From positions 32,001 through 96,000 of the forward strand of contig JBBILD010000010.1 of the NCBI GenBank assembly GCA_037445065.1: 64,000 bases of DNA, read 5' to 3'. Positions 1-64,000 of the stretch are shown here, piece after piece. Every line of letters begins with the position of its first letter. Position 1 is the stretch's first letter. Source of the DNA: Myxococcales bacterium (GTDB taxonomy: Bacteria > Desulfobacterota > Binatia > HRBIN30). The notes beneath the pieces were generated by a model that worked only from the letters and a program-made list of their open reading frames with translations, was not told the DNA's origin and did not search any database. The translations under genes were made by a program, and so were the position numbers.

Positions 1-302
1 TCCACACCATCAATGTCTTGTTCCTTGATTCGTTCCGAACCGATGAACGCTCCTTGGTTCACCTTGTCGTAACGCGCGCCCGTCCACTTGAACTGCTCGT
101 AGGTGCGACCCGGGTAGGTGGTGACCAAGCCCAGCGGGACTGGCGGAGTACCCGGACGGTACTGCCAGGCATCCCCTCCTTCTGCATCCTTGACCAGCTT
201 CGGCGCCTTGGGCAAAAACTCGCGCGGGAGCCACTTCTCCCACAAGTTAGGCGGTTCCACGATGTGCGAGTCGGCCGAAATCAACGAGTACTGCTTCTTC
301 AT
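1..302 (-). CDS. amidohydrolase family protein (Amidohydro_2-like), 5' part; truncated by window edge
   Basis: Not in the ORF track. Manual translation from ATG 302 (RBS-like GAGGAAAGG): MKKQYSLISADSHIVEPPNLWEKWLP...ERIKEQDIDGV. The ISADSH..EP and QDxDGV motifs are typical of this family. Confidence 0.85.
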   Translation of the reverse strand, partial: MKKQYSLISADSHIVEPPNLWEKWLPREFLPKAPKLVKDAEGGDAWQYRPGTPPVPLGLVTTYPGRTYEQFKWTGARYDKVNQGAFIGSERIKEQDIDGV

Positions 303-383
303 GCCTTTCCTCCTCTGCCCGCCGGAGCGGGGCTCGATTGAGATTTGTGTTCCTGTCTCTTAGGAGGCGCGAAGCACTGCTTC

Positions 384-399
384 CGTGACCCATGTCACA
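384..399. promoter_or_regulatory. candidate CRP-type operator CGTGA-N6-TCACA
   Basis: CGTGACCCATGTCACA matches TGTGA-N6-TCACA at 9/10 positions. It overlaps the start codon of the Crp-family gene and lies upstream of the divergent amidohydrolase. Confidence 0.55.
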
Positions 400-1123
400 C
401 TCGGCCAAATTTCCTCTTTCTGCTGATTTGCGTGGGAGCCTGGCTCGCGAGTGGGGTCTTCCGGAACCTGCCATCGGAGAACTCCTACGCCGAGGAGTGC
501 AGCGCCGTTACGAACGGGGGGCATCCATCCTACCGCAAGGGGCGGTGCGCGACACAGTGTTCATCCTGCTCGACGGGGAGGTCAGCATCTCCGTGTTTCT
601 CCCCGACGGAAAGCGGATCTTGTGCGGTCTCTACCGACCAGCAACGATCTTCGGCTTCCCGCTCGTAGAGGAAGAGCGGCCGCGCTGGAGCGCGGCAGAT
701 GCCTTTACGGATGCGGTGCTCACCTTAGTGGCACGGCGCGACTTCGAGGCGGTGCTGGCCTCTATACCCTCCGCCGAGGTCATGCGCTTTTTCAACCGGG
801 TGCTGATGCGGCAGGCACGTTTTGCGATGCGACTGCTGCACTGTTTGGTGCTCGACCTCGCTGGCCGCCTTGCCCTCACCTTGCTCGATCTTGCCCATAC
901 CTTCGGCTCGCCGAGCGGCTGCGAGATCGTCATTCAGCTACCCATCACCCATGAGCTGCTCGCGGAAATGGTGGGTGCCTCGCGCGAGCGGGTGAGCAAA
1001 GCGATGGCCGACTTCGCAGCCCAGGATGTCCTCCGTTACAACCGCCGGCAGATCGTACTTTGCGACCTGGCCTCGCTCGAGCGGATCGCCCAACCGCGAG
1101 CGATGCCGCTCGCTAACCCTTGA
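392..1123 (+). CDS. Crp/Fnr family transcriptional regulator
   Basis: N-terminal cNMP-binding beta-roll (VFILLDGEVSIS...IFG). C-terminal HTH THELLAEMVGASRERVSK. Confidence 0.9.
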   Translation: MSHSAKFPLSADLRGSLAREWGLPEPAIGELLRRGVQRRYERGASILPQGAVRDTVFILLDGEVSISVFLPDGKRILCGLYRPATIFGFPLVEEERPRWSAADAFTDAVLTLVARRDFEAVLASIPSAEVMRFFNRVLMRQARFAMRLLHCLVLDLAGRLALTLLDLAHTFGSPSGCEIVIQLPITHELLAEMVGASRERVSKAMADFAAQDVLRYNRRQIVLCDLASLERIAQPRAMPLANP

Positions 1124-1129
1124 GATCCT

Positions 1130-2797
1130 TCAGCTCTCGTCGGCCGCCGAGCCCAGCCGCGGAGCCAGACGGCTGGAACGCTCGAGCCAAGCCGCAAGCT
1201 CAGCGAAGAGCCCATTTCCTTCCGGGCGCTCATCGTCAGCGGTGAGCACGTCGAGATGGTAGTAACGGTCCATGAGCTGCATCCGGAATCCGTCCGGCAC
1301 TGCGCTGCGAAATTCACCGTTGCGGAGGCGGGGGGAGATCGAGTCGCGGTAGGGGACGAGCCGTTCCAAGTTGTTGAGCAACCCACGCGAGCCGCCTACA
1401 GCGAACACAGGCAGATCCACCAGCGCATTTTCGGTGGCGCGCAGGCCGTACTGCTCGGCACGCCAATCTCCCCGGCGGGCCACGTTCAAGCCGGTGGTCA
1501 CACTGACGTCGAGAGTCAACCGTGCCGGAAAGTACCACTCGATAAAGTTCGTCGGGCCCGCAAACAGCAGCCGGGCAAAGGTTTCGAGCCGCGTGGGGTC
1601 GGTTCGCGACGGATCGTCCGCCGCTTGCGCCACCCAGTCGTAGCGGGCGGTTGGGTCGAGAGGGGCAAGCAAATTACCCACGGGGCCCAGCAGTTGCGAG
1701 AGCAATGGGCCGTTCGGATTTGCACCGACGCGCCCGCCGGTGAGACTCCCCAGGCTCACGCGCACGAACGCGAGAGGCTGGAAATCATTGTCGAAGCCGA
1801 GCCCCAACGCCGCGCGGTTGGTCGCCTGCACAGGCTCCGAGCTCCCGAAAAGAAGAGAGAAAAAGTTGCGGTACAGATCCGCATCAGGGGACAGCTCCTG
1901 ACCCGTGCCGAACTCGGGCGCTGCGCGCATGGCCAGAATTTCTGCCACGATGAACAGATCGGAAGAAACAAACGGCTCGAGCGAACTCACCGGGTTGCCC
2001 GTGCGGATCGAGCGTACACTCGTACGGGTGAACCCCCCGCCCACGCCGGTGCGCTCGTATGCTTCTTGCGAGGGAGGGGGAGCACCCGGGTTCGGTGCGC
2101 CTTCGAGCAAAACCAAGCCCGAAAGCAATTCGTAGCCCGCGTGATCTCCAAAATCCCAAGCGGCGTAAATCGGAGCGATCGAGGCCCCGAGCGAGTGGCC
2201 ACCCAGAAACACCGCCGCCCGTGGGTAGCGCCGCCGCGCCGCACGGATGAGCGCATCGAGGTCGCGAACATGGACATCCAAGCCCCACTCGGACAAAAAG
2301 CGAAGCTCGCTGGCGGGCAAGATTCCCGCGAAGGTCTTCCCGTCAATCGGCGCGCGGGCGAAGTAATACGCCTTCGCAATATCCGCATTCTTCTCCGCCT
2401 CGGCGCGATCCAAGCCCAGGTGATCTTCTAGCCAGTTAGAACGGCGATCCACCGCCCATACCACCAACGCGCCATTACTGCGCTGGACCAGCCGCCGAGC
2501 CAGGTAATCAAAATTGTTCGCTCCGCCCAAAAAGCCCGGCATGAGCACCAAAACGCGTTCGACTTCTTCATCCCGCTTGCCCTCCGCCGAGTACGCAAGC
2601 GCTCGCGCGCGGTTTAGGTGCGGAGGAGTTTCCACGCCAAACTCCGGGTTGGCGGGAGGAATGGCCCCCGGGACGACGACCATTTCCTGACGAATCACGC
2701 TTTGGGTAGCCTGCTCAGGCTCTCCGTCGTCGCCACAACCTACGAAAAATGTAGGGAGAAGCAGAACAAGCAGCTTCGCCCAGAACTGTTTCCTCAT
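1130..2797 (-). CDS. alpha/beta-hydrolase fold lipoprotein
   Basis: Lipobox-like FVGC after a hydrophobic signal, oxyanion-like PGFLGG, nucleophile elbow GHSLG, C-terminal HLD. ATG 2797 follows a GGAG RBS. Confidence 0.75.
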   Translation of the reverse strand: MRKQFWAKLLVLLLPTFFVGCGDDGEPEQATQSVIRQEMVVVPGAIPPANPEFGVETPPHLNRARALAYSAEGKRDEEVERVLVLMPGFLGGANNFDYLARRLVQRSNGALVVWAVDRRSNWLEDHLGLDRAEAEKNADIAKAYYFARAPIDGKTFAGILPASELRFLSEWGLDVHVRDLDALIRAARRRYPRAAVFLGGHSLGASIAPIYAAWDFGDHAGYELLSGLVLLEGAPNPGAPPPSQEAYERTGVGGGFTRTSVRSIRTGNPVSSLEPFVSSDLFIVAEILAMRAAPEFGTGQELSPDADLYRNFFSLLFGSSEPVQATNRAALGLGFDNDFQPLAFVRVSLGSLTGGRVGANPNGPLLSQLLGPVGNLLAPLDPTARYDWVAQAADDPSRTDPTRLETFARLLFAGPTNFIEWYFPARLTLDVSVTTGLNVARRGDWRAEQYGLRATENALVDLPVFAVGGSRGLLNNLERLVPYRDSISPRLRNGEFRSAVPDGFRMQLMDRYYHLDVLTADDERPEGNGLFAELAAWLERSSRLAPRLGSAADES

Positions 2798-2860
2798 CGG
2801 CACTCCTCTCCTCGGCAAGGGTGCCGAATGTACAGCGGTCGGTCTAGAGGGTTTTCCGGC

Positions 2861-3076
2861 CTAGCGCAGTCGGCTCGCGGACCCTGGGGGACGCAGCCCG
2901 CGGTAAAAGTCGCCCCGCTCCTCTCGCAACTGCATCAGTCGCCGCTCCGCATCCCGGACCATGCGGGGCCGGTAATTTAAGAGGTAGTAGAGGCCGATCA
3001 GGATTCCGATCAGCCCCAAACCGTGGTCGGGATGGGCAGCGCAGTACTGCAGGAGCGGTTGCACGAAGTCACTCAT
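2861..3076 (-). CDS. small hypothetical membrane protein
   Basis: Strong RBS GAGGAGG before ATG 3076; one TM helix (GLGLIGILIGLYYLL); 71 aa. Confidence 0.65.
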   Translation of the reverse strand: MSDFVQPLLQYCAAHPDHGLGLIGILIGLYYLLNYRPRMVRDAERRLMQLREERGDFYRGLRPPGSASRLR

Positions 3077-3107
3077 CGTTCCTCCTCGCGAATCCCCCCT
3101 TCCTGAC

Positions 3108-4355
3108 ATGTCAGCCTGTCTGCGAGAAGTGTGCCGAGTTGCCAACAAAGTTCTGCCGTTTTATTTCGTTACGGTGCGTCACGGTTACAACACCCGCTTG
3201 CACAGATCGTGTTGCTCGCTCGCCAAATTGCCAAAATTTGTCACTCGAGCGGGCCGTCCCTTCCTTCTTATTATCGTGCTGAGCGTTCCCGCTTCCTCCG
3301 AAATCGGCTCCGTGAAGGAGCAACCCCCCAGCACCACCCCAGGAGTGCTAGGCCCAGAAACAGGAGATCGCGCAGGAAGCGAGCATCGTTCGGTGGATGC
3401 ACTGCACGCAGTCGCGGAGCCGAAGACAGCGCCCACCCCGAATGCCGCCGTCTCGCAGCAACAGCGCGAAGCGGAGCGCTACCCGGTGTACCACATCGTA
3501 GTGGGGACGGAGCGAACGCACCGCGTGGAAGCCGGCGACACGCTGGCCGCGCTTGCGCGCCGCTACCATGTATCCGTGGCGGTGACTCAGCGCCGCAACG
3601 GAATTCACGACCCGCGCCGCTTGCACATCGGGCAGCGGCTTGTGCTCTCCAACCAACACGTGGTGGCCGCGCCCTTTGCGGACGGCCTGGTGGTTGATCT
3701 CAACTTGCTCGCCCTGTTCGTCGTACGCGAAAGCCGCGTCGCGGCGCGCTACCCGATTGCTGCGGGGCGGCCGGCCTGGGAAACGCCGCCTGGCCTGTAC
3801 CACATCACCGGGAGGCGCAAGGATCCCGTGTGGTACGTGCCTCCGTCCATCCAACGGGAAATGCAGGCACTCGGCCAACCTGTGCGACGCGTGGTACCAC
3901 CCGGTCCGGACAACCCGCTAGGTCGCTTCTGGCTGCAGCTTTCCGCTCCTGGCATTGGGATTCACGGCACCAACGCGCCGTGGAGTGTGGGCCGCTACGC
4001 CACGCATGGTTGTATCCGCTTGCACAACGAGCACGTGGAGACCCTGTTCCGGGAGGTGCCAGACGGTACCCCGGTCGCCATCGTGCGCGAGCCCATCCGC
4101 ATTGGACGCACCGCTAGCGGGCGGGTGTTTCTCGAAGCCCATGAACGTGCAGGTCCAGAAGCCCTCGAGCAGATTCGCAAGGCGCTGGACCGAGAGGGAG
4201 CAGCAAGTGAGGTAGACTGGCAACGCACAGCGCAGGTTCTGTCCGCTGCTTGGGGGGTGGCTGTGGACGTTACCCGAAAACCTGTTCCGGCGGCTGAGAA
4301 CCCGCACTCGCTCGCGCCGCCGGAGCCCAGCGCATCAAGAGAGCCGGCGCACTAA
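3108..4355 (+). CDS. LysM-containing L,D-transpeptidase (YkuD/ErfK family); true start probably downstream
   Basis: LysM (HRVEAGDTLAALARRY...LHIGQRL), GPDNPLG, catalytic GIHGT...THGCIRL. Confidence 0.9.
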   Translation: MSACLREVCRVANKVLPFYFVTVRHGYNTRLHRSCCSLAKLPKFVTRAGRPFLLIIVLSVPASSEIGSVKEQPPSTTPGVLGPETGDRAGSEHRSVDALHAVAEPKTAPTPNAAVSQQQREAERYPVYHIVVGTERTHRVEAGDTLAALARRYHVSVAVTQRRNGIHDPRRLHIGQRLVLSNQHVVAAPFADGLVVDLNLLALFVVRESRVAARYPIAAGRPAWETPPGLYHITGRRKDPVWYVPPSIQREMQALGQPVRRVVPPGPDNPLGRFWLQLSAPGIGIHGTNAPWSVGRYATHGCIRLHNEHVETLFREVPDGTPVAIVREPIRIGRTASGRVFLEAHERAGPEALEQIRKALDREGAASEVDWQRTAQVLSAAWGVAVDVTRKPVPAAENPHSLAPPEPSASREPAH

Positions 4356-5609
4356 GTCGGCAACTCGCTCCAAGGCACCGGCAACCACGGTGTGCACGAA
4401 TGCCTGCCGCCTCTCGCGGGGGGCACCGCGCAATTCAGCGAGTTGCGCCTGGACGGCTTCTTCGAATGGATCCAGGATTTCCCTCACCAAGGTCAGGTGC
4501 AAGGGCCAGTTGCGCTCGACCGCGCTGCGCAACCGGCACATCTGCCACCACGCCGAGTCTTCCTGCTCCGCTTCGCCACCACGGGCCAGGACTTCGGGCA
4601 AATCGGTATCCACGAACAAGGGCAGGAATACGCCACAACACGCTGAGCCCAAGGAAGCCCAGTAGACGATGGGGCACTGCTCGGGCAGCGCCAGTTCCGC
4701 CACCACGCTTGCTGTGGTGGTTCCCACGGGGTCGGCATGCATGCAAACGGTGAAGTATTCGGCTTCACCGGGATTCACGCCCGCATGCGGGTCGAGCCGC
4801 CCGTAGTGATCCCGCAGAGCGGCCTTCATACGGGCCGCATCCCAGCGGCCGCGATGCTGGCTCAGCCACTCACAGGTCCGCCGATGCCGCGCAGAAGAAA
4901 CCTCCGCCGGGACCAACGAGTGGTCGCGGTAGGCAGCAGCAAAGTCGAAGCGCTGCTCCGCCTCTTCCGGCCACCACCCCTGCTCCACAGCGTGCTCGAT
5001 CGTTCCCTCCGCGAGAGCATCCCAATCACTGCTGATGGTCAGGTGGTTCGAGAGACTCGCCACCTCCTCCACCCGCTGCACGGCCCAGTATCGTCCTGCC
5101 GTTTCCCACAAAAACGCCTCGCGCGCGTCCGCAACTAAAAATGAGTTGTGGTACGGCCAATGTTTATCCGCAAAACCGGAGCCTCCCTGGCCATGCCGTG
5201 CGAGCAGTTCGCTCATCACCTCGACCGCTTCCCGCGCGCTTTGCGCCCGCTCCAAACCGAGACGGACGAGATCCATACCGAGCAAGCCGGTGTCCGCCAC
5301 AGGTTCGCGCGTAAACACTGTGTGGTTGCCGATCGCCACGCCATGCTCGTTTACCCCGTGCTCAAACCCCCAGCACCAGTACGGGCGCGAACCCAGCACC
5401 CGGTATGTGTGCCGCACCTGCGGAATCTCGATGTACGTGCAGCGCACGCTCGCCTGCGCGGGGTGCTCTCTTGCTGGCACGAGGCACAAAGGCTGGCATT
5501 CGAGCGCCGGCCGATCACTGTTCTTCGCGAACAAAGTCACCCCCTGGCTGGTCGCCGGGGGCAGGGCCACTAAGGAGTCGCATGACCAACGTTGTTGCCA
5601 ATCCAGCAT
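4335..5609 (-). CDS. C69 family dipeptidase / secernin-like Ntn hydrolase
   Basis: SCDSLVA N-terminal nucleophile Cys, FAKNSDRP, WGFEHGVNEHGVAIGN, GMDLVRLGLER, CMH. Confidence 0.85.
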   Translation of the reverse strand: MLDWQQRWSCDSLVALPPATSQGVTLFAKNSDRPALECQPLCLVPAREHPAQASVRCTYIEIPQVRHTYRVLGSRPYWCWGFEHGVNEHGVAIGNHTVFTREPVADTGLLGMDLVRLGLERAQSAREAVEVMSELLARHGQGGSGFADKHWPYHNSFLVADAREAFLWETAGRYWAVQRVEEVASLSNHLTISSDWDALAEGTIEHAVEQGWWPEEAEQRFDFAAAYRDHSLVPAEVSSARHRRTCEWLSQHRGRWDAARMKAALRDHYGRLDPHAGVNPGEAEYFTVCMHADPVGTTTASVVAELALPEQCPIVYWASLGSACCGVFLPLFVDTDLPEVLARGGEAEQEDSAWWQMCRLRSAVERNWPLHLTLVREILDPFEEAVQAQLAELRGAPRERRQAFVHTVVAGALERVADLVRRLS

Positions 5610-5713
5610 GGGCGGCTCATAGCTCGCTGCCCGCACGCGGGAAACTGCCCGCTCGGCTTCTCCTAGCGAGCCCAGCGCTGTAAAAGAGGGCCTGCTTGCG
5701 GAGGGAGGTCGGG

Positions 5714-6508
5714 ATGGACTCGTACGAGACGTTACAAGTGAGCGTGAAGGATCATGTGGCTACGGTTCTGCTCAACCGCCCGGCACGTCTGAACGCGTGG
5801 ACTCCGATCATGGGCAACGAGTTGGTGGCCGCCTTTCGCGCCCTGGATGCCGACCCCGAGGTCCGCGCCATTGTGCTGGCGGGGGCGGGCAAGTCGTTTT
5901 GCGCGGGTGCGGACATGGAGTTTTTTGCTTCGCAGATCGCACGCGGCGGTGGCATGCAAGGAAGCGGCACGCTCACTCGTAGCGAGGAATTTCCACTTCT
6001 GATGCGCCGGCTCGGGAAACCGACCGTCGCGGCCCTGCACGGCTACGCGCTGGGCGTAGGCGCGACTATGTCGCTCCTCTGCGATGTGCGCATTGCCAGC
6101 CGTGACGCAAAAATCGGCTTTATCTTTGGGCGCGTCGGTGTCATGAGCGAGTTGGGCTCGACCTTTCTGCTGCCCCGCATCGTTGGCCTCGGCCGTGCCT
6201 GCGAGCTGCTGCTCAGTGGGAAGACTTTTACCGCTTCCCAATGCCGGCAGTTCGGTCTGGTCAACGCCGTCGTGCGCAACCAAGAACTCCTCGCGCGCGC
6301 ACTGGCACTTGCTGCGGAAATGGCAGAATGCGCACCGCTATCCCTGCGTTTGACTCGGCAAGCCCTGTATCAGGGGCTGGAGAATTCGTTCGAGAACCAG
6401 CTCCGCGTCGAGTCGCTCGCGCTCGACTTCCTCTATCGTACAGAGGATCACGCCGAGGCGGTGCGCGCGTTCAAGGAGAAACGTCCGCCGGCGTTTCGCG
6501 GCCGCTAG
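5714..6508 (+). CDS. enoyl-CoA hydratase/isomerase family protein
   Basis: LNRPARLNA, FCAGAD, C-terminal EAVRAFKEKRPPAFRG. RBS GGAGG. Confidence 0.92.
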   Translation: MDSYETLQVSVKDHVATVLLNRPARLNAWTPIMGNELVAAFRALDADPEVRAIVLAGAGKSFCAGADMEFFASQIARGGGMQGSGTLTRSEEFPLLMRRLGKPTVAALHGYALGVGATMSLLCDVRIASRDAKIGFIFGRVGVMSELGSTFLLPRIVGLGRACELLLSGKTFTASQCRQFGLVNAVVRNQELLARALALAAEMAECAPLSLRLTRQALYQGLENSFENQLRVESLALDFLYRTEDHAEAVRAFKEKRPPAFRGR

Positions 6509-7484
6509 GCGGGGCGTACACGATCTCCGCCCGTGCGCGAAGTTGGCGGGTAAACTCATCTTGCCGGCGCTGGCGCTCCCGCCGCAACAACACTTCGGCG
6601 ATGCGCCCTTTGACCTCTTCGAGCGGCGCAATTCCAGCTTCGCGACGACCGGTTACCTGTAACAGGTGGTACCCGGCCGGAGAACGCACTGGCGTGCTGA
6701 TCTCCCCTACGCGCAGGGACAGCGCTGCCCGCTCGAATTCCTCGTGCAGTTCACCAGCCGCGACCCAACCCAAATCGCCCCCCGCGTCCGCGGTGTCTCG
6801 ATCCGCTGACTCCTTATGGGCAAGTTCGGCGAAGTTCTCCCCAGCTTCCAAGCGTCGCCGCACCTCTTCCGCTCGCCGCCTCGCAGCTTGCCAAGCCTCC
6901 GCCGCGTTCCCTCCCAACGGCCGGAACAGAATGTGGCGCACACGCACTTGGGCCGGATGGCGGAACTCCTGGCGGTGCCGTTCGTAAAATGCCGCGACCG
7001 CATCGTCGCTGACTCGCACATCTTTCCACACCACCGTCTCCAAGAGTCGCTGCACCGCCAGCGCTCGTTCCGTATCGCGTTCCACCTCCGCAGGCGTCCA
7101 TCCCCGACTCCGCAACGCCTCCGCGTAGGCCTGCGCTCCTCCCATTTTCTGCTCGGTTCGTTTCAGTTCAGCTACGATCGCTTCCTTGGGGATCCGGATT
7201 CCCAGCCGCTGGCTTTCCTGGAACAAGAGTTCGAAGTCGATGAGCGACTCTAACGCTGCCCGTTCGAGCTGCCGGCGCCGCTCCGGGTCCGCCGCCGCCT
7301 CCTGCTCAACGGCAAGAACTCCCGCCAGCACTTCGCTCAGCGCCCGCTCGCTCACCACCACGCCGTTGACGCGCGCTACCGCGGCACTGCTTCCCAGCGC
7401 TCTTGCCTCTTCGCCCCGCGCGGCTCGCTCAGCCGCTGCAAGGGCCGCAAACAACACACACAAAACAAGAAAGCGGCACGGCAC
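6471..7484 (-). CDS. SurA/PrsA-like parvulin peptidyl-prolyl isomerase
   Basis: Signal peptide, SurA-N-like VARVNG, rotamase VRHIL...GGDLGW...GYHLL. Confidence 0.9.
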   Translation of the reverse strand: MPCRFLVLCVLFAALAAAERAARGEEARALGSSAAVARVNGVVVSERALSEVLAGVLAVEQEAAADPERRRQLERAALESLIDFELLFQESQRLGIRIPKEAIVAELKRTEQKMGGAQAYAEALRSRGWTPAEVERDTERALAVQRLLETVVWKDVRVSDDAVAAFYERHRQEFRHPAQVRVRHILFRPLGGNAAEAWQAARRRAEEVRRRLEAGENFAELAHKESADRDTADAGGDLGWVAAGELHEEFERAALSLRVGEISTPVRSPAGYHLLQVTGRREAGIAPLEEVKGRIAEVLLRRERQRRQDEFTRQLRARAEIVYAPPSGRETPADVSP

Positions 7485-7959
7485 GGCGGACTCTACGGGT
7501 GGGTCTTGAGCCGGTGCTCATAACGCGATGGCAGCAAAGGATCAAACCAAGCAGGCCCGTGGGCGGGGCGCGCTCCACCCCAACGGCCCACCGCCTCGTC
7601 GTTGCGGACCGAAAAGGGCTGTGCCGGGACGAGCAAGAAGCACGGCCACCAACGCAACGCCAAAGGGCGAATGCGGCCGCGGTGACAACCGCTGCCCCCC
7701 CAACAGCCGCAGGCAGCGATTGTAACGGTTGGTGCTCGTCGAGCCCTTGCCGTGCATGAGTTCAAGAAGACTACGGGATCCCTCTTGCTCCTGCCACTTC
7801 GGAAACGTGCCAGCCTTTGGCATGGCCGAACCGCCGTTGGCGGCCCGGATGCGAGCGCTGAACCTCGCCTTTCCGGTAGCGACCACCACCAGCACCTGGC
7901 TGCCAGCTTGTGATGGCCACCTTGCAACGAGACCGAACGCTGCTTAATGCGCGCGCACG

Positions 7960-8847
7960 ATGGCCAGCGCCGAACGAGCAGAATTGACCGTCGCCTTAGG
8001 GCAAATGCACTGCGGGCGCAGCGCGGATGACAACGTTGCGCGCGCGGTTTCTTTCGTAAGTGAGGCAGCCAAGCGTGGGGCACAGCTCGTATGCCTCCCG
8101 GAACTCTTCCGCACTGGATATTTCTGTCAAGAAGAGAACCCGGAGTTGTTCGACCTCGCCGAACCTGTCCCTGGGCCGACCACCGACGCACTCTGTCGTG
8201 CCGCGGCCTCGCAGCACATCGCGGTTATTGGCTCCGTCTTCGAGCGCCGCGCCCCCGGCCTGTACCATAACACAGCCGTCGTGATCGAACGGGACGGAAG
8301 CCTGCGCGGCGTTTACCGCAAGATGCACATCCCACACGATCCCCTGTACTTCGAGAAATACTACTTCACCCCCGGAGATTTGGGCGTTCGTGTCTTCGCA
8401 CTGCATTGCGGGCAGATCGCAGTCTTGATTTGCTGGGACCAATGGTACCCCGAGGCCGCTCGATTGGCGGCGCTCGCCGGTGCGCAGATCATCTTTTACC
8501 CCACGGCGATCGGCTGGCATCCCACGGAGAAAGAGGCGTTTGGCGCCGATCAGTACGCTGCGTGGCAAACCATACAGCGGGCGCACGCCATTGCCAACGG
8601 CGTGTTCGTGGCTGCCTGCAACCACACGGGCATGGAAGGCCAGATCGAGTTTTGGGGCGGCTCGTTTGTGGCGGATCCGTTTGGCCGCATTCTCGCTCAG
8701 GCCAAACACGACGCTGAGGAGCTGCTCCTGGTACGCTGCAACCTGAGCGAGATCGAGCATACCCGCCGCCACTGGCCCTTCCTGCGCGATCGCCGGGTGG
8801 ACGCCTACGCCGATCTCTCCCGCCGTTACCTCGATCCTGCCCGATGA
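7960..8847 (+). CDS. aguB: N-carbamoylputrescine amidase (carbon-nitrogen hydrolase)
   Basis: Nitrilase triad motifs CLPELF, YRKMHIP, ICWDQWYPE, plus FYPTAIGW and PFLRDRR. Overlaps aguA. Confidence 0.88.
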   Translation: MASAERAELTVALGQMHCGRSADDNVARAVSFVSEAAKRGAQLVCLPELFRTGYFCQEENPELFDLAEPVPGPTTDALCRAAASQHIAVIGSVFERRAPGLYHNTAVVIERDGSLRGVYRKMHIPHDPLYFEKYYFTPGDLGVRVFALHCGQIAVLICWDQWYPEAARLAALAGAQIIFYPTAIGWHPTEKEAFGADQYAAWQTIQRAHAIANGVFVAACNHTGMEGQIEFWGGSFVADPFGRILAQAKHDAEELLLVRCNLSEIEHTRRHWPFLRDRRVDAYADLSRRYLDPAR

Positions 8848-9914
8848 GCCAACGCTTGCCGGATCTTCCAGCCCGACTTGGTTTCCGCATGCCTGCAGAA
8901 TGGGAGCCGCACGCGGCCACGTGGCTGTCATGGCCCCACAAGGAGGAGTCGTGGCCAGGTCTGTTCACCGATATTCCGAAGGTTTGGGCGGAATTGGCGG
9001 CTGCCCTGAGCTCGGGCGAGGATGTTTGCATCTTGGTCCGCGATGCCACGATGGAGGAGGCAGCGCGGCTTCTTTTACGCGAGCGTTTGGCAACCCTCGA
9101 ACGGATCCGTTTCTTTCACATTCCGACCAACGACGCGTGGATCCGCGACCATGGCCCGACGTTCGTCGTGCGTGAGCTTGAAGGTGCGCGCGAACTGGCC
9201 GCCGTGGATTGGATTTTCAACGCCTGGGGAGGGAAGTACCCGCCTTGGGATGACGACGACGCGGTGCCGACGCGTATCGCCGCGCGGCTCGGGATCCCCG
9301 TCGCTTCGCCCGGGATCGTGCTCGAAGGCGGCTCGATCGAGGTGAACGGCCGCGGCTTGTTGCTCACCACCGAGCAATGCCTGCTCAATCCGAACCGCAA
9401 CCCACATCTGTCGCGAGAAGAAATCGAGGAAGTACTGCGCCTCTACCTGGGGGTTCAGCAGGTGCTTTGGCTCGGTCAGGGGATCGTGGGTGATGACACC
9501 GACGGCCACATTGACGACCTCGCCCGCTTCACGGACGAGCGCACGATCGTGGCCGCGTATACCGACGATTCTTGCTCGCCCGACTTTTACGCCCTGCAGG
9601 ACAACTGGCGCCGCCTGCAGGCCATGCGTGACCTCGACGGCCGACCCTTTCACCTCGTTCCCTTACCCACACCAGAACCGGTGTTTTTTGGCGGGCAACA
9701 GTTGCCAGCGAGCTATGCGAATTTTTACATCGGCAACTCGGTGGTCCTGGTGCCGGTTTTCGGTGTTGCACAAGATCGCCCGGCTTTGCGCCTTTTGCAG
9801 GAGTTGTTCCCTACACGCCGTGTGATCGGTCTTCCCTGCAGAGAACTCATCTGGGGCCTGGGCGCGATTCACTGCGTCACTCAGCAGCAGCCTGCCACTG
9901 GCAAGAACCGCTAG
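8844..9914 (+). CDS. aguA: agmatine deiminase
   Basis: MPAEWEPH, DAWIRDHGP, FNAWGGKY, LEGGSI, DTDGHIDD, ASYANF, GAIHCVTQQQP. Confidence 0.93.
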   Translation: MSQRLPDLPARLGFRMPAEWEPHAATWLSWPHKEESWPGLFTDIPKVWAELAAALSSGEDVCILVRDATMEEAARLLLRERLATLERIRFFHIPTNDAWIRDHGPTFVVRELEGARELAAVDWIFNAWGGKYPPWDDDDAVPTRIAARLGIPVASPGIVLEGGSIEVNGRGLLLTTEQCLLNPNRNPHLSREEIEEVLRLYLGVQQVLWLGQGIVGDDTDGHIDDLARFTDERTIVAAYTDDSCSPDFYALQDNWRRLQAMRDLDGRPFHLVPLPTPEPVFFGGQQLPASYANFYIGNSVVLVPVFGVAQDRPALRLLQELFPTRRVIGLPCRELIWGLGAIHCVTQQQPATGKNR

Positions 9915-9930
9915 ACGCGGCTCCTCCCAC

Positions 9931-10533
9931 TCAGTGCAGTTTCGCCAGCGCAATCGGTTGTGCGACAAAAGCGAGGCGAGCACCCGTTTCCGACAGCAGT
10001 GCCGTACCCTGGGGAAAGGTCGGCGGCGCGTGCGGGAAGACCAGCAGTGCCACGTCCAAGAAACCACCCCGCTCCGCCACAGCCGCTCTCGGTAGCTCCA
10101 ACGAGGCGAGGTACTGCCCGGCACCCAGCGCAATCGGCGTCTCGCGGCCCACGTACCAGAGTGCCGCGTCACCGCCGCTGCGCACCGCGAGCCGCACCTG
10201 GGCTGCGGAGACTGCTGGGTCAGCAAGCGTGAACCCCAACGAAAATGAGCAGTGTTCGCCCTCGATGAGGCCACAGTCCAAAACTCCGCGCCCCGCTTCC
10301 TGCAAATCTACCGGCGCCGCCATCGAGGGCACCGAAGCTAAGGGACACAGCGTCAGCCCGGTTTCCTCCACCACCACACAGCGCTGCTCCTGCCGCACCA
10401 ATTGCAACGCCGCAGCCTCCAGGGGGGCACGTGCATCGAAGCCGCTCGAGCCGCTGCCCCCCCCGCAAGCCGCGGCCCAAATGGCCGCTAGGATCAGACA
10501 GGTGACGTTGCGCCTGGCCATTGTCCACCTCAC
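9931..10533 (-). CDS. hypothetical lipoprotein
   Basis: Signal with AAAC lipobox followed by a GGGSGSS linker; four further Cys; GTGA overlap with the upstream gene. Confidence 0.65.
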   Translation of the reverse strand: MRWTMARRNVTCLILAAIWAAACGGGSGSSGFDARAPLEAAALQLVRQEQRCVVVEETGLTLCPLASVPSMAAPVDLQEAGRGVLDCGLIEGEHCSFSLGFTLADPAVSAAQVRLAVRSGGDAALWYVGRETPIALGAGQYLASLELPRAAVAERGGFLDVALLVFPHAPPTFPQGTALLSETGARLAFVAQPIALAKLH

Positions 10534-11318
10534 AAAGCAGTGGCTGCCACCAAAACGTTCAGGAAACGGGTGTGCGGCCCCGCGTCAGCCGCGAACTCCT
10601 CCGCCAAGTTGCGCAGCGCCGCATCCAACCGGGTGGTAAACTCGTCCAACCGCTCCTCTTCGAGATTGAGAAAGTGGTTGCGCAGGTAGGTCTGCGCGGA
10701 CTGCTCGGCGAGCACCAGCTTTTCCAACAAAGCCTTGGTGAACAGCGCGCAAAACTCCATGGCCAACGCAGCTCTCTCCTCCGTTTCCTGCGGGACGTAG
10801 TGGCGACCCCGGCGCCGCACGCGACCTTTCTGGACTTCCACGAGTCCGCGCTCCCGCAGTAACTGCTCCACCGCATCTGCGCGGCCGACCGAGCTTTGCC
10901 GACGTTTCCCCGCAAATGTACGCCGCCAACGCGCCAAGGGGACCCAGCTCCCGTCATCCGGCAGAGCGGCAATCGCCTGGCTCACGCGCACGGCAAGCTC
11001 GGCATCGGGCAGACCTTGCACCTCCCGCGGACTGTGCAAGGCGCGCCGCAACTCCTTGCCCAATGCGTGCAGCATGCGGTCGCGCCACAAGAGCACCAGT
11101 AGTTCCCGCGCATCTTGCTTGCGCAAGGCCGCCAGCTTGCGCACCAGCGACTCACTCGGGAAACGCTTCCCTTTTTCGATGTAGCTCAGCATGACCGGAT
11201 CCACGGCGCCTTCCAGTACCTCTTCGGCAAAGCGGCGGACCGTGTACTGCCGCCCCATCAGCACACGCGTCTCGTAAAACACGTCCTTGATTTGCTTGAG
11301 CTGCGGCGTCGGCTGCAT
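10530..11318 (-). CDS. XRE-like helix-turn-helix protein with uncharacterised C-terminal domains
   Basis: TVRRFAEEV...VMLSYIEKGKRFPSESLVRKLA resembles an XRE HTH. Confidence 0.7.
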   Translation of the reverse strand: MQPTPQLKQIKDVFYETRVLMGRQYTVRRFAEEVLEGAVDPVMLSYIEKGKRFPSESLVRKLAALRKQDARELLVLLWRDRMLHALGKELRRALHSPREVQGLPDAELAVRVSQAIAALPDDGSWVPLARWRRTFAGKRRQSSVGRADAVEQLLRERGLVEVQKGRVRRRGRHYVPQETEERAALAMEFCALFTKALLEKLVLAEQSAQTYLRNHFLNLEEERLDEFTTRLDAALRNLAEEFAADAGPHTRFLNVLVAATAL

Positions 11319-11409
11319 GCGGCGTGCCTAAAATACTGCAAGGCAGCCGACAAGCAAACAAGTCTTGTTCGTGCGCAGAACCGCTTTCGATGTGCTCGCC
11401 TACTGCTGC

Positions 11410-12336
11410 CTAAGCGGCAAGGGAGGGGGTTCCCACACCCTCCCGCTCCCAGCCCCGTCGCGCTTGCGGAAAGTAGCGGACGGTCGGGGGCAGATAGGGA
11501 AGCAGCGTGCGGGTGGCCCCCACGACTGCGCGGAACAAGCGTTCCTGCCAGGCGCTCCACGAATACCCGTAACGCACACGCACCGGTTCCGGCAAAAGGC
11601 CGATGGTCAGCAGGCGGAGCGGTGGCGCAGCAAAACGCAGGGGCCACGGATGCTCTGGCGCGAGGAGCGACTCGGCTATGTCGCGCGCCTGGCGGCCCAC
11701 GGCCAACTCATCGCCGTTCAACATCCGTTGCCAGTAGGCCGCAAAGCTGTGCCGGGAGGCAGGAATGAGCAGCTCCGGAACACCAAAGAGCCGCGCGACG
11801 ATCTTCGATTCCTCGTAGTACCGATCCTTTTCCGCCTCGCTTAAAGGGGCCACGAACATCTCGAACACGCGGATCGCGGTGTCCACTAAGGTCGCGTGCA
11901 CCCAGAACAACAGTTCCGGATCGGTGGCCCGATATGGGGTCCCTGCCGCAAAACGCCCCACGGGTTCAGGCAACGCTCCACGAACTCGCTCATGCCGTCG
12001 CTGGATCTGACCGAGCGCTTCCGCTGCCTCTCGGGCCGTGCCAAAGGCGATCGTGAGGGTGAGTTCCAGCGTGCGGTTGAGCCGCCCTAACGGATCCTCG
12101 CGGTAGCGGCTGTGCTCGGCCACTCCCGCCGCCACCAATGGGTGCGCCAGTTGCAGCAAAAGCGCACAGCCACCCCCTGCAAGAAGCACCGCCTCACGAT
12201 TGACCCTCCAGGTCACGGACTGGGGTCCGAGCACGCTCCGTTCCGGGCTGGCGGCGGCTAGCCCAAGCTGGGCACGCTTGCTGTGCTCGCGCGTTTTCCT
12301 CCTTGCCGGTCCGTGCTGACTGGCCCCTTTTGCCAT
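11410..12336 (-). CDS. oxygenase MpaB / DUF2236 family protein
   Basis: SVTWRVNRE, ALLLQLAHPLVAAGVAEHS, YRATDPELLFWVHATL. Confidence 0.88.
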   Translation of the reverse strand: MAKGASQHGPARRKTREHSKRAQLGLAAASPERSVLGPQSVTWRVNREAVLLAGGGCALLLQLAHPLVAAGVAEHSRYREDPLGRLNRTLELTLTIAFGTAREAAEALGQIQRRHERVRGALPEPVGRFAAGTPYRATDPELLFWVHATLVDTAIRVFEMFVAPLSEAEKDRYYEESKIVARLFGVPELLIPASRHSFAAYWQRMLNGDELAVGRQARDIAESLLAPEHPWPLRFAAPPLRLLTIGLLPEPVRVRYGYSWSAWQERLFRAVVGATRTLLPYLPPTVRYFPQARRGWEREGVGTPSLAA

Positions 12337-12427
12337 TGCCGCCCCCTCATAACCCGTAAGCCTGACGGCTGTCTAGACAATCTTTGGCAGCGCGTGGCGG
12401 ACACTGACGCCGGCAGTCCGAGAGCGG

Positions 12428-13915
12428 TCAAAAGGTGAGCTGCATCTCGACGAAGCCGTAATTGCCGTCAGGGCTCGAGAACTGCTGGGCGAGCACCGCT
12501 TGCCCAAAGGCGTGGGCGTATAGCAGGTTCAGCGCGGCGTTCGGGTGGAGGCGAACCGTGCTGTACGCTTGCAGGAGGTGGGCAAGCTGCGTCTCGCCTT
12601 CAGTCGGTAGCCCGGCGTAGCCAAAGAAGGAGTCACTGGTGGCACCACCACCGCTGTAGAGAACGTCCTCCGCCTGGTCCACCTGCAACCAATGCCAATC
12701 GAAGCGCAGCACCCACCATGGTGTAGGAGCCAGCACGCTCTGCACGAACACGTCGCGGTTATTCATCATGTTGAAGAACGGGAACATCGCGTACTGCCAG
12801 GCGGTGGGCAGCATTTGAAAAAAAGTGCCGTGAGTACCGTCGTTCGGGTCGGAGTCTCCGGAACCAACGTTGATCCCCGCGCGCAGCCACGGCGAGGCCC
12901 AGGCTGCTTCCCACTTGTAGCCCGCTTCAATACCGTATGCGTACGCGCGCTGATCGAGTTCTTGCCAGTCCCCCACCTGGCCGTAGAAAAAGGCGCTCAG
13001 GTCGAGCTTGCCCTCCGGCAGAGCGAGAACATGTGCGGCATTTCCTCCCAGTGTATGGATCTCCAGCATCTGGCCTACGCTCTGCCGGCGTCGGTTCAGC
13101 GGGCGATTGTCCGTAACGACCAAGGCGCGTTCGTCCTGGTAGAGGCTCCAAAACACGCGCCCCACAGTGTTGGGAAGGGCCGCACTCGTATCCAGCAAGT
13201 TCGCGCTGACACCTGCCACCCGGATCTCGGGCAGGTTGCGCATGGCATCGGTTTCAAAGCCCCCGAAGGTCGGCAGAAAAGCAAAGGCCGAAAGCTCCCA
13301 TGTCGGCGCACGAAGCCCGAAGAGCGCACCATCGAAGCTGCGCCCGGTGTGCGTGTAATCAAAAGGACCAATCAACCGCTGCGACCAGCGCGTTTCTTGA
13401 ATCCACCGGAGGCTAGGATCGCGGGCCAGCCCCTGGCCTGCGTCACGGTACAGTTGCCGACCCAAGGCCACCGAGAAGCCCTCGTGCTGCAGGCGAAGCC
13501 AGCCCTGCCGCACAAAGACCGTGGCCTGCGTGCGGTCCGGAGTGTTTGCAACGTACACGGAGCCTACCCCGACTCCGTTTCGCGGCAACCCGGCGAGCAC
13601 CGTGTTCTGGCCCTGCAGGAACAACTCGACCACCTCGCTGCGCCAGCCGACACCGAGCTGCAACTTGTGGCCCACGAAGTCGTAACGCGATTCCCGCGGC
13701 TGCACAGATCCGCTGATCCGAGGGTCGCCGAACCAGTCGACAAACTCCCCGCGTAACCGCTCGCTGAGCGAGAGTCGCAACGTTCCGCCGCCGATGCCCC
13801 TCCACTCCAACGGCGGCACCTCTGGCGCACTGCTGAGCTGCCCCGTCGCCTGAGCCCGCGCGCTGAGGAAGCAAACGAGCCCCACACCCACCCATCCGAA
13901 GACGCGAAGCTTCAT
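12428..13915 (-). CDS. alginate-export family outer-membrane porin
   Basis: Signal peptide, alternating beta-strand pattern, LGRQ, RSFDG, GSGDSDPNDGTHGTFFQM motif, C-terminal Phe. RBS AAGGAGG. Confidence 0.8.
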   Translation of the reverse strand: MKLRVFGWVGVGLVCFLSARAQATGQLSSAPEVPPLEWRGIGGGTLRLSLSERLRGEFVDWFGDPRISGSVQPRESRYDFVGHKLQLGVGWRSEVVELFLQGQNTVLAGLPRNGVGVGSVYVANTPDRTQATVFVRQGWLRLQHEGFSVALGRQLYRDAGQGLARDPSLRWIQETRWSQRLIGPFDYTHTGRSFDGALFGLRAPTWELSAFAFLPTFGGFETDAMRNLPEIRVAGVSANLLDTSAALPNTVGRVFWSLYQDERALVVTDNRPLNRRRQSVGQMLEIHTLGGNAAHVLALPEGKLDLSAFFYGQVGDWQELDQRAYAYGIEAGYKWEAAWASPWLRAGINVGSGDSDPNDGTHGTFFQMLPTAWQYAMFPFFNMMNNRDVFVQSVLAPTPWWVLRFDWHWLQVDQAEDVLYSGGGATSDSFFGYAGLPTEGETQLAHLLQAYSTVRLHPNAALNLLYAHAFGQAVLAQQFSSPDGNYGFVEMQLTF

Positions 13916-14015
13916 CGGTTTCCTCCTTTACCAGCAGACCGACCGCTACCACCGGCCGTTCGTCTCGCGCTCCCTTCTCCGTCGAGAGCTCTCCCCCAAA
14001 AGCTGGCGCGGCCGC

Positions 14016-14768
14016 TTACGCGCGCACGTCGCCGGCCCGCGGGCACTCGAATCGTTCGCCCTGCATGGGATCGCCGCCCGCACGTCCCCGGATCTCCTGC
14101 GCTTGCACGTGCAGGCGCTTCACCTCTTCCCGAACCGCAACACGAACGGCTGCCAGTAACTCCGGGTACGGCGCTGGCACGTTTTGGCGCGCCATTTCCG
14201 CTTCGAGAGCTCCCAGCCAGCGCGCCAAGTGATCTGCAAGGAACTGCCGAGCTGCGCTGCGCGTAATCGCCGCCTGTTCCCCCCAACGTTCCGCTCGCGC
14301 CCATGCTTCCTTGAACAAAAGCACGCTGTAAAACTCCAGTTCCACTGCCAAGTGATCGGCCCTCTCGTGCTGCAAGGACATGCCAAAAGCGCGGTAAAAG
14401 CCCTGCAGATCCGAGAGTTCCGCCGACTTGCCGGTGAGCCGCTGGCCGTCTCCGTATGCGGTTTCGTGCAGCGGGCAGCGCTGGTCGGTGGCAAAAAAAC
14501 GCGCGTAGCGCGCCGCCCGCTCCTCGCTAGAGCACCCGTGCCACGCAGCAGCCGCGCAGCCCAACGCGCGGCTGAGTTCCTCGCTCCACCCGGGCAAGTG
14601 GGACAACCGCCGCAACTCGCGCTCAAGTTGACCGTTGGCGTCCAGATAGGGGGAAGAAAACCCACGCGCGAGCGTACGAAACAGAGTGCACCGGCGGAGC
14701 ATTTCGAACACCCCTGTTTCCAGTTCGGTTGTGGAAGCAGGTGATTTCTTTGGCCCTGAAGCAGTCAT
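14016..14768 (-). CDS. TorD/DmsD/NarJ family molybdoenzyme maturation chaperone
   Basis: CPLHETAY, GFYRAFG, ERADHLAVELEF, FLADHLARW. ATG 14768 lies just after the gamma-subunit stop. Confidence 0.88.
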   Translation of the reverse strand: MTASGPKKSPASTTELETGVFEMLRRCTLFRTLARGFSSPYLDANGQLERELRRLSHLPGWSEELSRALGCAAAAWHGCSSEERAARYARFFATDQRCPLHETAYGDGQRLTGKSAELSDLQGFYRAFGMSLQHERADHLAVELEFYSVLLFKEAWARAERWGEQAAITRSAARQFLADHLARWLGALEAEMARQNVPAPYPELLAAVRVAVREEVKRLHVQAQEIRGRAGGDPMQGERFECPRAGDVRA

Positions 14769-14770
14769 GC

Positions 14771-15646
14771 TCACTCCTCGATTTGCACTGGCACCCACGG
14801 AGACCAAGCTTTGCGCGACCCGACCTCGCGGTTTCCCCCTTCCCACACCGCAAAGGCAGCCACGGTTTTTGCCCCGGGAGCAAGCTGCGGGTCGTTCTTG
14901 CTCGCAGTCTTGAGCGGGCGCGTGATGACCACCGACCAAGCGCCCTCCCGCCACACCCCGCGGCCATCGGCGTGCTCCTCCGCCTTGACCGTCATCGTCC
15001 CCCACCCTTCGGCCATTTGGTCCAACACCGGTGAGCGCCGCGGGTGGGAGATGGGATTGTCCACGCCCACCGCTCCCATGTACGGGCGTGCATCAATCGC
15101 GCTCAAGACCTGATCTGGGTACACATCCACCAGCGCGAACGGGTAGAGGTCGCGCACCTGTGGCTCGCCGTAATCCAAGTCGCGCTGAAAGGCGGCGCGC
15201 CACTGCATAATGGTCACACGAGCACCCGGGTTTCCCATCATCGGGCTGGGCAATGCGTCCTCTTGGAATTGATTCGGCAGCTCGACCGCGACCTGATCCC
15301 CAAACCGATCCAACACGATCACGTCACTCTGAGTAGAGTCGTCCCACTGCAGCCGGAAGGCCAGCCACTCACCGTTGTGCGCGGCTTGCACGCGGAGCTT
15401 TTGCACCGTGGCGTGCGGGTTGGTGGGGGCGGTAATGGTCTGCGGAAGCATCGTTACCTCGGTTGCCGGCACCTGCTCCCACCACGGTGCAAGAGGTTCT
15501 GCGAGGGAGCCCCGTTGCGCTACCCGCTTGCACTGGATGCCAGGAGCTTGGCCTGGCGATGGGGCACAGAGGGCGAGTATTCCCGCCGCCCATGCCGCCA
15601 CCACCCAGTGTCTTCCTCTCACCTTCCCTTCCCTCGAATCGGCCAT
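14771..15646 (-). CDS. heme b gamma subunit (ethylbenzene dehydrogenase EbdC/NxrC-like)
   Basis: Signal-like N-terminus, AAHNGEWLAFRLQWDD, candidate Met ligand in PSPMMG, WSVVITRPL, AFAVWEG, candidate Lys ligand in GSRK. Confidence 0.85.
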   Translation of the reverse strand: MADSREGKVRGRHWVVAAWAAGILALCAPSPGQAPGIQCKRVAQRGSLAEPLAPWWEQVPATEVTMLPQTITAPTNPHATVQKLRVQAAHNGEWLAFRLQWDDSTQSDVIVLDRFGDQVAVELPNQFQEDALPSPMMGNPGARVTIMQWRAAFQRDLDYGEPQVRDLYPFALVDVYPDQVLSAIDARPYMGAVGVDNPISHPRRSPVLDQMAEGWGTMTVKAEEHADGRGVWREGAWSVVITRPLKTASKNDPQLAPGAKTVAAFAVWEGGNREVGSRKAWSPWVPVQIEE

Positions 15647-15661
15647 GTCGCGCACCTCGGT

Positions 15662-16789
15662 TCACGTAATGTTGCTGCGCCAGGTTCCGAACCGCTCGTC
15701 GTACGCCGGGCGCACGTACGTCGGTTCTGTGAACGGCACCCACACCACCTCTTCGTTTTGCTCGTTGTACCCGCTCACCCCTCCCTGCCGCACGCGGTAG
15801 TGGTGAACGATCAATGGCGTCGAGCCAAACAGCAGCAGCGCAGCCAAAAGCTTCTCGTCCTCGGCCGCTTGCCGGTAACGAGCAATCGCCTCTGGAACTC
15901 CCCAACCGAACATTTGCTGCAAATACGGGAGCGGAACGTGGACCGGCGGGATGTAATACACGTTGGGCTCGAGTCCGAACTGTGGGTAGAGCGGCTTGGC
16001 CACCTTAGTTATGTGGACCAAGTAATCGAGCGGATTGTCCTCGCGGATTTGGTCGGGGCGGCTGATGAACCCCTGGAGGCGGATTTTGCCGATGCAGGTA
16101 ATGGTGCACTGCGTTTGCCGGCCAGACTCGACCGCCGGATAGCAGCCGACGCACTTCTCGGAGACCCGCGTCATCGGGTTGAAAAAGGACTTCTTGTAAG
16201 GGCACCCGCGCACGCATTCGCGGTAGCCGCGGCAGCGATTCTGATCGATCAGAACGATCCCGTCTTCTGGCCTCTTGTAGACCGATTGCCGCGGGCATGC
16301 GCCTAAACAGCCGGGATAAGTGCAGTGGTTACAAATGCGCGGCAGATAAAACATCCACTGTGCATGGGGGATGGTGAGAAACGCCCCTTTTTCCATCAGG
16401 CCGAACGAATCGTCCTCGCCAATGTTCGGGTGCGCGTAGTCCAGATCGTCCGGTAAAAAACCCAGAATTCTCTCCCCCGTCGGCGCCGCCTCGAACAGCG
16501 TCTTACCGTCGTACACCGGGCCATCCATGGGCTGCACGCCTAACTTTTCGAGGATGCGCACATCCCAGCCCAACGGGTAGTAACCGTACGGCTTGGACTC
16601 GACGTTGTTCCAAAACATGTACTCCTGCCCGCGCCCCGGGGTCCAGGTCGTCTTGCACGCCACCGTGCACGTCTGGCAGGCAATGCATTTGTTCAAATCG
16701 AGCACCATCGCGAACTGCTTTTGCGGCCGCGCCCCCTCGTACGGGTAGTCCATCTCGCGGCCGATCTGCCAATTGTAGACTTTGGGCAT
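15662..16789 (-). CDS. nxrB: NXR/NAR-type Fe-S beta subunit (NxrB-like)
   Basis: MPKVYNWQIGREMDYPY N-terminus as in periplasmic NxrB. Four Fe-S motifs: CIACQTCTVAC, CNHCTYPGCLGAC, CRGYRECVRGC, CVGC...CTITC. Also LYPQFGLEPNVYYIPP. Confidence 0.88.
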   Translation of the reverse strand: MPKVYNWQIGREMDYPYEGARPQKQFAMVLDLNKCIACQTCTVACKTTWTPGRGQEYMFWNNVESKPYGYYPLGWDVRILEKLGVQPMDGPVYDGKTLFEAAPTGERILGFLPDDLDYAHPNIGEDDSFGLMEKGAFLTIPHAQWMFYLPRICNHCTYPGCLGACPRQSVYKRPEDGIVLIDQNRCRGYRECVRGCPYKKSFFNPMTRVSEKCVGCYPAVESGRQTQCTITCIGKIRLQGFISRPDQIREDNPLDYLVHITKVAKPLYPQFGLEPNVYYIPPVHVPLPYLQQMFGWGVPEAIARYRQAAEDEKLLAALLLFGSTPLIVHHYRVRQGGVSGYNEQNEEVVWVPFTEPTYVRPAYDERFGTWRSNIT

Positions 16790-16802
16790 CGCTCCCCTCC
16801 TC

Positions 16803-19800
16803 TCACGCCTTCCGCACGAACTCGCCGCGTAGGTATTTTTTCACCGCCTCGTTCTCGTTGGTGGGGCGGAAGCCGAGACTCACCGGCCGCCAAGGGCCGC
16901 TGCCGTCCAGTCCACCGTCTTCCGCCTTCGTGAAGCGCGCCATCGCCTCGCGCGGCGCGCCGGTGACGCAGTGGACATCCACGTTAAACCCGCGCGTCAC
17001 CTCATGCGTCCACGACTTGCGGGTAATCAGGGAGTGGGTCTGGTGGGTGGGCTTTAGCCACGACCTCGTGAGGCTTTGATGCCCGCCGTAGCGGAACAAG
17101 GCCTGGTAGTGGGTCTCCGGATTCTTGGCCACTCCGTCCGGCCGCGTTTCATGAGCCTGCACGGTCCCGGGGGTGGCCATGTAGCCGTTGAACCACATGC
17201 GAGCGACGCCGCGCGGGGTTCCGGGATAGTAGCGCGCACGTGCCAGCAAGCGCGCGACTTTGTACTCTTCCTTGCGCTTCGGATCTTGCCACCCCCGGAA
17301 CGGCAAGTCCGCCGGGTCTCCATCAATCCAAACGTAGTCACCATCCTGGATGCCGAGCTCGCGTGCATCGAGTGGGTTGATGTCCACGTACATCTCCCCG
17401 GTGCCAGGCGAGCGCCGGTCACGCCGGTACATGTCCCCGAAGGGGCCGAACAGCGCCGCCATGTAATCGGTGTCAATCGGCATGGTGTGGGCGCCATGCC
17501 GGTACTTGGGCGTGTGGAAGATATACCGGTATCCCGCGGAAAGAAGCGGATGGCTGGTTTTCAACAGCTCTGCCGGCGGAAGCGGGACGTTGCGCATCTG
17601 CCGCGTCATGTGCGACCGATCTTCAGGCGGGATGCCCCAGTCCGCGGGCTGCTTTGGTCGCAGGGCCGGGTGGGGCGCCGCGGCAATGGCGCACGGCTCG
17701 TAGAATGTCGACTCGGCCGGTTCGCGGTGTACGGGTAGGTTCTCCCCGGCGTCCACGAACTCCGGCTCGGGCCGGTAAAACTCGAGGCGGCCGGTCTTCG
17801 TGTACCAGGGTTTCGACTCCTGCACTTGCTCGAAGCTGTTGATGCGCGGGTAGGAACGGGTGTTCATCAGAGCCGGCACTCCGGCTTTCGCTAGCTCTTC
17901 GAGATCCTCGAACTTGTATCCACGCAGCGGCGTGGAGCCGTCTATGATCCGCTGCAGGTAGACCTCCGCGCGGCCCTCGGCGATGAAGTGCCACATTTGC
18001 TCGAAACGCGCGTCGCCGGTGAGCTCGGCCAGTTCGCGCGCCACACCGAGGTAAGTCTCGTTATCGGAAACCGTCTCGAAGACCCGCTTGGCTGGGGTTC
18101 GCGGATAGGCCTGTATGAACGGGTTGGTGTTCGATGCGGTCATGTCGGGGAAGCGAAACTCCATCCAGGAGTCCACCCCGTACACGATGTCACTGTACTC
18201 GCACGAGCCTGTCCACCACCAGTCGTTGTACACCACCAGTTCCACCCGCGGCAGGGTGTTGAACACGACGTCGAAGTGCCCCTTTTGGTTTCCCAAGCTG
18301 GAATTGGAGTTTACCTGCCAAATCGCCTTGGTCGGCGTGGGGCAATGAGGCCCACTGGTGATCTTCTTGTTCCCTGCCTTTAAGATCCGCTCGCCGTTGG
18401 CCCAGTAGTGCATGGATTCCGAGCGCACGTAGGGCCGCGCTTTGACCTCTCCAGCCGGGTCGAGCTGCGGGTGGAACGGGTCTTCCAGCACGTACCGGGA
18501 GGCCACACCGCTAAACAGGGTGTTCTTGTAGGTGCCCGCGTAGCTGCCGATGTTGGCGCCGTGGCGCCCGAGGTTGGCGGTGAGGGCAAGAACCAAGAAC
18601 AGGGCGCGATCCTTGTTATCGTTGTTCCAAAACTGGTTCGGGCCCATACCGCAGGCGATCATCGTTTGCCCCCGATGGGCTGCAATGTCTCGCGCCAACG
18701 AAACGATCGCCTGCTCCGGAGCCCAAGTGAGCGCTGCCACTTGTTTCGGAGTCATGTTGGCGTCGAGGTAGTCGCGAATGAGGCTTAGCACCGGACGTAC
18801 TTCCACCTTCTTCCCGTCCACCAGTTCCACGGTGTACGTGCCTTCCAGCGCCGGCTCGATCCCCAAGTGGGCGAAGTGCTCCCCCAAGTCATCGTGGCTT
18901 ACAGCCACGGGTTTTCGCGTACGCAGATCCCACATCACGAAATCGGCGAACTCGCCCAGCAGGGCCTCTGGAATCTGCTTTCCCTCTTGCTGAATCGTCG
19001 GCGGGGCTTTTTGATCTTTGGCAACCACGCGCGTACTGTTTTGCGGCGGGCGGTCCTGGTGCCTTGGAAATACATCCGCCGCGCGCAGGCGCTCGAGCGT
19101 GTCCATGCGCACGAGGGTGGGCAAATCGGTGTAACGGCGCACGAAATCAGCGTCGTAGCGTTTTTCTGCGAGAATCACTTGCGCCAGTCCCAGCGCCAGT
19201 GCGGGGTCGCTTCCCGGGCGAATCACCACCACCTCGTCGCATTTGGACGCGGTAGCCGAGTATTCGACCGTGACGGCTACGACTTTGGTGCCCTTTAGCC
19301 GCGCTTCGGTCAGCCAGTGGCTATCCGGCATCTTGGTGGTGATCCAGTTCATGCCCCACACCAGCAAGAGCTTGGCGTGCTCGACGTCGAACAACTCGAA
19401 ATCGTTGGTTTGCTCGCCCGTGACCATCGGGTGCCCGGGCGGCAAGTCGGTGTGGAACGAGTAAGAGTCCCAGGTTCCGCCGCCCCGCGCTTGCTCGGGT
19501 GACACACCGCGCAGGTGGGCATCGAGAAGGGCCATGCTGTTGGCGAAACGGAAGGCGCCAAAGATGCGCACGGCACCTTGCTTCGCCATGCCGCCGCGGA
19601 ACTTGAGCACGGCCGTACCAGCGCCCCCCGTCTGTTCGACCATGTCCGGGTCGTGGCCCTGGGCAAGAAGGCGCCTCTTGCCCTCTTCTCCACTGTAGGT
19701 CTTGGCAATGTTGTAGAGCGCAGCCGCGTGGTAACGGTACGCTTCCGCGTGCGAGACCCGCACCCAGTGATCGAAGCCGCGCCGGAACAGTTCGCGCGGC

Positions 19801-20291
19801 GGGGCACCGGTCACCGGATCGCGCGGAAAGCCTCGGTCCACCCACTCTTTGAACCCTTTCCGCAAGAAGGCACCGTTAATACGCCTGTCCCCGTAAAAGC
19901 GGCGCGCCAGCACCAGCCCCTTCTGGCAACAGCGCGGATCCCAGCGGTGCGAAGCTTGGTGTCCGTACAGGTCACGCGCCTTTCCGTACCCGTAGGTGGG
20001 CTCGATTCGCACGACGACGTCGTTTTTGACGAAGGCGCGCAGCAGGCAGTTGTGGGTGTCGTTCGGGCAACACAGAAACACGAAGCTGCCGTCGGTCCGG
20101 AAAATGTCTCGATAAACCTTCTCCCACCCGCGTGTCGGGTAGCCAGCAAGCGGGTTCGGCACGACCACCGGATCGAGAAACCCCCCTGCGCCAGCAGCTT
20201 GGCTCGGGTCGGCCGCCACCCCCAAACCCGCCGCCGCCGCGAGTTCGAGAAACCGGCGGCGAGAAATTCCACCCATTTTCTCGTCCCGCAT
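16803..20291 (-). CDS. nxrA: type II DMSO-reductase family molybdoenzyme alpha subunit, periplasmic NxrA-like (1162 aa)
   Basis: RBS GGAGGAGG and Tat motif SRRRFLE. NPLAGYP..WEKVY, FS0 motif CCPNDTHNC...C, Mo-ligand region [13 protein letters not shown]. The C-terminus [20 protein letters not shown]...KAEDGG..G.GPW.PV..GF.P..E is collinear with Nitrospira/anammox NxrA as I recall them. Catalytic direction unknown. Confidence 0.88.
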
Positions 20292-20319
20292 GCCAGTCCT
20301 CCTCCGCGTGCCGACCCCA

Positions 20320-20336
20320 AGCAAGGCGAAGGCCAG
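20320..20336 (-). promoter_or_regulatory. candidate sigma54 (-24/-12) promoter of the nxr-like operon
   Basis: Minus strand reads CTGGCCTTCGCCTTGCT, i.e. TGGC-N7-TTGCW with exact GG-N10-GC spacing, about 30 bp upstream of the ATG. Confidence 0.55.
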
Positions 20337-20526
20337 CGCTGTGGGCGCGCAGCCGGCGGTAGTCGCTCTCGATTCCTTCCTATCCTTAAGAGACCGAGAA
20401 GAGTGCCCGCCCTGCCCGAGCCACACCCGGAATCCTCTGCCTTTGGCCGCCGGCGCTGCAGCCAAGGGCTACGCAACGGCCCGCCATTGCGCGAGCCCTG
20501 CGCCCTTCGTATATGGGCGCGCGGTC

Positions 20527-20946
20527 ATGGCGCAAAGCACACAACGAATGGTCCCGAAACCCACGCCAGAGACGCGGCCCTTTTGGGAAGGTGCCCGCCA
20601 GCGCGAACTGCGCATCCAACGCTGCCTCGATTGCAACTCCTGTTACTTCTACCCGCGTCCGCTTTGCCCGTACTGTCTCTCGCGCAACGTGGCTTGGATC
20701 AGAGCCAGCGGCCGCGGACGCTTGCACACCTTCGTCATCAACCACCGCCCTCCTCGCCACTTTCCCGCCGATGGCCCGTACATCATCGGCATTGTGGAAC
20801 TCGAGGAGGGCCCACGCATGATGACCCACATCGTGGGGGTCGAGCCGCGACCGGAGGCGCTGCGCTGCGACATGCCGGTGGAGGTCGTGTTCGAGGACCT
20901 CAGCGAAGAGATCACCTTGCCGAAGTTCCGCCCCGCTGCCCCATGA
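20527..20946 (+). CDS. Zn-ribbon/OB-fold protein (DUF35, ChsH2-like)
   Basis: PFWEGA, IQRCLDC...CPYC, ASGRGRLHTF, VELEEGPRM. ATGA overlap with the thiolase. Confidence 0.92.
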   Translation: MAQSTQRMVPKPTPETRPFWEGARQRELRIQRCLDCNSCYFYPRPLCPYCLSRNVAWIRASGRGRLHTFVINHRPPRHFPADGPYIIGIVELEEGPRMMTHIVGVEPRPEALRCDMPVEVVFEDLSEEITLPKFRPAAP

Positions 20947-22109
20947 GCGATCGTCGTCGGAGAGAGTTACGCGGCCGGGTTGCAATTGTGGGAGTGGCCG
21001 AATCGGACGAACTCGGCCGCTTGCCGCACAAATCGGCGCTGGCACTGCACATCGAAGCCGCTCACAACGCGCTTGCGGATGCCGGGCTCAGCAAAAAAGA
21101 CGTGGACGCGGTGTTCAGCTCTGGCCGCAACATGGCCAACGAAATCCCGGAGTATTTGGGAATTCGCCCTTGCTTTATCGGTGGGACGCAAATCGGTGGC
21201 TGCTCGTTTCTTTTGCATGTGGAGCACGCCATGGCCGCCATCACTTCCGGGCTTTGCGAAGTGGCACTCATCACCCACGGTGAAAGCGGCTACTCGCGCG
21301 TCGGGATGCCCGCGAATCGGTGGGGCGAGGATTCGAACAACGCCCAGTTCGAGCTCGTGTACGGGCACGCCGGACCGCCCACCGGATACGGACTGGTGGC
21401 CACGCGCCACATGCACGTTTACGGCACCACTAAGGAACAAATGGCAGAAGTGGCGGTGGCGACCCGCAAGTGGGCAGCACTCAATCCCAAGGCGCTCATG
21501 CGTGACCCGATCACCATTGACGACGTTTTGCAATCGCGTCTCATTGCCTGGCCCTTCAACCTGCTCGACTGCTGTTTGGTGACCGACGGCGGCGGTGCGG
21601 TGGTGGTCACCTCCGCGGAGCGCGCGCGCGACCTACCCAAGAAGCCGGTGTACGTGCTCGGCACGGGCGAATGCGTCACGCATCAAATGGTGAGCCAGAT
21701 GCCGAACTTCCACCAGTGGGACGCTGCGATCGTATCCGGTCAGCGCGCCTTCGAGATGGCGGGAGTTCGACCCGCAGATGTGGACGTGGCGGAGCTGTAC
21801 GACGCCTTTACCATCGTGCCGATCCTGGCGCTAGAAGCGCTCGGCTTTTGCAAACCAGGGGAAGGTGGCGCATTCGTTGCCGGACAGCGCACTGCACCGG
21901 GCGGCGAGTTTCCGATGAACACCAATGGCGGCGGGCTTTCTTACACGCACACCGGGATGTACGGGATCTTCACGATCATCGAAGCTGTGCGCCAGCTTCG
22001 CGGTGAGTGCGGGCCACGCCAAGTGGCCAACGCGCGCGTTGCCCTCTGCCATGGCACGGGTGGTACGTGGAGTTCGGCCGCAACGCTGATTCTCTCGACC
22101 GAGCGATAA
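20943..22109 (+). CDS. SCP-x/Ltp-type thiolase-family protein
   Basis: VAIVGVAES, DCCLVTDGGGAVVV, ELYDAFT, NTNGGGLS, EAVRQLRG. The track's 19515 start is an antisense extension. Confidence 0.9.
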   Translation: MSDRRRRELRGRVAIVGVAESDELGRLPHKSALALHIEAAHNALADAGLSKKDVDAVFSSGRNMANEIPEYLGIRPCFIGGTQIGGCSFLLHVEHAMAAITSGLCEVALITHGESGYSRVGMPANRWGEDSNNAQFELVYGHAGPPTGYGLVATRHMHVYGTTKEQMAEVAVATRKWAALNPKALMRDPITIDDVLQSRLIAWPFNLLDCCLVTDGGGAVVVTSAERARDLPKKPVYVLGTGECVTHQMVSQMPNFHQWDAAIVSGQRAFEMAGVRPADVDVAELYDAFTIVPILALEALGFCKPGEGGAFVAGQRTAPGGEFPMNTNGGGLSYTHTGMYGIFTIIEAVRQLRGECGPRQVANARVALCHGTGGTWSSAATLILSTER

Positions 22110-22403
22110 CCAGCGGCGGCAGAGCCCCTCCTTGCCTCATCCGCGAGCGCGCGGAACGCCCAACCGTACGTGCGCCCGAGGCGAACAGCCGTTCTCGTGC
22201 CCCCGACACACCGTCGCATCGGGCACCACGGCACCCAGCCGCACACCTACTCCTTCGCATTTCCATCTACCGAATGGGCACCGCCATCGCCCAACTGCAT
22301 CGTTTGTCTGCTAGAAATCCCGGCCACCGCTTCTCGATTTGTGCAAGCGGGTTCAGAGCAGCAGCGTTGGCGGGGCACCGAGTTTTGGATATCGTTCGCC
22401 CTC

Positions 22404-23660
22404 ATGACTCTTCACGACACCATCGTGAGCCTCTGCCAGCAAGCGCGCTCGGCGGCACGGAGCCTCGCCACTGCGTCCACGACCGCGAAAAACCGCGCCC
22501 TCGAGCGGGTCGCGGCAGCGCTGCGCAGGGACGAGCCGCAGATCCTCGCCGCCAACGAGCGCGACCTGGAAGCGGCGCGCCGCTCGGGCTTGAGTTCGGC
22601 GTTGTTGGATCGCTTGCGTCTCGACCCCAAGCGCATCGAAGCCATGGCGCGCGGCGTGGAGGAGGTGGTTGTGCTGCCCGACCCGGTGGGGGAAACGATT
22701 GCCTGCTGGCGGAGGCCCAACGGTCTCGAGATCGCCCAAGTGCGGATCCCGATTGGCGTGATCGGGATCATTTACGAGGCGCGGCCCAACGTGACCGTCG
22801 ATGCCGCCGCTTTATGTTTAAAGTCGGGGAACGCCGCAGTGCTGAAAGGGGGCTCGGAGGCACAGGGAACCAACCAACAACTCGCTCGCATCGTGGCACA
22901 AGCGGTCGCCGAAGAGGGTTTGCCCGCGGCGAGCGTGCAGCTCCTGCCGACGACGGAGCGAGAGGCCGTGCAGATCCTTTTGCAGCAGTCGCAGTGGCTG
23001 GACGTGATCATACCGCGCGGCGGCGAGAGCCTCATCCGGGTGATCACCGAGATGTCGCGCATTCCCGTGATCCAGCATTACGCCGGAGTCTGCCACACGT
23101 ATGTGGACGAATTCGCCGATCTGAAGATGGCGGAGGAGATTTGCTTCAACGCCAAGGTGCAACGCCCAGGCGTGTGCAACGCCATGGAAAATCTGCTCGT
23201 GCACGCTGCTGTGGCCGAGGCGTTTCTGCCCCAGATGATCCGCCGCTTTCAGCAAGCCGGGGTCGAAATCCGCGGCTGCGAGCGCACGCGCAGCATCGTG
23301 CCAGACGTTCGCCCGGCAAGCGAGGAGGATTGGCGCACCGAGTACCTCGACCTCATTTTGGCGGTAAAGGTGGTCGCCTCTCTCGATGAAGCAATCCGCT
23401 TCATCAACACCTACGGCACGGGCCACTCGGATGCCATCGTCACCAACCACTACGAGCACGCCCGCCGCTTCCAGCAGGAGGTTGATTCGGCAGCCGTTTA
23501 TGTAAACGCGTCCACCCGTTTCACCGACGGCTACGAGTTCGGTTTCGGCGCGGAGATCGGGATTTCTACCAATCGCTTGCACGCGCGCGGTCCGATGGGG
23601 CTGCGGGAACTGACCACCTACAAGTACAACATCCGCGGCAGCGGCCAGATCCGCACCTGA
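22404..23660 (+). CDS. proA: gamma-glutamyl phosphate reductase
   Basis: PIGVIGIIYEARPNVT, IIPRGG, VCNAME, NASTRFTDG, EIGIST..LHARGPMGL. Confidence 0.96.
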   Translation: MTLHDTIVSLCQQARSAARSLATASTTAKNRALERVAAALRRDEPQILAANERDLEAARRSGLSSALLDRLRLDPKRIEAMARGVEEVVVLPDPVGETIACWRRPNGLEIAQVRIPIGVIGIIYEARPNVTVDAAALCLKSGNAAVLKGGSEAQGTNQQLARIVAQAVAEEGLPAASVQLLPTTEREAVQILLQQSQWLDVIIPRGGESLIRVITEMSRIPVIQHYAGVCHTYVDEFADLKMAEEICFNAKVQRPGVCNAMENLLVHAAVAEAFLPQMIRRFQQAGVEIRGCERTRSIVPDVRPASEEDWRTEYLDLILAVKVVASLDEAIRFINTYGTGHSDAIVTNHYEHARRFQQEVDSAAVYVNASTRFTDGYEFGFGAEIGISTNRLHARGPMGLRELTTYKYNIRGSGQIRT

Positions 23661-23680
23661 GGCAAGCGGAGCCCAGGCGG

Positions 23681-24337
23681 ATGCACGTTGGCATCCTCGG
23701 TGGAAGCTTCAACCCGATTCACCTCGGGCACTTGCGCGTAGCCGAAGAGGTACGCGAAGCGCTGTCTTTGGATCGGGTATTGTTCATTCCAGCCGCCCTG
23801 CCGCCGCACAAAGTCGGACACAAGCTTGCGGCCCCCGCGGACCGCTTGGCCATGGTACGGCTGGCCATTCGCGGCAACCCGTACTTCCGCGCCTCTGTAC
23901 TGGAACTTCAGAGGCAAGGACGTTCCTACTCCGTCGATACGCTGCGCGCACTGCGCCAGAGCCATCCGGAATGGAAGCTGTCGTTTATCGTCGGGCTCGA
24001 CGCCTTCGCCGAAATCGGCACCTGGAAGGAGTATCGCGAGCTGTTCGGCCTCGCCGACTTCGTTGTCGTCTCGCGCCCGGGATTTGCAAACCGCCACCTG
24101 CGCAGGCTGCTTCCGGTTGCCGCTCGTGGTGACTTCTGGTATGCGCCTGACCGCTTGACTCTCGTCCACCGGTCAGGGCACAGGGTGCACTTCCAGACGG
24201 TAACGGGTTTAGACATTTCGGCGAGCGCGATCCGCGAACGGGTCTCCCGCGGCGCCTCGATTCGCTACTTGGTTCCCCCGGCCGTGGAGCGATACATCGC
24301 TGCTCGCGGCCTCTACACGCGGAGGAACAAGCGGTGA
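23681..24337 (+). CDS. nadD: nicotinate-nucleotide adenylyltransferase
   Basis: GGSFNPIHLGH, PPHK, SYSVDTL, DISASAIR. Conserved synteny with proA and rsfS. Confidence 0.96.
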   Translation: MHVGILGGSFNPIHLGHLRVAEEVREALSLDRVLFIPAALPPHKVGHKLAAPADRLAMVRLAIRGNPYFRASVLELQRQGRSYSVDTLRALRQSHPEWKLSFIVGLDAFAEIGTWKEYRELFGLADFVVVSRPGFANRHLRRLLPVAARGDFWYAPDRLTLVHRSGHRVHFQTVTGLDISASAIRERVSRGASIRYLVPPAVERYIAARGLYTRRNKR

Positions 24338-24735
24338 AGCGAAAGACGTCGAAAGACACCGCGCTGCTGTGTGTGAAGGCGGCGCTCGAGCGCAAGGCGT
24401 ACGACTTGGTCTTGCTCGATGTGAGCAAACTCACTTCCCTGGCCGACTATTTCCTGATTTGTACCGGTCGTTCCGACACCCAAGTGCAAGCAATTGCGCA
24501 AAGCATCGAAGAGGTCCTGGAGCGGGCCGGTGAACGGCCCCTTGCGGTCGAGGGCTTTCAGCACGGACACTGGGTTGTGATGGATTACGGGGATGTAGTC
24601 GTGCACGTGTTTTTCGAACCGGTGCGCCAGTTCTACGATCTCGAGCGGCTGTGGGCAAAAGCCCCGCGCGTTCGCCTGCCGAAGCCATACGCCGACCAGG
24701 TGCGTGAACTGAGCCTCGCCGCCGGCGGGTCCTGA
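24334..24735 (+). CDS. rsfS: ribosome silencing factor (Iojap)
   Basis: KAYDLVLLDV, DYFLICTGRS, WVVMDYGDVVVHVF, FYDLERLW. Confidence 0.96.
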   Translation: MKRKTSKDTALLCVKAALERKAYDLVLLDVSKLTSLADYFLICTGRSDTQVQAIAQSIEEVLERAGERPLAVEGFQHGHWVVMDYGDVVVHVFFEPVRQFYDLERLWAKAPRVRLPKPYADQVRELSLAAGGS

Positions 24736-24746
24736 CGGAAGCAATC

Positions 24747-26039
24747 ATGAAACGCGCCGTTTTGCTCAGCCTGCCTCTGGTCGCCGTCGTTCTGTACATC
24801 GTCATTTTAAACCAGGGCTCCACCACCGTGACGCTTTGGCCAGAGCGCTCCTTTACCTCGATCACCGGAGTGGTGCTTGCGGGCGCATTCCTGGCTGGAG
24901 TTCTCCTCGCTTTACTGGGTGTGGCACTGCAGGCAAGCGGGCGGGCGTTGCGAGCCTGGCGCGTGGGCCGCCGGGAACGGCGTTCGCTCCGCCTCCACGA
25001 GTGGGAACAAGCGGGGGAACAGCTCCTCTGGGGCGGCGAGATCGCGCGCGGCCGAGCGCTCCTGCAAAAGGTTTGGCAGCGGCGGCCGGAGGACCCGCGT
25101 CCGGCTCTCCTCTTAGCGCAGTCCTATTGCGACACCGGAGAGTTCCATCGCGCGCGCGGCGTACTGGTGGATGCCTCGGTCGTGCACCACTCGGATCCAG
25201 AAGTCCTCTTTGCGCTGGCAGAAGTGCACCGCCTGAGCGGCGAGACGGCACCCCGCATCGAAGTCTTGGAACGGCTGCGCGCCCTCCATCCGCGTTCGGC
25301 GCGCGCCCTTGCTGCGCTGCGAGACGCCTATGCCGCGGCCGGACACTGGACCGATGCGGCCAGCGTGCAGGAAGCCTTCATGGGGCTCTTGCCAGACCCG
25401 GTGCAGGCACAGCGCGAAGGGGAGCGGCTCCAGTCCCTGCGCTACCAAGCCGCCTTGCACATGCCCGACCCACAGGCACGGCTGCAAGCCCTCGAAGCGC
25501 TTGCCGCGAGCCGCAACGTCCCAGCGCCGGTTTACGTTGCCTTGGGCGACGAACTCGCCGCGGCGCAACGACTCGCCGATGCCTCCGCCGTGTGGGAGCG
25601 GGGCCTGCGTGCCAAACCGCAAGGGGTATTTGTGCAGCGCTTGCTCCGTATCGCCACGAGCCCCTCGCACCGCGATCGCATCCGGAACCTGTTGCGAAAA
25701 GTGCGCTCCGATTCCGTGCAGGCCGATGCGGTCCGCCTGTGGGTTGCCGAAACGCACCTCGCCGACGGCAACGCGGAGCCCGCTGCGGCTGAGCTGCAGG
25801 CGGTAGAGGCCCCCGCCATGTTCGCTGCGGACTATGATCGTTTATGGGCACAAGTACACCGCCTGCGCGGGCAAGTGGAGCAGGCGTTGCACTCCTACCA
25901 GCGCGCTTGTGGCGAGGAACCCTTTTTTCAGTGCTCGCAGTGCGAGCGGGTTTCGGCCGATTGGCTCGGCGTCTGCCCGCGCTGCGGTTCTTGGGCGAAG
26001 TACCGCGCTCGCATCGAATTATCGCGCGAACTCGTCTGA
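24747..26039 (+). CDS. LapA-LapB-like fusion (two TM, TPR repeats, rubredoxin-type Zn finger)
   Basis: Two N-terminal hydrophobic helices, TPR-like helices, C-terminal CSQC...W...CPRCGSW. Confidence 0.75.
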   Translation: MKRAVLLSLPLVAVVLYIVILNQGSTTVTLWPERSFTSITGVVLAGAFLAGVLLALLGVALQASGRALRAWRVGRRERRSLRLHEWEQAGEQLLWGGEIARGRALLQKVWQRRPEDPRPALLLAQSYCDTGEFHRARGVLVDASVVHHSDPEVLFALAEVHRLSGETAPRIEVLERLRALHPRSARALAALRDAYAAAGHWTDAASVQEAFMGLLPDPVQAQREGERLQSLRYQAALHMPDPQARLQALEALAASRNVPAPVYVALGDELAAAQRLADASAVWERGLRAKPQGVFVQRLLRIATSPSHRDRIRNLLRKVRSDSVQADAVRLWVAETHLADGNAEPAAAELQAVEAPAMFAADYDRLWAQVHRLRGQVEQALHSYQRACGEEPFFQCSQCERVSADWLGVCPRCGSWAKYRARIELSRELV

Positions 26040-26185
26040 GTCCGCCGAGTAGCGCAAGCACACTCCCCGCCCGAGCCCAACCTTCGGGGTCGCTGTCCGC
26101 AACCTTGCGCGCCCCTCAGCCCACCCACCACTTTGTGGACGTCTCGTTTGACTTTCCGCCGGCTTGCGTGAGAAAAAGGCGCGTG

Positions 26186-27493
26186 ATGCGGTGGTGGATG
26201 GTGGCGGGCAGGTGTTCTCTGCGCGCGCAGCGGCAAGACCGCACGCGCTGGCGCCAACGCACGCTTTTGCTCCTCGCTGGGCCGATGGTGTTGCTCCAGG
26301 CAGCACATGGGTGGGCGGAATCGCTGGACGAGGTGACCCGCCAGATTTTGCAAGCGCAGGAGTGGGCCCTGGCCGCGGAACGTGCGGCCCGCTCGGCCGA
26401 AAAGGCGGCACAACGCAGTGGCGATGCCATTCGGGCCGAGCGGCGCGCGGTGTGGCTCAGCCGTACCGCAGAGGCGCTACGCCGCCGTGGCGGCCGCGAG
26501 TTTTTGGCCGCTCGCCGTGGGGCGGAGCTTGCACAACGGGAGCGCGAGGCGATCGCACGCGAAGCCCGCAACTGGGTGCGGCAGGCAGTTGCCGAGTTGG
26601 ACGCTTTGCTGGTGCAACCCGAAACCCTCCGCTCCGCGCTCACCGACGACAGCGGCAAGCCGCTGGCCGCCTCGCAGGAACTGGTGGCCGCCGCCGCGCA
26701 GTTGCACGCCGCCGCCGCGCCCGTACGGGAGGCTCTGTACGAAGTCCAAGCCGTTCAGGTGCGCACGGAACTCCTGCGCTCCCAACTGACGGGCGAGCAA
26801 GCGCAACGCATGGAAGAGTCGTTTACCCGGCGGCGGGCGAGCCTCTTGGAGGCACTGGAAAATTTGACCAGCGCCAGCGAGCGCCTGGCGCGCAGTGCCT
26901 CGGAGCTGACCCGCTGGCGAGACAGCGTACAGCCGGCTGCGCGTCAGCGAACGCGACGAGCAGCCGGACTCGGTTTTGGGGCAGGTGTCGGGATTGGCTT
27001 TCAGGTGGACGTTGGCGGCAAAGAACGGGTCGAGTCCGCTTCGATCGGACCGAACGCGGCGGGCCAGCCGGTCGTGCGGGTGGATCACGACACCGACTCC
27101 ACGCCGCATCTGGTGCTGGAGGCACACTACGTTTTTCCGATTTCCTCTGCCGCCCGGAAGGAAGAGTGGGGGGCCGCGCGCAGCCCGCGGAGCTGCCGGT
27201 GGTGCACCCCGCGTCTAGCCGAGCGCTTGCGCTGGGGCCCATTTGTCGCCGTTCAGCCGGGCGATGACTTTATTGACGCGGTTGGGGCGGGATGGATGGT
27301 GGCCGGCTCAGTGGAAGAACTGCATGAGCGCGGAAGCATCAATATTGGCGTCGGCTACGTTGCCGACCCGAACACGCGCGTGCTTGCCGACGGATTCCGT
27401 GCGGGGGCTCCCCCACCCGCTGGGGAAACCCAGGTGCGATTCAAGCGCGTCACCCAATCGGGTGTGCTGATTTTGCTGAGCTACGGGTTCTGA
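26186..27493 (+). CDS. hypothetical protein: Ala/Arg-rich coiled coil plus C-terminal beta-barrel-like domain
   Basis: Signal-like segment ending AHGWA, long helical region, then amphipathic strands ending LLSYGF. Start uncertain. Confidence 0.6.
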   Translation: MRWWMVAGRCSLRAQRQDRTRWRQRTLLLLAGPMVLLQAAHGWAESLDEVTRQILQAQEWALAAERAARSAEKAAQRSGDAIRAERRAVWLSRTAEALRRRGGREFLAARRGAELAQREREAIAREARNWVRQAVAELDALLVQPETLRSALTDDSGKPLAASQELVAAAAQLHAAAAPVREALYEVQAVQVRTELLRSQLTGEQAQRMEESFTRRRASLLEALENLTSASERLARSASELTRWRDSVQPAARQRTRRAAGLGFGAGVGIGFQVDVGGKERVESASIGPNAAGQPVVRVDHDTDSTPHLVLEAHYVFPISSAARKEEWGAARSPRSCRWCTPRLAERLRWGPFVAVQPGDDFIDAVGAGWMVAGSVEELHERGSINIGVGYVADPNTRVLADGFRAGAPPPAGETQVRFKRVTQSGVLILLSYGF

Positions 27494-28374
27494 GCGCCCT
27501 CCCGCTCTTTTTCCTCGCTTGGCGTGAGAGCTTCCATCTCCACCCGGTACTTTGCGCGTAACTGGGCCAGCGCTCGGTTGCGCGCCTGCTTGCGGGCCTC
27601 TTCGCGCCAGTCTTCCAAAACCCGCTCGCGGATTTCTTCCAGCGGTACGATGCGCGGCGGGCGCGAGTCCTCGAGCCGAACCAGGTGCCAACCAAAGCTC
27701 GACCGTATGGGTCCGGACCAAGTTCCGAACGGCAACGGAGGCAGGGCTTGTGCGAAGCCGGCGCCAAAGGCAGCTTCGACTTCCGCTAGGGACCGATTCC
27801 GCCACACGAGCCCGGGCAAGAAGGGTCGAGAGAGCTTTCCTACCTCCCCACCTCGCTGCAACTCGGCCAATACGGCCGCGGCTCGTTCTGCGGGAGTGTT
27901 TTGCTCTCCTAGAAACACATGGGTGAAGCTGACGCGCCCTGCTTCGCGATAGCGGTGGCGGGAACGCTGCCAGAACGAAAGGAGTTCTTCCGGCCGCTCA
28001 GGCTCTTCCGGCGCCGCCCCTTCGAGCAAGAACTCCATCTTTTGAATGAGCCGGCGGCGCACGATCTCATCATCGCGATCGAGCCCGAGTGCCAGTGCCT
28101 CGCGGTAGAGGATCTCCCGATCCAAAAAGTCGGGCCAGGCGTTACGCACCTCGTCCTCGCTCGGCGCGCGGCCGTTGCGCGCGAGCAGCTCGGCCACGAG
28201 ACGGGCACGCAACTCCTCCCGCGGCGGCAAGGAGGGGCCTGTGTTCTCCCGGCCGCTCCGAGAAGCAGCCAAGGCCAGCGCCGCAAAGCCAAAAAACCAC
28301 GCCGTCGGCTCGCGCAGCAGCGCACGACCCACAGAGCGAATCCAAGCGCGTGTGCGCTCAAGCCGGGAACGCAC
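27481..28374 (-). CDS. PpiC-type rotamase (Rotamase_2), the type usually found with HupE/UreJ and DUF3604
   Basis: LLREP, EILYREALALGLDRDDEIVRRRLIQKMEF, FGAGFA, WSGPIRSSFGWHLV. Start uncertain. Confidence 0.85.
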   Translation of the reverse strand: MRSRLERTRAWIRSVGRALLREPTAWFFGFAALALAASRSGRENTGPSLPPREELRARLVAELLARNGRAPSEDEVRNAWPDFLDREILYREALALGLDRDDEIVRRRLIQKMEFLLEGAAPEEPERPEELLSFWQRSRHRYREAGRVSFTHVFLGEQNTPAERAAAVLAELQRGGEVGKLSRPFLPGLVWRNRSLAEVEAAFGAGFAQALPPLPFGTWSGPIRSSFGWHLVRLEDSRPPRIVPLEEIRERVLEDWREEARKQARNRALAQLRAKYRVEMEALTPSEEKEREGAQNP

Positions 28375-30034
28375 GTTCCACGAACTGCGCGCTTGCAACC
28401 CCACGCGGCAGCGTCCCAAAGGCCAGGCCATGCCGGCCTTCCAAACGCGACGCGCAAAAGGCAGTGGCCACTGCCGGCTCGGAGTACCGGAGCAACAAGG
28501 AAGCCTGCAACGCCAAAGCCATCCTCTCGACCAAACTCCGCGCTCGCAGCTCGAGATCAGCGAGGTCTTGCAGCTCCTGGCGCAAAGAGTTCACGGCTCG
28601 ATCGAACGCAGGCTCGCCCGCAGCCAGATCCAGTTCTGCAAAGAACGCTTGTACAGACTCAGGCTCTTTGGCCATGGCCCGCAACACGTCCAGACAAATC
28701 ACGTTGCCCGAGCCCTCCCAAATGCCATTGAGAGGAGCTTCGCGGTACAAGCGGGGCAGAACCGATTCCTCCACGTACCCGGCGCCACCCAAACACTCGA
28801 GTGCCTCGGCAACGAACGCGGGAGCGCGTTTGCACACCCAGTATTTGATCACCGCAGTAGCCAGGCGGGCAAAGTGCCGTTCACGCTCGTTTCGGGCTTC
28901 TTCATCGTAAGCGCGAGCCAGGCGCATCATCCCGAGGGTGGCCGCTTCCCACTCCAAACACAGATCAGCGAGCACATTTTGCATCAGCGGCTGTTCCACC
29001 AAGCGCTTGCCAAAAGCAGCGCGGTGGCGGGTGTGGTGGATCGCCTGTACGAGCGCCTGCCGCATGCCAGCAGCCGCGCCAATCGCGCAATCGAGCCGCG
29101 TGTGGTTGACCATCTCGATGATCGTGCGCACCCCGCGGCCCTCTTCGCCCACCATGCGGCCCCAGGCCTGGTCCAGTTCGATTTCGCTCGAAGCATTCGA
29201 GCGATTGCCGAGCTTGTCCTTGAGGCGCTGAATGAAGATCGCATTGCGCTTTCCGTCCGGCCGCCAGCGCGGCACGAGAAAGCAAGAAAGCCCTTTGTCC
29301 GTGTACGCCAGCATCAAGAACACGTCGCTCATCGGTGCCGAGCAGAACCACTTGTGGCCAGTAATCCAGTACGCTGCCCCCGGTCCAGCACTGTCAATCG
29401 GCACGGCGCGTGTGGTGTTGGCACGCACATCCGAGCCGCCCTGCTTCTCGGTCATCGCCATGCCGCACATCACTCCGCGCTTTTCTTCAGCAGGGAGCGA
29501 GCGCGAATCGTACTGGTTGGAGACAATGCGCGGTTCCCACTGCGCCGCCAACTCCGGCTGGTGGCGTAAGGCGGGGACGATCGAGTAGGTCATCGAGATC
29601 GGACATCCGTGCCCGGCCTCTACCTGCGACTGCAAGTAAAACTTGGCCGCACGCGCTACGTGCGCTCCCGCCCGCGGCGTGCGCCAAGGGAGAGCGTGCA
29701 ATTCGTGCTCGACCGCAAGCCGCATGAGCTCGTGATAGGCGGGGTGATATTCCACCTCGTCAATGCGGTTGCCAAAGCGATCGAAGTTGCGCAGCACGGG
29801 TGGGTATGCGTTCGCCCACACGGCCCACTGTTGCGGCTCTCCGGCGAGAACCTCCGCCAGCCTGCGGCAGTCCGCACTTGCCCACCCGGCACCCTGCGTT
29901 TCGAGTGCGCGCTGGAGCACCGGATCCGTGTCGAACGAGTTGTACCCTTCCAGCGGTGGCGGCTGGTTCAGCACCTCGTGCGTCCGATGCGGCGGCACCA
30001 CCAAGTTGCGGGGAACAAAACTGGTTCCTTCCAT
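28358..30034 (-). CDS. aidB: AidB-family acyl-CoA dehydrogenase
   Basis: THEVLNQPPPL, EYHPAYHELM, GHGCPISMT, MTEKQGGSDV, GHKWFCSAPMSD, REAPLNGIWEGSGNV. Confidence 0.9.
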   Translation of the reverse strand: MEGTSFVPRNLVVPPHRTHEVLNQPPPLEGYNSFDTDPVLQRALETQGAGWASADCRRLAEVLAGEPQQWAVWANAYPPVLRNFDRFGNRIDEVEYHPAYHELMRLAVEHELHALPWRTPRAGAHVARAAKFYLQSQVEAGHGCPISMTYSIVPALRHQPELAAQWEPRIVSNQYDSRSLPAEEKRGVMCGMAMTEKQGGSDVRANTTRAVPIDSAGPGAAYWITGHKWFCSAPMSDVFLMLAYTDKGLSCFLVPRWRPDGKRNAIFIQRLKDKLGNRSNASSEIELDQAWGRMVGEEGRGVRTIIEMVNHTRLDCAIGAAAGMRQALVQAIHHTRHRAAFGKRLVEQPLMQNVLADLCLEWEAATLGMMRLARAYDEEARNERERHFARLATAVIKYWVCKRAPAFVAEALECLGGAGYVEESVLPRLYREAPLNGIWEGSGNVICLDVLRAMAKEPESVQAFFAELDLAAGEPAFDRAVNSLRQELQDLADLELRARSLVERMALALQASLLLRYSEPAVATAFCASRLEGRHGLAFGTLPRGVASAQFVERAFPA

Positions 30035-30079
30035 GCTCCCTCCGTTACCACGAAGCCTCGAACCGCAACAGGGGATCCC

Positions 30080-30700
30080 TCAGGGCTGCGGAGCCCCACC
30101 GGCTACACTTTGCAAGACTCGATAGCCGTGCCATAGGCGCTGCGCCGCTGTGACCAACCCCAGCAAGCCGTACACGATGCAAAGCGGCGCCAGCCATCGT
30201 GGAAGCAGCAAGGCAACGGTGCAAAACAGCAGCGCCTCGCTGCGCTCGAGGAGACCCGGAGGATACGCGATCAACTTGCCGCTCGGGTGACGGCTGGCCG
30301 CGCCCACCGCCAAAAACACCGTAATGTTCACGTACCACGTGGCGAGCAAAAACAAGGCAGCAGGCTGGACGTCTGGACGCGGCAACGAAAGAGCCAGCAA
30401 CACAGCTCCCTCGACCATTCGATCGAACACGAGGTCCAAGACCCCACCCCAGGGAGTGACCCCTTTGCCGAGCCGTGCCACTCGTCCATCCACTGCGTCC
30501 AAAACTCCGGAGACGACCAGCAACACCCAACCAGCTGCGAACTGCTGGGCCCAGAACAGAGCCGCCGCAGCGAGCCCACTTCCCAGCGCAAGCACGGTAA
30601 GCCAGTTGGCAGCAATCTCACGGCGCACGCAGGCGCGTGCCATTCGGTCGAGCACGCCGCCCACAAGACTCTCCGAGCGGCCCAAATACGTGTCGAGCAT
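30080..30700 (-). CDS. CDP-alcohol phosphatidyltransferase family protein
   Basis: ANWLT and the signature DAVDGRVAR...G.VLDLVFDR. Confidence 0.9.
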   Translation of the reverse strand: MLDTYLGRSESLVGGVLDRMARACVRREIAANWLTVLALGSGLAAAALFWAQQFAAGWVLLVVSGVLDAVDGRVARLGKGVTPWGGVLDLVFDRMVEGAVLLALSLPRPDVQPAALFLLATWYVNITVFLAVGAASRHPSGKLIAYPPGLLERSEALLFCTVALLLPRWLAPLCIVYGLLGLVTAAQRLWHGYRVLQSVAGGAPQP

Positions 30701-31533
30701 GGAAGCTTGCACTGCCCGATCCGGCGCCAGAAATCCACCGGTGCTCCCCAGTTTGATTTGCTCCCGCGCAGCCCTCCCCAGTTGGCGTCGCACCGTGGCT
30801 CAGCAATTCTGCTGGCAGCCGCTCCCCTGCAGCGCACGGGATCCAACCATGCGACCACGGCAAGCGACCGCCACACAGTGGGGCCATCTACCCGGCCTCG
30901 GCGCGTTTTCCGGGCCAGCATCACCGACTGCGCTGATTGACAACCAACAGCCGGCGGGCCCGCCCGAGCCACACCGCAGCGGTCGTTGCGCCTCGGCTAA
31001 GACGCGATCCCGCGAGGGAACGAGAGAGGCAGCCCACGAACAGAGAAGCGGCGAGTCGCGCCTGGGCAAAACCGACTGGCTGGCACCAACCGTAGCGGTG
31101 GCCACCACACCGTGGTTCTCCCGTTTCTTCAGCGGCCACCAGAGCACGGTCGGGTGCGACGAGCTACGACCGTGACGGTGCGGCCCCGGCGTGTTCTCAG
31201 CATCGCAGGGCACCCGCTGTGACCCGCGATGTTTGCAGCGCACGGGGAGCCGCAGAATTACGGTCGCATGCGCTCCTTCTAGGCCAGCCACCTTCCACGC
31301 AGCACCCGTGTTCGACGCCTGCCCAGCGTGCCACTTGTTTTGGGTCCGGCTTCGCGCCGCTGGCGTTGCCCGCTCCGGCGGGACCGGGCACATCGCGCGA
31401 TGCGGCCTTAGCGACCTGCAATTCTGAAGCCCTTCTCCCAGCGCGAGCTCTTGACCGGCTAGTGCTGCCGCCCTACCCTCGCCGCCATTCTCGCCCCCAA
31501 ATCTACGAGGGCAATGGCAGCAAAGGAGAAACG

Positions 31534-32544
31534 ATGACTGTCCGAACCGCGTGTACCGTGCTTGGCACCGCTGGATTGCTGTTCGCCTGTGGCGCGCCGA
31601 GTTTTGCCGACGAGGTGGTCGCCAAGGTGGGCTCGACAAGCATCACCCGAGCGCAGTTGGAGAAGCACGTAAAGGCCAAGCTCATCCAGCTCGATCAGCA
31701 ACGATTCCAAATTTTACAGGAGGGTCTGGAGGAACTCATCGCCAACGAGCTGTACGAGCAGGAGGCCAAAGCGCGCGGGCTCTCGCTCGAGGCCCTAGTG
31801 AAGCAAGAGTTGGAGGGGAAAGTCCCCGCCCCGAGCGAAGAAGAGCTGCAAAAGCTTTACGACGACAACAAGGAGGACCTCGAAGGGCAAACCCTAGAAC
31901 AACTCAGGCCGCAGCTTACCGAGTATCTCCGCCAGCAGAAGCTCAGTGAACGGCATCAGGCGTTCCTGAATGAACTCAAGAAGAAGTACAAGACTTCCGT
32001 CTCCCTGCGGCCGCCCGTGGTGGCAGTGAGCGATGGCGGTCGGCCTGCTCGGGGGCCAGCCAAGGCGCCGGTGACCATCATCGAGTTTTCGGACTACGAG
32101 TGCCCGTTTTGCAAGCGCGCGTCTTCAACGGTGGCCGAAGTGCTCAAGCACTACGGTGACAAAGTGCGCTTTGTCCATCGCGACTTCCCGCTGAGCTTCC
32201 ACCAGCACGCGCGCTTGGCTGCGGAAGCTGCCGCCTGCGCGAACGCCCAAGGCAAGTTCTGGGAGTACCACGACCGGCTGTGGAAGGTAGACGCCCTGTC
32301 CGAGTCACGGCTCAAGGAACTCGCCAAGGAAACCGGCTTGGACCAGGCAAAATTCGACGACTGCTTGCAAAAAAGGCCGCACGCGAGCGAGATTGATCGA
32401 GACATCGCGGAGGCACAAGAGGCGGGTGTGAATGGCACGCCTGCGTTTTTTATCAATGGCCGGATGCTGTCCGGAGCACAGCCATTCGAGGCATTCAAAC
32501 AACTGATTGACGAAGAACTCGCGCGAGCGGGACAACAGAGCTGA
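31534..32544 (+). CDS. SurA-N domain plus DsbA-like thioredoxin protein
   Basis: Signal peptide, VVAKVG, IEFSDYECPFC, DFPL, GVNGTPAFFING, GAQP. RBS AAGGAG. Confidence 0.92.
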   Translation: MTVRTACTVLGTAGLLFACGAPSFADEVVAKVGSTSITRAQLEKHVKAKLIQLDQQRFQILQEGLEELIANELYEQEAKARGLSLEALVKQELEGKVPAPSEEELQKLYDDNKEDLEGQTLEQLRPQLTEYLRQQKLSERHQAFLNELKKKYKTSVSLRPPVVAVSDGGRPARGPAKAPVTIIEFSDYECPFCKRASSTVAEVLKHYGDKVRFVHRDFPLSFHQHARLAAEAAACANAQGKFWEYHDRLWKVDALSESRLKELAKETGLDQAKFDDCLQKRPHASEIDRDIAEAQEAGVNGTPAFFINGRMLSGAQPFEAFKQLIDEELARAGQQS

Positions 32545-32628
32545 ACTGCACCGTTGCGTTGGAAACCGAAGCGCGTGCGCGCGCGTGGCCAACGGATACG
32601 CGGCGAATGCCGGCAAGGGAGGGCGAAG

Positions 32629-33420
32629 ATGCAGCGAGCAAGCCTACGCTTGGTAGTAGTGGCGCTAGCAGTGGCGGTGGGTGGGCCCCGAATCAGTAAC
32701 GCTCAGGACCCGGAAACTCTGTACCGCCGGGCGGTGCAAGCGTTGTTGCGCACGACCTTCGAAGCCAAGGGGTCGGTGCAAAGCAGTGGCGGGGCGAGCG
32801 GCGAGTTTTTGCTGCGCTGCTCGTTTGCCGATGGCATACTGCGCACTTGGATCGAAGTGCAAAAACCGGCTGACCAGCGCGGCCAGCGCTTTTTGCTGTG
32901 GAACCGCCTCGACGGCAAGAGCGAAGGCTGGTGGTACGACCCCAAGACGAAACAGGTGAAGGAGCTGGACGCGGCAGGCTGGAAGCAGCCCTTTCTAAAA
33001 TCGGATTTTCTGCTCGGCGACTTTCTCTTCGTGGGAACGAGCGACCATCGCGTCGAACTGGGCGGGGAAGAACGATACGGCGGTGAAACCTTCACCGTGG
33101 TCCACCTTTACGCGAAGAACCCGAGCGAGGCGCTTTACCCGCACCGGGCCTACTCCGTGGATCCGCGCCAAAACGTACTGCTGCGCGCGCTCTACTTCGA
33201 TGCGCAGGACAAACCTGCGAAACGCTGGGTCGCGGAGAAGCTCGAGCGGCGCGGTAGCGAGTGGTTCCCCACTGAGCAAAAAATCCTTCTCGTGGGCGGC
33301 AACACGCAGGCGAGTAGCTCGCTTCGGCTGACCGAACTCCGTTTCGAGCCAGAGCTTTCAAAAGACGCGTTCGAGAAGTCTGCGCTGAGCGCCCCGCCCA
33401 AACCCACCCCGAAACCGTGA
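32629..33420 (+). CDS. outer-membrane lipoprotein-sorting (LolA-like) protein
   Basis: Signal peptide; KPADQRGQRFL...WWYDP..KQVK...PFLKSDF..D pattern of the LolA_like family. Confidence 0.75.
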   Translation: MQRASLRLVVVALAVAVGGPRISNAQDPETLYRRAVQALLRTTFEAKGSVQSSGGASGEFLLRCSFADGILRTWIEVQKPADQRGQRFLLWNRLDGKSEGWWYDPKTKQVKELDAAGWKQPFLKSDFLLGDFLFVGTSDHRVELGGEERYGGETFTVVHLYAKNPSEALYPHRAYSVDPRQNVLLRALYFDAQDKPAKRWVAEKLERRGSEWFPTEQKILLVGGNTQASSSLRLTELRFEPELSKDAFEKSALSAPPKPTPKP

Positions 33421-34544
33421 GGTACGCCGGGCCCTGCAGGCAACGAACGCGGCCGTGCATGAACGCCGCCTGGTACGCTGCAGCCGCCTGCCCCCGCGCT
33501 GTCTGCTTCACCCGCACCGCTCGAGGCAAGCGCACTGCTTCCGTGTCCGATTGCGCGCCGGGTCTTACCCGCTGGGCCTTCGCCCGACTCGCAACTGCCT
33601 GCGTCGGCTTGTTCGTCCCCTCGCTGCTGGCTGCGCACTCGTTCTTCCCGATCCAAGTGCTGCTGCGCGAACCCTCTCCCAATCTGTGGCTTGTGCAGTG
33701 GTCTTACGGGCCGCTTGCCACTCTGCCCCGGATCTCCCTTTTACTGCCTGAGGGGTGCAGCCCGAGACAAATCGACTTCCCGAACTCGAGCCGCGTCTCC
33801 TGTTCGGCGCCAGGGCTTGCGGAGGCGACCTTGCGGTTCGTTCAGCCCGAACCTTCCGCAGCCGAGCTATGGGTCCGCGCTGAGTTCTTTGACGGCAAGC
33901 CCGTAGCCGGCCCAGTTCCTGCAGAGCGCCTGGAGTTCTGGCTTTTTCATCCCGAGCGGTTGCCGCTTGCGCGGATCGTGCCCCTCTACGTGCGGCTCGG
34001 CATCGGGCACATCCTGGAGGGGTGGGACCATTTGCTCTTCCTGCTTGGCTTGCTTCTCGGCGTCACCCGGCTTGCAGCCGTGGCGGGGGCAGTTACGGCC
34101 TTTACTGCCGCGCACACGCTTTCGCTCGCCGCCACCAGTGTGCGCGTGTTGCGTTTCTCCCAGCCTCTAGTGGAGATCCTGATTGCGCTGAGTATCGTGC
34201 TTGTCGCGCGCGAGCGGATGCGCGAAGGTACACTGACTTCCGCCAGCTACCGGCGCACGGTTGCACTGGCGTTTGCGTTTGGGCTCGTACACGGCCTCGG
34301 TTTCAGTGGGGCGCTGCGCGAACTCGGGGTTCCGCAACAGTCCCTGTTGTGGGCATTAGCTGCTTTTAATGTCGGCGTCGAGGTCGGCCAACTCGGTTTT
34401 GTGATCGCCCTCTTACCGCTACTCGCTCTCTGGCAACGCGCAGCGGCTGGCCGGGCGCTTGTTGGGCGTTTTCCGGCCTTCGCGGTGGGCGTTGCGGGTG
34501 CCTATTGGACCCTGAAGCGCGCTGTGGCCTTGTGGTCCTCTTGA
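33417..34544 (+). CDS. HupE/UreJ family protein (HupE_UreJ_2); true start may be downstream
   Basis: LGIGHILEGWDHLLFL, TAFTAAHTLSL, FGLVHGLGFSG, FNVGVEVGQ. Confidence 0.9.
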   Translation: MRYAGPCRQRTRPCMNAAWYAAAACPRAVCFTRTARGKRTASVSDCAPGLTRWAFARLATACVGLFVPSLLAAHSFFPIQVLLREPSPNLWLVQWSYGPLATLPRISLLLPEGCSPRQIDFPNSSRVSCSAPGLAEATLRFVQPEPSAAELWVRAEFFDGKPVAGPVPAERLEFWLFHPERLPLARIVPLYVRLGIGHILEGWDHLLFLLGLLLGVTRLAAVAGAVTAFTAAHTLSLAATSVRVLRFSQPLVEILIALSIVLVARERMREGTLTSASYRRTVALAFAFGLVHGLGFSGALRELGVPQQSLLWALAAFNVGVEVGQLGFVIALLPLLALWQRAAAGRALVGRFPAFAVGVAGAYWTLKRAVALWSS

Positions 34545-34608
34545 GCGCAAACCAGTTGCTTGCAAAGCCGGAGCGCGGCATAACGCGGCCGCGGGAGGGA
34601 TGTCCCAC

Positions 34609-36777
34609 ATGAGGCGATGGCAACGGTGGCGTGTGGTTGCGGGCTTGAGCATCCTGCTTTCCTTTGGCGCTCCGTTCCCGATCCGAGCCGGGGCAAGCTG
34701 TGTGGGTGACTGTGACGGCTCCGCCAGCGTGACGGTGGACGAACTCGTGCTTTTGGTCAGCATTGCCTTGGGCGAGCAGCCGCTCGACGTGTGCGCCGTG
34801 GGCGATGCGAGCGGAGACAGGGTCGTCACCGTAGATGAGATCGTGCACGCCGTGCAGGTGGCTCTTACCGGCTGCCCCGCCCCCCCCACCCCCACGCCTG
34901 TGCTTTGCCAAGACTTCGCGCCGGAGCGGCGGGTGTTTTTTGGCGATTTGCACGTGCACACCACGTACTCCTTCGATGCCCACATGTGGGACGTGCGCGC
35001 CACACCTGAGGACGCCTACCGCTTCGCACGTGGGGAACCGCTCGACATCCCACCGTTCGATGCAGAAGGCAACGGCGCTCGAACGGTGCAAATTGACCGG
35101 CCTCTGGACTTTGTGGCCGTTACCGATCATGCCGAGTACTTAGGCGAGGTCGAGATTTGCTCTGTGCCCGGGTCACCCGGCTACGATACGCCAAACTGCG
35201 ACCTCTTCCGCCGCGGCGGCAACCAAGGGGTTGCCGAATTTGGCATTGCCATGACCCGCTCGAATCCGCGCCGCTTTCTCGACGTTTGTGGCGCTGATGG
35301 CCGTCGCTGCACGAGCACCGCCGGGCAGGTCTGGCAACGCGTGCAACGGGCGGCTGAGCGAGCCTACGAGCCGTGCACCTTCACGAGCTTTATCGCCTAC
35401 GAGTACAGTAACTCGCTCGCGGCCAGCACCCGGCACCGCAATGTGATCTTCAAGCACTCGGCAGTGCCCTTCCCCATCAGCACCTTCGAAGAGCGGTCAC
35501 CCCAAGGTCTGTGGAGCGCGCTCGAGCGCAATTGCGTCGGCGCGGGCACCGGCTGCGATGTGGTGGTGATTCCGCACAATTCCAATGAGAGCAACGGGCG
35601 CATGTTCTTGGTGGAGTACCCTGGCGCCGAAACCGTGGAGGAGCAACGACTGCAAGCGGAGTTTCGTGCCCGCTTCGAGCCGTTGGTGGAAATCTACCAG
35701 CACAAGGGAAACTCGGAGTGCTTCAACGGGCTTTCCGGGATCGTTGGCCAACCAGATGAAGCGTGCGAATTCGAGCGCCGCCGTGTGCGCCCCGCTCCCG
35801 ACTGTGGCGACGGCGTGGGGACCCTGGGCGCCGCCGGTGAAGGCTGCATCTCGCGCCGCGACTACGTGCGCAACGTGCTCTTGTTGGGTCTGCAAGAGTT
35901 TTTGCGCATCGGCGCCAACCCGTACTTGCTCGGCTTCATTGGCAGCACCGACACCCACAACGCAACCCCCGGTCTCGTTTTCGAAGAGACCTTCACCGGG
36001 CATCAAGGAGCGAACGATTCGAGCCCCGCGGTGCAGCTAGGATCCGGCACCCTGACGGACGGCGGCATCACCTTTAGCCCCGGGGGCTTGGCGGCCGTGT
36101 GGGCCGAGCAGAACACGCGGGAGAGCATCTTTGCCGCCCTGCGGCGGCGCGAAACCTTCGCCACCAGCGGACCGCGGATCACTGTGCGGGTCTTCGGAGG
36201 CTACGAGCTACCAGCGGACTGGTGCGAGCGCAGCGACTTGGTCACTGTCGGCTACCAGAGCGGCGTCCCCATGGGCGGGTTCCTCGACTCACCTACCGCT
36301 GCGCAAGCGCGGCCCCGCCTTGCGATTGCGGCACAAATGGACCCAGGGACTCCCTCCCGCCCCGGCACTCTCCTGCAACGGTTGCAAGTGGTGAAAGGCT
36401 GGGTCGCAAATGGAGAAGCCCAGTACCGGGTCTACGACGTGGCTGGACGGAGCGACAGTGCCGCGGATGTAGACCTCGCCACCTGCACGCCGCGCGGGCC
36501 CGGGTTCACATCGCTGTGCACGGTGTGGGAAGATCCCGAGTTCGACCCGAGCGTGCCGGCGTTCTATTACGTTCGAGTACTGGAGAATCCTTCCTGCCGG
36601 TGGCACACGTACTTGTGCAATCGCCTCCCGGCTGAGCAGCGCCCGCCTGCGTGCAGCGACCCCAACGTTCCGGCAACGCTACAAGAGCGTGCCTGGACCT
36701 CTCCGATTTGGTATTTGCCGCTCTCGGGCAGCACAGCTGCCCGAGAGCGGCGCAAGCAGGTCGCTCAGCGCAACTGA
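34609..36777 (+). CDS. DUF3604 (PHP-like metallo-hydrolase) with N-terminal dockerin-like CxGDC module
   Basis: FFGDLHVHTTYSFDA, LDFVAVTDHAE, IPHNSNES, EIYQHKGNSE, GSTDTH, FATSGPRI, QERAWTSPIW. Confidence 0.9.
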   Translation: MRRWQRWRVVAGLSILLSFGAPFPIRAGASCVGDCDGSASVTVDELVLLVSIALGEQPLDVCAVGDASGDRVVTVDEIVHAVQVALTGCPAPPTPTPVLCQDFAPERRVFFGDLHVHTTYSFDAHMWDVRATPEDAYRFARGEPLDIPPFDAEGNGARTVQIDRPLDFVAVTDHAEYLGEVEICSVPGSPGYDTPNCDLFRRGGNQGVAEFGIAMTRSNPRRFLDVCGADGRRCTSTAGQVWQRVQRAAERAYEPCTFTSFIAYEYSNSLAASTRHRNVIFKHSAVPFPISTFEERSPQGLWSALERNCVGAGTGCDVVVIPHNSNESNGRMFLVEYPGAETVEEQRLQAEFRARFEPLVEIYQHKGNSECFNGLSGIVGQPDEACEFERRRVRPAPDCGDGVGTLGAAGEGCISRRDYVRNVLLLGLQEFLRIGANPYLLGFIGSTDTHNATPGLVFEETFTGHQGANDSSPAVQLGSGTLTDGGITFSPGGLAAVWAEQNTRESIFAALRRRETFATSGPRITVRVFGGYELPADWCERSDLVTVGYQSGVPMGGFLDSPTAAQARPRLAIAAQMDPGTPSRPGTLLQRLQVVKGWVANGEAQYRVYDVAGRSDSAADVDLATCTPRGPGFTSLCTVWEDPEFDPSVPAFYYVRVLENPSCRWHTYLCNRLPAEQRPPACSDPNVPATLQERAWTSPIWYLPLSGSTAARERRKQVAQRN

Positions 36778-37619
36778 ATCGCGGAGTTGCTGATCACGGG
36801 AGTGTCGCGTTCCTTTGTCTTGGCGGAGATGACGATCTTGCCCCCTTCGCGCCACATCGAGGTGACGATCGTCTCGCCGGGGAACACCACTCCGGAGAAG
36901 CGCGCGCCGTACGCAGCGACCTTGTCCACCGCGCCGTCGAGCAGCGTGTCCACCACCGCTTTACAGACGATTCCAAACGAACACAGCCCGTGCAGAATGG
37001 GGCGATCGAAGCCAGCGAGTTGCGCAAACTCGGGATCGCAGTGCAACGGATTCTTGTCGCCCGAAAGCCGGTAAATGAGCGCTTGATGCGGCATCGTGGG
37101 TGACTCGACGACCGCGTCTGGGGCACGGTTCGGCACCTCGTGCTGTGCCTTAGGGCCAGGGTCCCCTCCGAATCCCCCTTCGCCGCGCGCAAAGATGGTA
37201 AAGCGGTTGGTAAACAGCGGCTCCCCATTTTGCTCCCGCGTCGCCACCTCGAGCACGATGAGAGCCGCCTTGCCCTTGTCGTAAATTCCCGCCACCCGCG
37301 CTTCGTTCTGAATCGCTGCCGAGGTTGGCAACGGGCGGTGCAGGGAAATTTCCTGCTCGCCATGGAGCACCATGGCCAAGTTGATGTTGATCCCAGGGAT
37401 GTTGTTCATCCCGCCGAGAGCGCCAAAGACCGGGATGACCGCAAAGCTCGGCAATACTTTCAGGTAGCGCTCGTAAGTATATTCGAGCTCTTTCCGATCG
37501 GTGGGTTTGTTCATCCCGGCACCGATTCCCAGGTGGTACAGGATCACTTGATCCGCATTCCACGCCCCGGTGGTTGCCGGAAGCTTCGCTCCCAGCGCCT
37601 TTTGCACATCAATCGGCAT
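36765..37619 (-). CDS. MaoC-type double-hotdog (R)-specific enoyl-CoA hydratase
   Basis: YHLGIG, LHGEQ, YRLSGDKNPLHCDP, ILHGLC, VFPGET. Confidence 0.92.
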   Translation of the reverse strand: MPIDVQKALGAKLPATTGAWNADQVILYHLGIGAGMNKPTDRKELEYTYERYLKVLPSFAVIPVFGALGGMNNIPGININLAMVLHGEQEISLHRPLPTSAAIQNEARVAGIYDKGKAALIVLEVATREQNGEPLFTNRFTIFARGEGGFGGDPGPKAQHEVPNRAPDAVVESPTMPHQALIYRLSGDKNPLHCDPEFAQLAGFDRPILHGLCSFGIVCKAVVDTLLDGAVDKVAAYGARFSGVVFPGETIVTSMWREGGKIVISAKTKERDTPVISNSAIQLR

Positions 37620-37712
37620 CGCTCTCGCTCCTTTCCCCAAGAAACTCGCCTGCCATTCAGGCAGCCCCGATCGGTTGCCACGAGGCACGGCTTTGCGCAA
37701 GGGTAGCTACGC

Positions 37713-38930
37713 ATGGCAGCCGTGCGCACTCTCGCTCCGCAGGGACCCACCGACCCTCCCCTGCAGGGGTTCGCCCGCCGCTTTCGCCTCGTGGACTTTG
37801 CGGCCACCCGACAACCCCATTTTCGCAACCACGTGGTGTCGGTCGAACAAGTGCGCGCACTGCTCGACCGCTACGGTCCGGACGACTGCTTCTCTTCCAT
37901 CTTTTTCTTCTCCCATGAGATCCTGCTGTATCTCGAAGAGCATCGCGTAGCCGGCCGCCCTTCGCTCGCCGGCTACGACGGGCCTGTCTGGGCTCCCTTC
38001 CTCCCGATCGACATTGACGGCGAGCCGAGCGAACAGGGAGCCGAGCAAGCTCTGGCCATGGCGCGTGCCACGGTGGCCTTGCTGCGTTCTCGTTGGCAGG
38101 TGCCCGAGGCCGCGCTGCACGTCTACTTCAGCGGCGCGAAAGGATTCCACGTGTTGATTGACACGCGGGTCTTCGGGCGCGTTCCTCCGGCCAATGACCT
38201 GCACCGCGTGTTTTCTTACGCGCGCGCCGCACTCGCGTGCGACCTACCAACCTTCGAACATGCGCGCTTCGATTTGAGCATCGGCGACAAAGTGCGGCTC
38301 TTACGCCTGCCCAACACCCGCCACTCGCGCAGCCTGTTGTTCAAAGTGCCCCTCGAACTCGAGGAACTGGACCGACTCGCCATGGCAGAAATCCGCCAAC
38401 TCGCCGTTTCACCCCGTCCCCTGCGGCGAACAGCGTACGCCGGACTTCTACCCACGCAGGTAGTGACTGCGGTCAGCGTTGCGCACCAACTTCTCCAGCG
38501 CGCCCGGCGGGAGGCACGCCGGTACCGCGTGCACCCCTACCGGTTGCCAACGCCTCCGTCGTCCGCAGAAGAGGCGCTTTGCCCGGCCCGTCAAGCCATG
38601 GCCAGCGCCGACGTTCCCGTCGGGCTCCGCAACAACGTCGCCATTCGCCTCGCCTCCGCCCTGCGCCGGGCCGGCTACCAGCGCGAGTTCGTCACCCAGT
38701 TTTTGCTCGACTGGAACCACCGCCTCCATCACCCCCTGCCCGAGCGGGAGGTCCTCGCTGTGGTGCGCTCGGCCTTTGCGCGGCCGTATCCATACAATTA
38801 CGGCTGCCACGACGAAGTGATTCGCTCCTTCTGTCCCTTTCGCGAGCACCTCCTCGACTGCGAGTTCTACCGCGCTCAACACCGCAAAGCGGGCGGCCTG
38901 GGAGAAGCCGGGAGTCCGACGGACACCTAA
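37713..38930 (+). CDS. archaeo-eukaryotic primase (AEP) primase-polymerase with PriCT-like C-terminal domain
   Basis: Motif I PIDID, motif II FSGAKGFHV, motif III FD followed by RLLRLPNTRH. C-terminal GLRNN.AIRLA...WN...PL.EREV...VRSA. Confidence 0.85.
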   Translation: MAAVRTLAPQGPTDPPLQGFARRFRLVDFAATRQPHFRNHVVSVEQVRALLDRYGPDDCFSSIFFFSHEILLYLEEHRVAGRPSLAGYDGPVWAPFLPIDIDGEPSEQGAEQALAMARATVALLRSRWQVPEAALHVYFSGAKGFHVLIDTRVFGRVPPANDLHRVFSYARAALACDLPTFEHARFDLSIGDKVRLLRLPNTRHSRSLLFKVPLELEELDRLAMAEIRQLAVSPRPLRRTAYAGLLPTQVVTAVSVAHQLLQRARREARRYRVHPYRLPTPPSSAEEALCPARQAMASADVPVGLRNNVAIRLASALRRAGYQREFVTQFLLDWNHRLHHPLPEREVLAVVRSAFARPYPYNYGCHDEVIRSFCPFREHLLDCEFYRAQHRKAGGLGEAGSPTDT

Positions 38931-39117
38931 GCACCCGTCGCCGCAGCCGAAGCCGCTCGGGCGCAGTGGGGCCACACCGCACACAAATATGTCGAAATGG
39001 GGACGTGACAGAGGTCAGCCTTGCTAGCCGGCCCTTTTCACTGCACCCGGTGGCGTTTAAGCTCGCGCCGCTCTGCTGGTGCGACAGTTCATACGGGGAG
39101 AGGCTGCTTTGCTCGGA

Positions 39118-39687
39118 ATGAAGCCACGGCGGCTCTTGTGGCTGATAACCGTGTTGGGACTAGGAACGCTGGTGGCGGCACAAAATCCGCCGGAAGGAGG
39201 AGCAACGATGGCAATGATGATTCGATCGGCCGCGTTCGACGACCACGGGGCCATCCCGGCCAAGTACACATGCGACGGCGAGGACGTCTCGCCACCGCTG
39301 TCGTGGTCCGGCGTGCCCCAGAAGGCGAAAAGCTTGGTGCTAATCGTTGACGACCCAGACGCGCCCGATCCAGCCAACCCGCGCATGACCTGGGTCCACT
39401 GGGTACTCTACAACCTGCCGCCGGACAGCACGGGCTTGCCGGAAGCGGTCAAGCCCGAGCAACTGCCCAAGGGTACACGGCAGGGTCTCAACGATTGGAA
39501 GCGTACTGGCTACGGTGGCCCATGTCCTCCGGTGGGACGCCACCGCTATTTCTTTAAGCTTTACGCGCTCGACACCGTACTGCCCGACTTGGGGGAGGCA
39601 ACCAAAGCGCAACTCGAGCGAGCCATGGTGGACCACGTCCTTAGCCAAGCGCAAATCGTCGGCACCTACGAGCGGAAAAAAAGTTAA
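39118..39687 (+). CDS. YbhB/YbcL (PEBP, Raf kinase inhibitor-like) protein
   Basis: YTCDGEDVSPPL, DDPDAP, WVHW, GYGGPCPP, HRYFFKLYALD. Confidence 0.95.
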   Translation: MKPRRLLWLITVLGLGTLVAAQNPPEGGATMAMMIRSAAFDDHGAIPAKYTCDGEDVSPPLSWSGVPQKAKSLVLIVDDPDAPDPANPRMTWVHWVLYNLPPDSTGLPEAVKPEQLPKGTRQGLNDWKRTGYGGPCPPVGRHRYFFKLYALDTVLPDLGEATKAQLERAMVDHVLSQAQIVGTYERKKS

Positions 39688-41027
39688 CGGACTCCAGCCC
39701 GGCGCGCGCGCGACTCGAGCTCGGGGAGCAGGGGCCAAGTCCAGGCCACCACTCCCATCGTGCACAACGCGATCAGTGTCGGCACAGAGGCCATCTCGAG
39801 GCGCCACGCCCAGTCTCGCCCCAAGAAACCGGGCGAGAGCAAGTTGGTTGCGCCTGCCAGGATCAGAGTCGCCCCGAGCCCGCGCCGCCAACCGCTCCGG
39901 GGCGTGCATTGTTGAAAGGCAGCGAACAGGAGCGTGTGAGCCAAGAGGAGAACGACCAGGTACGCCTTCCAGGTGACCGGTGAGGCCAATGCCCCAACGG
40001 CGAACACCACACTCCACTCAGCCGCAGTTTGCCAATTTCCTCGCGGCGGCCCTTGCCAACGCCGCCAGACCACGCAGGCAAACACAAGCCACGTTGCCGC
40101 CACGGCAAGCACAACCCAGGGCGAGGCCGACTCGGGCACGTCGTTCACACCCGGAGTGAACAACGGCGCCATACCGTGGCCGAGGTAGCGGTCCCACATC
40201 GCAAACACCGACTGGTTCATTTTCCCTACCCCCCAACCCATGGCCAGCTTCTCCCGCCAAGCCAGCACGTAGTCCCAAAACCGCAAGGGGCCGAAAACCA
40301 GAATCGGTGCCAAAGAAAACAGCCCACCCGCCGCAACTGTGGCCAGCGCTCCCCGCCAATGGCGGCGCCAAAGCAGGTACGGGACGAACACTGCCGGCAT
40401 CACCTTCACCGCCGCCGCAAACCCCAGCGCCACCCCGCCTCGCCAGCAACGCCCTTGCCGGATCCACAAAAGGCCCGCCAAAGCCAGTGCAAAGAGCAGA
40501 ATGTTGATTTGCAAGTGTTCGAAGTTGCTGCCGATAAAGCGACTCGTCAGCAACAGCGGCACCAACATTTCCGGCGAGGCCAAGGAAAAGCCGCGGGCTG
40601 ACCATAAAAGCCGCTTGCCATGGATCAGCAAGGCGATCTGGCGCAACACCCACCACAAGGAAAGAAGGTTCAGGGCTAACCAGAAGCCGCGTGCGAGATA
40701 AGGAGTTCCGCGCGCCATCAACGCCAGTGGCACGCACACCAAGCTGAAAAAGGGAGGCCATGTGTTCGGGTCGGCACTGACATCTCGATAAATGTGCCGG
40801 CCGCTCAGGACGAGTTCCCCGACGATCAGGTAGCCGCCGAAGTCGCCCGAGCGTTGGATCCAAACCAAAAACCCCACCGCAGCGTAGGCGGCAAGTGCAA
40901 TCAATACTGACCAGCGAACCCGTTCCGAAGTGGCCATCCGCAGCAACCAGCCGACGGCCTCCGAGCTCTTACCCGGACGTTCCGACTTCGGCTCGCCGGG
41001 CCGTATAGGGGCCCACATCTCGCTCAT
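39684..41027 (-). CDS. GT87/DUF2029 polytopic glycosyltransferase
   Basis: GDF..Y, WPPFF, QINILL, AVKVMP, NQS, SPVTW and many TM helices. ATGA overlap with the ROK gene. Confidence 0.8.
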   Translation of the reverse strand: MSEMWAPIRPGEPKSERPGKSSEAVGWLLRMATSERVRWSVLIALAAYAAVGFLVWIQRSGDFGGYLIVGELVLSGRHIYRDVSADPNTWPPFFSLVCVPLALMARGTPYLARGFWLALNLLSLWWVLRQIALLIHGKRLLWSARGFSLASPEMLVPLLLTSRFIGSNFEHLQINILLFALALAGLLWIRQGRCWRGGVALGFAAAVKVMPAVFVPYLLWRRHWRGALATVAAGGLFSLAPILVFGPLRFWDYVLAWREKLAMGWGVGKMNQSVFAMWDRYLGHGMAPLFTPGVNDVPESASPWVVLAVAATWLVFACVVWRRWQGPPRGNWQTAAEWSVVFAVGALASPVTWKAYLVVLLLAHTLLFAAFQQCTPRSGWRRGLGATLILAGATNLLSPGFLGRDWAWRLEMASVPTLIALCTMGVVAWTWPLLPELESRARRAGVR

Positions 41028-41950
41028 CCGCCGCCGCTCCCATTCAATGCTTGACGCGCCAGCAGGGCTGCCCCGATCACACCCGCGGAATCGCCTAGGG
41101 CGTGGCGGCAAAGCCGCGTCTCACAACGGTCGCTAAACACGTAGCGGGCCAAAAACTCGCGCCCAGCGCTGTAAAGTTCGTCAATGTTCGACATGCCGCC
41201 GCCCAACACAATGCAGTCCGGGTCAACGATGTTGACCACGTTCGCCAGGGCGCGCCCAAAATGCTGCAAATACTCCTCGAGCGCGCGTTGGGCTGCGGCC
41301 TCTCCGGCACGCGCCGCCACAACCACTTGCGCCGCCGGCTGCCAGCGCCCGCGCACCTCTGCCGCTCGGCGCTCGAAGGCTGGCCCACACAGCAAGGTTT
41401 CTACGCAGCCACGCTGCCCGCAGTAGCATTCGGGGCCATGGTCGAGGACGCGATGGTGCCCCCATTCCCCGGCGATGTGCTGCGCACCCTGCCAGATCTC
41501 GCCCCTCCACACCAAGCCACCTCCGACGCCGGTGCCGAGAATCACTCCGAAGACCAGATCGCAACCACGCCCAGCTCCCAGACACGCTTCGGCCCAGGCA
41601 AACAAGTTGGCGTCGTTTTCCATGGCAACGCGCACACCGAGCAGGCGCTCCAAGTCTTGCCGGAGGGGTTTTCCGTTCAAGCACGTGGTGTTGCAGTTCT
41701 TCATCGTTCCTGTGCGCGCCGATTCCGCCCCCGGCGTTCCAATCCCTACCACGCTCTGCCGCCCCGCTACCTGAACACAGCGCTCGTATACCTCACGCAC
41801 GCGGGCCAGGACATGCTCGTAGCCCAATTGGCGCTGAGTGGCCGTGCGATAGCGGAACACGACTTCGCCGTCTGGGCGAACCACCGCGCCCTCGACTTTG
41901 GTTCCACCCAAATCAATCCCGACCCAAGCTTCCCCGCGTACTTCGCTCAC
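41024..41950 (-). CDS. ROK family sugar kinase (fructokinase Mak-like)
   Basis: GIDLGGTK, MENDAN, ILGTGVGGG, AGEWGH, CYCGQRGCVE, LGGGMSN, GDSAGVIGAA. Confidence 0.93.
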   Translation of the reverse strand: MSEVRGEAWVGIDLGGTKVEGAVVRPDGEVVFRYRTATQRQLGYEHVLARVREVYERCVQVAGRQSVVGIGTPGAESARTGTMKNCNTTCLNGKPLRQDLERLLGVRVAMENDANLFAWAEACLGAGRGCDLVFGVILGTGVGGGLVWRGEIWQGAQHIAGEWGHHRVLDHGPECYCGQRGCVETLLCGPAFERRAAEVRGRWQPAAQVVVAARAGEAAAQRALEEYLQHFGRALANVVNIVDPDCIVLGGGMSNIDELYSAGREFLARYVFSDRCETRLCRHALGDSAGVIGAALLARQALNGSGGG

Positions 41951-41995
41951 CGCTTTCGCTCCACGAACCGGCACCTGTACCCGGAGCGGGTAAAC

Positions 41996-43288
41996 TCAAG
42001 GACTGGCGCCGTCCAACCCCAAGGCACGCAGCGCTTGCTCCCGACGGGCAGGCAGGAACTCCGGAGGCCACAGCCCCTCGTAAGGCTGAAAGCCCTTGAG
42101 CACTTGCCGCGCCACGGTCACCTTGTGCACCTCTGTGGGGCCATCGGCCACCGCCAACGCTGCCGCCGCAACCCACCACTGCATCAGCGGCAGTTCGTTC
42201 GAACACCCCAGAGCACCGTGCAAGTGGATCGCCCGGCGCACGACGTCATGCAGCACTTCGGCCATTTGTGCCTTCACGGCCGCAATGTACAAGCGCGCCG
42301 CATCGCGCAGCCCCTGGTCAATTTGCCAGGCCGTGAACAACACGAGCAGGCGAAACTGTTCGATCTGCACGAAGGAGTCCGCGATCATTTGCTGCACCAA
42401 CTGCTTGTTGGCGAGCACTTCTCCCTGAGTGCGGCGGCTCAGCGCCCTGTGACACATCATTTCCAGCGCTCGTTTCACCAGCCCGACCGTGCGCATCGCG
42501 TGGTGGATGCGCCCCCCTCCGAGCCGGGTCTGCGCAATGATGAAGCCCTGGCCCTCGCCGCCGAGCAAGTTCTCCTCCGGAAGCCGGCAATTCTCGAAGC
42601 GCACCAAGCAGTGGTGGCCTTGGCCGAGCGGTTCGGTTCCCAGACCGGCGCGGCGCACGATCTCCATCCCCGCCGTGCCGCGCGGGACCAGGAACATGGA
42701 CGATCCCTGGTGCACAGGCCGCTCAGGATTCGTAATCGCCATGACGATCAGGAACTCGGCCAAGTCGGCGTGCGAGGCAAAGTACTTTTCTCCCTGCAAC
42801 ACCCACTCGTGGCCATCCCGGCGAGCACGGCAGCAAAACTCGCGCGGATCGCTGCCCCCTTGTGGCTCGGTCATGGCGAAGCAAGACACGATCTCTCCAG
42901 CCAACAGCGGCTCCAAGTAACGCTTTTTCTGTTCCTCCGTTCCGTACACGGCCAGGATCTCCGCGTTCCCCGAGTCAGGCGCCTGGCAGCCAAAAATCGC
43001 CGGGGCCCATTGCGAGCGGCCGAGGATCTCGTTCATGAGCGCCAATTTCACCTGCCCGTAACCGGGCCCGCCCAGTTCGGGTCCGAGGTGGCACGCCCAT
43101 AACCCCTGTCTGCGCACTTCCTGCTTGAGCGGCTCCGTCAAGCGCCTCAGCAACGGGTCCCTTCGATCGTACGGTGCGGCGGGGTCCGGAAACGCCACGT
43201 CCAGTGGCTCTACCTTGCTGCGCACGAACTCATCCATCCACTCGAGCTTTCGCTGAAATTCCGCTTCGGTCGAAAAGTCCCACGCCAT
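41996..43288 (-). CDS. acyl-CoA dehydrogenase (ACAD10/11-like)
   Basis: FGCQAPDSGNAEIL, MTEPQGGSDP, RLGGGRIHHAMR, DGPTEVHK. Confidence 0.93.
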   Translation of the reverse strand: MAWDFSTEAEFQRKLEWMDEFVRSKVEPLDVAFPDPAAPYDRRDPLLRRLTEPLKQEVRRQGLWACHLGPELGGPGYGQVKLALMNEILGRSQWAPAIFGCQAPDSGNAEILAVYGTEEQKKRYLEPLLAGEIVSCFAMTEPQGGSDPREFCCRARRDGHEWVLQGEKYFASHADLAEFLIVMAITNPERPVHQGSSMFLVPRGTAGMEIVRRAGLGTEPLGQGHHCLVRFENCRLPEENLLGGEGQGFIIAQTRLGGGRIHHAMRTVGLVKRALEMMCHRALSRRTQGEVLANKQLVQQMIADSFVQIEQFRLLVLFTAWQIDQGLRDAARLYIAAVKAQMAEVLHDVVRRAIHLHGALGCSNELPLMQWWVAAAALAVADGPTEVHKVTVARQVLKGFQPYEGLWPPEFLPARREQALRALGLDGASP

Positions 43289-43384
43289 GGCTCTCTCGCT
43301 CCTTCCGATCCCTCATCCGCAAGCTGCATACCCGAGGCGCAGACGTACGCTCAAGCACGCCAAGCCAGTGTACGGGTGCCGCCG

Positions 43385-43423
43385 AAAACAAAAAGGCCAG
43401 CCTCCCGGAGGAAGCTGGCCTTT
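43385..43423 (-). terminator. rho-independent terminator
   Basis: Minus strand AAAGGCCAGCTTCC-TCCG-GGAGGCTGGCCTTT hairpin followed by a T-rich run, 30 bp after the stop of the Cys-rich gene. Confidence 0.85.
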
Positions 43424-43452
43424 CCACTACCGGCTGCCACTGCAAGGGATCG

Positions 43453-43944
43453 TTACGGGGCCGGCACGCTAAGGACTAAGCCGTCACAGTGGGGCAAGTT
43501 TCCAATCCGCGCCTCGGCTGCGTCGAGAACCGCAGCGCAGCGATCCGCGCAGCCATCCACGTCGAAGGAATCCCTCGATTGGGCGAGGCGATCGCACCGT
43601 TCCTCACATTTCGCAGCGCGCAGTCGCGCCTTGACGATTTGCGCCATACACCGAGTCGGGTCACTCACCGACGGGCTGGCAGTCCCGGTACAGATCGGGC
43701 GAGCGGAGATCGCCAAGATGCGGGCGTCAAAACGGTCTTGGCACTGCGACTGGCACGAGGCCAGCGTAGCCGGATCCGTTGTCCCGTTTTCGCAACGGGA
43801 AGAGCACTGGTAGAAGCGGGCCTGCGCCTGGAGTTTGGCCCGGTAACAGGGCAGCGGGTCCGGCGCCGCGCTGGCAGCGGAGGTAAGCAGCAGGGACAAA
43901 GCCGCGATGGTGGTTAGGGTCAGCGTTCGGTTGATCGGTTCCAT
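43453..43944 (-). CDS. secreted Cys-rich tandem-repeat protein
   Basis: RBS AAGGAG, Sec signal ending ASA-A, two 6-Cys repeats, own terminator. Confidence 0.8.
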   Translation of the reverse strand: MEPINRTLTLTTIAALSLLLTSAASAAPDPLPCYRAKLQAQARFYQCSSRCENGTTDPATLASCQSQCQDRFDARILAISARPICTGTASPSVSDPTRCMAQIVKARLRAAKCEERCDRLAQSRDSFDVDGCADRCAAVLDAAEARIGNLPHCDGLVLSVPAP

Positions 43945-44026
43945 GGTCTTCTCCTTTTCGAGGGTTTCGGGTTGCGAAGTCTTCGATCTTGTCGGCCGGC
44001 ATCAGATCGCTTGGCAGAAACCGAAA

Positions 44027-44042
44027 CCAAGTACCGTGCCAA
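44027..44042 (-). promoter_or_regulatory. candidate sigma54 promoter with variant -12 (TTGG)
   Basis: Minus strand TTGGCACGGTACTTGG: perfect -24 element TGGCACG, correct spacing, C-12 replaced by G. About 80 bp upstream of the Cys-rich gene. Confidence 0.6.
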
Positions 44043-44096
44043 CGACTTTCTTCGCACTGGCCACAGGGTTCGGCCCGGGCAGGCGGGCCCACTCGT

Positions 44097-44116
44097 CCGC
44101 TTGCCCGGACAAGCGG
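44097..44116. promoter_or_regulatory. 20-bp near-perfect palindrome, candidate enhancer (UAS)
   Basis: CCGCTTGCCCGGACAAGCGG has one mismatched pair and lies about 90 bp upstream of the inferred sigma54 start site. Confidence 0.45.
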
Positions 44117-44195
44117 CTGATTTTCCAGAATCGTTCCTCAAAAAAACTCCTACATCGGCTTTCGCTCCAGCGCCAGGAAGCGTAGGCTGCATGGT

Positions 44196-45740
44196 ATGAT
44201 TTTCCGAGGGGCAGCGACCGCCGCTCCGGAACGACTCGAGCAGGAACGCGACTTTTACCGGCACTTGCTCGAGCACAGCCCGGAGCAAGAACCCACTTCC
44301 TTCTTTCAGGACAGCCTCGCCTTTCTGACCGAACTCACAGGTGCAGCCCACGGCTACCTCGAACTGTTTCCGGCGGACACGGCGCACCCGGCTCACCCAT
44401 GGTTCGCTGCTCGTGGGTTGTCGGGAGGAGCCTTGGAGCAAGTGCGGGAGATCGTCTCGCGTGGCATTGTGGCGCAGGCGATTTCTTCCGGGTCCACGAT
44501 TGTCACCCCTGCCGCCTTCTTGGACCCGCGTTTCAACTCCTTTGCCAGCGTGGCGCAGCACCGAATGGGTGCTGTCCTGTGCACCCCAATTGGAAACGAC
44601 CCGCCGCTCGGCGTCCTCTATCTGTACGGCCACAGCAAGCCTGCAGGCTTTTGCGAACCAGACGTTGCTTTGGCGGAGCTGCTCGCCCGCCATTTAGTTC
44701 CGGTTGCAGAGCGACTGTTGGCCAAAGGCGCGACTCCAACCGAAGACAGCACGCGTGAGGTCCGCGCGCGGCTCAAGGCAAGCGGCATCGTAGGGCGGAG
44801 TGCAGCGCTCGGGCGGGTGCTCGAGCAAGTGGCAATGGTGGCAGGACTCGACGTGAGCGTCTTGTTCACCGGCGAGTCGGGTACAGGCAAGAGCCAAATG
44901 GCCCGCCTGCTGCACGACAACAGCCATCGCAGTCCCTTCCCGTTCGTCGAACTCAACTGCGCCGCACTGCCCGACACCCTGCTCGAAAGCGAGTTATTCG
45001 GTGCCGCTGCTGGCGCCCATTCGACTGCCGACCGTGCCTACGAAGGCAAGGTACAAGCGGCAGAGCGCGGCACGTTGCTGCTCGACGAAGTGGGAGAACT
45101 CTCCCTCCCGGCGCAAGCCAAGCTCTTACAGCTCCTCGACACACGCGAGTACTTCCCGCTGGGGAGTAACAAGCGGCGCAAGGCGGACGTGCGCATCGTC
45201 GCTGCCACCAACTGCGACCTGCGCTCGGCGGTCAAAGAGCACCGCTTTCGCGAGGATCTATTCTATCGACTGAACGTCCTCTCGATCGCCTTGCCCTCGC
45301 TTGCTGAGCGGCGGGACGACATTGCCGAGCTCGCCGAGGCCTTTTGCCGCAACGCATGCGTGCGTCATTCTTTGCCCGAGCTTCGCTTGTCGCGCAATGC
45401 GCTGCGCGCGCTCGAAGCCGCCGAGTGGCCCGGCAACGTGCGCCAGCTCCTGCACGTGGTAGAAGTCGGCACGATTCGCGCAGGGAGCGAAGGCGTGCAC
45501 CAGGCAGAGGTCAGACACCTCTTCCCCGAATCCGACGAGGGCACGGAAGGGAGGACTCCGGCCCCGGAATCCAACCTCACTTTCCAAGCGGCCACGCGCC
45601 GCTTCCAGGCTCAATTCATCCGTACCGTCCTCGAAGAAACGAATTGGAACGTGCCCGAGGCTGCTCGCCGCCTCGATATGGCCCGCTCGCACTTGTATTC
45701 GCTGATCCGCGCATTCGGCCTGGGGCGGCCTCAGTCCTGA
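44196..45740 (+). CDS. sigma54 enhancer-binding protein-like regulator (GAF-AAA+-Fis HTH) with GAHSTA loop
   Basis: GAF-like region (AVLCTPIG...GVLYL), GESGTGKS, ELNCAALP, ESELFG, LLLDEVGE, FREDLFYRLNV, WPGNVRQL, HTH NVPEAARRLDMARSHLY. Confidence 0.93.
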   Translation: MIFRGAATAAPERLEQERDFYRHLLEHSPEQEPTSFFQDSLAFLTELTGAAHGYLELFPADTAHPAHPWFAARGLSGGALEQVREIVSRGIVAQAISSGSTIVTPAAFLDPRFNSFASVAQHRMGAVLCTPIGNDPPLGVLYLYGHSKPAGFCEPDVALAELLARHLVPVAERLLAKGATPTEDSTREVRARLKASGIVGRSAALGRVLEQVAMVAGLDVSVLFTGESGTGKSQMARLLHDNSHRSPFPFVELNCAALPDTLLESELFGAAAGAHSTADRAYEGKVQAAERGTLLLDEVGELSLPAQAKLLQLLDTREYFPLGSNKRRKADVRIVAATNCDLRSAVKEHRFREDLFYRLNVLSIALPSLAERRDDIAELAEAFCRNACVRHSLPELRLSRNALRALEAAEWPGNVRQLLHVVEVGTIRAGSEGVHQAEVRHLFPESDEGTEGRTPAPESNLTFQAATRRFQAQFIRTVLEETNWNVPEAARRLDMARSHLYSLIRAFGLGRPQS

Positions 45741-45774
45741 GTGACCCCACAGCTTCCGAAAAACACCCGCTCTC

Positions 45775-48700
45775 ATGTTCCCCGACCACCCCCGCTTCCG
45801 GCAACTCTCCTTTTTGGGGGGCGGCAGCTTCGGGGTCGTGTTCCGAGCGTACGACGAGGAACTCGCGCTGGAGGTTGCGTTGAAAACCCTCATCGAGGCG
45901 AACGATGCCGACTTCTACGTCCTCAAACGCGAGTTTCGCCTCGTGGCTGACGTTCGCCACCAGAACCTGATCGAGTTGTTCGAGCTGTTCGTTTCTACAT
46001 CCGGGCAACCGTTTTTCACCATGGAGTTCGTCTCCGGACTGCCTTTCAACCAAGCTGTGCAATGGCGCCGACGGGAGCGGCCCCCGGTTGCAGCGGATGG
46101 CAACGCTGGCCCCGAAGAAGCTGTTGTCAATCGCATTCACCAGCTGATTGCCGCCGTGCACTGCCTGCATGTGGCCGGAGTGATGCACTGCGATATCAAG
46201 CCTTCGAACGTGCTCGTGCAGGACACGGGCCGGGTGGTGGTGCTCGATTTTGGACTCGCCAAGCGCATCGTTCCGGTTAATCCATTGCTGCGCGTGAGCA
46301 CCGGAGGAACGTGGGCCTACATGGCTCCCGAACTGGCCCTTGGCGAAACCGCTACGGAAGTGACCGACTGGTACAGCGTGGCTGCCCTCGTGTACGAGAC
46401 CGTCACCGGCGTCCCCCCGTTTCGCGGCGCTCCGTTCGAAATGCTGCAACAAAAGAGGCAGTGGGCCGCCAAGAAGTCCCTTTCTCCCGCCCTACCAATC
46501 CCAAAGCTGATGTGGGAGATGGTGCTCGCTGGCCTCGACCCTGACCCCAGGCTGCGCCCGGAGGAAGAAGACTGGGCAGAACTCATCGGTGCGCACGCGG
46601 CACCTGCCGAGCCTCGGGCTCCTGTTCTGCAAACCCGGAACGTGTTCGTGGGGCGGGATGAGGAGCGAGCCAAACTCGACGCGGCGTTCTGGCGAGTTCT
46701 CCAAGGCTACCCGGCAACCGTGCACGTAACGGGGCCGGCAGGCATTGGGAAGACACAGCTGATCGAGCACTTTTTGGAGAGTTTACCGAACCGCCACACC
46801 GCCTGCGTTTTGCACGGCCGCTGCAACCCCGCCGAGGCGGTGCCCTTCAATGCCTTCGACGGAATCGCGGACGAGCTGGCTGCGGTCCTGACCGAGCTTC
46901 CCGGCGAACAGCGCCCGCAACTTTCGCCCGATCAATGGAAGGACCTCGTTACTCTCTTCCCGGTGCTGCGCGCCCTGTCATCGCAAGACGCCGCTCGCGC
47001 GGATCCCACCCCCTCGCGCCGTCCCATCGAAGAACGCCGGAGTGGCTTTGCCGCATTCCGAGCCTTGCTGGATCGCCTTTCTCGCCTCATGCCGGTGGTG
47101 GTGTGGATCGAAGACCTGCACTGGGCGGACGCAGATAGCCACGTGCTGCTCCACGCGGTGCTGCGGGGTGTCCACCAACCCTCCTTGCTGCTGATCCTGA
47201 GCTACCGGAAGGAGTCAGACTCCATCGGCTTGCTTTCCGAACCGGGGACCGCCACGCCTGGCGCCCAACCTGCCTGGGAGGAGCGGATTTCTCTCGAGCC
47301 GTTGCCTCCCGCCCAAGCGCGGCTGCTCGCCGAGCACTACCAGCGTACAGCGAATGCGTGCGCGACAACGGATCTCGAGCCTCTCCTCTACGAGGCGGGA
47401 GGGTCGCCCCTGCTCATCGTACAACTGCTGGCTCATGCCCGCGCAGGCGGCGCGGGGCGTTCCTCATCCGCATCGCCCTCGCTGGGGCGGATCCTCACAG
47501 AACGGCTGCGTGCACTACCCCTGCCCGGACGGCTGATGGTGGAGGCAGCCGTGGTGGCTGGCCACCCAGTGCCAAAGCAAGCCCTCATCGAGGCTGGAGG
47601 CATCGGTGAAAAGGGCCGGCTCGCACTGCGCCAAGCCGAGATCGGAAGGCAGCTGCGCATGCTCCCGGGTCGCGGCGACACCGAAGTGGACGTGTTTCAC
47701 CAGCGGGTCGGCGAAGCTTTGCTCGTTTCGATTCCTGCGCCAACCCGCGCCGCACACCATTCGTTTTGGCTGCGCTGCGCTTTAATCCAAGGGGAGCAAG
47801 ACCCCGAACGCGTCTTGCTCCATGCTCTCGGTGCGGGCGAAACCCGCACCGCCGCAGAGTGGGCGGCTCGGGCAGCCCAACGGGCGGAGGGCAACCTGGC
47901 CTTTGCGCACGCAGCCGACCTCTATGGGCAAGCTCTTACCCTGGCAACGTGGCCACCCGCGCAGGCGCTCGAACTCGAGCAGCGGCGAGCAGAAGCCTTG
48001 GTATCCGCGGGCCGCGGGGCAGAAGCAGCGCCGTTGTTTGCGGCCGTCTCCACCCACGCCCAGGGCAAGGAACGGGATGTGTTCTTGCAGCGGGCCGCAG
48101 AGCAGTACCTCGTCAGCGGGCTTTTGGGTGAAGGAACCGCGGTCCTGCGCGAGGTGCTGCGCAACGCCAAACTCCCCTACCCGCGTAGTGGTACGGCAGC
48201 CTCGCTTCGCGTCCTCGGGCGGATCGTCCGCTCGTACTGGAAGCCGCGCCTGGGGTGGGGTCCACGGCGCGCTGGGGCAAACCGCTGGCGGGTGCAACTC
48301 GAGGCGGCGGAGTCTGCAGCCAAAGGCCTCGCCTTTGTAGATCCCCTGCGCGGTCAGTACTTCGCGCTGCGCCGCCTCGCCGCCGCTAAGGCGCTGGGGG
48401 ACCAGGAGCAACTCGCTCTTGCCCTCTGTACCACGGGCGCCACGTTGTTGCCCATTCGCGGTCCGTTTTCCCGCTGGGCGCGCCGCCTGATCGCCGAAGG
48501 TTGCAGCTTAGCCGAGTCGCAGGCAAGTCCATACGTGCGCGCAACGGTTTGCCAAACTCTCGCGCAAGTATCCATGCTCGAATGCCGCTGGAACGAGATG
48601 TCCACTCTGTGCGAAGAGGCCCTTGGCCTTTTGCAGCGTCACTGCCCGCGCCAACGCTGGGAAGTCGCCGTCGCTACGATGGCCAAGCTCCGCGCAGAGG

Positions 48701-49458
48701 ATGAACTCGGTCGCATCGAAGCCTTGCGCCGCGATGCCTGGGAATGGCTCGAGCAGGCCAGCGCGCTCGGTGACCGCTACTCCGCTTGCGTCGCCTGGGA
48801 GTACTTCGGTTGGGCCTGCCTGCTGTTCGGTGACACTGCCACCGCGCGGCACGCCGTGCAGCGAGTGGAGGCACTTTGGATCCCAGCGGGGTTTCAGATG
48901 CAACATTTCTACGCCGCCCGACTGAGTGCCTATGCCGAGCTGGTGGACGGGCGTCCCGAAGCTGCCTGGGAACGAGCACAGGTGCTTTGGCAGAACGCTC
49001 GCGCGCATGGCCTACTCCGCCACGTCCTCCTCGGCCTCGATGCCGATCTGTTGCTCTTGCGCACCTGGGCCGCCCACGGGGCAGCCTTGGGTCACGGCAC
49101 CACCCGCCCGCCGCGCTGGCTTGCGCGGCGCGCCGCCGCTTTGCGCAAGAGCCCGCGCGCCGACGCTCGCGGCTATACCGCACTGGTCGAAGCCGGCAGT
49201 GCGGCCCTGCGGGGGAATGCAGAGGTCGCACGTGCGCAGTTGGCCGAGGCCGCCACCTGTTTCGAGGCGGCTCAAATGAGCTTGGCCCACCGCCTCGCCA
49301 CCTACCTGATCGGACCAAATGAGGTCACGGGACTGGCGCAACGCCCGCTTTGCACGGCCAGCACCGAGCAAACCAGCGCAAACCGACCCGATCTGCGGCT
49401 TCTCACACGCGTCTTCGCGCCCGGATTCGTTCGTGCCCCCCACTTTGACCGAGCCTGA
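45775..49458 (+). CDS. Ser/Thr protein kinase fused to AAA_16/STAND-like NTPase and helical (TPR-like) repeats
   Basis: LGGGSFGVV, VALK, HCDIKPSN, DFG, GTWAYMAPE; then FVGRDEE, Walker A GPAGIGKT, Walker B VWIEDLHWAD, GGSPL. Confidence 0.92.
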   Translation: MFPDHPRFRQLSFLGGGSFGVVFRAYDEELALEVALKTLIEANDADFYVLKREFRLVADVRHQNLIELFELFVSTSGQPFFTMEFVSGLPFNQAVQWRRRERPPVAADGNAGPEEAVVNRIHQLIAAVHCLHVAGVMHCDIKPSNVLVQDTGRVVVLDFGLAKRIVPVNPLLRVSTGGTWAYMAPELALGETATEVTDWYSVAALVYETVTGVPPFRGAPFEMLQQKRQWAAKKSLSPALPIPKLMWEMVLAGLDPDPRLRPEEEDWAELIGAHAAPAEPRAPVLQTRNVFVGRDEERAKLDAAFWRVLQGYPATVHVTGPAGIGKTQLIEHFLESLPNRHTACVLHGRCNPAEAVPFNAFDGIADELAAVLTELPGEQRPQLSPDQWKDLVTLFPVLRALSSQDAARADPTPSRRPIEERRSGFAAFRALLDRLSRLMPVVVWIEDLHWADADSHVLLHAVLRGVHQPSLLLILSYRKESDSIGLLSEPGTATPGAQPAWEERISLEPLPPAQARLLAEHYQRTANACATTDLEPLLYEAGGSPLLIVQLLAHARAGGAGRSSSASPSLGRILTERLRALPLPGRLMVEAAVVAGHPVPKQALIEAGGIGEKGRLALRQAEIGRQLRMLPGRGDTEVDVFHQRVGEALLVSIPAPTRAAHHSFWLRCALIQGEQDPERVLLHALGAGETRTAAEWAARAAQRAEGNLAFAHAADLYGQALTLATWPPAQALELEQRRAEALVSAGRGAEAAPLFAAVSTHAQGKERDVFLQRAAEQYLVSGLLGEGTAVLREVLRNAKLPYPRSGTAASLRVLGRIVRSYWKPRLGWGPRRAGANRWRVQLEAAESAAKGLAFVDPLRGQYFALRRLAAAKALGDQEQLALALCTTGATLLPIRGPFSRWARRLIAEGCSLAESQASPYVRATVCQTLAQVSMLECRWNEMSTLCEEALGLLQRHCPRQRWEVAVATMAKLRAEDELGRIEALRRDAWEWLEQASALGDRYSACVAWEYFGWACLLFGDTATARHAVQRVEALWIPAGFQMQHFYAARLSAYAELVDGRPEAAWERAQVLWQNARAHGLLRHVLLGLDADLLLLRTWAAHGAALGHGTTRPPRWLARRAAALRKSPRADARGYTALVEAGSAALRGNAEVARAQLAEAATCFEAAQMSLAHRLATYLIGPNEVTGLAQRPLCTASTEQTSANRPDLRLLTRVFAPGFVRAPHFDRA

Positions 49459-49502
49459 AGCTTCGGTACAAGGGCGCGGCAAACCGAGTCGAGGGTACGA
49501 AC

Positions 49503-50657
49503 ATGTACGAGCCAGGAGAGGACATTTACGGCAGTCCGGAGCACCGCGCGTTTCGCGACACGGTGCGGCGCTTCGTGCAAACCGAACTCGTGCCGCGAGC
49601 CCGCGAGTTCGACAAAATGGGCCGCATCGACAAGTCGCTCTACCGCAAGATGGGGCAGCTGGGCTTGCTCGGTATCCGCTACGACCCCAAGTACGGTGGC
49701 CTCGGGCTGGACTACTCCTACCACGCCATTTTTCTCGAAGAGATCGCCCTGTGCGACAATGCCGGCGTGGCCATGGGCATCTCGGTGCAAACCGACATGG
49801 CCACCCCCGCCTTGCATCGTTTCGGCAGCGAAGAACTCAAGCAGAAGTACCTGGTGCCTGCGATTCGCGGCGAAATGGTGGCGGCGATCGCGGTGACCGA
49901 ACCTGGAGCCGGCTCCGACGTGGCGCGCATTCAGACCCGCGCCGTGCGTGACGGCGATTACTGGGTGATCAACGGCTCGAAAATGTACATTACCAACGCG
50001 GCAACGGCGGACTGGCTGTGCTTGCTTGCGGTCACCGATCCGGAAGCTGGGTACAACGGCTTCACCCAAATCATCGTACCCACCGATACGCCGGGGTTCA
50101 GCTACAAGCTACTCGACAAAATCGGCAACATTGGCTCGGACACTGGGCTCTTGTTCTTCGACGATGTGCGCGTGCCGATCACCAACACCATTGGCGACCC
50201 CAGCCGCGGCTTCCAGCAACAAATGATGCAGTTTCAAGATGAACGCATGGTGCCGGTGGTCATGTCGCCGGTGCAGGCGCGGCAACTGTGGGAGATCACA
50301 CTCAAACACTGCCAGGAGCGGGTGGTGTTCGGAAAACCCTTGTCCAAGCATCAGGTAAACCAGCACCGCTTCGTGGACATGCTGATCCAAATCACCGCGG
50401 CGCAGGAGTTGGCTTACCGCTGCATCCGCCTCATGCAAAGCGGTGTGGACGCGACCAAGGAAATCTCCATGGCCAAGGTCTTCAACTCGAACATGCTGCA
50501 GTACGTAGCGACCACCTGCCTGCAACTCTTCGGGGGCGCCGGGTACTGCTGGGAGAATCCTGCCGCTCGCGCTTTCGTAGATTCACGCCTGCTGACCATT
50601 GGCGGCGGCGCGGACGAGGTGATGAAGCAAATCGTCGCCAAGCTGCTGCAAATCTGA
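49503..50657 (+). CDS. acyl-CoA dehydrogenase (AtuD/FadE13-like)
   Basis: [35 protein letters not shown]. Confidence 0.93.
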
Positions 50658-50670
50658 GCCCGCGCTGGCC

Positions 50671-52266
50671 ATGCCTGTTTTGCCGACCCGCATCGACCCC
50701 AAGTCCGAAGCCTTCCGCAGCAACTACCAGGCAATGCTCGAGCAAGTGCGCTTTCTCGAAGAGCAGCTTGCTCTGGCGCGCGCGGGAGGGGGCGAGAAGT
50801 ACGTGCAACGCCACCGGGAACGCGGCAAGCTCTTGCCGCGCGAGCGGATCGAGTTGCTGCTCGATCGGGACTCTCCGTTCCTCGAACTCTCACCGCTGGC
50901 GGCCTGGGGCACCGAGTACACGGTGGGAGCGGGTGTGGTCACGGGAATCGGGGTGGTCAGCGGCGTCGAGTGCGTCATTGTCGCCAACGATCCGACCGTC
51001 AAAGGCGGCGCGATCAACCCGTACGGCCTGCAAAAGAACCTGCGGGCCATGGAAATTGCAGCCAAGAACCGCCTCCCCCTGATCAACCTCACCGAGTCGG
51101 CCGGGGCAGACCTCCCCGTGCAAGCGCAAATCTTCGTGCCCGGAGGCAAGACCTTCCGCGAACTCACGCGTCGCTCGGCAGAGCGCATCCCCACCATTTG
51201 CCTCGTGTTCGGAAGCTCCACTGCCGGAGGCGCCTACGTGCCGGGCATGTCGGACTACGTGGTGATGGTCAAAGGGCAAGCCAAGGTTTTCCTCGGCGGG
51301 CCGCCACTGGTGAAAATGGCCACCAACGAGGATGCCGACGAAGAAACCCTAGGCGGAGCCGAGATGCACAGCCGCGTCTCCGGGGTATCGGACTACTTGG
51401 CCGAGGATGAGTACGATGCCATCCGCATCGGGCGCGAGATCGTTGCTCACCTGAACTGGCGCAAGCTCGGCGAAGCGCGGCTGCAGCAACCGGAAGACCC
51501 TCGGTACGACCCGGATGAGCTTCTCGGCATCGGTTCGATGGATTTGCGCAAACCGTTCGAGGTGCGCGAAGTGATTGCGCGCATCGTAGATGGCTCGCGA
51601 TTCGAGGAATTCAAAGCCAACTACGGCACAACCCTGGTCACTGGTTGGGCTCACCTACACGGGTTCCCGCTCGGCATCGTCGCCAACAACGGGATTTTGT
51701 TTTCCGAATCCTCGCAAAAGGCGGCCCAATTCATCCAGCTCTGCAACAAGATCGACGTGCCGATTTTGTTCTTGCAAAACATCACCGGCTACATGGTCGG
51801 GGTCCAGTACGAACAAGGGGGGATCATCAAGGACGGCGCAAAAATGATCAACGCGGTCGCGAACTCTACCGTGCCGATGTTTACCGTGATGATCGGCAGC
51901 TCCTACGGAGCCGGCAATTACGGAATGTGTGGGCGGGCCTACGACCCGCGCTTTTTGTTTACCTGGCCCAACCACCGCATCGCGGTGATGGGTCCGGAAC
52001 AGCTTGCCGGGGTCATGTCCATCGTGCGCCGTCAAGCGGCCGAGCGCGCTGGCCAAACCTATGACGAGGAGCAAGACCGGCTCGTGCGGCAGATGGTCAT
52101 CGAACAAATCGAGAAGGAGTCCAACGCGTTTTATGCAACCGCCCGCATCTGGGACGATGGTATCATTGACCCGCGCCAGACGCGCAACGTACTGGCCATC
52201 GCCCTCAGCGCATCCTTCAGCAACTTGGTGCGCGGCACCGATACCTACGGTGTGTTCCGGATGTGA
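50671..52266 (+). CDS. acyl-CoA carboxylase carboxyltransferase subunit (AtuC/AccD2-like)
   Basis: [48 protein letters not shown]-terminal GVFRM. Confidence 0.93.
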
Positions 52267-52284
52267 GCGAGCAGGACGGAGAGT

Positions 52285-54285
52285 ATGAAACCCATCCGCA
52301 AAGTATTGGTGGCAAACCGCGGGGAGATCGCACGGCGCATTTTCCGCGCCTGCCGTGCCCTCGGCTTCGAAACCGTAGCCGTGTATGCCGACCCTGATCG
52401 CGAGGCACCGTTCGTACGCGAGGCGGACGAGGCAGTCTACATCGGCTCGCCGGTCACCGGCGGATCGTTTCTGGCATTCGAAGCGATTTTGCACGCCGCG
52501 GCGCTCACCGGCGCCGATGCTGTGCATCCTGGCTACGGTTTTCTGGCAGAAAACGCAGACTTCGCGGAAGCCTGCGAACGACAAGGTCTTTGTTTTGTGG
52601 GGCCGCCGGTTGCAGCAATCCGTGCCATGGGCACCAAAATCGATGCGAAAACCATCGCCCAAAACGCTGGCGTACCGATCATTCCGGGCTTTTCTGCTGC
52701 CGGGCTCAGCGACGAGGAGATCGTGCGCAGAGCGCGCCAGTTGCGCTTTCCCCTCCTGGTCAAAGCCTCGGCCGGTGGCGGGGGAAAAGGCATGCGCCGG
52801 GTGGACTCACCGGAGGCTCTGGCGGCGGCGCTGGCTCCGGCGCGGCGAGAGGCACAAGCCGCTTTCGGTGACGACACGTTGCTGATCGAGCGATACATCG
52901 AACATCCGCGCCACATCGAAATCCAAATTTTTGGCGACCAGCACGGAAACATCGTGCACTTGTTCGAGCGCGAGTGCTCCATCCAACGCCGCTACCAAAA
53001 AATCATCGAGGAGGCACCTTCGCCTTTCGTCAACGATGTGTTGCGCGAGCGCATGGGGGCAGCCGCCGTCGCACTCGCTCGTAGCCTCGGGTACTACAGC
53101 GCCGGGACCGTCGAGTTCGTGGTCGACCGCGATGGGAACTTTTACTTCCTCGAGGTCAACACGCGCCTGCAAGTCGAGCATCCCGTCACCGAAGAAATCA
53201 CCGGCATCGATCTAGTCCAGCTCCAGTTCTCCGTGGCGCAAGGGGAGCCACTCCCGTTTGCGCAAGAAGACTTGTGCATCTCCGGGCATGCGATCGAGGC
53301 GCGCTTGTACGCGGAAGATCCCGAACACGATTTCTTGCCGTCTACCGGCACACTGGCCGTTTGGCAACCGCGCCCAAGCACCGGAGTTCGCTACGAAAGC
53401 GGAGTGGAGGCCGGGTCCGCGGTCACCATTCACTACGACCCGATGCTCGCCAAGATCATTGCCCGCGGCTCTCATCGCACCCAGGCCATACGCCGCTTGC
53501 GCACGGCGCTGGCCTCGCTGCGGGTCCACGGCGTGCGCACCAACCGCGACTTCTTGCTTGCCATTCTGGACCATCCGGAATTTGCCGCCGGAGCCACCGA
53601 CACCCACTTTATCCCCCGCCACTTCCCGACGTTCTCGCGCAACCAAACCGGGCAGACCGATCGCTTGCATGCCCTCGCCGCCGCACTCTGGGAACAAGCC
53701 GAACGGCGCCGCGCCTCGCCTGTGCTGCGCTCTCTACCCTCCGGCTGGCGCAACAACCCGAGCCAACGGCAGTGGTGCGAGTACGCCGCCGGAGCCGACA
53801 CAGTACGGGTGGAGTACCGAGTCCTGGAGCGGGGAGAGGTCGAGGCGCTCGTGAACGGCGCACCTCACAACGCCCGCATCGTGAGCGCGGATGGCGCTGG
53901 TATCGCGCTCGAGGTGGACCAGGTGCGCCGCTACTTCGAGGTGGTGGCACAAGGAGAATGGCGGTACGTAGACAGCGTCCTGGGCAGCAGCGCCTTGCGG
54001 GAGCTACCGCGCTTCCCGGAACCGCAGAGCGAGCGGGTGGAGGGCGGCTGCAGCGCGCCGATGCCAGGCAAAATCATTGACGTGCGCGTGCGCGCCGGAG
54101 ACCGGGTCCGCCGTGGCGACGTGCTGGTCATCCTGGAGGCCATGAAGATGGAACACGAAGTCAGTGCGCCTGCCGACGGCGTGGTGCGCGAGGTGCGGGT
54201 CGAGGTTGGGCAACAAGTGGAAGCCGGAAGTCTCCTAGTCGTACTGGAGGAAACCACCAGTGAGGAGGGAAGAGCCAATGAGTGA
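52285..54285 (+). CDS. acyl-CoA carboxylase biotin carboxylase/BCCP subunit (AtuF/AccA2-like)
   Basis: VANRGEIA, HPGYGFLAEN, GGGGKGMR, RECSIQRR, EVNTRLQVEH, biotin site EAMKME. Confidence 0.95.
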   Translation: MKPIRKVLVANRGEIARRIFRACRALGFETVAVYADPDREAPFVREADEAVYIGSPVTGGSFLAFEAILHAAALTGADAVHPGYGFLAENADFAEACERQGLCFVGPPVAAIRAMGTKIDAKTIAQNAGVPIIPGFSAAGLSDEEIVRRARQLRFPLLVKASAGGGGKGMRRVDSPEALAAALAPARREAQAAFGDDTLLIERYIEHPRHIEIQIFGDQHGNIVHLFERECSIQRRYQKIIEEAPSPFVNDVLRERMGAAAVALARSLGYYSAGTVEFVVDRDGNFYFLEVNTRLQVEHPVTEEITGIDLVQLQFSVAQGEPLPFAQEDLCISGHAIEARLYAEDPEHDFLPSTGTLAVWQPRPSTGVRYESGVEAGSAVTIHYDPMLAKIIARGSHRTQAIRRLRTALASLRVHGVRTNRDFLLAILDHPEFAAGATDTHFIPRHFPTFSRNQTGQTDRLHALAAALWEQAERRRASPVLRSLPSGWRNNPSQRQWCEYAAGADTVRVEYRVLERGEVEALVNGAPHNARIVSADGAGIALEVDQVRRYFEVVAQGEWRYVDSVLGSSALRELPRFPEPQSERVEGGCSAPMPGKIIDVRVRAGDRVRRGDVLVILEAMKMEHEVSAPADGVVREVRVEVGQQVEAGSLLVVLEETTSEEGRANE

Positions 54286-55039
54286 CCCGGTACTCTACGA
54301 GGTCGAGGGCTTCGCTGCACGCCTCACCTTAGCCCGGCCGGAGCGCCGGAATGCTCTTAGCGACGATTTGGTGGATGCTCTCCTCAGCGGCCTGCGGCGC
54401 GCGCTGGCCGACGAGCACGTGCGGGTGGTGGTGCTGACCGCGCAAGGCAACACGTTCTGCGCAGGAGCGGATCTCAAGGCCGGAGGCGTCGCACGGCGCA
54501 GCGGCGAACAACCCTTCGTAACGCTACTCCGGACTTTGTGGGACTCCCCAAAGCCCGTCATCGGCTGCATCCCTGGTTCGGCCTACGGCGGCGGGGTTGG
54601 ACTCATGGCTGCGTGCGACCTCGTGCTCGCCGCCGAGGAGGCGAGTTTTGCCTTTAGCGAGGTGCGCATCGGGGTGGTTCCAGCAATGATTTCGGTCGTG
54701 GTGCTGCCTAAAATCGGCATCCAGCACGGCATGTGGCTCTTTCTCACGGGCGAGCGCTTCGATGCCCGGCGCGCCCAGGAAATCGGGCTCGTGCACCGCG
54801 TTCTGCCGCGGCAGGAACTCAGCCGCGGCTTGCAGGAACTCCTCGAGATGTTGCGCCTTGCCGGGCCGAAAGCCCTACAGCACGCCAAGTGGCTGGTTCG
54901 CAACGTGCCTGGCATGCCCATGCAAGAAGCCTTCGCCCGCACGAGTACTCTGATCGCTGAGCTGTTCGCTTCCCCCGAGGCACAAGAAGGCATGCGCGCC
55001 TTCGCGGAGAAGCGCCAGCCAAGCTGGGCGAGCGAGTGA
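54278..55039 (+). CDS. enoyl-CoA hydratase (methylglutaconyl/isohexenylglutaconyl-CoA hydratase-like)
   Basis: RPERRNAL, FCAGADL, GGGVGL, FSEVRIG, EGMRAFAEKR. Follows the carboxylase genes. Confidence 0.9.
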   Translation: MSDPVLYEVEGFAARLTLARPERRNALSDDLVDALLSGLRRALADEHVRVVVLTAQGNTFCAGADLKAGGVARRSGEQPFVTLLRTLWDSPKPVIGCIPGSAYGGGVGLMAACDLVLAAEEASFAFSEVRIGVVPAMISVVVLPKIGIQHGMWLFLTGERFDARRAQEIGLVHRVLPRQELSRGLQELLEMLRLAGPKALQHAKWLVRNVPGMPMQEAFARTSTLIAELFASPEAQEGMRAFAEKRQPSWASE

Positions 55040-55142
55040 GGGTGGATCGAAGGGGAATGTCCTACACTGCAGCACCGAGGTTTTCCTGCGCAACGATGGG
55101 ACGCACGAAACGGGAACAGGAAGATTTTGTTCGCTGAGAGCC

Positions 55143-56546
55143 ATGACCCAGGCTGAACGACTGGCCACCTTTGCTTGCAACGCACGCTTCGAGCAGCTTT
55201 CCCCGGAGGCCCGCCAGGCACTGAAGACCCGGATTCTCGACGCACTCGGTTGTGCCCTCGGGGCCCTGGGCGGCGAGCCGATGCGTGCCTTGCGACGGCA
55301 CTTGCGGAGCGTTGGAGGCAAGCGGCTCAGCACCTTGATTGGCGGAGGAAAAACAGCTCCGGACCGCGCTGCATTCTTTAACTCCGCCCTGGTGCGGTAC
55401 TTGGACTTCAACGACAGCTACCTCGCCAAAGGCGAAACTTGCCACCCGAGCGACAACTTCGGTGCGGTGCTGGCTGCTTGCGATCACTTGGACCGGAGCG
55501 GCGATGAGCTCTTGACTTCGCTCGCTGTCGCCTACCAAGTGCAGTGTCGCTTGAGTGATGCCGCGCCGGTCCGGCACAAGGGTTTCGACCACACGACGCA
55601 GGGATCTTATGCAGTAGCCGCCGGTGTGGCCCGCGCACTACGACTGCCACCTCAGCAGGCCGCACATGCCATCGCCCTGGCGGGCACCGCACTCAATGCG
55701 CTGCGGGTGACCCGTACCGGGCAGCTTTCCCATTGGAAAGGGCTTGCTTACCCGCATACCGCGTTTGCCGCCACCCACCTGACCTACCTCGCCGCGCAGG
55801 GAATCACTGGCCCTATCGAAGTGTTCGAGGGAAACAAAGGCTTTTGCGAAGCCATTGCCGGGCCGTTTTCGATCGACTGGCAGCGCGAAGATCTCGAACG
55901 CGTGCGGCGCACGATCGTGAAGAAATACAACGCCGAGATCCACTCGCAGTCGGTTCTCGAGGGCGTGCTCGAGCTCCGCGAGACTCACCACTTCACGGGC
56001 GAAGATGTGGTACAAGTCCGCATTGACATCTTCGACGTGGCCTATCACATCATCGGCGGTGGTGAGGAAGGGAACAAGATCATCGTACGCACCAAGGAAG
56101 AAGCCGACCACAGCCTGCCATACATGGTAGCGGTTGCGCTGCTCGACGGAGAGGTGTGGCCGGAACAGTACCGACCGGAACGGATCGCGCGCCAGGATGT
56201 GCAGTCCTTGCTGCGCCGAGTAAACGTGCGCCCGGATCCCGAGTTCAGCCGCCGCTTCCCGGAGGAAATGCCTTGCCGGATCCAGGTAGAGCTACGCGAC
56301 GGGCGCATCTTGCAAGCGGAAAAGCGCGACTACGAAGGCTTTCACACCCGGCCCATGCCGTGGCAGGCAGTGGTAACCAAGTTTCGCCGCTTGGCGGCTT
56401 CGTCTTTGCCCGCGGCGCTTCTTACCCAAGTGATCGAACTGGTAGAACAACTGGACAACATCCGAGTGCGCGATCTGACAGCGCTGCTCGCACGCGGTCG
56501 AATCCCTCGTGGCAAACGGAGAGAACCTCATGGCGAAACAAGGTAG
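55143..56546 (+). CDS. MmgE/PrpD family protein (2-methylcitrate dehydratase-like)
   Basis: RYLDFND, CHPSDN, GFDH, RTGQLSHWKG, AEIHSQS, EEADHSLPY. Confidence 0.92.
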   Translation: MTQAERLATFACNARFEQLSPEARQALKTRILDALGCALGALGGEPMRALRRHLRSVGGKRLSTLIGGGKTAPDRAAFFNSALVRYLDFNDSYLAKGETCHPSDNFGAVLAACDHLDRSGDELLTSLAVAYQVQCRLSDAAPVRHKGFDHTTQGSYAVAAGVARALRLPPQQAAHAIALAGTALNALRVTRTGQLSHWKGLAYPHTAFAATHLTYLAAQGITGPIEVFEGNKGFCEAIAGPFSIDWQREDLERVRRTIVKKYNAEIHSQSVLEGVLELRETHHFTGEDVVQVRIDIFDVAYHIIGGGEEGNKIIVRTKEEADHSLPYMVAVALLDGEVWPEQYRPERIARQDVQSLLRRVNVRPDPEFSRRFPEEMPCRIQVELRDGRILQAEKRDYEGFHTRPMPWQAVVTKFRRLAASSLPAALLTQVIELVEQLDNIRVRDLTALLARGRIPRGKRREPHGETR

Positions 56547-57369
56547 GGACGAGGAGCGAGCGTTTTCCTTTTTGCCCCTGAACGAGCGCGAACCAAAGCC
56601 GCGACGGCGGGGCGTTACAGAAATCCGCGGCCCGTATTACACGCCCATGGGCACGCGCTACCTCGAGGACATACTGGAAACCATGGGTCGCTATGTGGAT
56701 GCACTCAAATTCGCTGGCGGCTCGTTTGCGCTCATGCCGCGGCGGGCTGTGCGCGCGCTCATCGAACTGTGCCACCGCCACGAAGTGCTGGTATCCACGG
56801 GCGGGTTTGTCGAACGCGTCCTGACGTACGGCCGCGACGCCGTGGATGCCTATTTGAAGGAGTGCAAGGACTTGGGCTTCGACATCATCGAGGTGTCCAC
56901 AGGGTTCATCACCCTGCCCGCAGACGACTGGCTGCGGCTGGTCGAGCGGGTCCACAAGCTCGGGCTCAAGGCAAAGCCGGAGGTCGGGATCCAGTTCGGC
57001 GCCGGCGGCGCCACCAGCGCAGCCGAACTTGCCGCTGAGGGAACCCGGGATGTTGGCTGGGCGGTCGAGCAGGCAAAGCGTTTTCTCGACGCCGGAGCGT
57101 ACATGATCCTGGTGGAATCCGAAGGCATCACCGAAAGCGTGACCGAGTGGCGCACCGACGTCCCAGGTCGCTTTGTCAGTGCTCTCGGGCTGGAAAACGT
57201 GATGTTCGAGGCGGCGGATCCAGCAGTGTTTGCTTGGTACGTGAAGAATTACGGGCCAGAGGTGAACCTGTTCATTGACCACAGTCAGATCGTCCAGCTC
57301 GAGGCACTCCGTTCCGGCATTTGGGGGACCAAGAGCCTGTGGGGGCGCGTGGTCACCTTCAAAGGCTGA
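56530..57369 (+). CDS. phosphosulfolactate synthase (ComA) family, HSA32-like subgroup
   Basis: KPR..GVTEIRGPYY, LKFAGGS, STGG, IEVSTG, KPEVG, ILVESEG, FEA, GPEVNLF, LEALRSG. Overlaps the prpD-like gene. Confidence 0.88.
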   Translation: MAKQGRDEERAFSFLPLNEREPKPRRRGVTEIRGPYYTPMGTRYLEDILETMGRYVDALKFAGGSFALMPRRAVRALIELCHRHEVLVSTGGFVERVLTYGRDAVDAYLKECKDLGFDIIEVSTGFITLPADDWLRLVERVHKLGLKAKPEVGIQFGAGGATSAAELAAEGTRDVGWAVEQAKRFLDAGAYMILVESEGITESVTEWRTDVPGRFVSALGLENVMFEAADPAVFAWYVKNYGPEVNLFIDHSQIVQLEALRSGIWGTKSLWGRVVTFKG

Positions 57370-57378
57370 GGGCTCGCA

Positions 57379-57945
57379 TCAGGAACGAGGCGGGTACTTG
57401 CGCAGCTTTCGCTGGAGCGAGCGACGGTGCATGCCCAGCCGCCGGGCAGCTTCCGAGACATTTCCACCACAATCGGCCAAAACGCGGTTGATGTGTTCCC
57501 ATTCGGCGCGGGCCAGCGAGGGAGCCACGTATTCGGGCGATGGTTCCAGAGGAGGTGCGCTGGCACGGGCAAAGGCCGCGAGCACATCGTCCGCATCGGC
57601 CGGCTTGCTCACGTAGTACGCAGCACCCAGGCGAATCGCCTCGATTGCGGTCGCAATGCTGCCGTAGCCGGTGAGTACCAAGATTTTCGTGCCGGCGCAG
57701 AGGGCATGCAGGTCGCGAGTCAGCTCCAAACCCGAACGCCCGACCAGCCGCAAGTCAATCACGGCCAAATCCGGGGGCTGCTCGCGGGCAAGCTCCATGG
57801 CTTGCTCGTAGCCCGCCGCGCTGCGCACCTTGAGCCCGCGCTGGAGCAGCGCTCGAGCCAGGCGCTCGCGAAACACCTCGTCGTCATCCACCAAGAGCAG
57901 GTCCTTCCCCTTGAACTCAGCTACCGGCTCGACTGCCTCGTCCAT
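57379..57945 (-). CDS. regA: RegA/PrrA/ActR family response regulator
   Basis: LLLVDDD, VIDLRL, LTGYGSIATA, EWEHI, HTH NVSEAARRLGMHRRSLQRKL. Confidence 0.93.
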   Translation of the reverse strand: MDEAVEPVAEFKGKDLLLVDDDEVFRERLARALLQRGLKVRSAAGYEQAMELAREQPPDLAVIDLRLVGRSGLELTRDLHALCAGTKILVLTGYGSIATAIEAIRLGAAYYVSKPADADDVLAAFARASAPPLEPSPEYVAPSLARAEWEHINRVLADCGGNVSEAARRLGMHRRSLQRKLRKYPPRS

Positions 57946-59284
57946 GCTCGGTCACCTCGATTTCTCCTCGCTCGTGCGCCGCAACGGCTTTTTGCCAACG
58001 ATTGCGCGTGCAAACACTTCCCGCCGGCAGCACGAGGCGTGCCACGGTTCCCTGCCCGGCGGCCGATTCCAGCTCGAGTCGCCCGCCGATTTGCTCCATC
58101 GTGGAGCCCGCCAAGAACAAGCCTAGTCCGATTCCCTGGCCGGGTGGTTTGGTGGTGAAAAACGGCTCGCCGGCATGCGCCAACACCTCTGCCGGCATTC
58201 CCGCACCACAGTCGCGCACCTCCAAGCACAGTTGTCCGTTGCGTTGCGACAACCCGACCTCCACGACATTGCCTCCAGTCGATGCCTGCACTGCGTTCTT
58301 GACCAAGCTGCGTAACGCACGCCGCAACGCCTGCACCGGCACCGATACGCGTTGGCCCGCGACCTCCGGCGCCACGTGCACGCGAATACGGATCTTCTCT
58401 TCCCCCCACTGGCTCACCCCGGCAAGCAGCTCACTGGCCTCGACTTCTTGCGCCGCCTCGCCCACGCCGTTGCCAGCTTCCACCGCCATTTGCTGCAGGA
58501 TTTCTTGGCAGCGCCGCACCTGCTGCCGAATCAAGCGAACGTCCTGAATCCACTCGGCACCCCCCTGGGCGGCAGATCGTTCGAGTTCCTTTGCCGCTAC
58601 GGCGATTGTCGAGAGCGGGGTGCCGAGTTCGTGCGCCGCACCGGCGGCCATGGTCGCCAGCGAGGCAAAGCGGATCTGGCGTTGGGCGAGGTCACGCGCT
58701 GCCTCCAGTTCGGCTTCGCGCTCTGCCAGCGCTTGTTGAACCCGCGCCACGAAGTACACCACGAACAGCGCGCTCACGGCAAACGCCACATACATGCCGT
58801 ACAAGTGCCAGTGCAGGTGATGACTGTGCACGGCTTCACTGGGCAGCTCACCGTCCCATGCCGGAAGCACGAACAAAGCTCCGAAGCCGGCCAACGCAAC
58901 GCAAGCAAGCAACCATGCGGAACGCGGCTGCAAGGTGGCCGCGGCCAGCGCGACATGCACCATATAGAGGAAAGAAAATGGGTTCAGCGGCCCCCCGGTC
59001 AGATAGAGCAAAGCGGTGAGCAGCAGCACATCGACAGCCAGCAACCCGGTAAGCCAGCCTTCGGTCGGTGACTTGCGGCTGGCTACCCAGTGCCCGAGCA
59101 GGTTGCTAGCGGCTTCGAACCCAACGACTGCAACCAGCGGTAGCCAAGGAAGCCGCATCCCCAGAGCGAGTTCCACCGCCGTAAACACCAACAGTTGCCC
59201 GGCAACCGCCACCCACCGCAGGCGGAGTAGCCAGGCAAACTGGATTCCCTCTGCAGATGAAGCGCTCGGCTTCGGTACTCGCAT
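57917..59284 (-). CDS. regB: RegB/PrrB/ActS family sensor histidine kinase
   Basis: LRWVAVAGQ, quinone-binding GGPLNPF, H-box AHELGTPL, redox Cys in RRCQEIL, GEPFFTTK, GLGLFL. Confidence 0.92.
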   Translation of the reverse strand: MRVPKPSASSAEGIQFAWLLRLRWVAVAGQLLVFTAVELALGMRLPWLPLVAVVGFEAASNLLGHWVASRKSPTEGWLTGLLAVDVLLLTALLYLTGGPLNPFSFLYMVHVALAAATLQPRSAWLLACVALAGFGALFVLPAWDGELPSEAVHSHHLHWHLYGMYVAFAVSALFVVYFVARVQQALAEREAELEAARDLAQRQIRFASLATMAAGAAHELGTPLSTIAVAAKELERSAAQGGAEWIQDVRLIRQQVRRCQEILQQMAVEAGNGVGEAAQEVEASELLAGVSQWGEEKIRIRVHVAPEVAGQRVSVPVQALRRALRSLVKNAVQASTGGNVVEVGLSQRNGQLCLEVRDCGAGMPAEVLAHAGEPFFTTKPPGQGIGLGLFLAGSTMEQIGGRLELESAAGQGTVARLVLPAGSVCTRNRWQKAVAAHERGEIEVTEHGRGSRAGS

Positions 59285-59354
59285 GGCGCCAGCTGTGCTC
59301 GGCTCAGCACTATGGCAAAGCGAACAAGCCAGAGCGAGGTGTTCGGGCCAGTGC

Positions 59355-59369
59355 GCGACATCTTGCCGC
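59355..59369. promoter_or_regulatory. candidate RegA/RegR binding site
   Basis: GCGACATCTTGCCGC versus the RegR box GNGRCRTTNNGNCGC (one mismatch), in the 122-bp gap between regB and the divergent gene. Confidence 0.65.
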
Positions 59370-59406
59370 ATCCCGCGGCTTGGTGCCACTCGCTATCGGA
59401 CGTGCG

Positions 59407-60426
59407 ATGCAACACACGCGCTCGGTTGCCTTTGTACTGACCCTGCTCGCAAGCATCGCCGCGGGCCCCGCGCAGGCGTGCGACATCTGCGCGATTTACA
59501 CCTCCACCGAAATGCAGGAAGCCCGCACCGGGCTCCGTCTCTCGGTCGCCGAACAGTTCACTCGTTCGACCACTCTCCAACGCGATGGAGAAGAGGTGGA
59601 AAACCCCAATTCCGAGCGCCTGGAGAGTTCGATCACCCAAATAGTGGCGGGATACGCGCCTCACCCGCGCCTGCTCCTTCAAGTCAACCTGCCCGTGATC
59701 CACCGTGGATTCCGCCGCTTGGAAGCCGGCGGTGTGGCAAGCGGTGCGGAAAGTGGCATCGGCGACATTTCGCTGCACGCCCTCATGACCGCGTGGTCGC
59801 ACGTGTCGGAAAACTCCCTGCAGCGGATCAGCCTTCTCGCTGGGGTCAAAGTTCCCACTGGTAGCCCCAGTCGCCTGCGGGAAGAGATCGAGGAGAACCA
59901 CTCACACAGCGATCAGGCAGCCATTCCAGACCCGTTCCGCTCCCGGCTCTATCCACGCCACAGTGGAGAAGCGGTGGAAAGCGGCATCCACGGTCACGAC
60001 CTCGCTCTCGGCACAGGCTCTACCGACGTGATCCTCGGCCTGCACGGGCTGGTTACGTACAAGCGTTGGTATTGGAACGGCTTTACCCAGTACTTCGTGC
60101 GTACCGAGGGGTCTTTTGACTACACCTTTGCCAATGAACTCATCGTCAGCGGTGGCCCGGGTTACTTCGTGCTGCTCGACCATCGGCAGTCGCTCGGCTT
60201 GCAGTCACTGCTGACGTTGGACACCAAAGGTACGGATAGCCAAGCGGGCCGCCGGCTCCCCGACACCGGCGTTACGTTTCTGTATGCTGGGCCCGCCGCG
60301 CACTGGACATGGGGGACGCAACTCAGCGTAGACGCAGCTGTGGACATCCCCGTGATCCGCAATAACACGGACCTGCAGATCGTACCGGACTTTCGCTTGC
60401 GCGGTGGCCTCACCTGGCGTTTCTGA
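59407..60426 (+). CDS. putative outer-membrane beta-barrel with N-terminal CxxC and His-rich loop
   Basis: Signal AQA|CDIC, GIGDI, GVKVPTG, HSH...HGHDLALGTGS.D, C-terminal LTWRF. Confidence 0.75.
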   Translation: MQHTRSVAFVLTLLASIAAGPAQACDICAIYTSTEMQEARTGLRLSVAEQFTRSTTLQRDGEEVENPNSERLESSITQIVAGYAPHPRLLLQVNLPVIHRGFRRLEAGGVASGAESGIGDISLHALMTAWSHVSENSLQRISLLAGVKVPTGSPSRLREEIEENHSHSDQAAIPDPFRSRLYPRHSGEAVESGIHGHDLALGTGSTDVILGLHGLVTYKRWYWNGFTQYFVRTEGSFDYTFANELIVSGGPGYFVLLDHRQSLGLQSLLTLDTKGTDSQAGRRLPDTGVTFLYAGPAAHWTWGTQLSVDAAVDIPVIRNNTDLQIVPDFRLRGGLTWRF

Positions 60427-60439
60427 CTGCCGACCAGCC

Positions 60440-60934
60440 ATGCGGTGCCGATTTCTTGCAACTGCCTGCTTGCTCGTCATCGCCCCACCCGTACTTGCCT
60501 TGGCCCGTGCCGCAGACGCGCTGCCGGCCTTGCAAGTGGAAGATCTAAGCGGCCAGCCACTGTCCTACGATCCGCCGCAATCCGCGCTCGCCATCCTGCA
60601 AACCTGGGCGTCGTGGTGCGCGCCGTGTCACGAGGCCATCCCGTTTTTGCGCGAACTGCAGCGCCAGTTTCCTCGACTGCAGCTCGTACTCATCAACGTT
60701 GACACAGAACGCCCAAAGGCACTGGCCGCACTGAAGGAAATCGCACCGAACCCCGACGGGGTCACCCTGTTGTTCGACCCCAGTGGACAGGTGTTGCAGC
60801 GCCTGCGCGTTCCCGGGATGCCCGCCACCATCGTTGCTATCCGAGGCAAAGCGCAATTGATCGAGGTAGGCTTCAATGATCAGGTGCGAGAGCGAATCCG
60901 CGCTGCGGTCGAACAAGCGCTGTCAGCTCGGTGA
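60440..60934 (+). CDS. TlpA family thiol-disulfide oxidoreductase
   Basis: Signal peptide, WASWCAPC, INVD, GMP cis-Pro loop. Confidence 0.9.
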   Translation: MRCRFLATACLLVIAPPVLALARAADALPALQVEDLSGQPLSYDPPQSALAILQTWASWCAPCHEAIPFLRELQRQFPRLQLVLINVDTERPKALAALKEIAPNPDGVTLLFDPSGQVLQRLRVPGMPATIVAIRGKAQLIEVGFNDQVRERIRAAVEQALSAR

Positions 60935-62053
60935 ATCAGCTTGCGCGGAAATCCCCCGGGGCGGCGGCTGCACGAGCACGGAGACGATGCGGCGGCCCTG
61001 CACTCGCTCCACGGTAAAGCGCACGCCTTCGAGTTCGACGCTAGCCCCGGGGTCCGGGATTCTGCCGGCAAGCCCGAACACCAGGCCACCCACCGTGTTC
61101 CAACTCGCATGCGGGAGGCTCATTCCCAAGAGCTCGTTCAGGTCCACGATCGGCACACTGGCTTGTACCCGCAAGCGCCCATCGGGAAGGCGCTCGATTT
61201 CTGGTGGCTCGCGGTCGAATTCGTCAGCGATTTGGCCGACCAGCTCCTCGATGACATCCTCGAGAGTCACCAACCCGACCACGGAGCCGTACTCATCGCT
61301 CACCATGGCGAGGTGAAAGCGCCCGTGCCGCATCTCTGCCAAGAGTTCTGCCAGCGGCTTCGATTCCGGGACGAAATGCACCGGCCGCGCGACTTCCTGT
61401 ACCGGACGCTGTCGCTCTCCGCGCACCAGCAACGCGAGGACATCCTTGGCGTGCACGACTCCTTCGGTGTTGTCCAGGTCTCCCCGATACACCGGCAGGC
61501 GAGACACGCCGCTTTCGAGAACTCTCACGGCTGCTTCCTCGGCACTCGCAGCCACCGGCACGGCAACGATGTCTGGTCGCGGCACCATGACGTCCCGGGC
61601 CGTTCGTTGACCGAGGCGCGAGCCGAGGGCCACCGGCCAGGACGGACTGGCCGGCCCCTGCGGAACCACTGCCACCGGCGTTTCGCGCCGCCCCTCCTCA
61701 TCGCTCGGTACATCCGATCGCGCCGGCACTCCCAAGCCGCCCCATAGCCACCAGCGGCCGACCCGCTCGATCCAAGTGAGTTCCCGCTGCGGCTCGGGTG
61801 CGAACAAGTAGCGCACCAAGGCGCGCCCCAAGGCGGCAGGCAAAAGCAGTAGAAACAATCCGCTGAGCAGTGCAGTCATGACCCAACGGCCGAGCCACCA
61901 CTGCAATGCCAGCACCAGCAGGACGGCAAGCAGTCCCACGCCAAAACCAAGGAGCGCCGCTACCCCCACGTGCCGGATCCACGGGTCGGGGGTGCCCTGT
62001 AGCTCCCGTTTCGAGCCGGGCCGCGATTGCGGCGCCCCCGCAGCCTCGATCAA
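60923..62053 (-). CDS. hemolysin/CorC family protein (TM, CBS pair, CorC_HlyC)
   Basis: VMVPRPDI, SRLPVY, VSDEYG..GLVTLEDVIEELVG.I.DEFD, TVGGL. Confidence 0.9.
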   Translation of the reverse strand: MIEAAGAPQSRPGSKRELQGTPDPWIRHVGVAALLGFGVGLLAVLLVLALQWWLGRWVMTALLSGLFLLLLPAALGRALVRYLFAPEPQRELTWIERVGRWWLWGGLGVPARSDVPSDEEGRRETPVAVVPQGPASPSWPVALGSRLGQRTARDVMVPRPDIVAVPVAASAEEAAVRVLESGVSRLPVYRGDLDNTEGVVHAKDVLALLVRGERQRPVQEVARPVHFVPESKPLAELLAEMRHGRFHLAMVSDEYGSVVGLVTLEDVIEELVGQIADEFDREPPEIERLPDGRLRVQASVPIVDLNELLGMSLPHASWNTVGGLVFGLAGRIPDPGASVELEGVRFTVERVQGRRIVSVLVQPPPRGISAQADSPS

Positions 62054-62076
62054 ACGACCTCCCTCTACTGTTGTGA

Positions 62077-62745
62077 TTACTCCCTCCCCGTCCTGGCGGG
62101 CTCGCCCCCGGCATCCGGCTCGGGCACCCCTGCCGCCTTGCTAGCCGCCCCCGGCTTCTCCAACTCCGCCCAGAAAAAGCCGCGAAGTTCGCCGCTGCGA
62201 AAACCCACAGCCCGGTCCGTCGGATGGAGCCGCTCGAGGGCCGCTTGCAACTCGGCGGGAAACCCCCGCCGCTCCCCGTGACAGGTCAGGCACACCCCTC
62301 CCGTAGCGATCGGGTGCAGCACGCCGATGGAATCCCCTAAGTCGAACCACACCGGCTCCACCTCATTCGCCGGCTTGCCCGCCATCTCGACTACGTACTG
62401 GTACGCCCACGGGCGCGGTGCGTTGTCGGGGTTGCGCAAGCGGTCGCTGGTCCTCCCCAAAGCGATCTTTTGTTCGCTGGCCACGCTACGCGCCAGAGCC
62501 GCCGCCTCTTGCTTGCACACTTCGACCGCACCAGCCGGACCCTTGGCAGCGATCTCCGCGGTCAAGCGCTGCTGCAATCGCTGTTGAAGCGTACGAAACG
62601 CGCTCTCCGCCTGAGCTACGCGCGGGCGCCACCCGGCGGGTAGCTCCCGCATCGCGCGCGGGACGGCTGACTCTGCCTGTGCCAGCACCGCCAGCAAAAC
62701 CAAAGCGACTGCGCCACAAACCCAGCCACGAAGTCCGCGGGCCAT
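62077..62745 (-). CDS. DUF3365 (Tll0287-like) c-type cytochrome
   Basis: Signal peptide, AVEVC, RTSDRLRNPDNAP, heme motif CLTCH, GFRSGELRG. Confidence 0.88.
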   Translation of the reverse strand: MARGLRGWVCGAVALVLLAVLAQAESAVPRAMRELPAGWRPRVAQAESAFRTLQQRLQQRLTAEIAAKGPAGAVEVCKQEAAALARSVASEQKIALGRTSDRLRNPDNAPRPWAYQYVVEMAGKPANEVEPVWFDLGDSIGVLHPIATGGVCLTCHGERRGFPAELQAALERLHPTDRAVGFRSGELRGFFWAELEKPGAASKAAGVPEPDAGGEPARTGRE

Positions 62746-62906
62746 GGCCCTTCCTATCACACCACCGCCCGAGCCGAGCAAGAGCCGAAGCTGCGAGCGG
62801 AGCGGGCGGTCCCTGTGCGCAACGCGGGCCACGACCGAGAAAAAAATTTTTTGAAGCTTGCCGGGCGGCAAGCGTCTGACCTGGGGTTGTTGCGGAGGAA
62901 AGACTC

Positions 62907-63302
62907 ATGGGCGTGTTGCTAGTGATTGACGATAACGTCAACGCGCGGGTGATTTGCGAGGTTCTGCTCGAATCGCGCGGCGAGAGCTGCCGCTTCTGTG
63001 GCCAACACGAACCACACGCTTGCGCGGCGGTGCTGGCCGGCGGTGCAGTTGCGATTGTGGAGGCAGACTTGACCGATGGAACGAGTGTCGAACGCCTTCG
63101 CCACACTCTGCATACCGTGAAGGAAGCGGCACGCCCACCGTCGGTGGTGGTCATCAGCGACGATGGCGCGCGCGTTCGCCAGGCGGGTTTGGCAGCTTGG
63201 GCAGACCGCGTGCTCCCCTCTGCAGCTGTCGGGCAAGATCTCTTGCCCGTGCTCGACGCTTTGCGCAGCCAGCAGCACGGGGCCGTCTCCGGCGTCTCGT
63301 AA
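62907..63302 (+). CDS. stand-alone degenerate receiver-domain protein
   Basis: RBS GGAGG, LLVIDDN, beta/alpha pattern of a REC fold. Confidence 0.6.
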   Translation: MGVLLVIDDNVNARVICEVLLESRGESCRFCGQHEPHACAAVLAGGAVAIVEADLTDGTSVERLRHTLHTVKEAARPPSVVVISDDGARVRQAGLAAWADRVLPSAAVGQDLLPVLDALRSQQHGAVSGVS

Positions 63303-63698
63303 GTGGCTTCCTTTGGCTCGGGTCGGCCGCGGCCCACCCGGCGCCTGGGCTCCGAACCGTGTTTCCTGAGTCCACGGCGTGGCAATGCAAGAACCGCTTG
63401 CGCGGAGACAACGGGCGCGATCCTGACCGCGCAACCGCAAGGGCTGCCCCTGGACATTCAAGCTGCGTTGCCACCTGCAGCCGCGAGACGCACTCCCGCA
63501 TGCCATCCATGACCAGCCGCGGCGTCGCGGCCCATGGCGCCCTGTCGGGTCGCGTGGCCCCTGCGTAAGAATCTTTCTGTCTGCTTGCCGCCCGCGGGCG
63601 ATTGCACGGGCCAAAGTGCGTTCTCCCAATTCCCATGTTTCGCCGAGCTGCACGCTTACCCCCGGGCGCTCTCGCCGCTCGAGGTCGCACGCCCCACG

Positions 63699-64000
63699 CT
63701 AGCGAGCCTGCCGCCCCTGCCTGTCGCGACCCCGTGCCTGGTCTCGTGCAACGCGCGCAGGTGAGGTCGCGGCGGCTTCCGCTTCTCTGCCATCCCGCAG
63801 CTTGCGGCGAAAGGCCGCTGGTGTTGTCTTCGCCCAGCGCCGGAAGGCACGGGTGAGATTCGCGGCATCGGAGTAACCAAGCCGTTCCGCAATCTCCTCC
63901 ATGGAGAGGGAGTCGTCGTGGAGAAGGCGAATCGCCTCCGTGTAACGCAGCTCATCCGCCAATTGCGAGTAGGAAGTGCCGCATTGGGCCAGGCGCCGTT
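63699..64000 (-). CDS. AraC family transcriptional regulator, C-terminal part (truncated by window edge)
   Basis: RRLAQCGTSYSQLADELR...EIAERLGYSDAANLTRAFRRW..TP. Confidence 0.9.
   Translation of the reverse strand, partial: RRLAQCGTSYSQLADELRYTEAIRLLHDDSLSMEEIAERLGYSDAANLTRAFRRWAKTTPAAFRRKLRDGREAEAAATSPARVARDQARGRDRQGRQAR

What the first reader, a model, noticed from the sequence alone, without database searches (positions are those of the whole stretch)
14016..20291. Divergent periplasmic NXR-type operon in an apparently heterotrophic, lipid-degrading bacterium
Seen: a Tat-exported alpha subunit with a C-x3-D-x3-C FS0 motif, a beta subunit, a Met/Lys heme-b gamma subunit and a TorD chaperone; no NarI or quinol dehydrogenase in the cluster. 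Established: Asp-containing FS0 and this alpha/beta/gamma layout characterise Nitrospira/Nitrospina/anammox NXR, whereas NarG has His-Cys3. The Mo-ligand loop ([19 protein letters not shown]) looks intermediate between NarG (DLPP...GEQT) and Nitrospira NxrA as I recall them, and the beta subunit keeps four Cys in its first motif. Inference: a deep-branching NXR/periplasmic-NAR clade member. It could indicate unrecognised nitrite oxidation, nitrate respiration or another oxyanion substrate; direction cannot be read from sequence.
Basis: partly seen in the sequence, partly recalled or inferred. Interest (0 to 1): 0.8.

Follow-up and report, generated by a model that had tools for sequence, protein, structure and literature searches.

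The report
Periplasmic NXR-like nitrate/nitrite oxidoreductase operon
This is an intact four-gene operon for an exported molybdenum enzyme that interconverts nitrate and nitrite; it belongs to a large, already noticed but barely tested sister group of the nitrifiers' nitrite oxidoreductase, so it is an ordinary member of a known kind and not a deep new branch.

Summary
On the minus strand lie a Tat-exported alpha subunit (16803-20291), beta (15662-16789), a haem-b gamma (14771-15655) and a NarJ/TorD-type chaperone (14016-14768). There is no NarI or quinol dehydrogenase.

All three structural subunits match Kuenenia NXR (PDB 7B04) best: alpha scores 921 bits, against 191 for PcrA, 143 for EbdA and at most 121 for NarG.

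The "deep-branching" reading fails. In two trees alpha is a shallow leaf of a crowded crown group. Homologues there are 68-89% identical and come from Magnetococcales, Thiomargarita, Thioalkalivibrio, Rokubacteria and Binatia. This group lies inside the published sister clade of Nitrospira/Nitrospina/anammox NXR. Alpha is 41.5% identical to Brocadia NxrA and 52% to the Methanoperedens enzyme.

The host is a Binatia genome. I found no RuBisCO, ATP-citrate lyase, NarG, NapA, nirK or nirS. It has three aa3-type oxidases and a NasC/NirB-like pair.

Direction cannot be read from sequence. I favour cytochrome-c-fed nitrate reduction (about 0.55) over nitrite oxidation (about 0.25).

A single-copy AlgE-like outer-membrane porin travels with these operons in Binatia.

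Earlier agents of this scan reached the same verdict on three other genomes.

Verdict: new member of a known kind, with modest interest.

The parts
16803..20291 (-). alpha (NxrA/NarG-like) catalytic Mo-bisPGD subunit, 1162 aa. Tat signal SRRRFLE; FS0 C74/D78/C82/C122; N77; Mo ligand D282.
   Evidence: Scores 921 bits over its full length to 7B04 chain B.
15662..16789 (-). beta (NxrB/NarH-like) Fe-S subunit, 375 aa, with four Cys groups. It lacks the extra length of canonical NxrB.
   Evidence: 391.5 bits to 7B04 chain A; beta is 375-378 aa in most sister-clade loci and 403-444 aa in most canonical-clade loci.
14771..15655 (-). gamma (NxrC/EbdC-like) soluble haem-b subunit, 294 aa. N-terminal signal; haem ligands M140 and K282.
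   Evidence: 69 bits to 7B04 chain C, 53 bits to EbdC; no transmembrane helix beyond the signal, no CxxCH.
14016..14768 (-). delta, a NarJ/TorD-type assembly chaperone of about 250 aa. Its ATG lies 2 nt after the gamma stop codon.
   Evidence: PF02613, E 1.3e-16; TIGR03482, 62 bits; translation.
20292..20520 (.). Upstream region shared with the divergent ChsH2-like gene. It holds no FNR box (two mismatches allowed) and no sigma-70 consensus match.
12428..13915 (-). AlgE-like (Alginate_exp) outer-membrane beta-barrel, 495 aa with a signal peptide. It lies 100 nt downstream of delta on the same strand. It is a likely companion channel, not a core part.
   Evidence: PF13372, E 4e-15; single copy in the genome; adjacent or within about 7.5 kb in 9 of 13 sister-clade loci of Binatia relatives; no terminator-like site in the 100-nt gap.

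Best explanation
The operon encodes a soluble periplasmic nitrate/nitrite oxidoreductase. It belongs to the 'sister clade' of the Nitrospira/Nitrospina/anammox NXR.

Proposed mechanism:
1. Alpha is folded and loaded with Mo-bisPGD and FS0 in the cytoplasm with the help of delta.
2. Alpha is exported by Tat with beta as a passenger. Gamma is exported by Sec and receives haem b.
3. Electrons run between the Mo site (ligand D282, substrate held by N77) and the periplasmic face. The path is FS0 (3 Cys + Asp78), the four Fe-S clusters of beta, and the Met140/Lys282 haem b of gamma.
4. Because the complex has no membrane anchor, it must exchange electrons with soluble or membrane-bound c-type cytochromes encoded elsewhere.

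In this aerobic, apparently heterotrophic Binatia bacterium I think it most likely works as a respiratory nitrate reductase when oxygen runs short. The route would be quinol to a cytochrome c reductase, to cytochrome c, to gamma, beta and alpha, and on to nitrate. The enzyme probably remains reversible.

Shown: gene set, cofactor ligands, export signals, clade placement and genome inventory. Inferred: substrate, direction, redox partner and regulation.
For: Enzyme class:
- The best solved relatives of all three structural subunits are Kuenenia NXR-A, -B and -C: 921, 391.5 and 69 bits.
- FS0 C-x3-D-x3-C...C, the substrate Asn and the Mo Asp are conserved with Brocadia, Nitrospinota and Methanoperedens sequences.
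- The residues are named in PMC8387239 (passages read).

Clade:
- FastTree on 138 rows and IQ-TREE LG+C20 on 42 rows both put the window in the sister clade with 100 support.
- Identity is 52.1% to the Methanoperedens enzyme and 41.5% to Brocadia NxrA.

Pointers towards nitrate reduction:
- The sister clade holds the Hydrogenobacter thermophilus enzyme, characterised as a periplasmic NAR (PMC6050957, passages). It also holds the nitrate reducers Methanoperedens BLZ1 and Thermogutta (PMC10732223, passages).
- The crown group includes nitrate-storing Thiomargarita.
- Among 48 host genomes of the crown group, 19 have nirS and 6 have nirK over the cut-off. Of these 25 hosts, 12 or 13 showed neither NarG nor NapA. 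There, this enzyme is the only candidate found for the first denitrification step.
- A Crp/Fnr-type regulator gene flanks the operon in 4 of 20 loci examined.
- This genome has no other dissimilatory nitrate reductase. Its only other nitrate-reductase-like Mo enzyme is NasC-like.
- No CBB or rTCA marker was found.
- A NirB-like gene beside NasC could consume the nitrite formed.
Against: - No member of this crown group has been tested biochemically, as far as the papers I read say.
- The one cultured organism of the sister clade with a proven phenotype besides nitrate reducers is Ca. Nitrotoga, a nitrite oxidiser. NXRs are bidirectional in vitro (PMC8387239, abstract and passages).
- This genome has no nirK and no convincing nirS, so there is no denitrification chain to feed.
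- It has three aa3-type cytochrome c oxidases. No cytochrome bd was found and no subunit I scored as cbb3-type CcoN. That fits an aerobe able to burn nitrite-derived electrons as well as it fits nitrate respiration.
- No FNR box precedes the operon here.
- 23 of the 48 crown-group hosts have neither nirS nor nirK over the cut-off.
- MAG incompleteness weakens every 'not found'.
- I could not fetch a Nitrotoga or Hydrogenobacter sequence, so their distance to this protein is untested.
Confidence: 0.55

Rival explanations
1. The enzyme works mainly as a nitrite oxidase. Periplasmic nitrite is oxidised to nitrate and the electrons pass through haem b and cytochrome c to the aa3-type oxidases. This would give an aerobic heterotroph extra energy (lithoheterotrophy) or remove toxic nitrite.
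For: - The clade is sister to enzymes that are all NXRs and contains the Nitrotoga NXR (PMC6050957, passages).
- The haem-b Met/Lys ligation that Chicano et al. link to a high potential is kept (PMC8387239).
- The genome has three aa3-type oxidases and no nirK, nirS, NarG or NapA.
- There is no FNR box upstream.
- 15 of 48 crown-group hosts carry RuBisCO, so autotrophic use elsewhere is possible.
Against: - No RuBisCO and no ATP-citrate lyase over the cut-off here.
- The Mo loop is the HTDLPPGH type of the outgroups and of the Methanoperedens enzyme, not the HGDQAPGH of the canonical NXR clade.
- About half of the nirS/nirK hosts lack any other nitrate reductase.
- Crp/Fnr-type regulator genes lie beside 4 of 20 operons.
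- The RuBisCO hosts are mostly named as sulfur oxidisers in their record titles.
Confidence: 0.25
2. [quoted passage not shown]
For: - All subunits fall below the curated NCBIfam cut-offs.
- The neighbouring genes are for lipid and CoA metabolism.
- A Chlor_dismutase-family gene exists elsewhere in the genome.
Against: - Similarity to PcrA, EbdA and NarG is four to eight times lower in bits than to NXR.
- The substrate Asn, which is Ile in EbdA according to PMC8387239, is kept.
- The catalytic motifs are near-identical to those of the Methanoperedens enzyme.
- The flanking genes are not conserved across 20 related loci.
- The Chlor_dismutase family hit is on another contig, and the family also matches in 7 of 14 control genomes.
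Confidence: 0.07
3. The operon is a recent horizontal acquisition that is silent or decaying in this genome.
For: - The window's alpha groups with a mostly proteobacterial set (77% to the best named locus). Genomes of its own family carry a 68% version that groups with Rokubacteria.
- One family-mate, G020, has alpha in three pieces and a stop codon in the adjacent porin.
Against: - All four frames are intact, with tight spacing of 13, 6 and 2 nt, and a strong ribosome-binding site.
- G+C is 62-64%, as in the rest of the window.
- All cofactor ligands are kept.
Confidence: 0.03

Closest known systems
Kuenenia stuttgartiensis nitrite oxidoreductase NXR-ABC (PDB 7B04; Chicano et al. 2021, PMC8387239)
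   Same: - Alpha/beta/gamma architecture with a soluble haem-b gamma.
- FS0 with 3 Cys + 1 Asp, the substrate Asn, the Mo Asp, and Met/Lys haem ligation.
- Best PDB match of all three subunits.
   Different: - Only about 41.5% identical in alpha, measured against Brocadia, which the paper says is about 85% identical to Kuenenia.
- It lies in the other half of the superclade.
- The Mo loop is HTDLPPGH instead of HGDQAPGH.
- Beta is 375 aa against about 403-410 aa in the Brocadiaceae loci.
- No NXR-T-like cytochrome gene is present. The gene order is alpha-beta-gamma-delta.
'Sister clade' of the periplasmic NXRs: Ca. Nitrotoga NXR plus putative periplasmic NARs (Kitzinger et al. 2018, PMC6050957). 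Its members include the Hydrogenobacter thermophilus pNAR, the Beggiatoa and Hydrogenobaculum enzymes, and the Methanoperedens nitrate reductase.
   Same: - Tat-alpha, Sec-gamma without a membrane helix, and an alpha-beta-gamma-delta operon.
- Four Cys in the first beta motif and no eight-residue insertion, as the paper reports for Nitrotoga NxrB.
- 52% identical to the Methanoperedens alpha.
- Thiomargarita/Thiotrichaceae sequences lie in the same crown group.
   Different: - Nitrotoga's Mo motif ends in QM according to the paper. Here, and in 281 of the 302 motif matches scanned (302 summed's tally), it ends in QT.
- Boddicker and Mosier (bioRxiv 10.1101/317552, passages read) place Nitrotoga next to archaeal sequences and give NxrC as 371-372 aa, against 294 aa here.
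- I could not obtain Nitrotoga or Hydrogenobacter sequences to measure the distance.
Periplasmic cytochrome-c-fed type II reductases with a haem-b gamma (SerABC, ClrABC, PcrAB; PcrA structure 4YDD)
   Same: Soluble periplasmic alpha/beta(/gamma) plus a TorD-like chaperone. Electrons are taken from c-type cytochromes and not from a NarI-type quinol oxidase. This is the working model proposed here; the electron route of these enzymes is recalled, not taken from a call.
   Different: Alpha scores only 191 bits to PcrA. The outgroup rows nearest PcrA have Cys where this protein has Asp78. The substrate differs.
Membrane-bound NarGHI (E. coli, PDB 1Q16)
   Same: Same superfamily. The Asp Mo ligand sits in a DLPPGH-type loop. 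It has a NarJ-type chaperone and acts on nitrate.
   Different: Cytoplasmic orientation, a NarI dihaem quinol oxidase, and a His ligand at FS0. Alpha scores only 116-121 bits. No NarI gene is present here.

Membership tests
Type II DMSO-reductase family (alpha/beta/gamma/delta enzymes) | Mo-bisPGD alpha with an Asp ligand loop and an N-terminal FS0 motif; four-cluster beta; EB_dh-type haem-b gamma; NarJ/TorD-type chaperone | tested here: met
   TIGR03479, TIGR03478, TIGR03477 and TIGR03482 are the top NCBIfam hits, all below their cut-offs. Motifs.
Periplasmic NXR superclade (canonical NXR plus sister clade) | Tat signal on alpha | tested here: met
   SRRRFLE at residues 10-16, read. It aligns with the Tat region of 7B04 chain B.
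Periplasmic NXR superclade (canonical NXR plus sister clade) | FS0 ligated by 3 Cys + 1 Asp (C67/D71/C75/C115 in Kuenenia) and substrate Asn70 | tested here: met
   C74/D78/C82/C122 and N77. The six outgroup rows have Cys at the Asp position.
Periplasmic NXR superclade (canonical NXR plus sister clade) | Gamma haem b with Met/Lys ligation | tested here: met
   M140 and K282 align with M155 and K305 of 7B04 chain C.
Periplasmic NXR superclade (canonical NXR plus sister clade) | Monophyly with NXR against other type II enzymes | tested here: met
   Support of 100 in both trees. The outgroups were unnamed or PcrA-like representatives. No bona fide EbdA, SerA or NarG row was in the trees, so these were compared only through PDB scores.
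Canonical NXR clade (Nitrospira/Nitrospina/anammox; proven nitrite oxidisers) | Placement inside that clade | tested here: not met
   The window falls in the sister clade (24 of the 36 ingroup rows), with 100 support. Identity is 41.5-42.4% to the Brocadia and Nitrospinota alphas.
Canonical NXR clade (Nitrospira/Nitrospina/anammox; proven nitrite oxidisers) | Mo loop HGDQAPGH and a longer beta subunit | tested here: not met
   The loop here is HTDLPPGH. Beta is 375 aa, against 403-444 aa in most canonical-clade loci.
Canonical NXR clade (Nitrospira/Nitrospina/anammox; proven nitrite oxidisers) | Nitrite-oxidising physiology of the host | not testable with these tools
   The organism is uncultured and no RNA run was listed. 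No RuBisCO and no ATP-citrate lyase over the cut-off.
Sister clade of periplasmic NXR (Nitrotoga NXR / putative pNAR) | Grouping with named members (Methanoperedens, Thiomargarita/Beggiatoa-type) apart from the canonical NXR | tested here: met
   Membership of Methanoperedens and Nitrotoga in this wing is taken from PMC6050957 and PMC10732223 (passages read).
Sister clade of periplasmic NXR (Nitrotoga NXR / putative pNAR) | Closeness to the two functionally anchored members (Nitrotoga NXR, Hydrogenobacter pNAR) | not tested
   No sequence of either could be fetched. A motif scan of the genome collection found none, and no QM-type sequence was in my set.
Membrane-bound NarGHI | NarI quinol-oxidising membrane subunit, cytoplasmic alpha, His at FS0 | tested here: not met
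   No NarI gene nearby, a Tat signal on alpha, and Cys/Asp ligation at FS0. NarG scores 116-121 bits.
EbdA / steroid C25 dehydrogenase / SerA / PcrA clades | Higher similarity to these than to NXR; Ile (EbdA) at the substrate Asn position | tested here: not met
   Scores of 143 bits (EbdA) and 191 bits (PcrA) against 921 bits for NXR. Asn77 is kept. No solved steroid C25 dehydrogenase or SerA chain reached E <= 1e-5.

The most novel reading that the evidence does not exclude
Aerobic, organic-matter-degrading Binatia of the subsurface use this soluble NXR-type enzyme to oxidise nitrite. Nitrite would enter through a dedicated AlgE-like outer-membrane anion channel, and the electrons would pass through cytochrome c to their aa3 oxidases. 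That would make a widespread heterotrophic lineage an unrecognised producer of nitrate outside the classical nitrifiers.
Probability: 0.15. Interest if true: 0.7.

Novelty: new member of a known kind. Interest (0 to 1): 0.3.

Why it matters
Metagenome surveys routinely score genes of this clade as 'nxrA' or 'narG' at will, which shifts inferred nitrification or denitrification budgets. This case adds three things:
- The clade is very large and phylogenetically promiscuous.
- In Binatia, 28 of the 61 genomes searched carry at least one NXR-family alpha, from three different lineages.
- About half of the nirS/nirK hosts of the crown group show no other nitrate reductase.

The gap is biochemical. 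One characterised member of the crown group would settle how thousands of annotations should read. The find itself does not change the picture.

Tried and rejected
- **Nitrotoga NxrA for the tree.** A degenerate DNA pattern was built from the published Y-4x-D-11x-QM motif plus the conserved H and PGH. It gave 3 loci, one Omnitrophota and two Roseburia. No QM-type sequence was among the 302 motif matches scanned (302 summed's tally). Two literature searches for the clade with Magnetococcales or Rokubacteria found 0 papers.
- **FNR box upstream.** There were 10 matches with up to two mismatches in the window, against 7.9 expected, and none lay in 20292-20650.
- **Sigma-70 promoter and terminator scan.** Nothing above chance.
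- **Conserved neighbours.** The flanks of 20 crown-group loci were scanned against Pfam (145 ORFs). They share no electron carrier or transporter. A Crp/Fnr-type regulator appears in 4, cytochrome c genes in 2 (L002, L036) and Moco synthesis genes in 2.
- **Cys/His-rich accessory ORF in front of alpha.** None is present here.
- **Expression.** No RNA holder was listed. No reads were laid.
- **Chlorite dismutase as a pointer tochlorate.** The family matches on another contig, but it also matches in 7 of 14 control genomes. It is uninformative.
- **Porin as a dedicated NXR subunit.** Rejected in its strong form. The porin is present in 121 of 251 genomes of the class, including genomes without an NXR-family alpha, and sits in varied contexts there.

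Full report
**What is there**

Four genes lie on the minus strand, separated by 13, 6 and 2 nt.

- Alpha is 16803-20291 (1162 aa). Its ATG sits 7 nt after GGAGGAGG.
- Beta is 15662-16789 (375 aa).
- Gamma is 14771-15655 (294 aa).
- Delta is 14016-14768.

Pfam gives Molybdopterin (E 3.8e-14), Fer4_11 (1.9e-27), EB_dh (2.7e-29) and Nitrate_red_del (1.3e-16). The best NCBIfam models are the four 'DMSO reductase family type II' models. All four scores fall well below the curated cut-offs: 304/985, 257/481, 132/170 and 62/152 bits.

- Alpha starts with a twin-arginine signal (SRRRFLE).
- It carries C74-x3-D78-x3-C82 with C122, Asn77, and the loop Y-SFHT-D282[13 protein letters not shown].
- Beta's first motif has four Cys.
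- Gamma's M140 and K282 align with the haem-b ligands M155 and K305 of Kuenenia NxrC (ligands from PMC8387239, passages read).
- Gamma has no hydrophobic stretch beyond its signal, and no subunit has a CxxCH motif.
- No NarI, quinol dehydrogenase or cytochrome c gene lies nearby.

**Which family**

Against all solved structures, each structural subunit matches Kuenenia NXR (7B04) best.

- Alpha scores 921 bits over its full length (E 1.1e-275). PcrA scores 191, EbdA 143 and NarG 116-121.
- Beta scores 391.5 bits, against 218, 200 and 192.
- Gamma scores 69 bits, against 53 for EbdC.

That condition is not met.

**Where in the family**

The protein is far from alone.

- A word-indexed search found 2831 proteins at E <= 1e-20 among the 8000 candidates scored. 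All 120 listed are 71-89% identical over 95% or more of the query.
- In the species-representative genome collection, 618 of 629 pattern hits encode relatives. The 67 loci kept are named Magnetococcales, Thiomargarita, Thioalkalivibrio thiocyanoxidans, Thioalkalicoccus limnaeus, Hyphomicrobiaceae, Acidiferrobacterales, Burkholderiales, Polyangiaceae, Rokubacteria/Methylomirabilota, Binatia and others.
- A second scan, seeded with a distant representative, brought Brocadiaceae, Nitrospinota, Omnitrophota, SAR202 and Methanoperedens loci.

I built two trees: FastTree on 138 full-length alphas and IQ-TREE with LG+C20 on 42.

- Both show an NXR superclade with 100 support. It splits into the canonical NXR clade (Brocadia, Nitrospinota and others) and a sister clade, also with 100 support.
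- The sister clade holds SAR202, a Gaiellaceae representative, Methanoperedens, Acidobacteriota, Bdellovibrionota and a crown group. The crown group is 55 of 138 rows in the first tree and 13 of 42 in the second.
- The window is a short terminal branch of that crown group (0.07-0.09).

Identities are 89% to P0002, 76% to L003, about 68% to HR30 and Thioalkalivibrio, 52% to Methanoperedens, 41.5% to Brocadia, 42% to Nitrospinota and 30-33% to the outgroups.

The outgroups were unnamed representatives whose nearest solved relative is PcrA, at 387-472 bits. Named Halorussus, Thermincola and Ammonifex proteins were also included. No bona fide EbdA, SerA or NarG row was available to me.

This topology matches the literature.

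- Kitzinger et al. 2018 (PMC6050957, passages) describe a sister clade of the periplasmic NXRs. It contains the Nitrotoga NXR and putative periplasmic NARs, among them the characterised Hydrogenobacter thermophilus enzyme.
- Chicano et al. 2021 (PMC8387239, passages) give about 40% identity between Kuenenia NxrA and the Nitrotoga and Hydrogenobaculum proteins. They also list a Beggiatoa nitrate reductase in this wing.
- PMC10732223 (passages) names Methanoperedens BLZ1 and Thermogutta as nitrate reducers in the same major clade.

'Deep-branching' is therefore wrong. 'NXR/periplasmic-NAR clade member' is right.

**Motifs**

The Asp at FS0 and the substrate Asn are shared by both halves of the superclade and are absent from the six outgroup rows, which have PNC. 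The Mo loop HTDLPPGH is shared by the sister clade and the outgroups. The canonical clade has HGDQAPGH.

Beta is 375-378 aa in most sister-clade loci and 403-444 aa in most canonical ones.

The gene order alpha-beta-gamma-delta holds in 43 of the 44 crown-group loci that contain all four genes.

**The host**

The genome is 3.79 Mb in 46 contigs, 97.7% complete, and has one NXR-type alpha. Contig lengths tie three of its relatives' handles to loci titled Binatia. Earlier notes of this scan also call it Binatia.

Not found:
- RuBisCO.
- nirK.
- A convincing nirS; the best hit is 27 bits over 59 positions.
- ATP-citrate lyase over the cut-off.
- A PF00033 cytochrome b.
- Cytochrome bd.
- NarG or NapA. 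The other Mo enzymes are NasC-like, PhsA-like, an unassigned one of 762 aa, and NuoG.

Found:
- Three aa3-type oxidase subunits I and one divergent haem-copper oxidase.
- A NIR_SIR protein next to the NasC-like gene.

The window itself is rich in acyl-CoA dehydrogenases, hydratases, thiolase-like and carboxylase genes. An aerobic heterotroph is a fair description. Each absence carries the caveat of a draft genome.

**Direction**

Sequence cannot decide the direction. I looked for indirect evidence in 48 host genomes of the crown group.

- NarG is present in 8 and NapA over the cut-off in 8, with one more partial hit.
- nirS is present in 19 and nirK over the cut-off in 6, with four weaker hits.
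- RuBisCO is present in 15.
- Of the 25 hosts with nirS or nirK, 12 or 13 showed neither NarG nor NapA. There, the NXR-like enzyme is the only candidate found for nitrate reduction.
- Crp/Fnr-type regulators flank 4 of 20 operons.

These points, together with the nitrate-reducing named relatives, tilt me towards nitrate reduction, fed through c-type cytochromes as in other soluble type II reductases.

Several facts keep nitrite oxidation alive at about one in four.

- This genome has no nitrite reductase of denitrification and no FNR box.
- Its respiratory chain looks purely aerobic.
- 23 of the 48 hosts lack nirS and nirK.
- MAGs are incomplete.
- Nitrotoga shows that the wing can oxidise nitrite.

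**History in Binatia**

Among 61 relatives, G000 included, 28 have an NXR-family alpha at E <= 1e-100, from three lineages.

- The crown group, at 68-79% identity to the window.
- The middle of the sister clade, at 56-60%.
- The canonical-type clade, at 40-43%.

Several genomes hold two of these. Family-mates of genus g9, the HR30 type, carry the 68% version that groups with Rokubacteria. The window's version groups with a genome of another family of the same order (77%) inside a mainly proteobacterial set. That indicates at least one transfer or replacement. G+C gives no sign that it was recent.

**Porin**

An AlgE-like outer-membrane barrel (12428-13915) lies 100 nt after delta on the same strand.

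- It is single-copy in the genome.
- Homologues lie beside or within about 7.5 kb of the operon in 9 of 13 sister-clade loci of relatives, and in 0 of 7 canonical-type loci.
- They also lie beside the operon in the HR30 and Binatia R1 loci and in one Omnitrophota locus.
- Yet 121 of 251 genomes of the class have the porin, including genomes without an NXR-family alpha. There its neighbours vary, and once they are another Mo/Fe-S/Rieske cluster.

I read it as a general anion channel that is often recruited next to these operons. It is not a subunit.

The tallies include G044, which is flagged as unpublished.

**Verdict**

This is a real, intact, well-preserved operon of a known but biochemically neglected clade. 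Three earlier follow-ups of this scan reached the same reading on other genomes.

Noticed in passing
window 12428-13915 (-); also L058:6162-7862, L060:6243-7865, L169-L179: A single-copy AlgE-like (Alginate_exp) outer-membrane porin lies next to, or within about 7.5 kb of, sister-clade NXR-like operons. This holds in the window and in 9 of 13 loci of Binatia relatives, but in 0 of 7 canonical-type NXR loci. The porin also occurs in many genomes without the enzyme.
   Followed up: partly
L050:14857-18627 (Thioalkalicoccus limnaeus): In this purple sulfur bacterium the NXR-like alpha-beta-gamma-delta operon is followed, about 1.4 kb downstream on the same strand, by a NarG-family gene that scores 1419 bits, over the narG cut-off. 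Two kinds of nitrate/nitrite oxidoreductase therefore sit side by side in a phototroph.
   Followed up: no
G000 relatives: e.g. G015, G016, G023, G032, G053: Single Binatia genomes carry two NXR-family alphas from different lineages (56-58% and 41-42% identical to the window's). 28 of the 61 genomes searched have at least one.
   Followed up: partly
G020:C1:35861-40816: In one family-mate the crown-group alpha is split into three pieces, and the adjacent porin homologue holds an in-frame TAG. This may be joint decay of both genes.
   Followed up: no
G000:C39:5001-6371 (L153:1447-3147): A fourth haem-copper oxidase subunit I (566 aa) scores only 90 bits to the CtaD model, while three others score 575-685 bits. 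Its subfamily, oxidase or NO-reductase-like, was not determined.
   Followed up: no
G309:C87:120822-121712 (about L061:994-1884): In a Methylomirabilota MAG a copper nitrite reductase (nirK, 360 bits, over the cut-off) lies about 6 kb upstream of the NXR-like operon.
   Followed up: no
L198:1680-7882 (G042): In a Binatia genome where no NXR-family alpha was found, the porin homologue sits next to another cluster of a molybdopterin oxidoreductase, a 4Fe-4S protein and a Rieske protein.
   Followed up: no
window 20290-22109 (+): Divergent from the operon lie a ChsH2-type OB-fold/zinc-ribbon gene and an SCP2-type thiolase-like gene. One canonical-type NXR locus of a relative (L184) has the same pair about 6 kb from its alpha. 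No functional link to the operon was seen.
   Followed up: no

Follow-up and report, generated by a model that had tools for sequence, protein, structure and literature searches.

A candidate regulatory cassette of a PknK-like kinase-NTPase, a NifA-like activator with a variant loop and an exported Cys-rich protein

Can a NifA-like activator that carries GAHSTA in place of the GAFTGA loop still drive a neighbouring gene, and does the large kinase-NTPase encoded next to it belong to the same circuit? The locus that raises these questions lies in a 64-kb stretch of DNA, which was analysed as a whole and is called the window here. The cassette runs from a terminator hairpin through an exported 12-Cys gene, a -24/-12-like site and a palindrome to the activator and kinase genes (Table 1). 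The first-pass annotation had described a complete cassette of these parts between two acyl-CoA dehydrogenases; every element was recovered where it had been placed, to within a few bases, and Pfam confirms the bracketing dehydrogenase genes at 41996-43288 (minus strand) and 49503-50657 (plus strand). The activator and kinase genes are on the same strand with a gap of 34 bp, and no terminator was found between them. The surroundings consist of acyl-CoA metabolism genes. On the 3' side of the kinase gene, after 44 bp without a terminator, lie an isovaleryl-CoA-dehydrogenase-like gene, both methylcrotonyl-CoA carboxylase subunits and an enoyl-CoA hydratase. The G+C content of the cassette is that of the window itself, no mobile or defence genes adjoin it, and we read it as a native chromosomal regulatory module, probably from a member of the Binatota. 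Neither rpoN nor any nif gene was found in the window. The domains assigned in the cassette are backed by Pfam and NCBIfam matches, and the evidence supports three real genes in a coherent regulatory layout of divergent target, sigma-54-like site and upstream palindrome.

Table 1. Features of the cassette, with positions counted from the first base of the window
Feature	Position	Strand	Basis
Terminator hairpin of the 12-Cys gene	43392..43423	-	Paired-arm search and folding energy
Gene for exported 163-aa protein (P0001)	43453..43944	-	ORF, signal-peptide-like N-terminus, 12 Cys
Sigma-54-type -24/-12 promoter-like site, TTGGCACGGTACTTGGT	44026..44042	-	Pattern search; faces the 12-Cys gene
Third 12-mer half-site copy, CCGGGCAGGCGG	44075..44086	+	Exact repeat
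Near-perfect 20-bp palindrome, CCGCTTGCCCGGACAAGCGG	44097..44116		Candidate UAS or operator of the activator
NifA-like enhancer-binding protein gene (P0002, 514 aa)	44196..45740	+	Pfam, NCBIfam
PknK-like Ser/Thr kinase-STAND NTPase gene (P0003, 1227 aa)	45775..49458	+	Pfam, motifs

Pfam assigns GAF_2, Sigma54_activat (6e-60), AAA_lid_14 and HTH_8 to P0002, which consists of an N-terminal helix, a GAF domain, an AAA+ sigma-54 interaction domain and a Fis-type HTH. In a gap-free alignment to NifA and ZraR, its L1 loop has GAHSTA at the place of the usual GAFTGA. Walker A and B are intact, as are the arginines and sensor residues, and the ATPase residues show no variation among the 35 clade members aligned, which argues for a working motor and not a decayed one. 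Among the best 120 relatives listed, all 120 have G-x-H-S-x-x and 108 have exactly GAHSTA; F occurs in none. Together with locus L001, a sample of 41 proteins (40 relatives and the one encoded in the window) forms one clade at a support of 1.0, separated from 79 canonical activators by a stem of length 0.63, and clade-specific positions co-vary around the loop (H270A, F275H, T276S, G277T and F286V). Judging from these alignments, the variant loop is a conserved trait of the whole clade and not a one-off, which bears out the atypical sigma-54 activator of the first reading. A loop that is invariant across the clade while all ATPase motifs are kept suggests that it works and engages a substrate. 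According to published mutagenesis, activation is mostly lost when the central F and T of the GAFTGA loop are changed (PMC3162934), so by that account a GAHSTA loop would be expected to fail with ordinary sigma-54; surveys likewise take such changes to mean that sigma-54 function is lost (PMC3162934, PMC12316311). We infer that P0002 binds DNA and depends on sigma-54.

The noncoding elements can be read as a transcription unit directed away from the activator. The arms of the hairpin (43392-43405 and 43410-43423) are 14 nt each and 93% complementary around a 4-nt loop. Folded as minus-strand RNA, it has a dG of -31.6 kcal/mol (z -4.6; 0 of 200 shuffles equally stable); it lies 28 nt after the stop of the 12-Cys gene and is followed by UUUUUGUUUU, a U-run past the stem. 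Because an A run and a T run flank the stem, it could terminate in both directions. The promoter-like site is the sole match with at most one mismatch to yTGGCACGrnnnTTGCw in 64 kb, with 0.25 expected; 22 of 100 shuffles contain at least one such match, and a shorter -24/-12 pattern has 2 matches against 2.77 expected in 64 kb. With counts at chance level, only the position and orientation of the site are informative. Its extended -24 element is perfect, and its single mismatch is the conserved C of the -12 GC. By arithmetic, it predicts a start site near 44015 and a 5' UTR of about 71 nt. The palindrome, CCGCTTG-n6-CAAGCGG with 9 of 10 symmetric pairs, is centred at about -92 relative to this predicted start and sits 80-99 bp 5' of the activator's own start codon; the window holds one exact match, the palindrome itself. 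The 12-mer half-site has three exact copies within 42 bp (0.22 expected, for a pattern derived post hoc from the same bases). The third is centred at about -66 from the predicted start site, and its first base lies 30 bp ahead of the right half-site (44105). Within the window, the palindrome and third half-site are confined to the 12-Cys/activator intergenic region, and the palindrome is a candidate binding site of the activator, as UAS or operator.

After its signal peptide, the putative target product P0001 comprises two 6-Cys modules, each C-x13-C-x3-C-x12-C-x3-C-x16-C, and these two halves of the protein are homologous to each other (HHalign probability 99.1%); the predicted fold has four helices in two hairpins (AF2 pLDDT 74.9). 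A 53%-identical homologue keeps 12 of 12 Cys. The family numbers 46 representatives at E<=1e-3, and the 12 Cys columns of its alignment are invariant or at least 90% conserved. P0001 has no family match in Pfam or NCBIfam and, by these comparisons, belongs to a family without a name whose members are exported and built of helical hairpins in tandem. The cysteines would presumably form disulfides, and our guess is that the protein acts outside the cytoplasm in an inhibitor-like or protective role. Across the activator clade the output gene is apparently not conserved, given 46 representatives against 8000 candidates in the activator search (all 8000 scored candidates at E<=0.001, irrespective of loop type).

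P0003 matches Pkinase (2.6e-36) and AAA_16 (7.5e-25) in Pfam, with NACHT at 0.0076, below the cut-off. The C-terminal 750 or so residues have no Pfam match; residues 500-1227 match AAA_16 and TPR_12 clusters of the Atlas, and the C-terminal region is helical and TPR-like. No transmembrane segment is predicted. In the Hanks kinase domain HCD replaces HRD, giving a non-RD catalytic loop. From its domains and motifs, P0003 is a PknK-like soluble Ser/Thr kinase-STAND NTPase, of the common PknK architecture.

The first-pass annotation expected kinase-AAA genes and variable, divergent secreted genes to accompany GAHSTA activators. The kinase-activator pairing does recur in a distant Binatia genome, as read from adjacent locus tags: KatS3mg077_1161 (kinase, 37% identity) and KatS3mg077_1162 (activator, 57%) both lie on a contig of 1,736,220 bp. 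In a near relative, a 158,488-bp contig is given for both the kinase and the activator homologues. The longest contig for each of the homologues P0059 and P0160 is 9,277 bp. Beyond the Binatia genome, the pairing is probably present on one further contig. Among the best 120 of each search, only 2 of 37 clade activators on contigs of at least 20 kb share a contig size with a listed kinase, a count that this sampling makes uninformative rather than negative as to general linkage. The kinase homologue P0127 and the Cys protein P0125 are both on a 30,021-bp contig of the nearest relative, the only genome in which the two share a contig fingerprint; since the 71%-identical activator P0005 is on a contig of 20,902 bp and not 30,021 bp, two of the three genes are placed together in that second organism. 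At L001, where the loop is GSHSAA, there is a Pkinase-nSTAND1 gene at 2.7 kb on the downstream side; divergently upstream are genes for exported Cys proteins, of a family different from that of P0001. With two loci to go by, this fits the expected variability of the divergent secreted genes. A Kofleriaceae locus carries a looser version of the kinase-activator pairing.

We propose that the PknK-like STAND kinase gates the NifA-like activator, which in turn switches on the divergent gene through a promoter of sigma-54 type, and give this reading a probability of about 45%. The STAND part of P0003 would bind a cytoplasmic cue, and nucleotide-dependent oligomerisation would switch it on and activate the kinase domain. 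The kinase would then phosphorylate or otherwise gate P0002, with P0002's own GAF domain as a second input. An active P0002 ATPase ring could form on the palindrome and third half-site (44075-44116) and, from about -92, remodel sigma-54 holoenzyme at the promoter-like site. The outcome would be one monocistronic transcript with a strong terminator at its end, encoding an exported protein of two disulfide-stapled helical hairpins. The same sites, 80-120 bp 5' of the activator gene, may also autoregulate the activator, as with PexR. Control of the activator by the kinase, with any phosphorylation, and control of the Cys gene by the activator are both presumed steps.

P0002 might instead be a sigma-54-independent relative, a classical activator or repressor that binds the palindrome and acts on sigma-70-type promoters, its own, that of the Cys gene or both, the -24/-12-like site being a chance match. 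Replacement of both the central F and T speaks for this, as do the surveys cited above, the sigma-70-dependent homologues catalogued in PMC3162934, and papers on VpsR and Caulobacter NtrC. The -12 GC of the site is broken, the equivalent divergent intergenic region of L001 has no acceptable -24/-12 site, and the palindrome is close to the activator's own start codon. Yet known homologues of this kind have deleted or degenerate loops, whereas in the clade the loop does not vary and the ATPase motifs have all been retained; the extended -24 element matches at every position and has the correct distance and orientation, and no sigma-70-like promoter was found in 43200-44300. We consider sigma-54 independence unlikely, if a serious contender. 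It is also conceivable that kinase and activator are mere neighbours, or co-expressed under separate cues with the activator sensing through GAF alone. The activator carries its own sensor domain, and in these phyla activators often have Ser/Thr kinases nearby: a kinase ORF was found in the flanks of 8 of 79 canonical-activator loci. None of the nine kinase ORFs there (one cut by a contig end) has an AAA_16 or STAND domain, however, so a kinase-AAA_16 gene stands beside 0 of 79 canonical activators but recurs beside clade members at 37% and 57% identity; with the 34-bp, terminator-free spacing, this makes independent cues improbable.

The pair could mainly regulate the flanking acyl-CoA and leucine catabolism genes, leaving the Cys gene an unrelated neighbour. 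It does lie between two acyl-CoA dehydrogenases and directly 5' of the methylcrotonyl-CoA carboxylase cluster, with the short terminator-free gap noted above. Acyl-CoA pathways are often under enhancer-binding proteins such as PrpR, AtoC and BkdR, and the clade member P0113 runs on into a weak TodX/FadL-like match (27.4 bits, below the cut-off). But neither dehydrogenase has a -24/-12-like site or a palindrome copy upstream, such elements occurring only in the divergent region that faces the Cys gene, and the Cys gene and kinase recur together in the nearest relative; we think a metabolic target of this kind doubtful. The last reading, that of the first-pass annotation, is a circuit of immunity or conflict, NLR-like in design: a STAND sensor kinase would recognise an invader and turn on a secreted effector. 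The fusion of a STAND NTPase with an effector domain, the non-RD loop of P0003 and output genes that are exported, Cys-rich and variable between the two loci seen would all suit it. PADLOC, however, gave matches only at the level of generic kinase and AAA+ domains and none to the Cys protein, composition is native, and the neighbourhood is metabolic. HCD occurs in just 6 of 121 proteins (the best 120 homologues listed and the query), the Binatia partner having HRD, and the C-terminal region of P0003 is conserved as much as its catalytic domains, so that it is no hypervariable sensor. We know of no STAND defence system that works by inducing the transcription of just one small protein for Sec export. 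That the kinase is of a common type with a reported precedent for control of a neighbouring transcription factor (PMC4601284) also counts against immunity, which we regard as very improbable.

Gating of an activator by a kinase, as we prefer to read the cassette, has partial counterparts in known systems, of which PexR-ahpC and PknK-VirS-mymA come closest in layout. The best solved relative of P0002 is NifA (9qq6_C, E 1.3e-67, residues 29-500), alike across GAF, AAA+ and HTH. NifL, a sensor protein encoded beside NifA, gates its activity. NifA has GAFTGA, however, and NifL is a PAS/histidine-kinase-like anti-activator, whereas the partner here is a Ser/Thr kinase-STAND protein. P0001 resembles plant alpha-hairpinins and vicilin-buried peptides (CX3C-Xn-CX3C), each half being modelled as a helix-loop-helix with CX3C on both helices. 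Foldseek aligned it locally with Jug r 2, a walnut peptide (TM 0.84 over 35 columns), and profile matches to vicilin peptides were marginal (E 0.21 and 0.57); neither Foldseek nor profile searches gave a significant sequence or whole-fold match to these peptides. P0001 differs in being bacterial, in its signal peptide, in a third Cys pair per hairpin and in its tandem of two modules, and the likeness is probably convergent. As described in PMC4601284, PknK of Mycobacterium tuberculosis, a soluble kinase that carries a STAND domain in its C-terminal part, phosphorylates VirS and so controls the mymA operon. The two systems share a soluble Hanks kinase with a STAND region and, here as a proposal, its action on a transcription factor that in turn governs a target; the PknK substrate is an AraC-type regulator working with ordinary RNA polymerase (PMC4601284), whereas the presumed substrate here is an AAA+ enhancer-binding protein. 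The likeness of P0003 to PknK is one of shared domain types, and one database source names the homologue P0245 'PknK'.

In layout, the cassette is like PexR-ahpC/katB of Myxococcus xanthus, which has been dissected experimentally (PMC12754779). As reported there, the gene of a GAF-AAA+-HTH enhancer-binding protein and its target diverge from an intergenic region of <300 bp, with several arm-n6-arm dyad sites upstream of a sigma-54 promoter and sites also near the regulator's own promoter (PMC12754779). PexR differs in keeping GAFTGA (Fig. 7 legend, PMC12754779), outside the variant-loop clade; its validated sites are CACCG-n6-CGGTG, its targets are peroxide-defence enzymes and not an exported Cys-rich protein, and the accessible text of that paper mentions no partner kinase. 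TyrR, DhaR, HupR, VpsR and Caulobacter NtrC share with P0002 a sigma-54-activator-type AAA+ domain without GAFTGA (PMC3162934 and the VpsR and NtrC papers); they are scattered cases with deleted or degenerate loops. The GAHSTA proteins, in contrast, have a different hexamer, fixed throughout a large monophyletic clade whose ATPase motifs are intact, and such a clade would escape motif-filtered surveys.

The cassette that the first-pass annotation had described between two acyl-CoA dehydrogenases is present in full. Three real genes lie in 43385-49458: those of the GAF-AAA+-HTH activator P0002 and the PknK-like kinase-STAND protein P0003 are separated by 34 bp, that of the exported 12-Cys protein P0001 is followed by a hairpin, and the genes flanking the cassette indeed encode acyl-CoA dehydrogenases. 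The G+C content of this chromosomal cassette (0.61-0.69, against 0.61-0.67 for the whole window) is uniform and native. Immediately 5' of the P0001 ATG the sequence reads AAGGAG, which resembles a Shine-Dalgarno site. No terminator-like site was found between the P0002 and P0003 genes or after the P0003 gene. Downstream of the cassette are two methylcrotonyl-CoA-carboxylase-like subunits and an enoyl-CoA hydratase, and genes of acyl-CoA metabolism are abundant in the remainder of the window. Where relatives of the three proteins are named, most belong to Candidatus Binatia, and the Atlas look-alikes are from Binatota, which makes Binatota the probable home of the organism. The 64-kb window contains no rpoN gene; Rfam gave no match in 43000-46000 at E ≤ 1 and none in the window at gathering scores, and no tRNA was found.

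Features of the cassette and of its divergent intergenic region
Feature	Position	Strand	Description
Hairpin 3' of the P0001 stop codon	43392-43423	-	dG -31.6 kcal/mol, z -4.6, then U-run
P0001 gene	43453-43944	-	163 aa, signal-peptide-like N-terminus, 12 Cys
P0001/P0002 intergenic region	43945-44195		251 bp
-24/-12-like site TTGGCACGGTACTTGGT	44026-44042	-	1 mismatch to the extended consensus (C of the -12 GC)
Third copy of the palindrome's 12-mer half	44075-44086		
Palindrome, candidate protein-binding site	44097-44116		20 bp, 9/10 symmetric pairs
P0002 gene	44196-45740	+	514 aa, GAF-AAA+-HTH_8
P0003 gene	45775-49458	+	1227 aa, Hanks kinase, AAA_16 and about 750 aa without Pfam match

Directly 3' of the P0003 gene, at 49503-55039 (+), lies a cluster resembling those of leucine or isovalerate catabolism, with an acyl-CoA dehydrogenase, a carboxyltransferase, a biotin carboxylase with BT_MCC_alpha and an enoyl-CoA hydratase. 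Since it begins 44 bp past the P0003 stop codon and a terminator is absent, read-through from the regulator genes is possible. Farther on, a histidine kinase with a PilS-like 6-TM domain (57917-59389, -) overlaps by 29 bp a response regulator with a receiver and a Fis-type HTH_8 but without an AAA+ domain (57379-57945, -); inside the histidine kinase gene is a second -24/-12-like site (58029-58044, -), with one mismatch to the short pattern. On the other side of the cassette, 14016-20465 (-) and 19515-22109 (+) encode an EB_dh (ethylbenzene-dehydrogenase-like) subunit, a 4Fe-4S subunit, a 1220-aa molybdopterin oxidoreductase and a nitrate-reductase-delta-type chaperone; together with the adjoining thiolase-like and ChsH2-like genes, the cluster points to a hydroxylation of the anaerobic type acting on a hydrocarbon or on a steroid side chain. 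A 405-aa protein with the primase C-terminal domain PriCT_1 (37713-38930, +), in metabolic surroundings, is possibly a mobile-element remnant. At 41102-43102 (+), a 666-aa open frame without a family match lies antisense to the genes of the ROK-family protein and the acyl-CoA dehydrogenase; it is almost certainly spurious, a shadow ORF due to high G+C.

The activator P0002 matches Sigma54_activat over profile positions 1-167 of 168 (6e-60), GAF_2 over residues 32-167 (7.1e-12) and HTH_8 over residues 469-501 (4.9e-07), and its best solved relative is NifA (9qq6_C, E 1.3e-67, residues 29-500). Walker A and B, the arginine fingers (the arginines of FREDLFYRL) and the sensor residues of the AAA+ sigma-54 interaction domain are all in place, and they are invariant in 35 aligned clade members (G226, G229, T230, G231, K232, D297, E298, N339, R352, R358 and R416). 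P0002 has no GAFTGA, GAYTGA or GSFTGA loop; it reads GAHSTA, aligned to the GAFTGA of NifA and ZraR. Because the alignment to NifA is ungapped through the L1 loop, GAFTGA has been swapped for GAHSTA position by position. In the best 120 of 8000 scored relatives (54-97% identity; all 8000 at E ≤ 0.001), the loop is exactly GAHSTA in 108 and fits G-x-H-S-x-x in all 120, and not one carries F or Y at loop position 3. A tree of the AAA+ domain was built from 41 clade proteins (P0002 and every third of the 120 relatives), the activator of the Kofleriaceae locus L001 and 79 canonical proteins; the variant-loop proteins are monophyletic in it, with support 1.0 and a stem of 0.63 substitutions per site. 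Positions fixed in at least 90% of the clade and at most 10% of the controls include H270A, F275H, T276S, G277T and F286V around the loop, E233S and L234Q immediately after the Walker A lysine, and N420H. Judged from these alignments, the GAHSTA loop is not a private mutation, and the clade appears to carry a remodelled yet conserved loop upon an intact motor. Since P0002 lacks GAFTGA but retains the domain and ATPase hallmarks of a sigma-54 activator, we consider that it may well work like one, and stop short of counting it as a full member.

The nearest canonical relatives of the clade in the AAA+ tree are the activators of loci L013 (GAFTGA) and L042 (GAYTGA). The usual His after ELFG is already absent in both (ELFGTEAG, ELFGAEAG), and they may represent an intermediate state of the loop region. 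Among plasmid sequences, the best match to P0002 is 38% identical and canonical. Identity of P0002 with PexR, a GAF activator, was considered and rejected: PexR retains GAFTGA.

Upstream of the P0001 gene, the first-pass annotation had placed a -24/-12 promoter and a palindrome. A -24/-12-like site and the palindrome are indeed there: the site lies in the right place and orientation, with a predicted start site at about 44015 and a leader of about 71 nt (GG placed at -25/-24), and the palindrome is centred about 92 bp upstream, near -92. What did not stand out is the number of such sites window-wide, which is at chance. Against the extended consensus yTGGCACGrnnnTTGCw, taken as printed in section 29 of PMC12754779, the site is the sole match with at most one mismatch in 64 kb, where 0.25 are expected and 22 of 100 shuffles have at least one; the shorter pattern occurs 2 times against 2.77 expected (at most one mismatch) and 42 times against 37.8 (at most two). 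Support for a function therefore comes from position and orientation, not from enrichment; by our own arithmetic, a chance match within the 251-bp region on the right strand has a probability of about 5 in 10,000. No sigma-70-like promoter was found in 43200-44300. The palindrome consists of two overlapping 12-mer halves, of which a third copy lies nearby. The pattern CCGGRCARGCGG has three exact copies in the window, all inside the same 42 bp, a statistic that is circular because the pattern was derived from those copies. The palindrome also scores as a plus-strand terminator-like site; because no plus-strand gene ends upstream of it, we read it as a candidate protein-binding site.

The second regulator, P0003, combines a Hanks-type kinase (Pkinase, 2.6e-36) with an AAA_16/STAND-type P-loop NTPase (AAA_16, 7.5e-25, residues 291-474). 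The catalytic Lys, Asp, Asn and DFG residues (K37, D140, N145, D158) do not vary across an alignment of 40 proteins that comprises the query and 39 homologues. HCD replaces HRD in P0003 and its two closest relatives; because HCD occurs in merely 6 of 121 proteins (the query and its best 120 homologues, 98 of which have HRD), it is a lineage quirk. The NTPase has the Walker A motif GPAGIGKT and a Walker B region of the DD/ED type (WIEDLHWAD), and a NACHT match (0.0076) falls under the cut-off. Beyond residue 482 there is no Pfam match, and residues 286-1227 (942 aa) have no PDB sequence match at E ≤ 1; in a feature search, residues 500-1227 resemble AAA_16- and TPR_12-bearing Atlas clusters with scores of 0.93-0.99. 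No transmembrane segment was found in P0003. Identity is spread evenly along the protein (50/52/54/52/44% with the homologue P0127 and 35/37/35/38/30% with P0130), so the C-terminus is not a fast-evolving sensor. The predicted domain order is the widespread PknK architecture, and one homologue is named PknK by its source annotation. According to PMC4601284, PknK itself is soluble, carries its STAND region at the C-terminus and responds to a cue that is unknown; it controls the mymA operon by phosphorylating the regulator VirS.

A word-based search found two relatives of P0001, and an exhaustive profile search 46 representatives at E ≤ 1e-3, 11 of them at E ≤ 1e-10. The family alignment holds the query and 40 of the 46; P0262 and P0275 (repetitive or low-complexity in appearance, unrelated), P0284 (a 911-aa fusion) and the partial matches P0269, P0286 and P0288 were left out. 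Of the 12 Cys columns six are invariant and six conserved in at least 90%, and 39 of the 41 sequences have a signal-peptide-like N-terminus by a crude rule. An AF2 model from a three-sequence alignment (pLDDT 74.9, pTM 0.42) shows two helical hairpins, one pairing H31-54 with H58-80 and the other H96-123 with H129-148. The two halves are homologous by HHalign (probability 99.1%, E 4.8e-19) and not significantly similar by BLASTP. From the spacing, each hairpin has CX3C on both helices and an outer Cys pair, and we infer a three-rung disulfide ladder per hairpin. P0001 has no Pfam match and no PDB fold match at E ≤ 0.001; no member of the 41 has an NCBIfam match, and two have a weak one to Vicilin_N. 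The sole echoes of its structure and profile are the vicilin-buried CX3C hairpin peptides of plants, which are probably convergent. P0284 is a large exported FG-GAP repeat protein that begins with the 12-Cys tandem-hairpin module, so the module can act as a domain. Neither the window nor the 80 loci collected by the contig scan described below contain a second copy of P0001. The predicted exported tandem-hairpin Cys family is small, new and unnamed, and our guess is that P0001 is a stable extracytoplasmic binding or inhibitor-like protein. A copper-storage role was considered, and membership of the copper storage proteins (Csp, four-helix bundles lined with Cys) was rejected: P0001 has no Pfam match, and none of the Csp/DUF326 kind occurs in the 41 members; the only structural match to a copper storage protein is a weak Foldseek row to BsCsp3 (E 5.2).

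According to the first-pass annotation, GAHSTA-type activators should co-occur with kinase-AAA genes and with variable divergent secreted genes. The best 120 relatives from each of the activator and kinase searches, and the P0001 relatives of the word-based search, were compared, and co-location was judged by equal 'longest contig' values; four values are common to two proteins. The first part of the claim held for one clear pair, a Binatia activator (P0060, 57% identical) and kinase (P0130, 37%) that share 1,736,220 bp and are encoded by the adjacent genes KatS3mg077_1162 and _1161. Against a general linkage, among the matches listed 2 of 37 clade activators on contigs of at least 20 kb have a value in common with a kinase, a count that is uninformative rather than negative because each list stops at 120. 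A second pair, activator P0059 and kinase P0160, shares 9,277 bp, source label and contig count, with a chance of coincidence that we roughly put at 0.1-0.2, and the near-identical relative, with 158,488 bp for both proteins, is trivial. Of the seven kinase homologues nearest to P0003, four (73,000, 43,263, 56,026 and 125,546 bp) have no activator partner among the matches listed, and the clade member P0113 runs into a weak TodX/FadL-like region rather than ending before a kinase. Kinase P0127 (52%) and Cys protein P0125 (53%) share 30,021 bp; the activator P0005 (71%) has 20,902 bp, so the full trio was not traced together in that organism.

A scan of genome contigs with the activator alignment, whose patterns are generic to all enhancer-binding proteins, gave 80 loci: 79 with canonical GAFTGA activators, used as the control set, and L001. 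Kinase ORFs were detected by phmmer with the kinase domain in eight of the 79 canonical loci and in L001; in Pfam, AAA_16 and STAND domains are absent from all nine kinase ORFs of the canonical loci, one of which is truncated where its contig ends. Downstream of the L001 activator (loop GSHSAA, 46% identical to P0002) are two unknown ORFs, an M57 peptidase whose N-terminus has a hydrophobic stretch, and a Pkinase-nSTAND1-FGE-sulfatase protein. Divergently upstream are two paralogous exported or lipoprotein-like 4-Cys proteins that are unrelated to P0001, which fits the idea of variable divergent secreted genes, at n = 2. The L001 divergent intergenic region has no acceptable -24/-12 site. It carries palindromes of a different kind, GTCCAYG...CRTGGAC, at 9665-9680, 9790-9806 and 9824-9839, and a tandem array of six 11-bp units of GACGTGCGATC at 9834-9901, about 50 bp 5' of the gene for the variant-loop activator. 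Both are candidate binding sites, unlike those in the window. Six kb upstream of the activator, at 4008-4024 (-), a sigma-54-like site CTGGCACGGCCGCTGCT with one mismatch faces an ORF without family match (2891-3994) and an OmpA-family gene (507-2765). Plain Ser/Thr kinase genes lie within 1-2 kb of canonical GAFTGA GAF-type activators in L029 (6188-8389) and L069 (760-2544), and one overlaps such an activator gene in L020 (3276-3974); the hosts are Myxococcaceae, Archangium and Rhodothermales genomes. The neighbourhood of kinase and activator is therefore broader than the variant-loop clade.

By analogy with characterized systems, we favour, at a probability of roughly 0.45, a chain in which kinase P0003 acts on activator P0002, and P0002 on the P0001 gene through the -24/-12 site. 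On the PexR model, P0002 would bind 44075-44116 and drive the P0001 gene from that site, and the co-transcribed PknK-like kinase would gate P0002 as PknK gates VirS. The Ser and Thr of the loop, invariant in the clade, are a speculative candidate for the phosphorylation site. The main rival starts from the altered loop and holds that the GAHSTA clade no longer uses sigma-54; the loop, however, is unlike the deleted loops of TyrR, DhaR, HupR and VpsR as treated in the relevant text of PMC3162934, and we consider this rival unlikely, though a serious contender. That the activator-kinase pair controls the flanking catabolic genes, which read-through could reach, seems improbable beside a site oriented towards the P0001 gene; that kinase and activator are merely neighbours is a similarly long shot, set against their adjacency in a second Binatia genome.

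With a STAND-type kinase and an exported Cys-rich protein in one cassette, the first-pass annotation had seen an NLR-like immunity or conflict circuit. This explanation does not hold up well and is the least probable of those considered: P0001 has no PADLOC match and the others have generic kinase-domain and AAA+ activator matches, the neighbourhood is metabolic, the G+C is native, and the P0003 C-terminus is conserved like the catalytic domains. A broader version of the preferred chain, against which the odds are considerable, would make the GAHSTA proteins a large overlooked enhancer-binding class that still drives sigma-54 promoters by means of a His-Ser-Thr loop and co-adapted positions around it (H270A, F286V, E233S), the loop Ser/Thr or the GAF domain being the switch worked by the cognate STAND kinase; or else the clade would serve a specialised sigma-54 or promoter variant, comparable to the RpoN paralogue-specific activators of Cereibacter sphaeroides. 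If the overlooked-class reading is true, a eukaryote-like kinase input would be wired straight into the sigma-54 motor.

GAFTGA is regarded as a defining, near-invariant signature of sigma-54 activators. In the parts of the 2011 and 2025 surveys used here (PMC3162934, PMC12316311), proteins with an intact GAFTGA alone were retained, so GAHSTA proteins would have been discarded. We found no description of the clade in the literature: no relevant paper contains 'GAHSTA', and AHSTA, GAHS and SHSTA are absent from six text-form supplementary files of PMC3162934. An invariant-GAHSTA clade would therefore be missing when sigma-54 regulons are mapped in Binatota, Myxococcota and phyla related to them. 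If the clade activates sigma-54, as the near-consensus promoter beside P0002 suggests, the rule for the F and T contacts needs revision, and the loop is a natural experiment on the engagement of the ATPase with sigma-54; if it is sigma-54-independent, it is the first large, conserved, still ATPase-competent lineage of that kind. In both cases, its repeated association with a PknK-type STAND kinase points to a way, open to testing, in which phosphorylation on Ser/Thr might gate an AAA+ transcription motor.

A transcription factor with an adjoining Ser/Thr kinase and a divergent target is a known kind of system; new here are the variant-loop enhancer-binding clade, its recurrent kinase-STAND pairing and the unnamed Cys-hairpin family. 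A close parallel in layout is the experimentally dissected PexR system, in which the genes of a GAF activator and of its target diverge from less than 300 bp of intergenic DNA. According to PMC12754779, the validated sigma-54 promoter there is preceded by three arm-n6-arm sites, and repression is also exerted through sites close to the promoter of the regulator itself. Relative to the PexR layout, the kinase P0003 is the added element.
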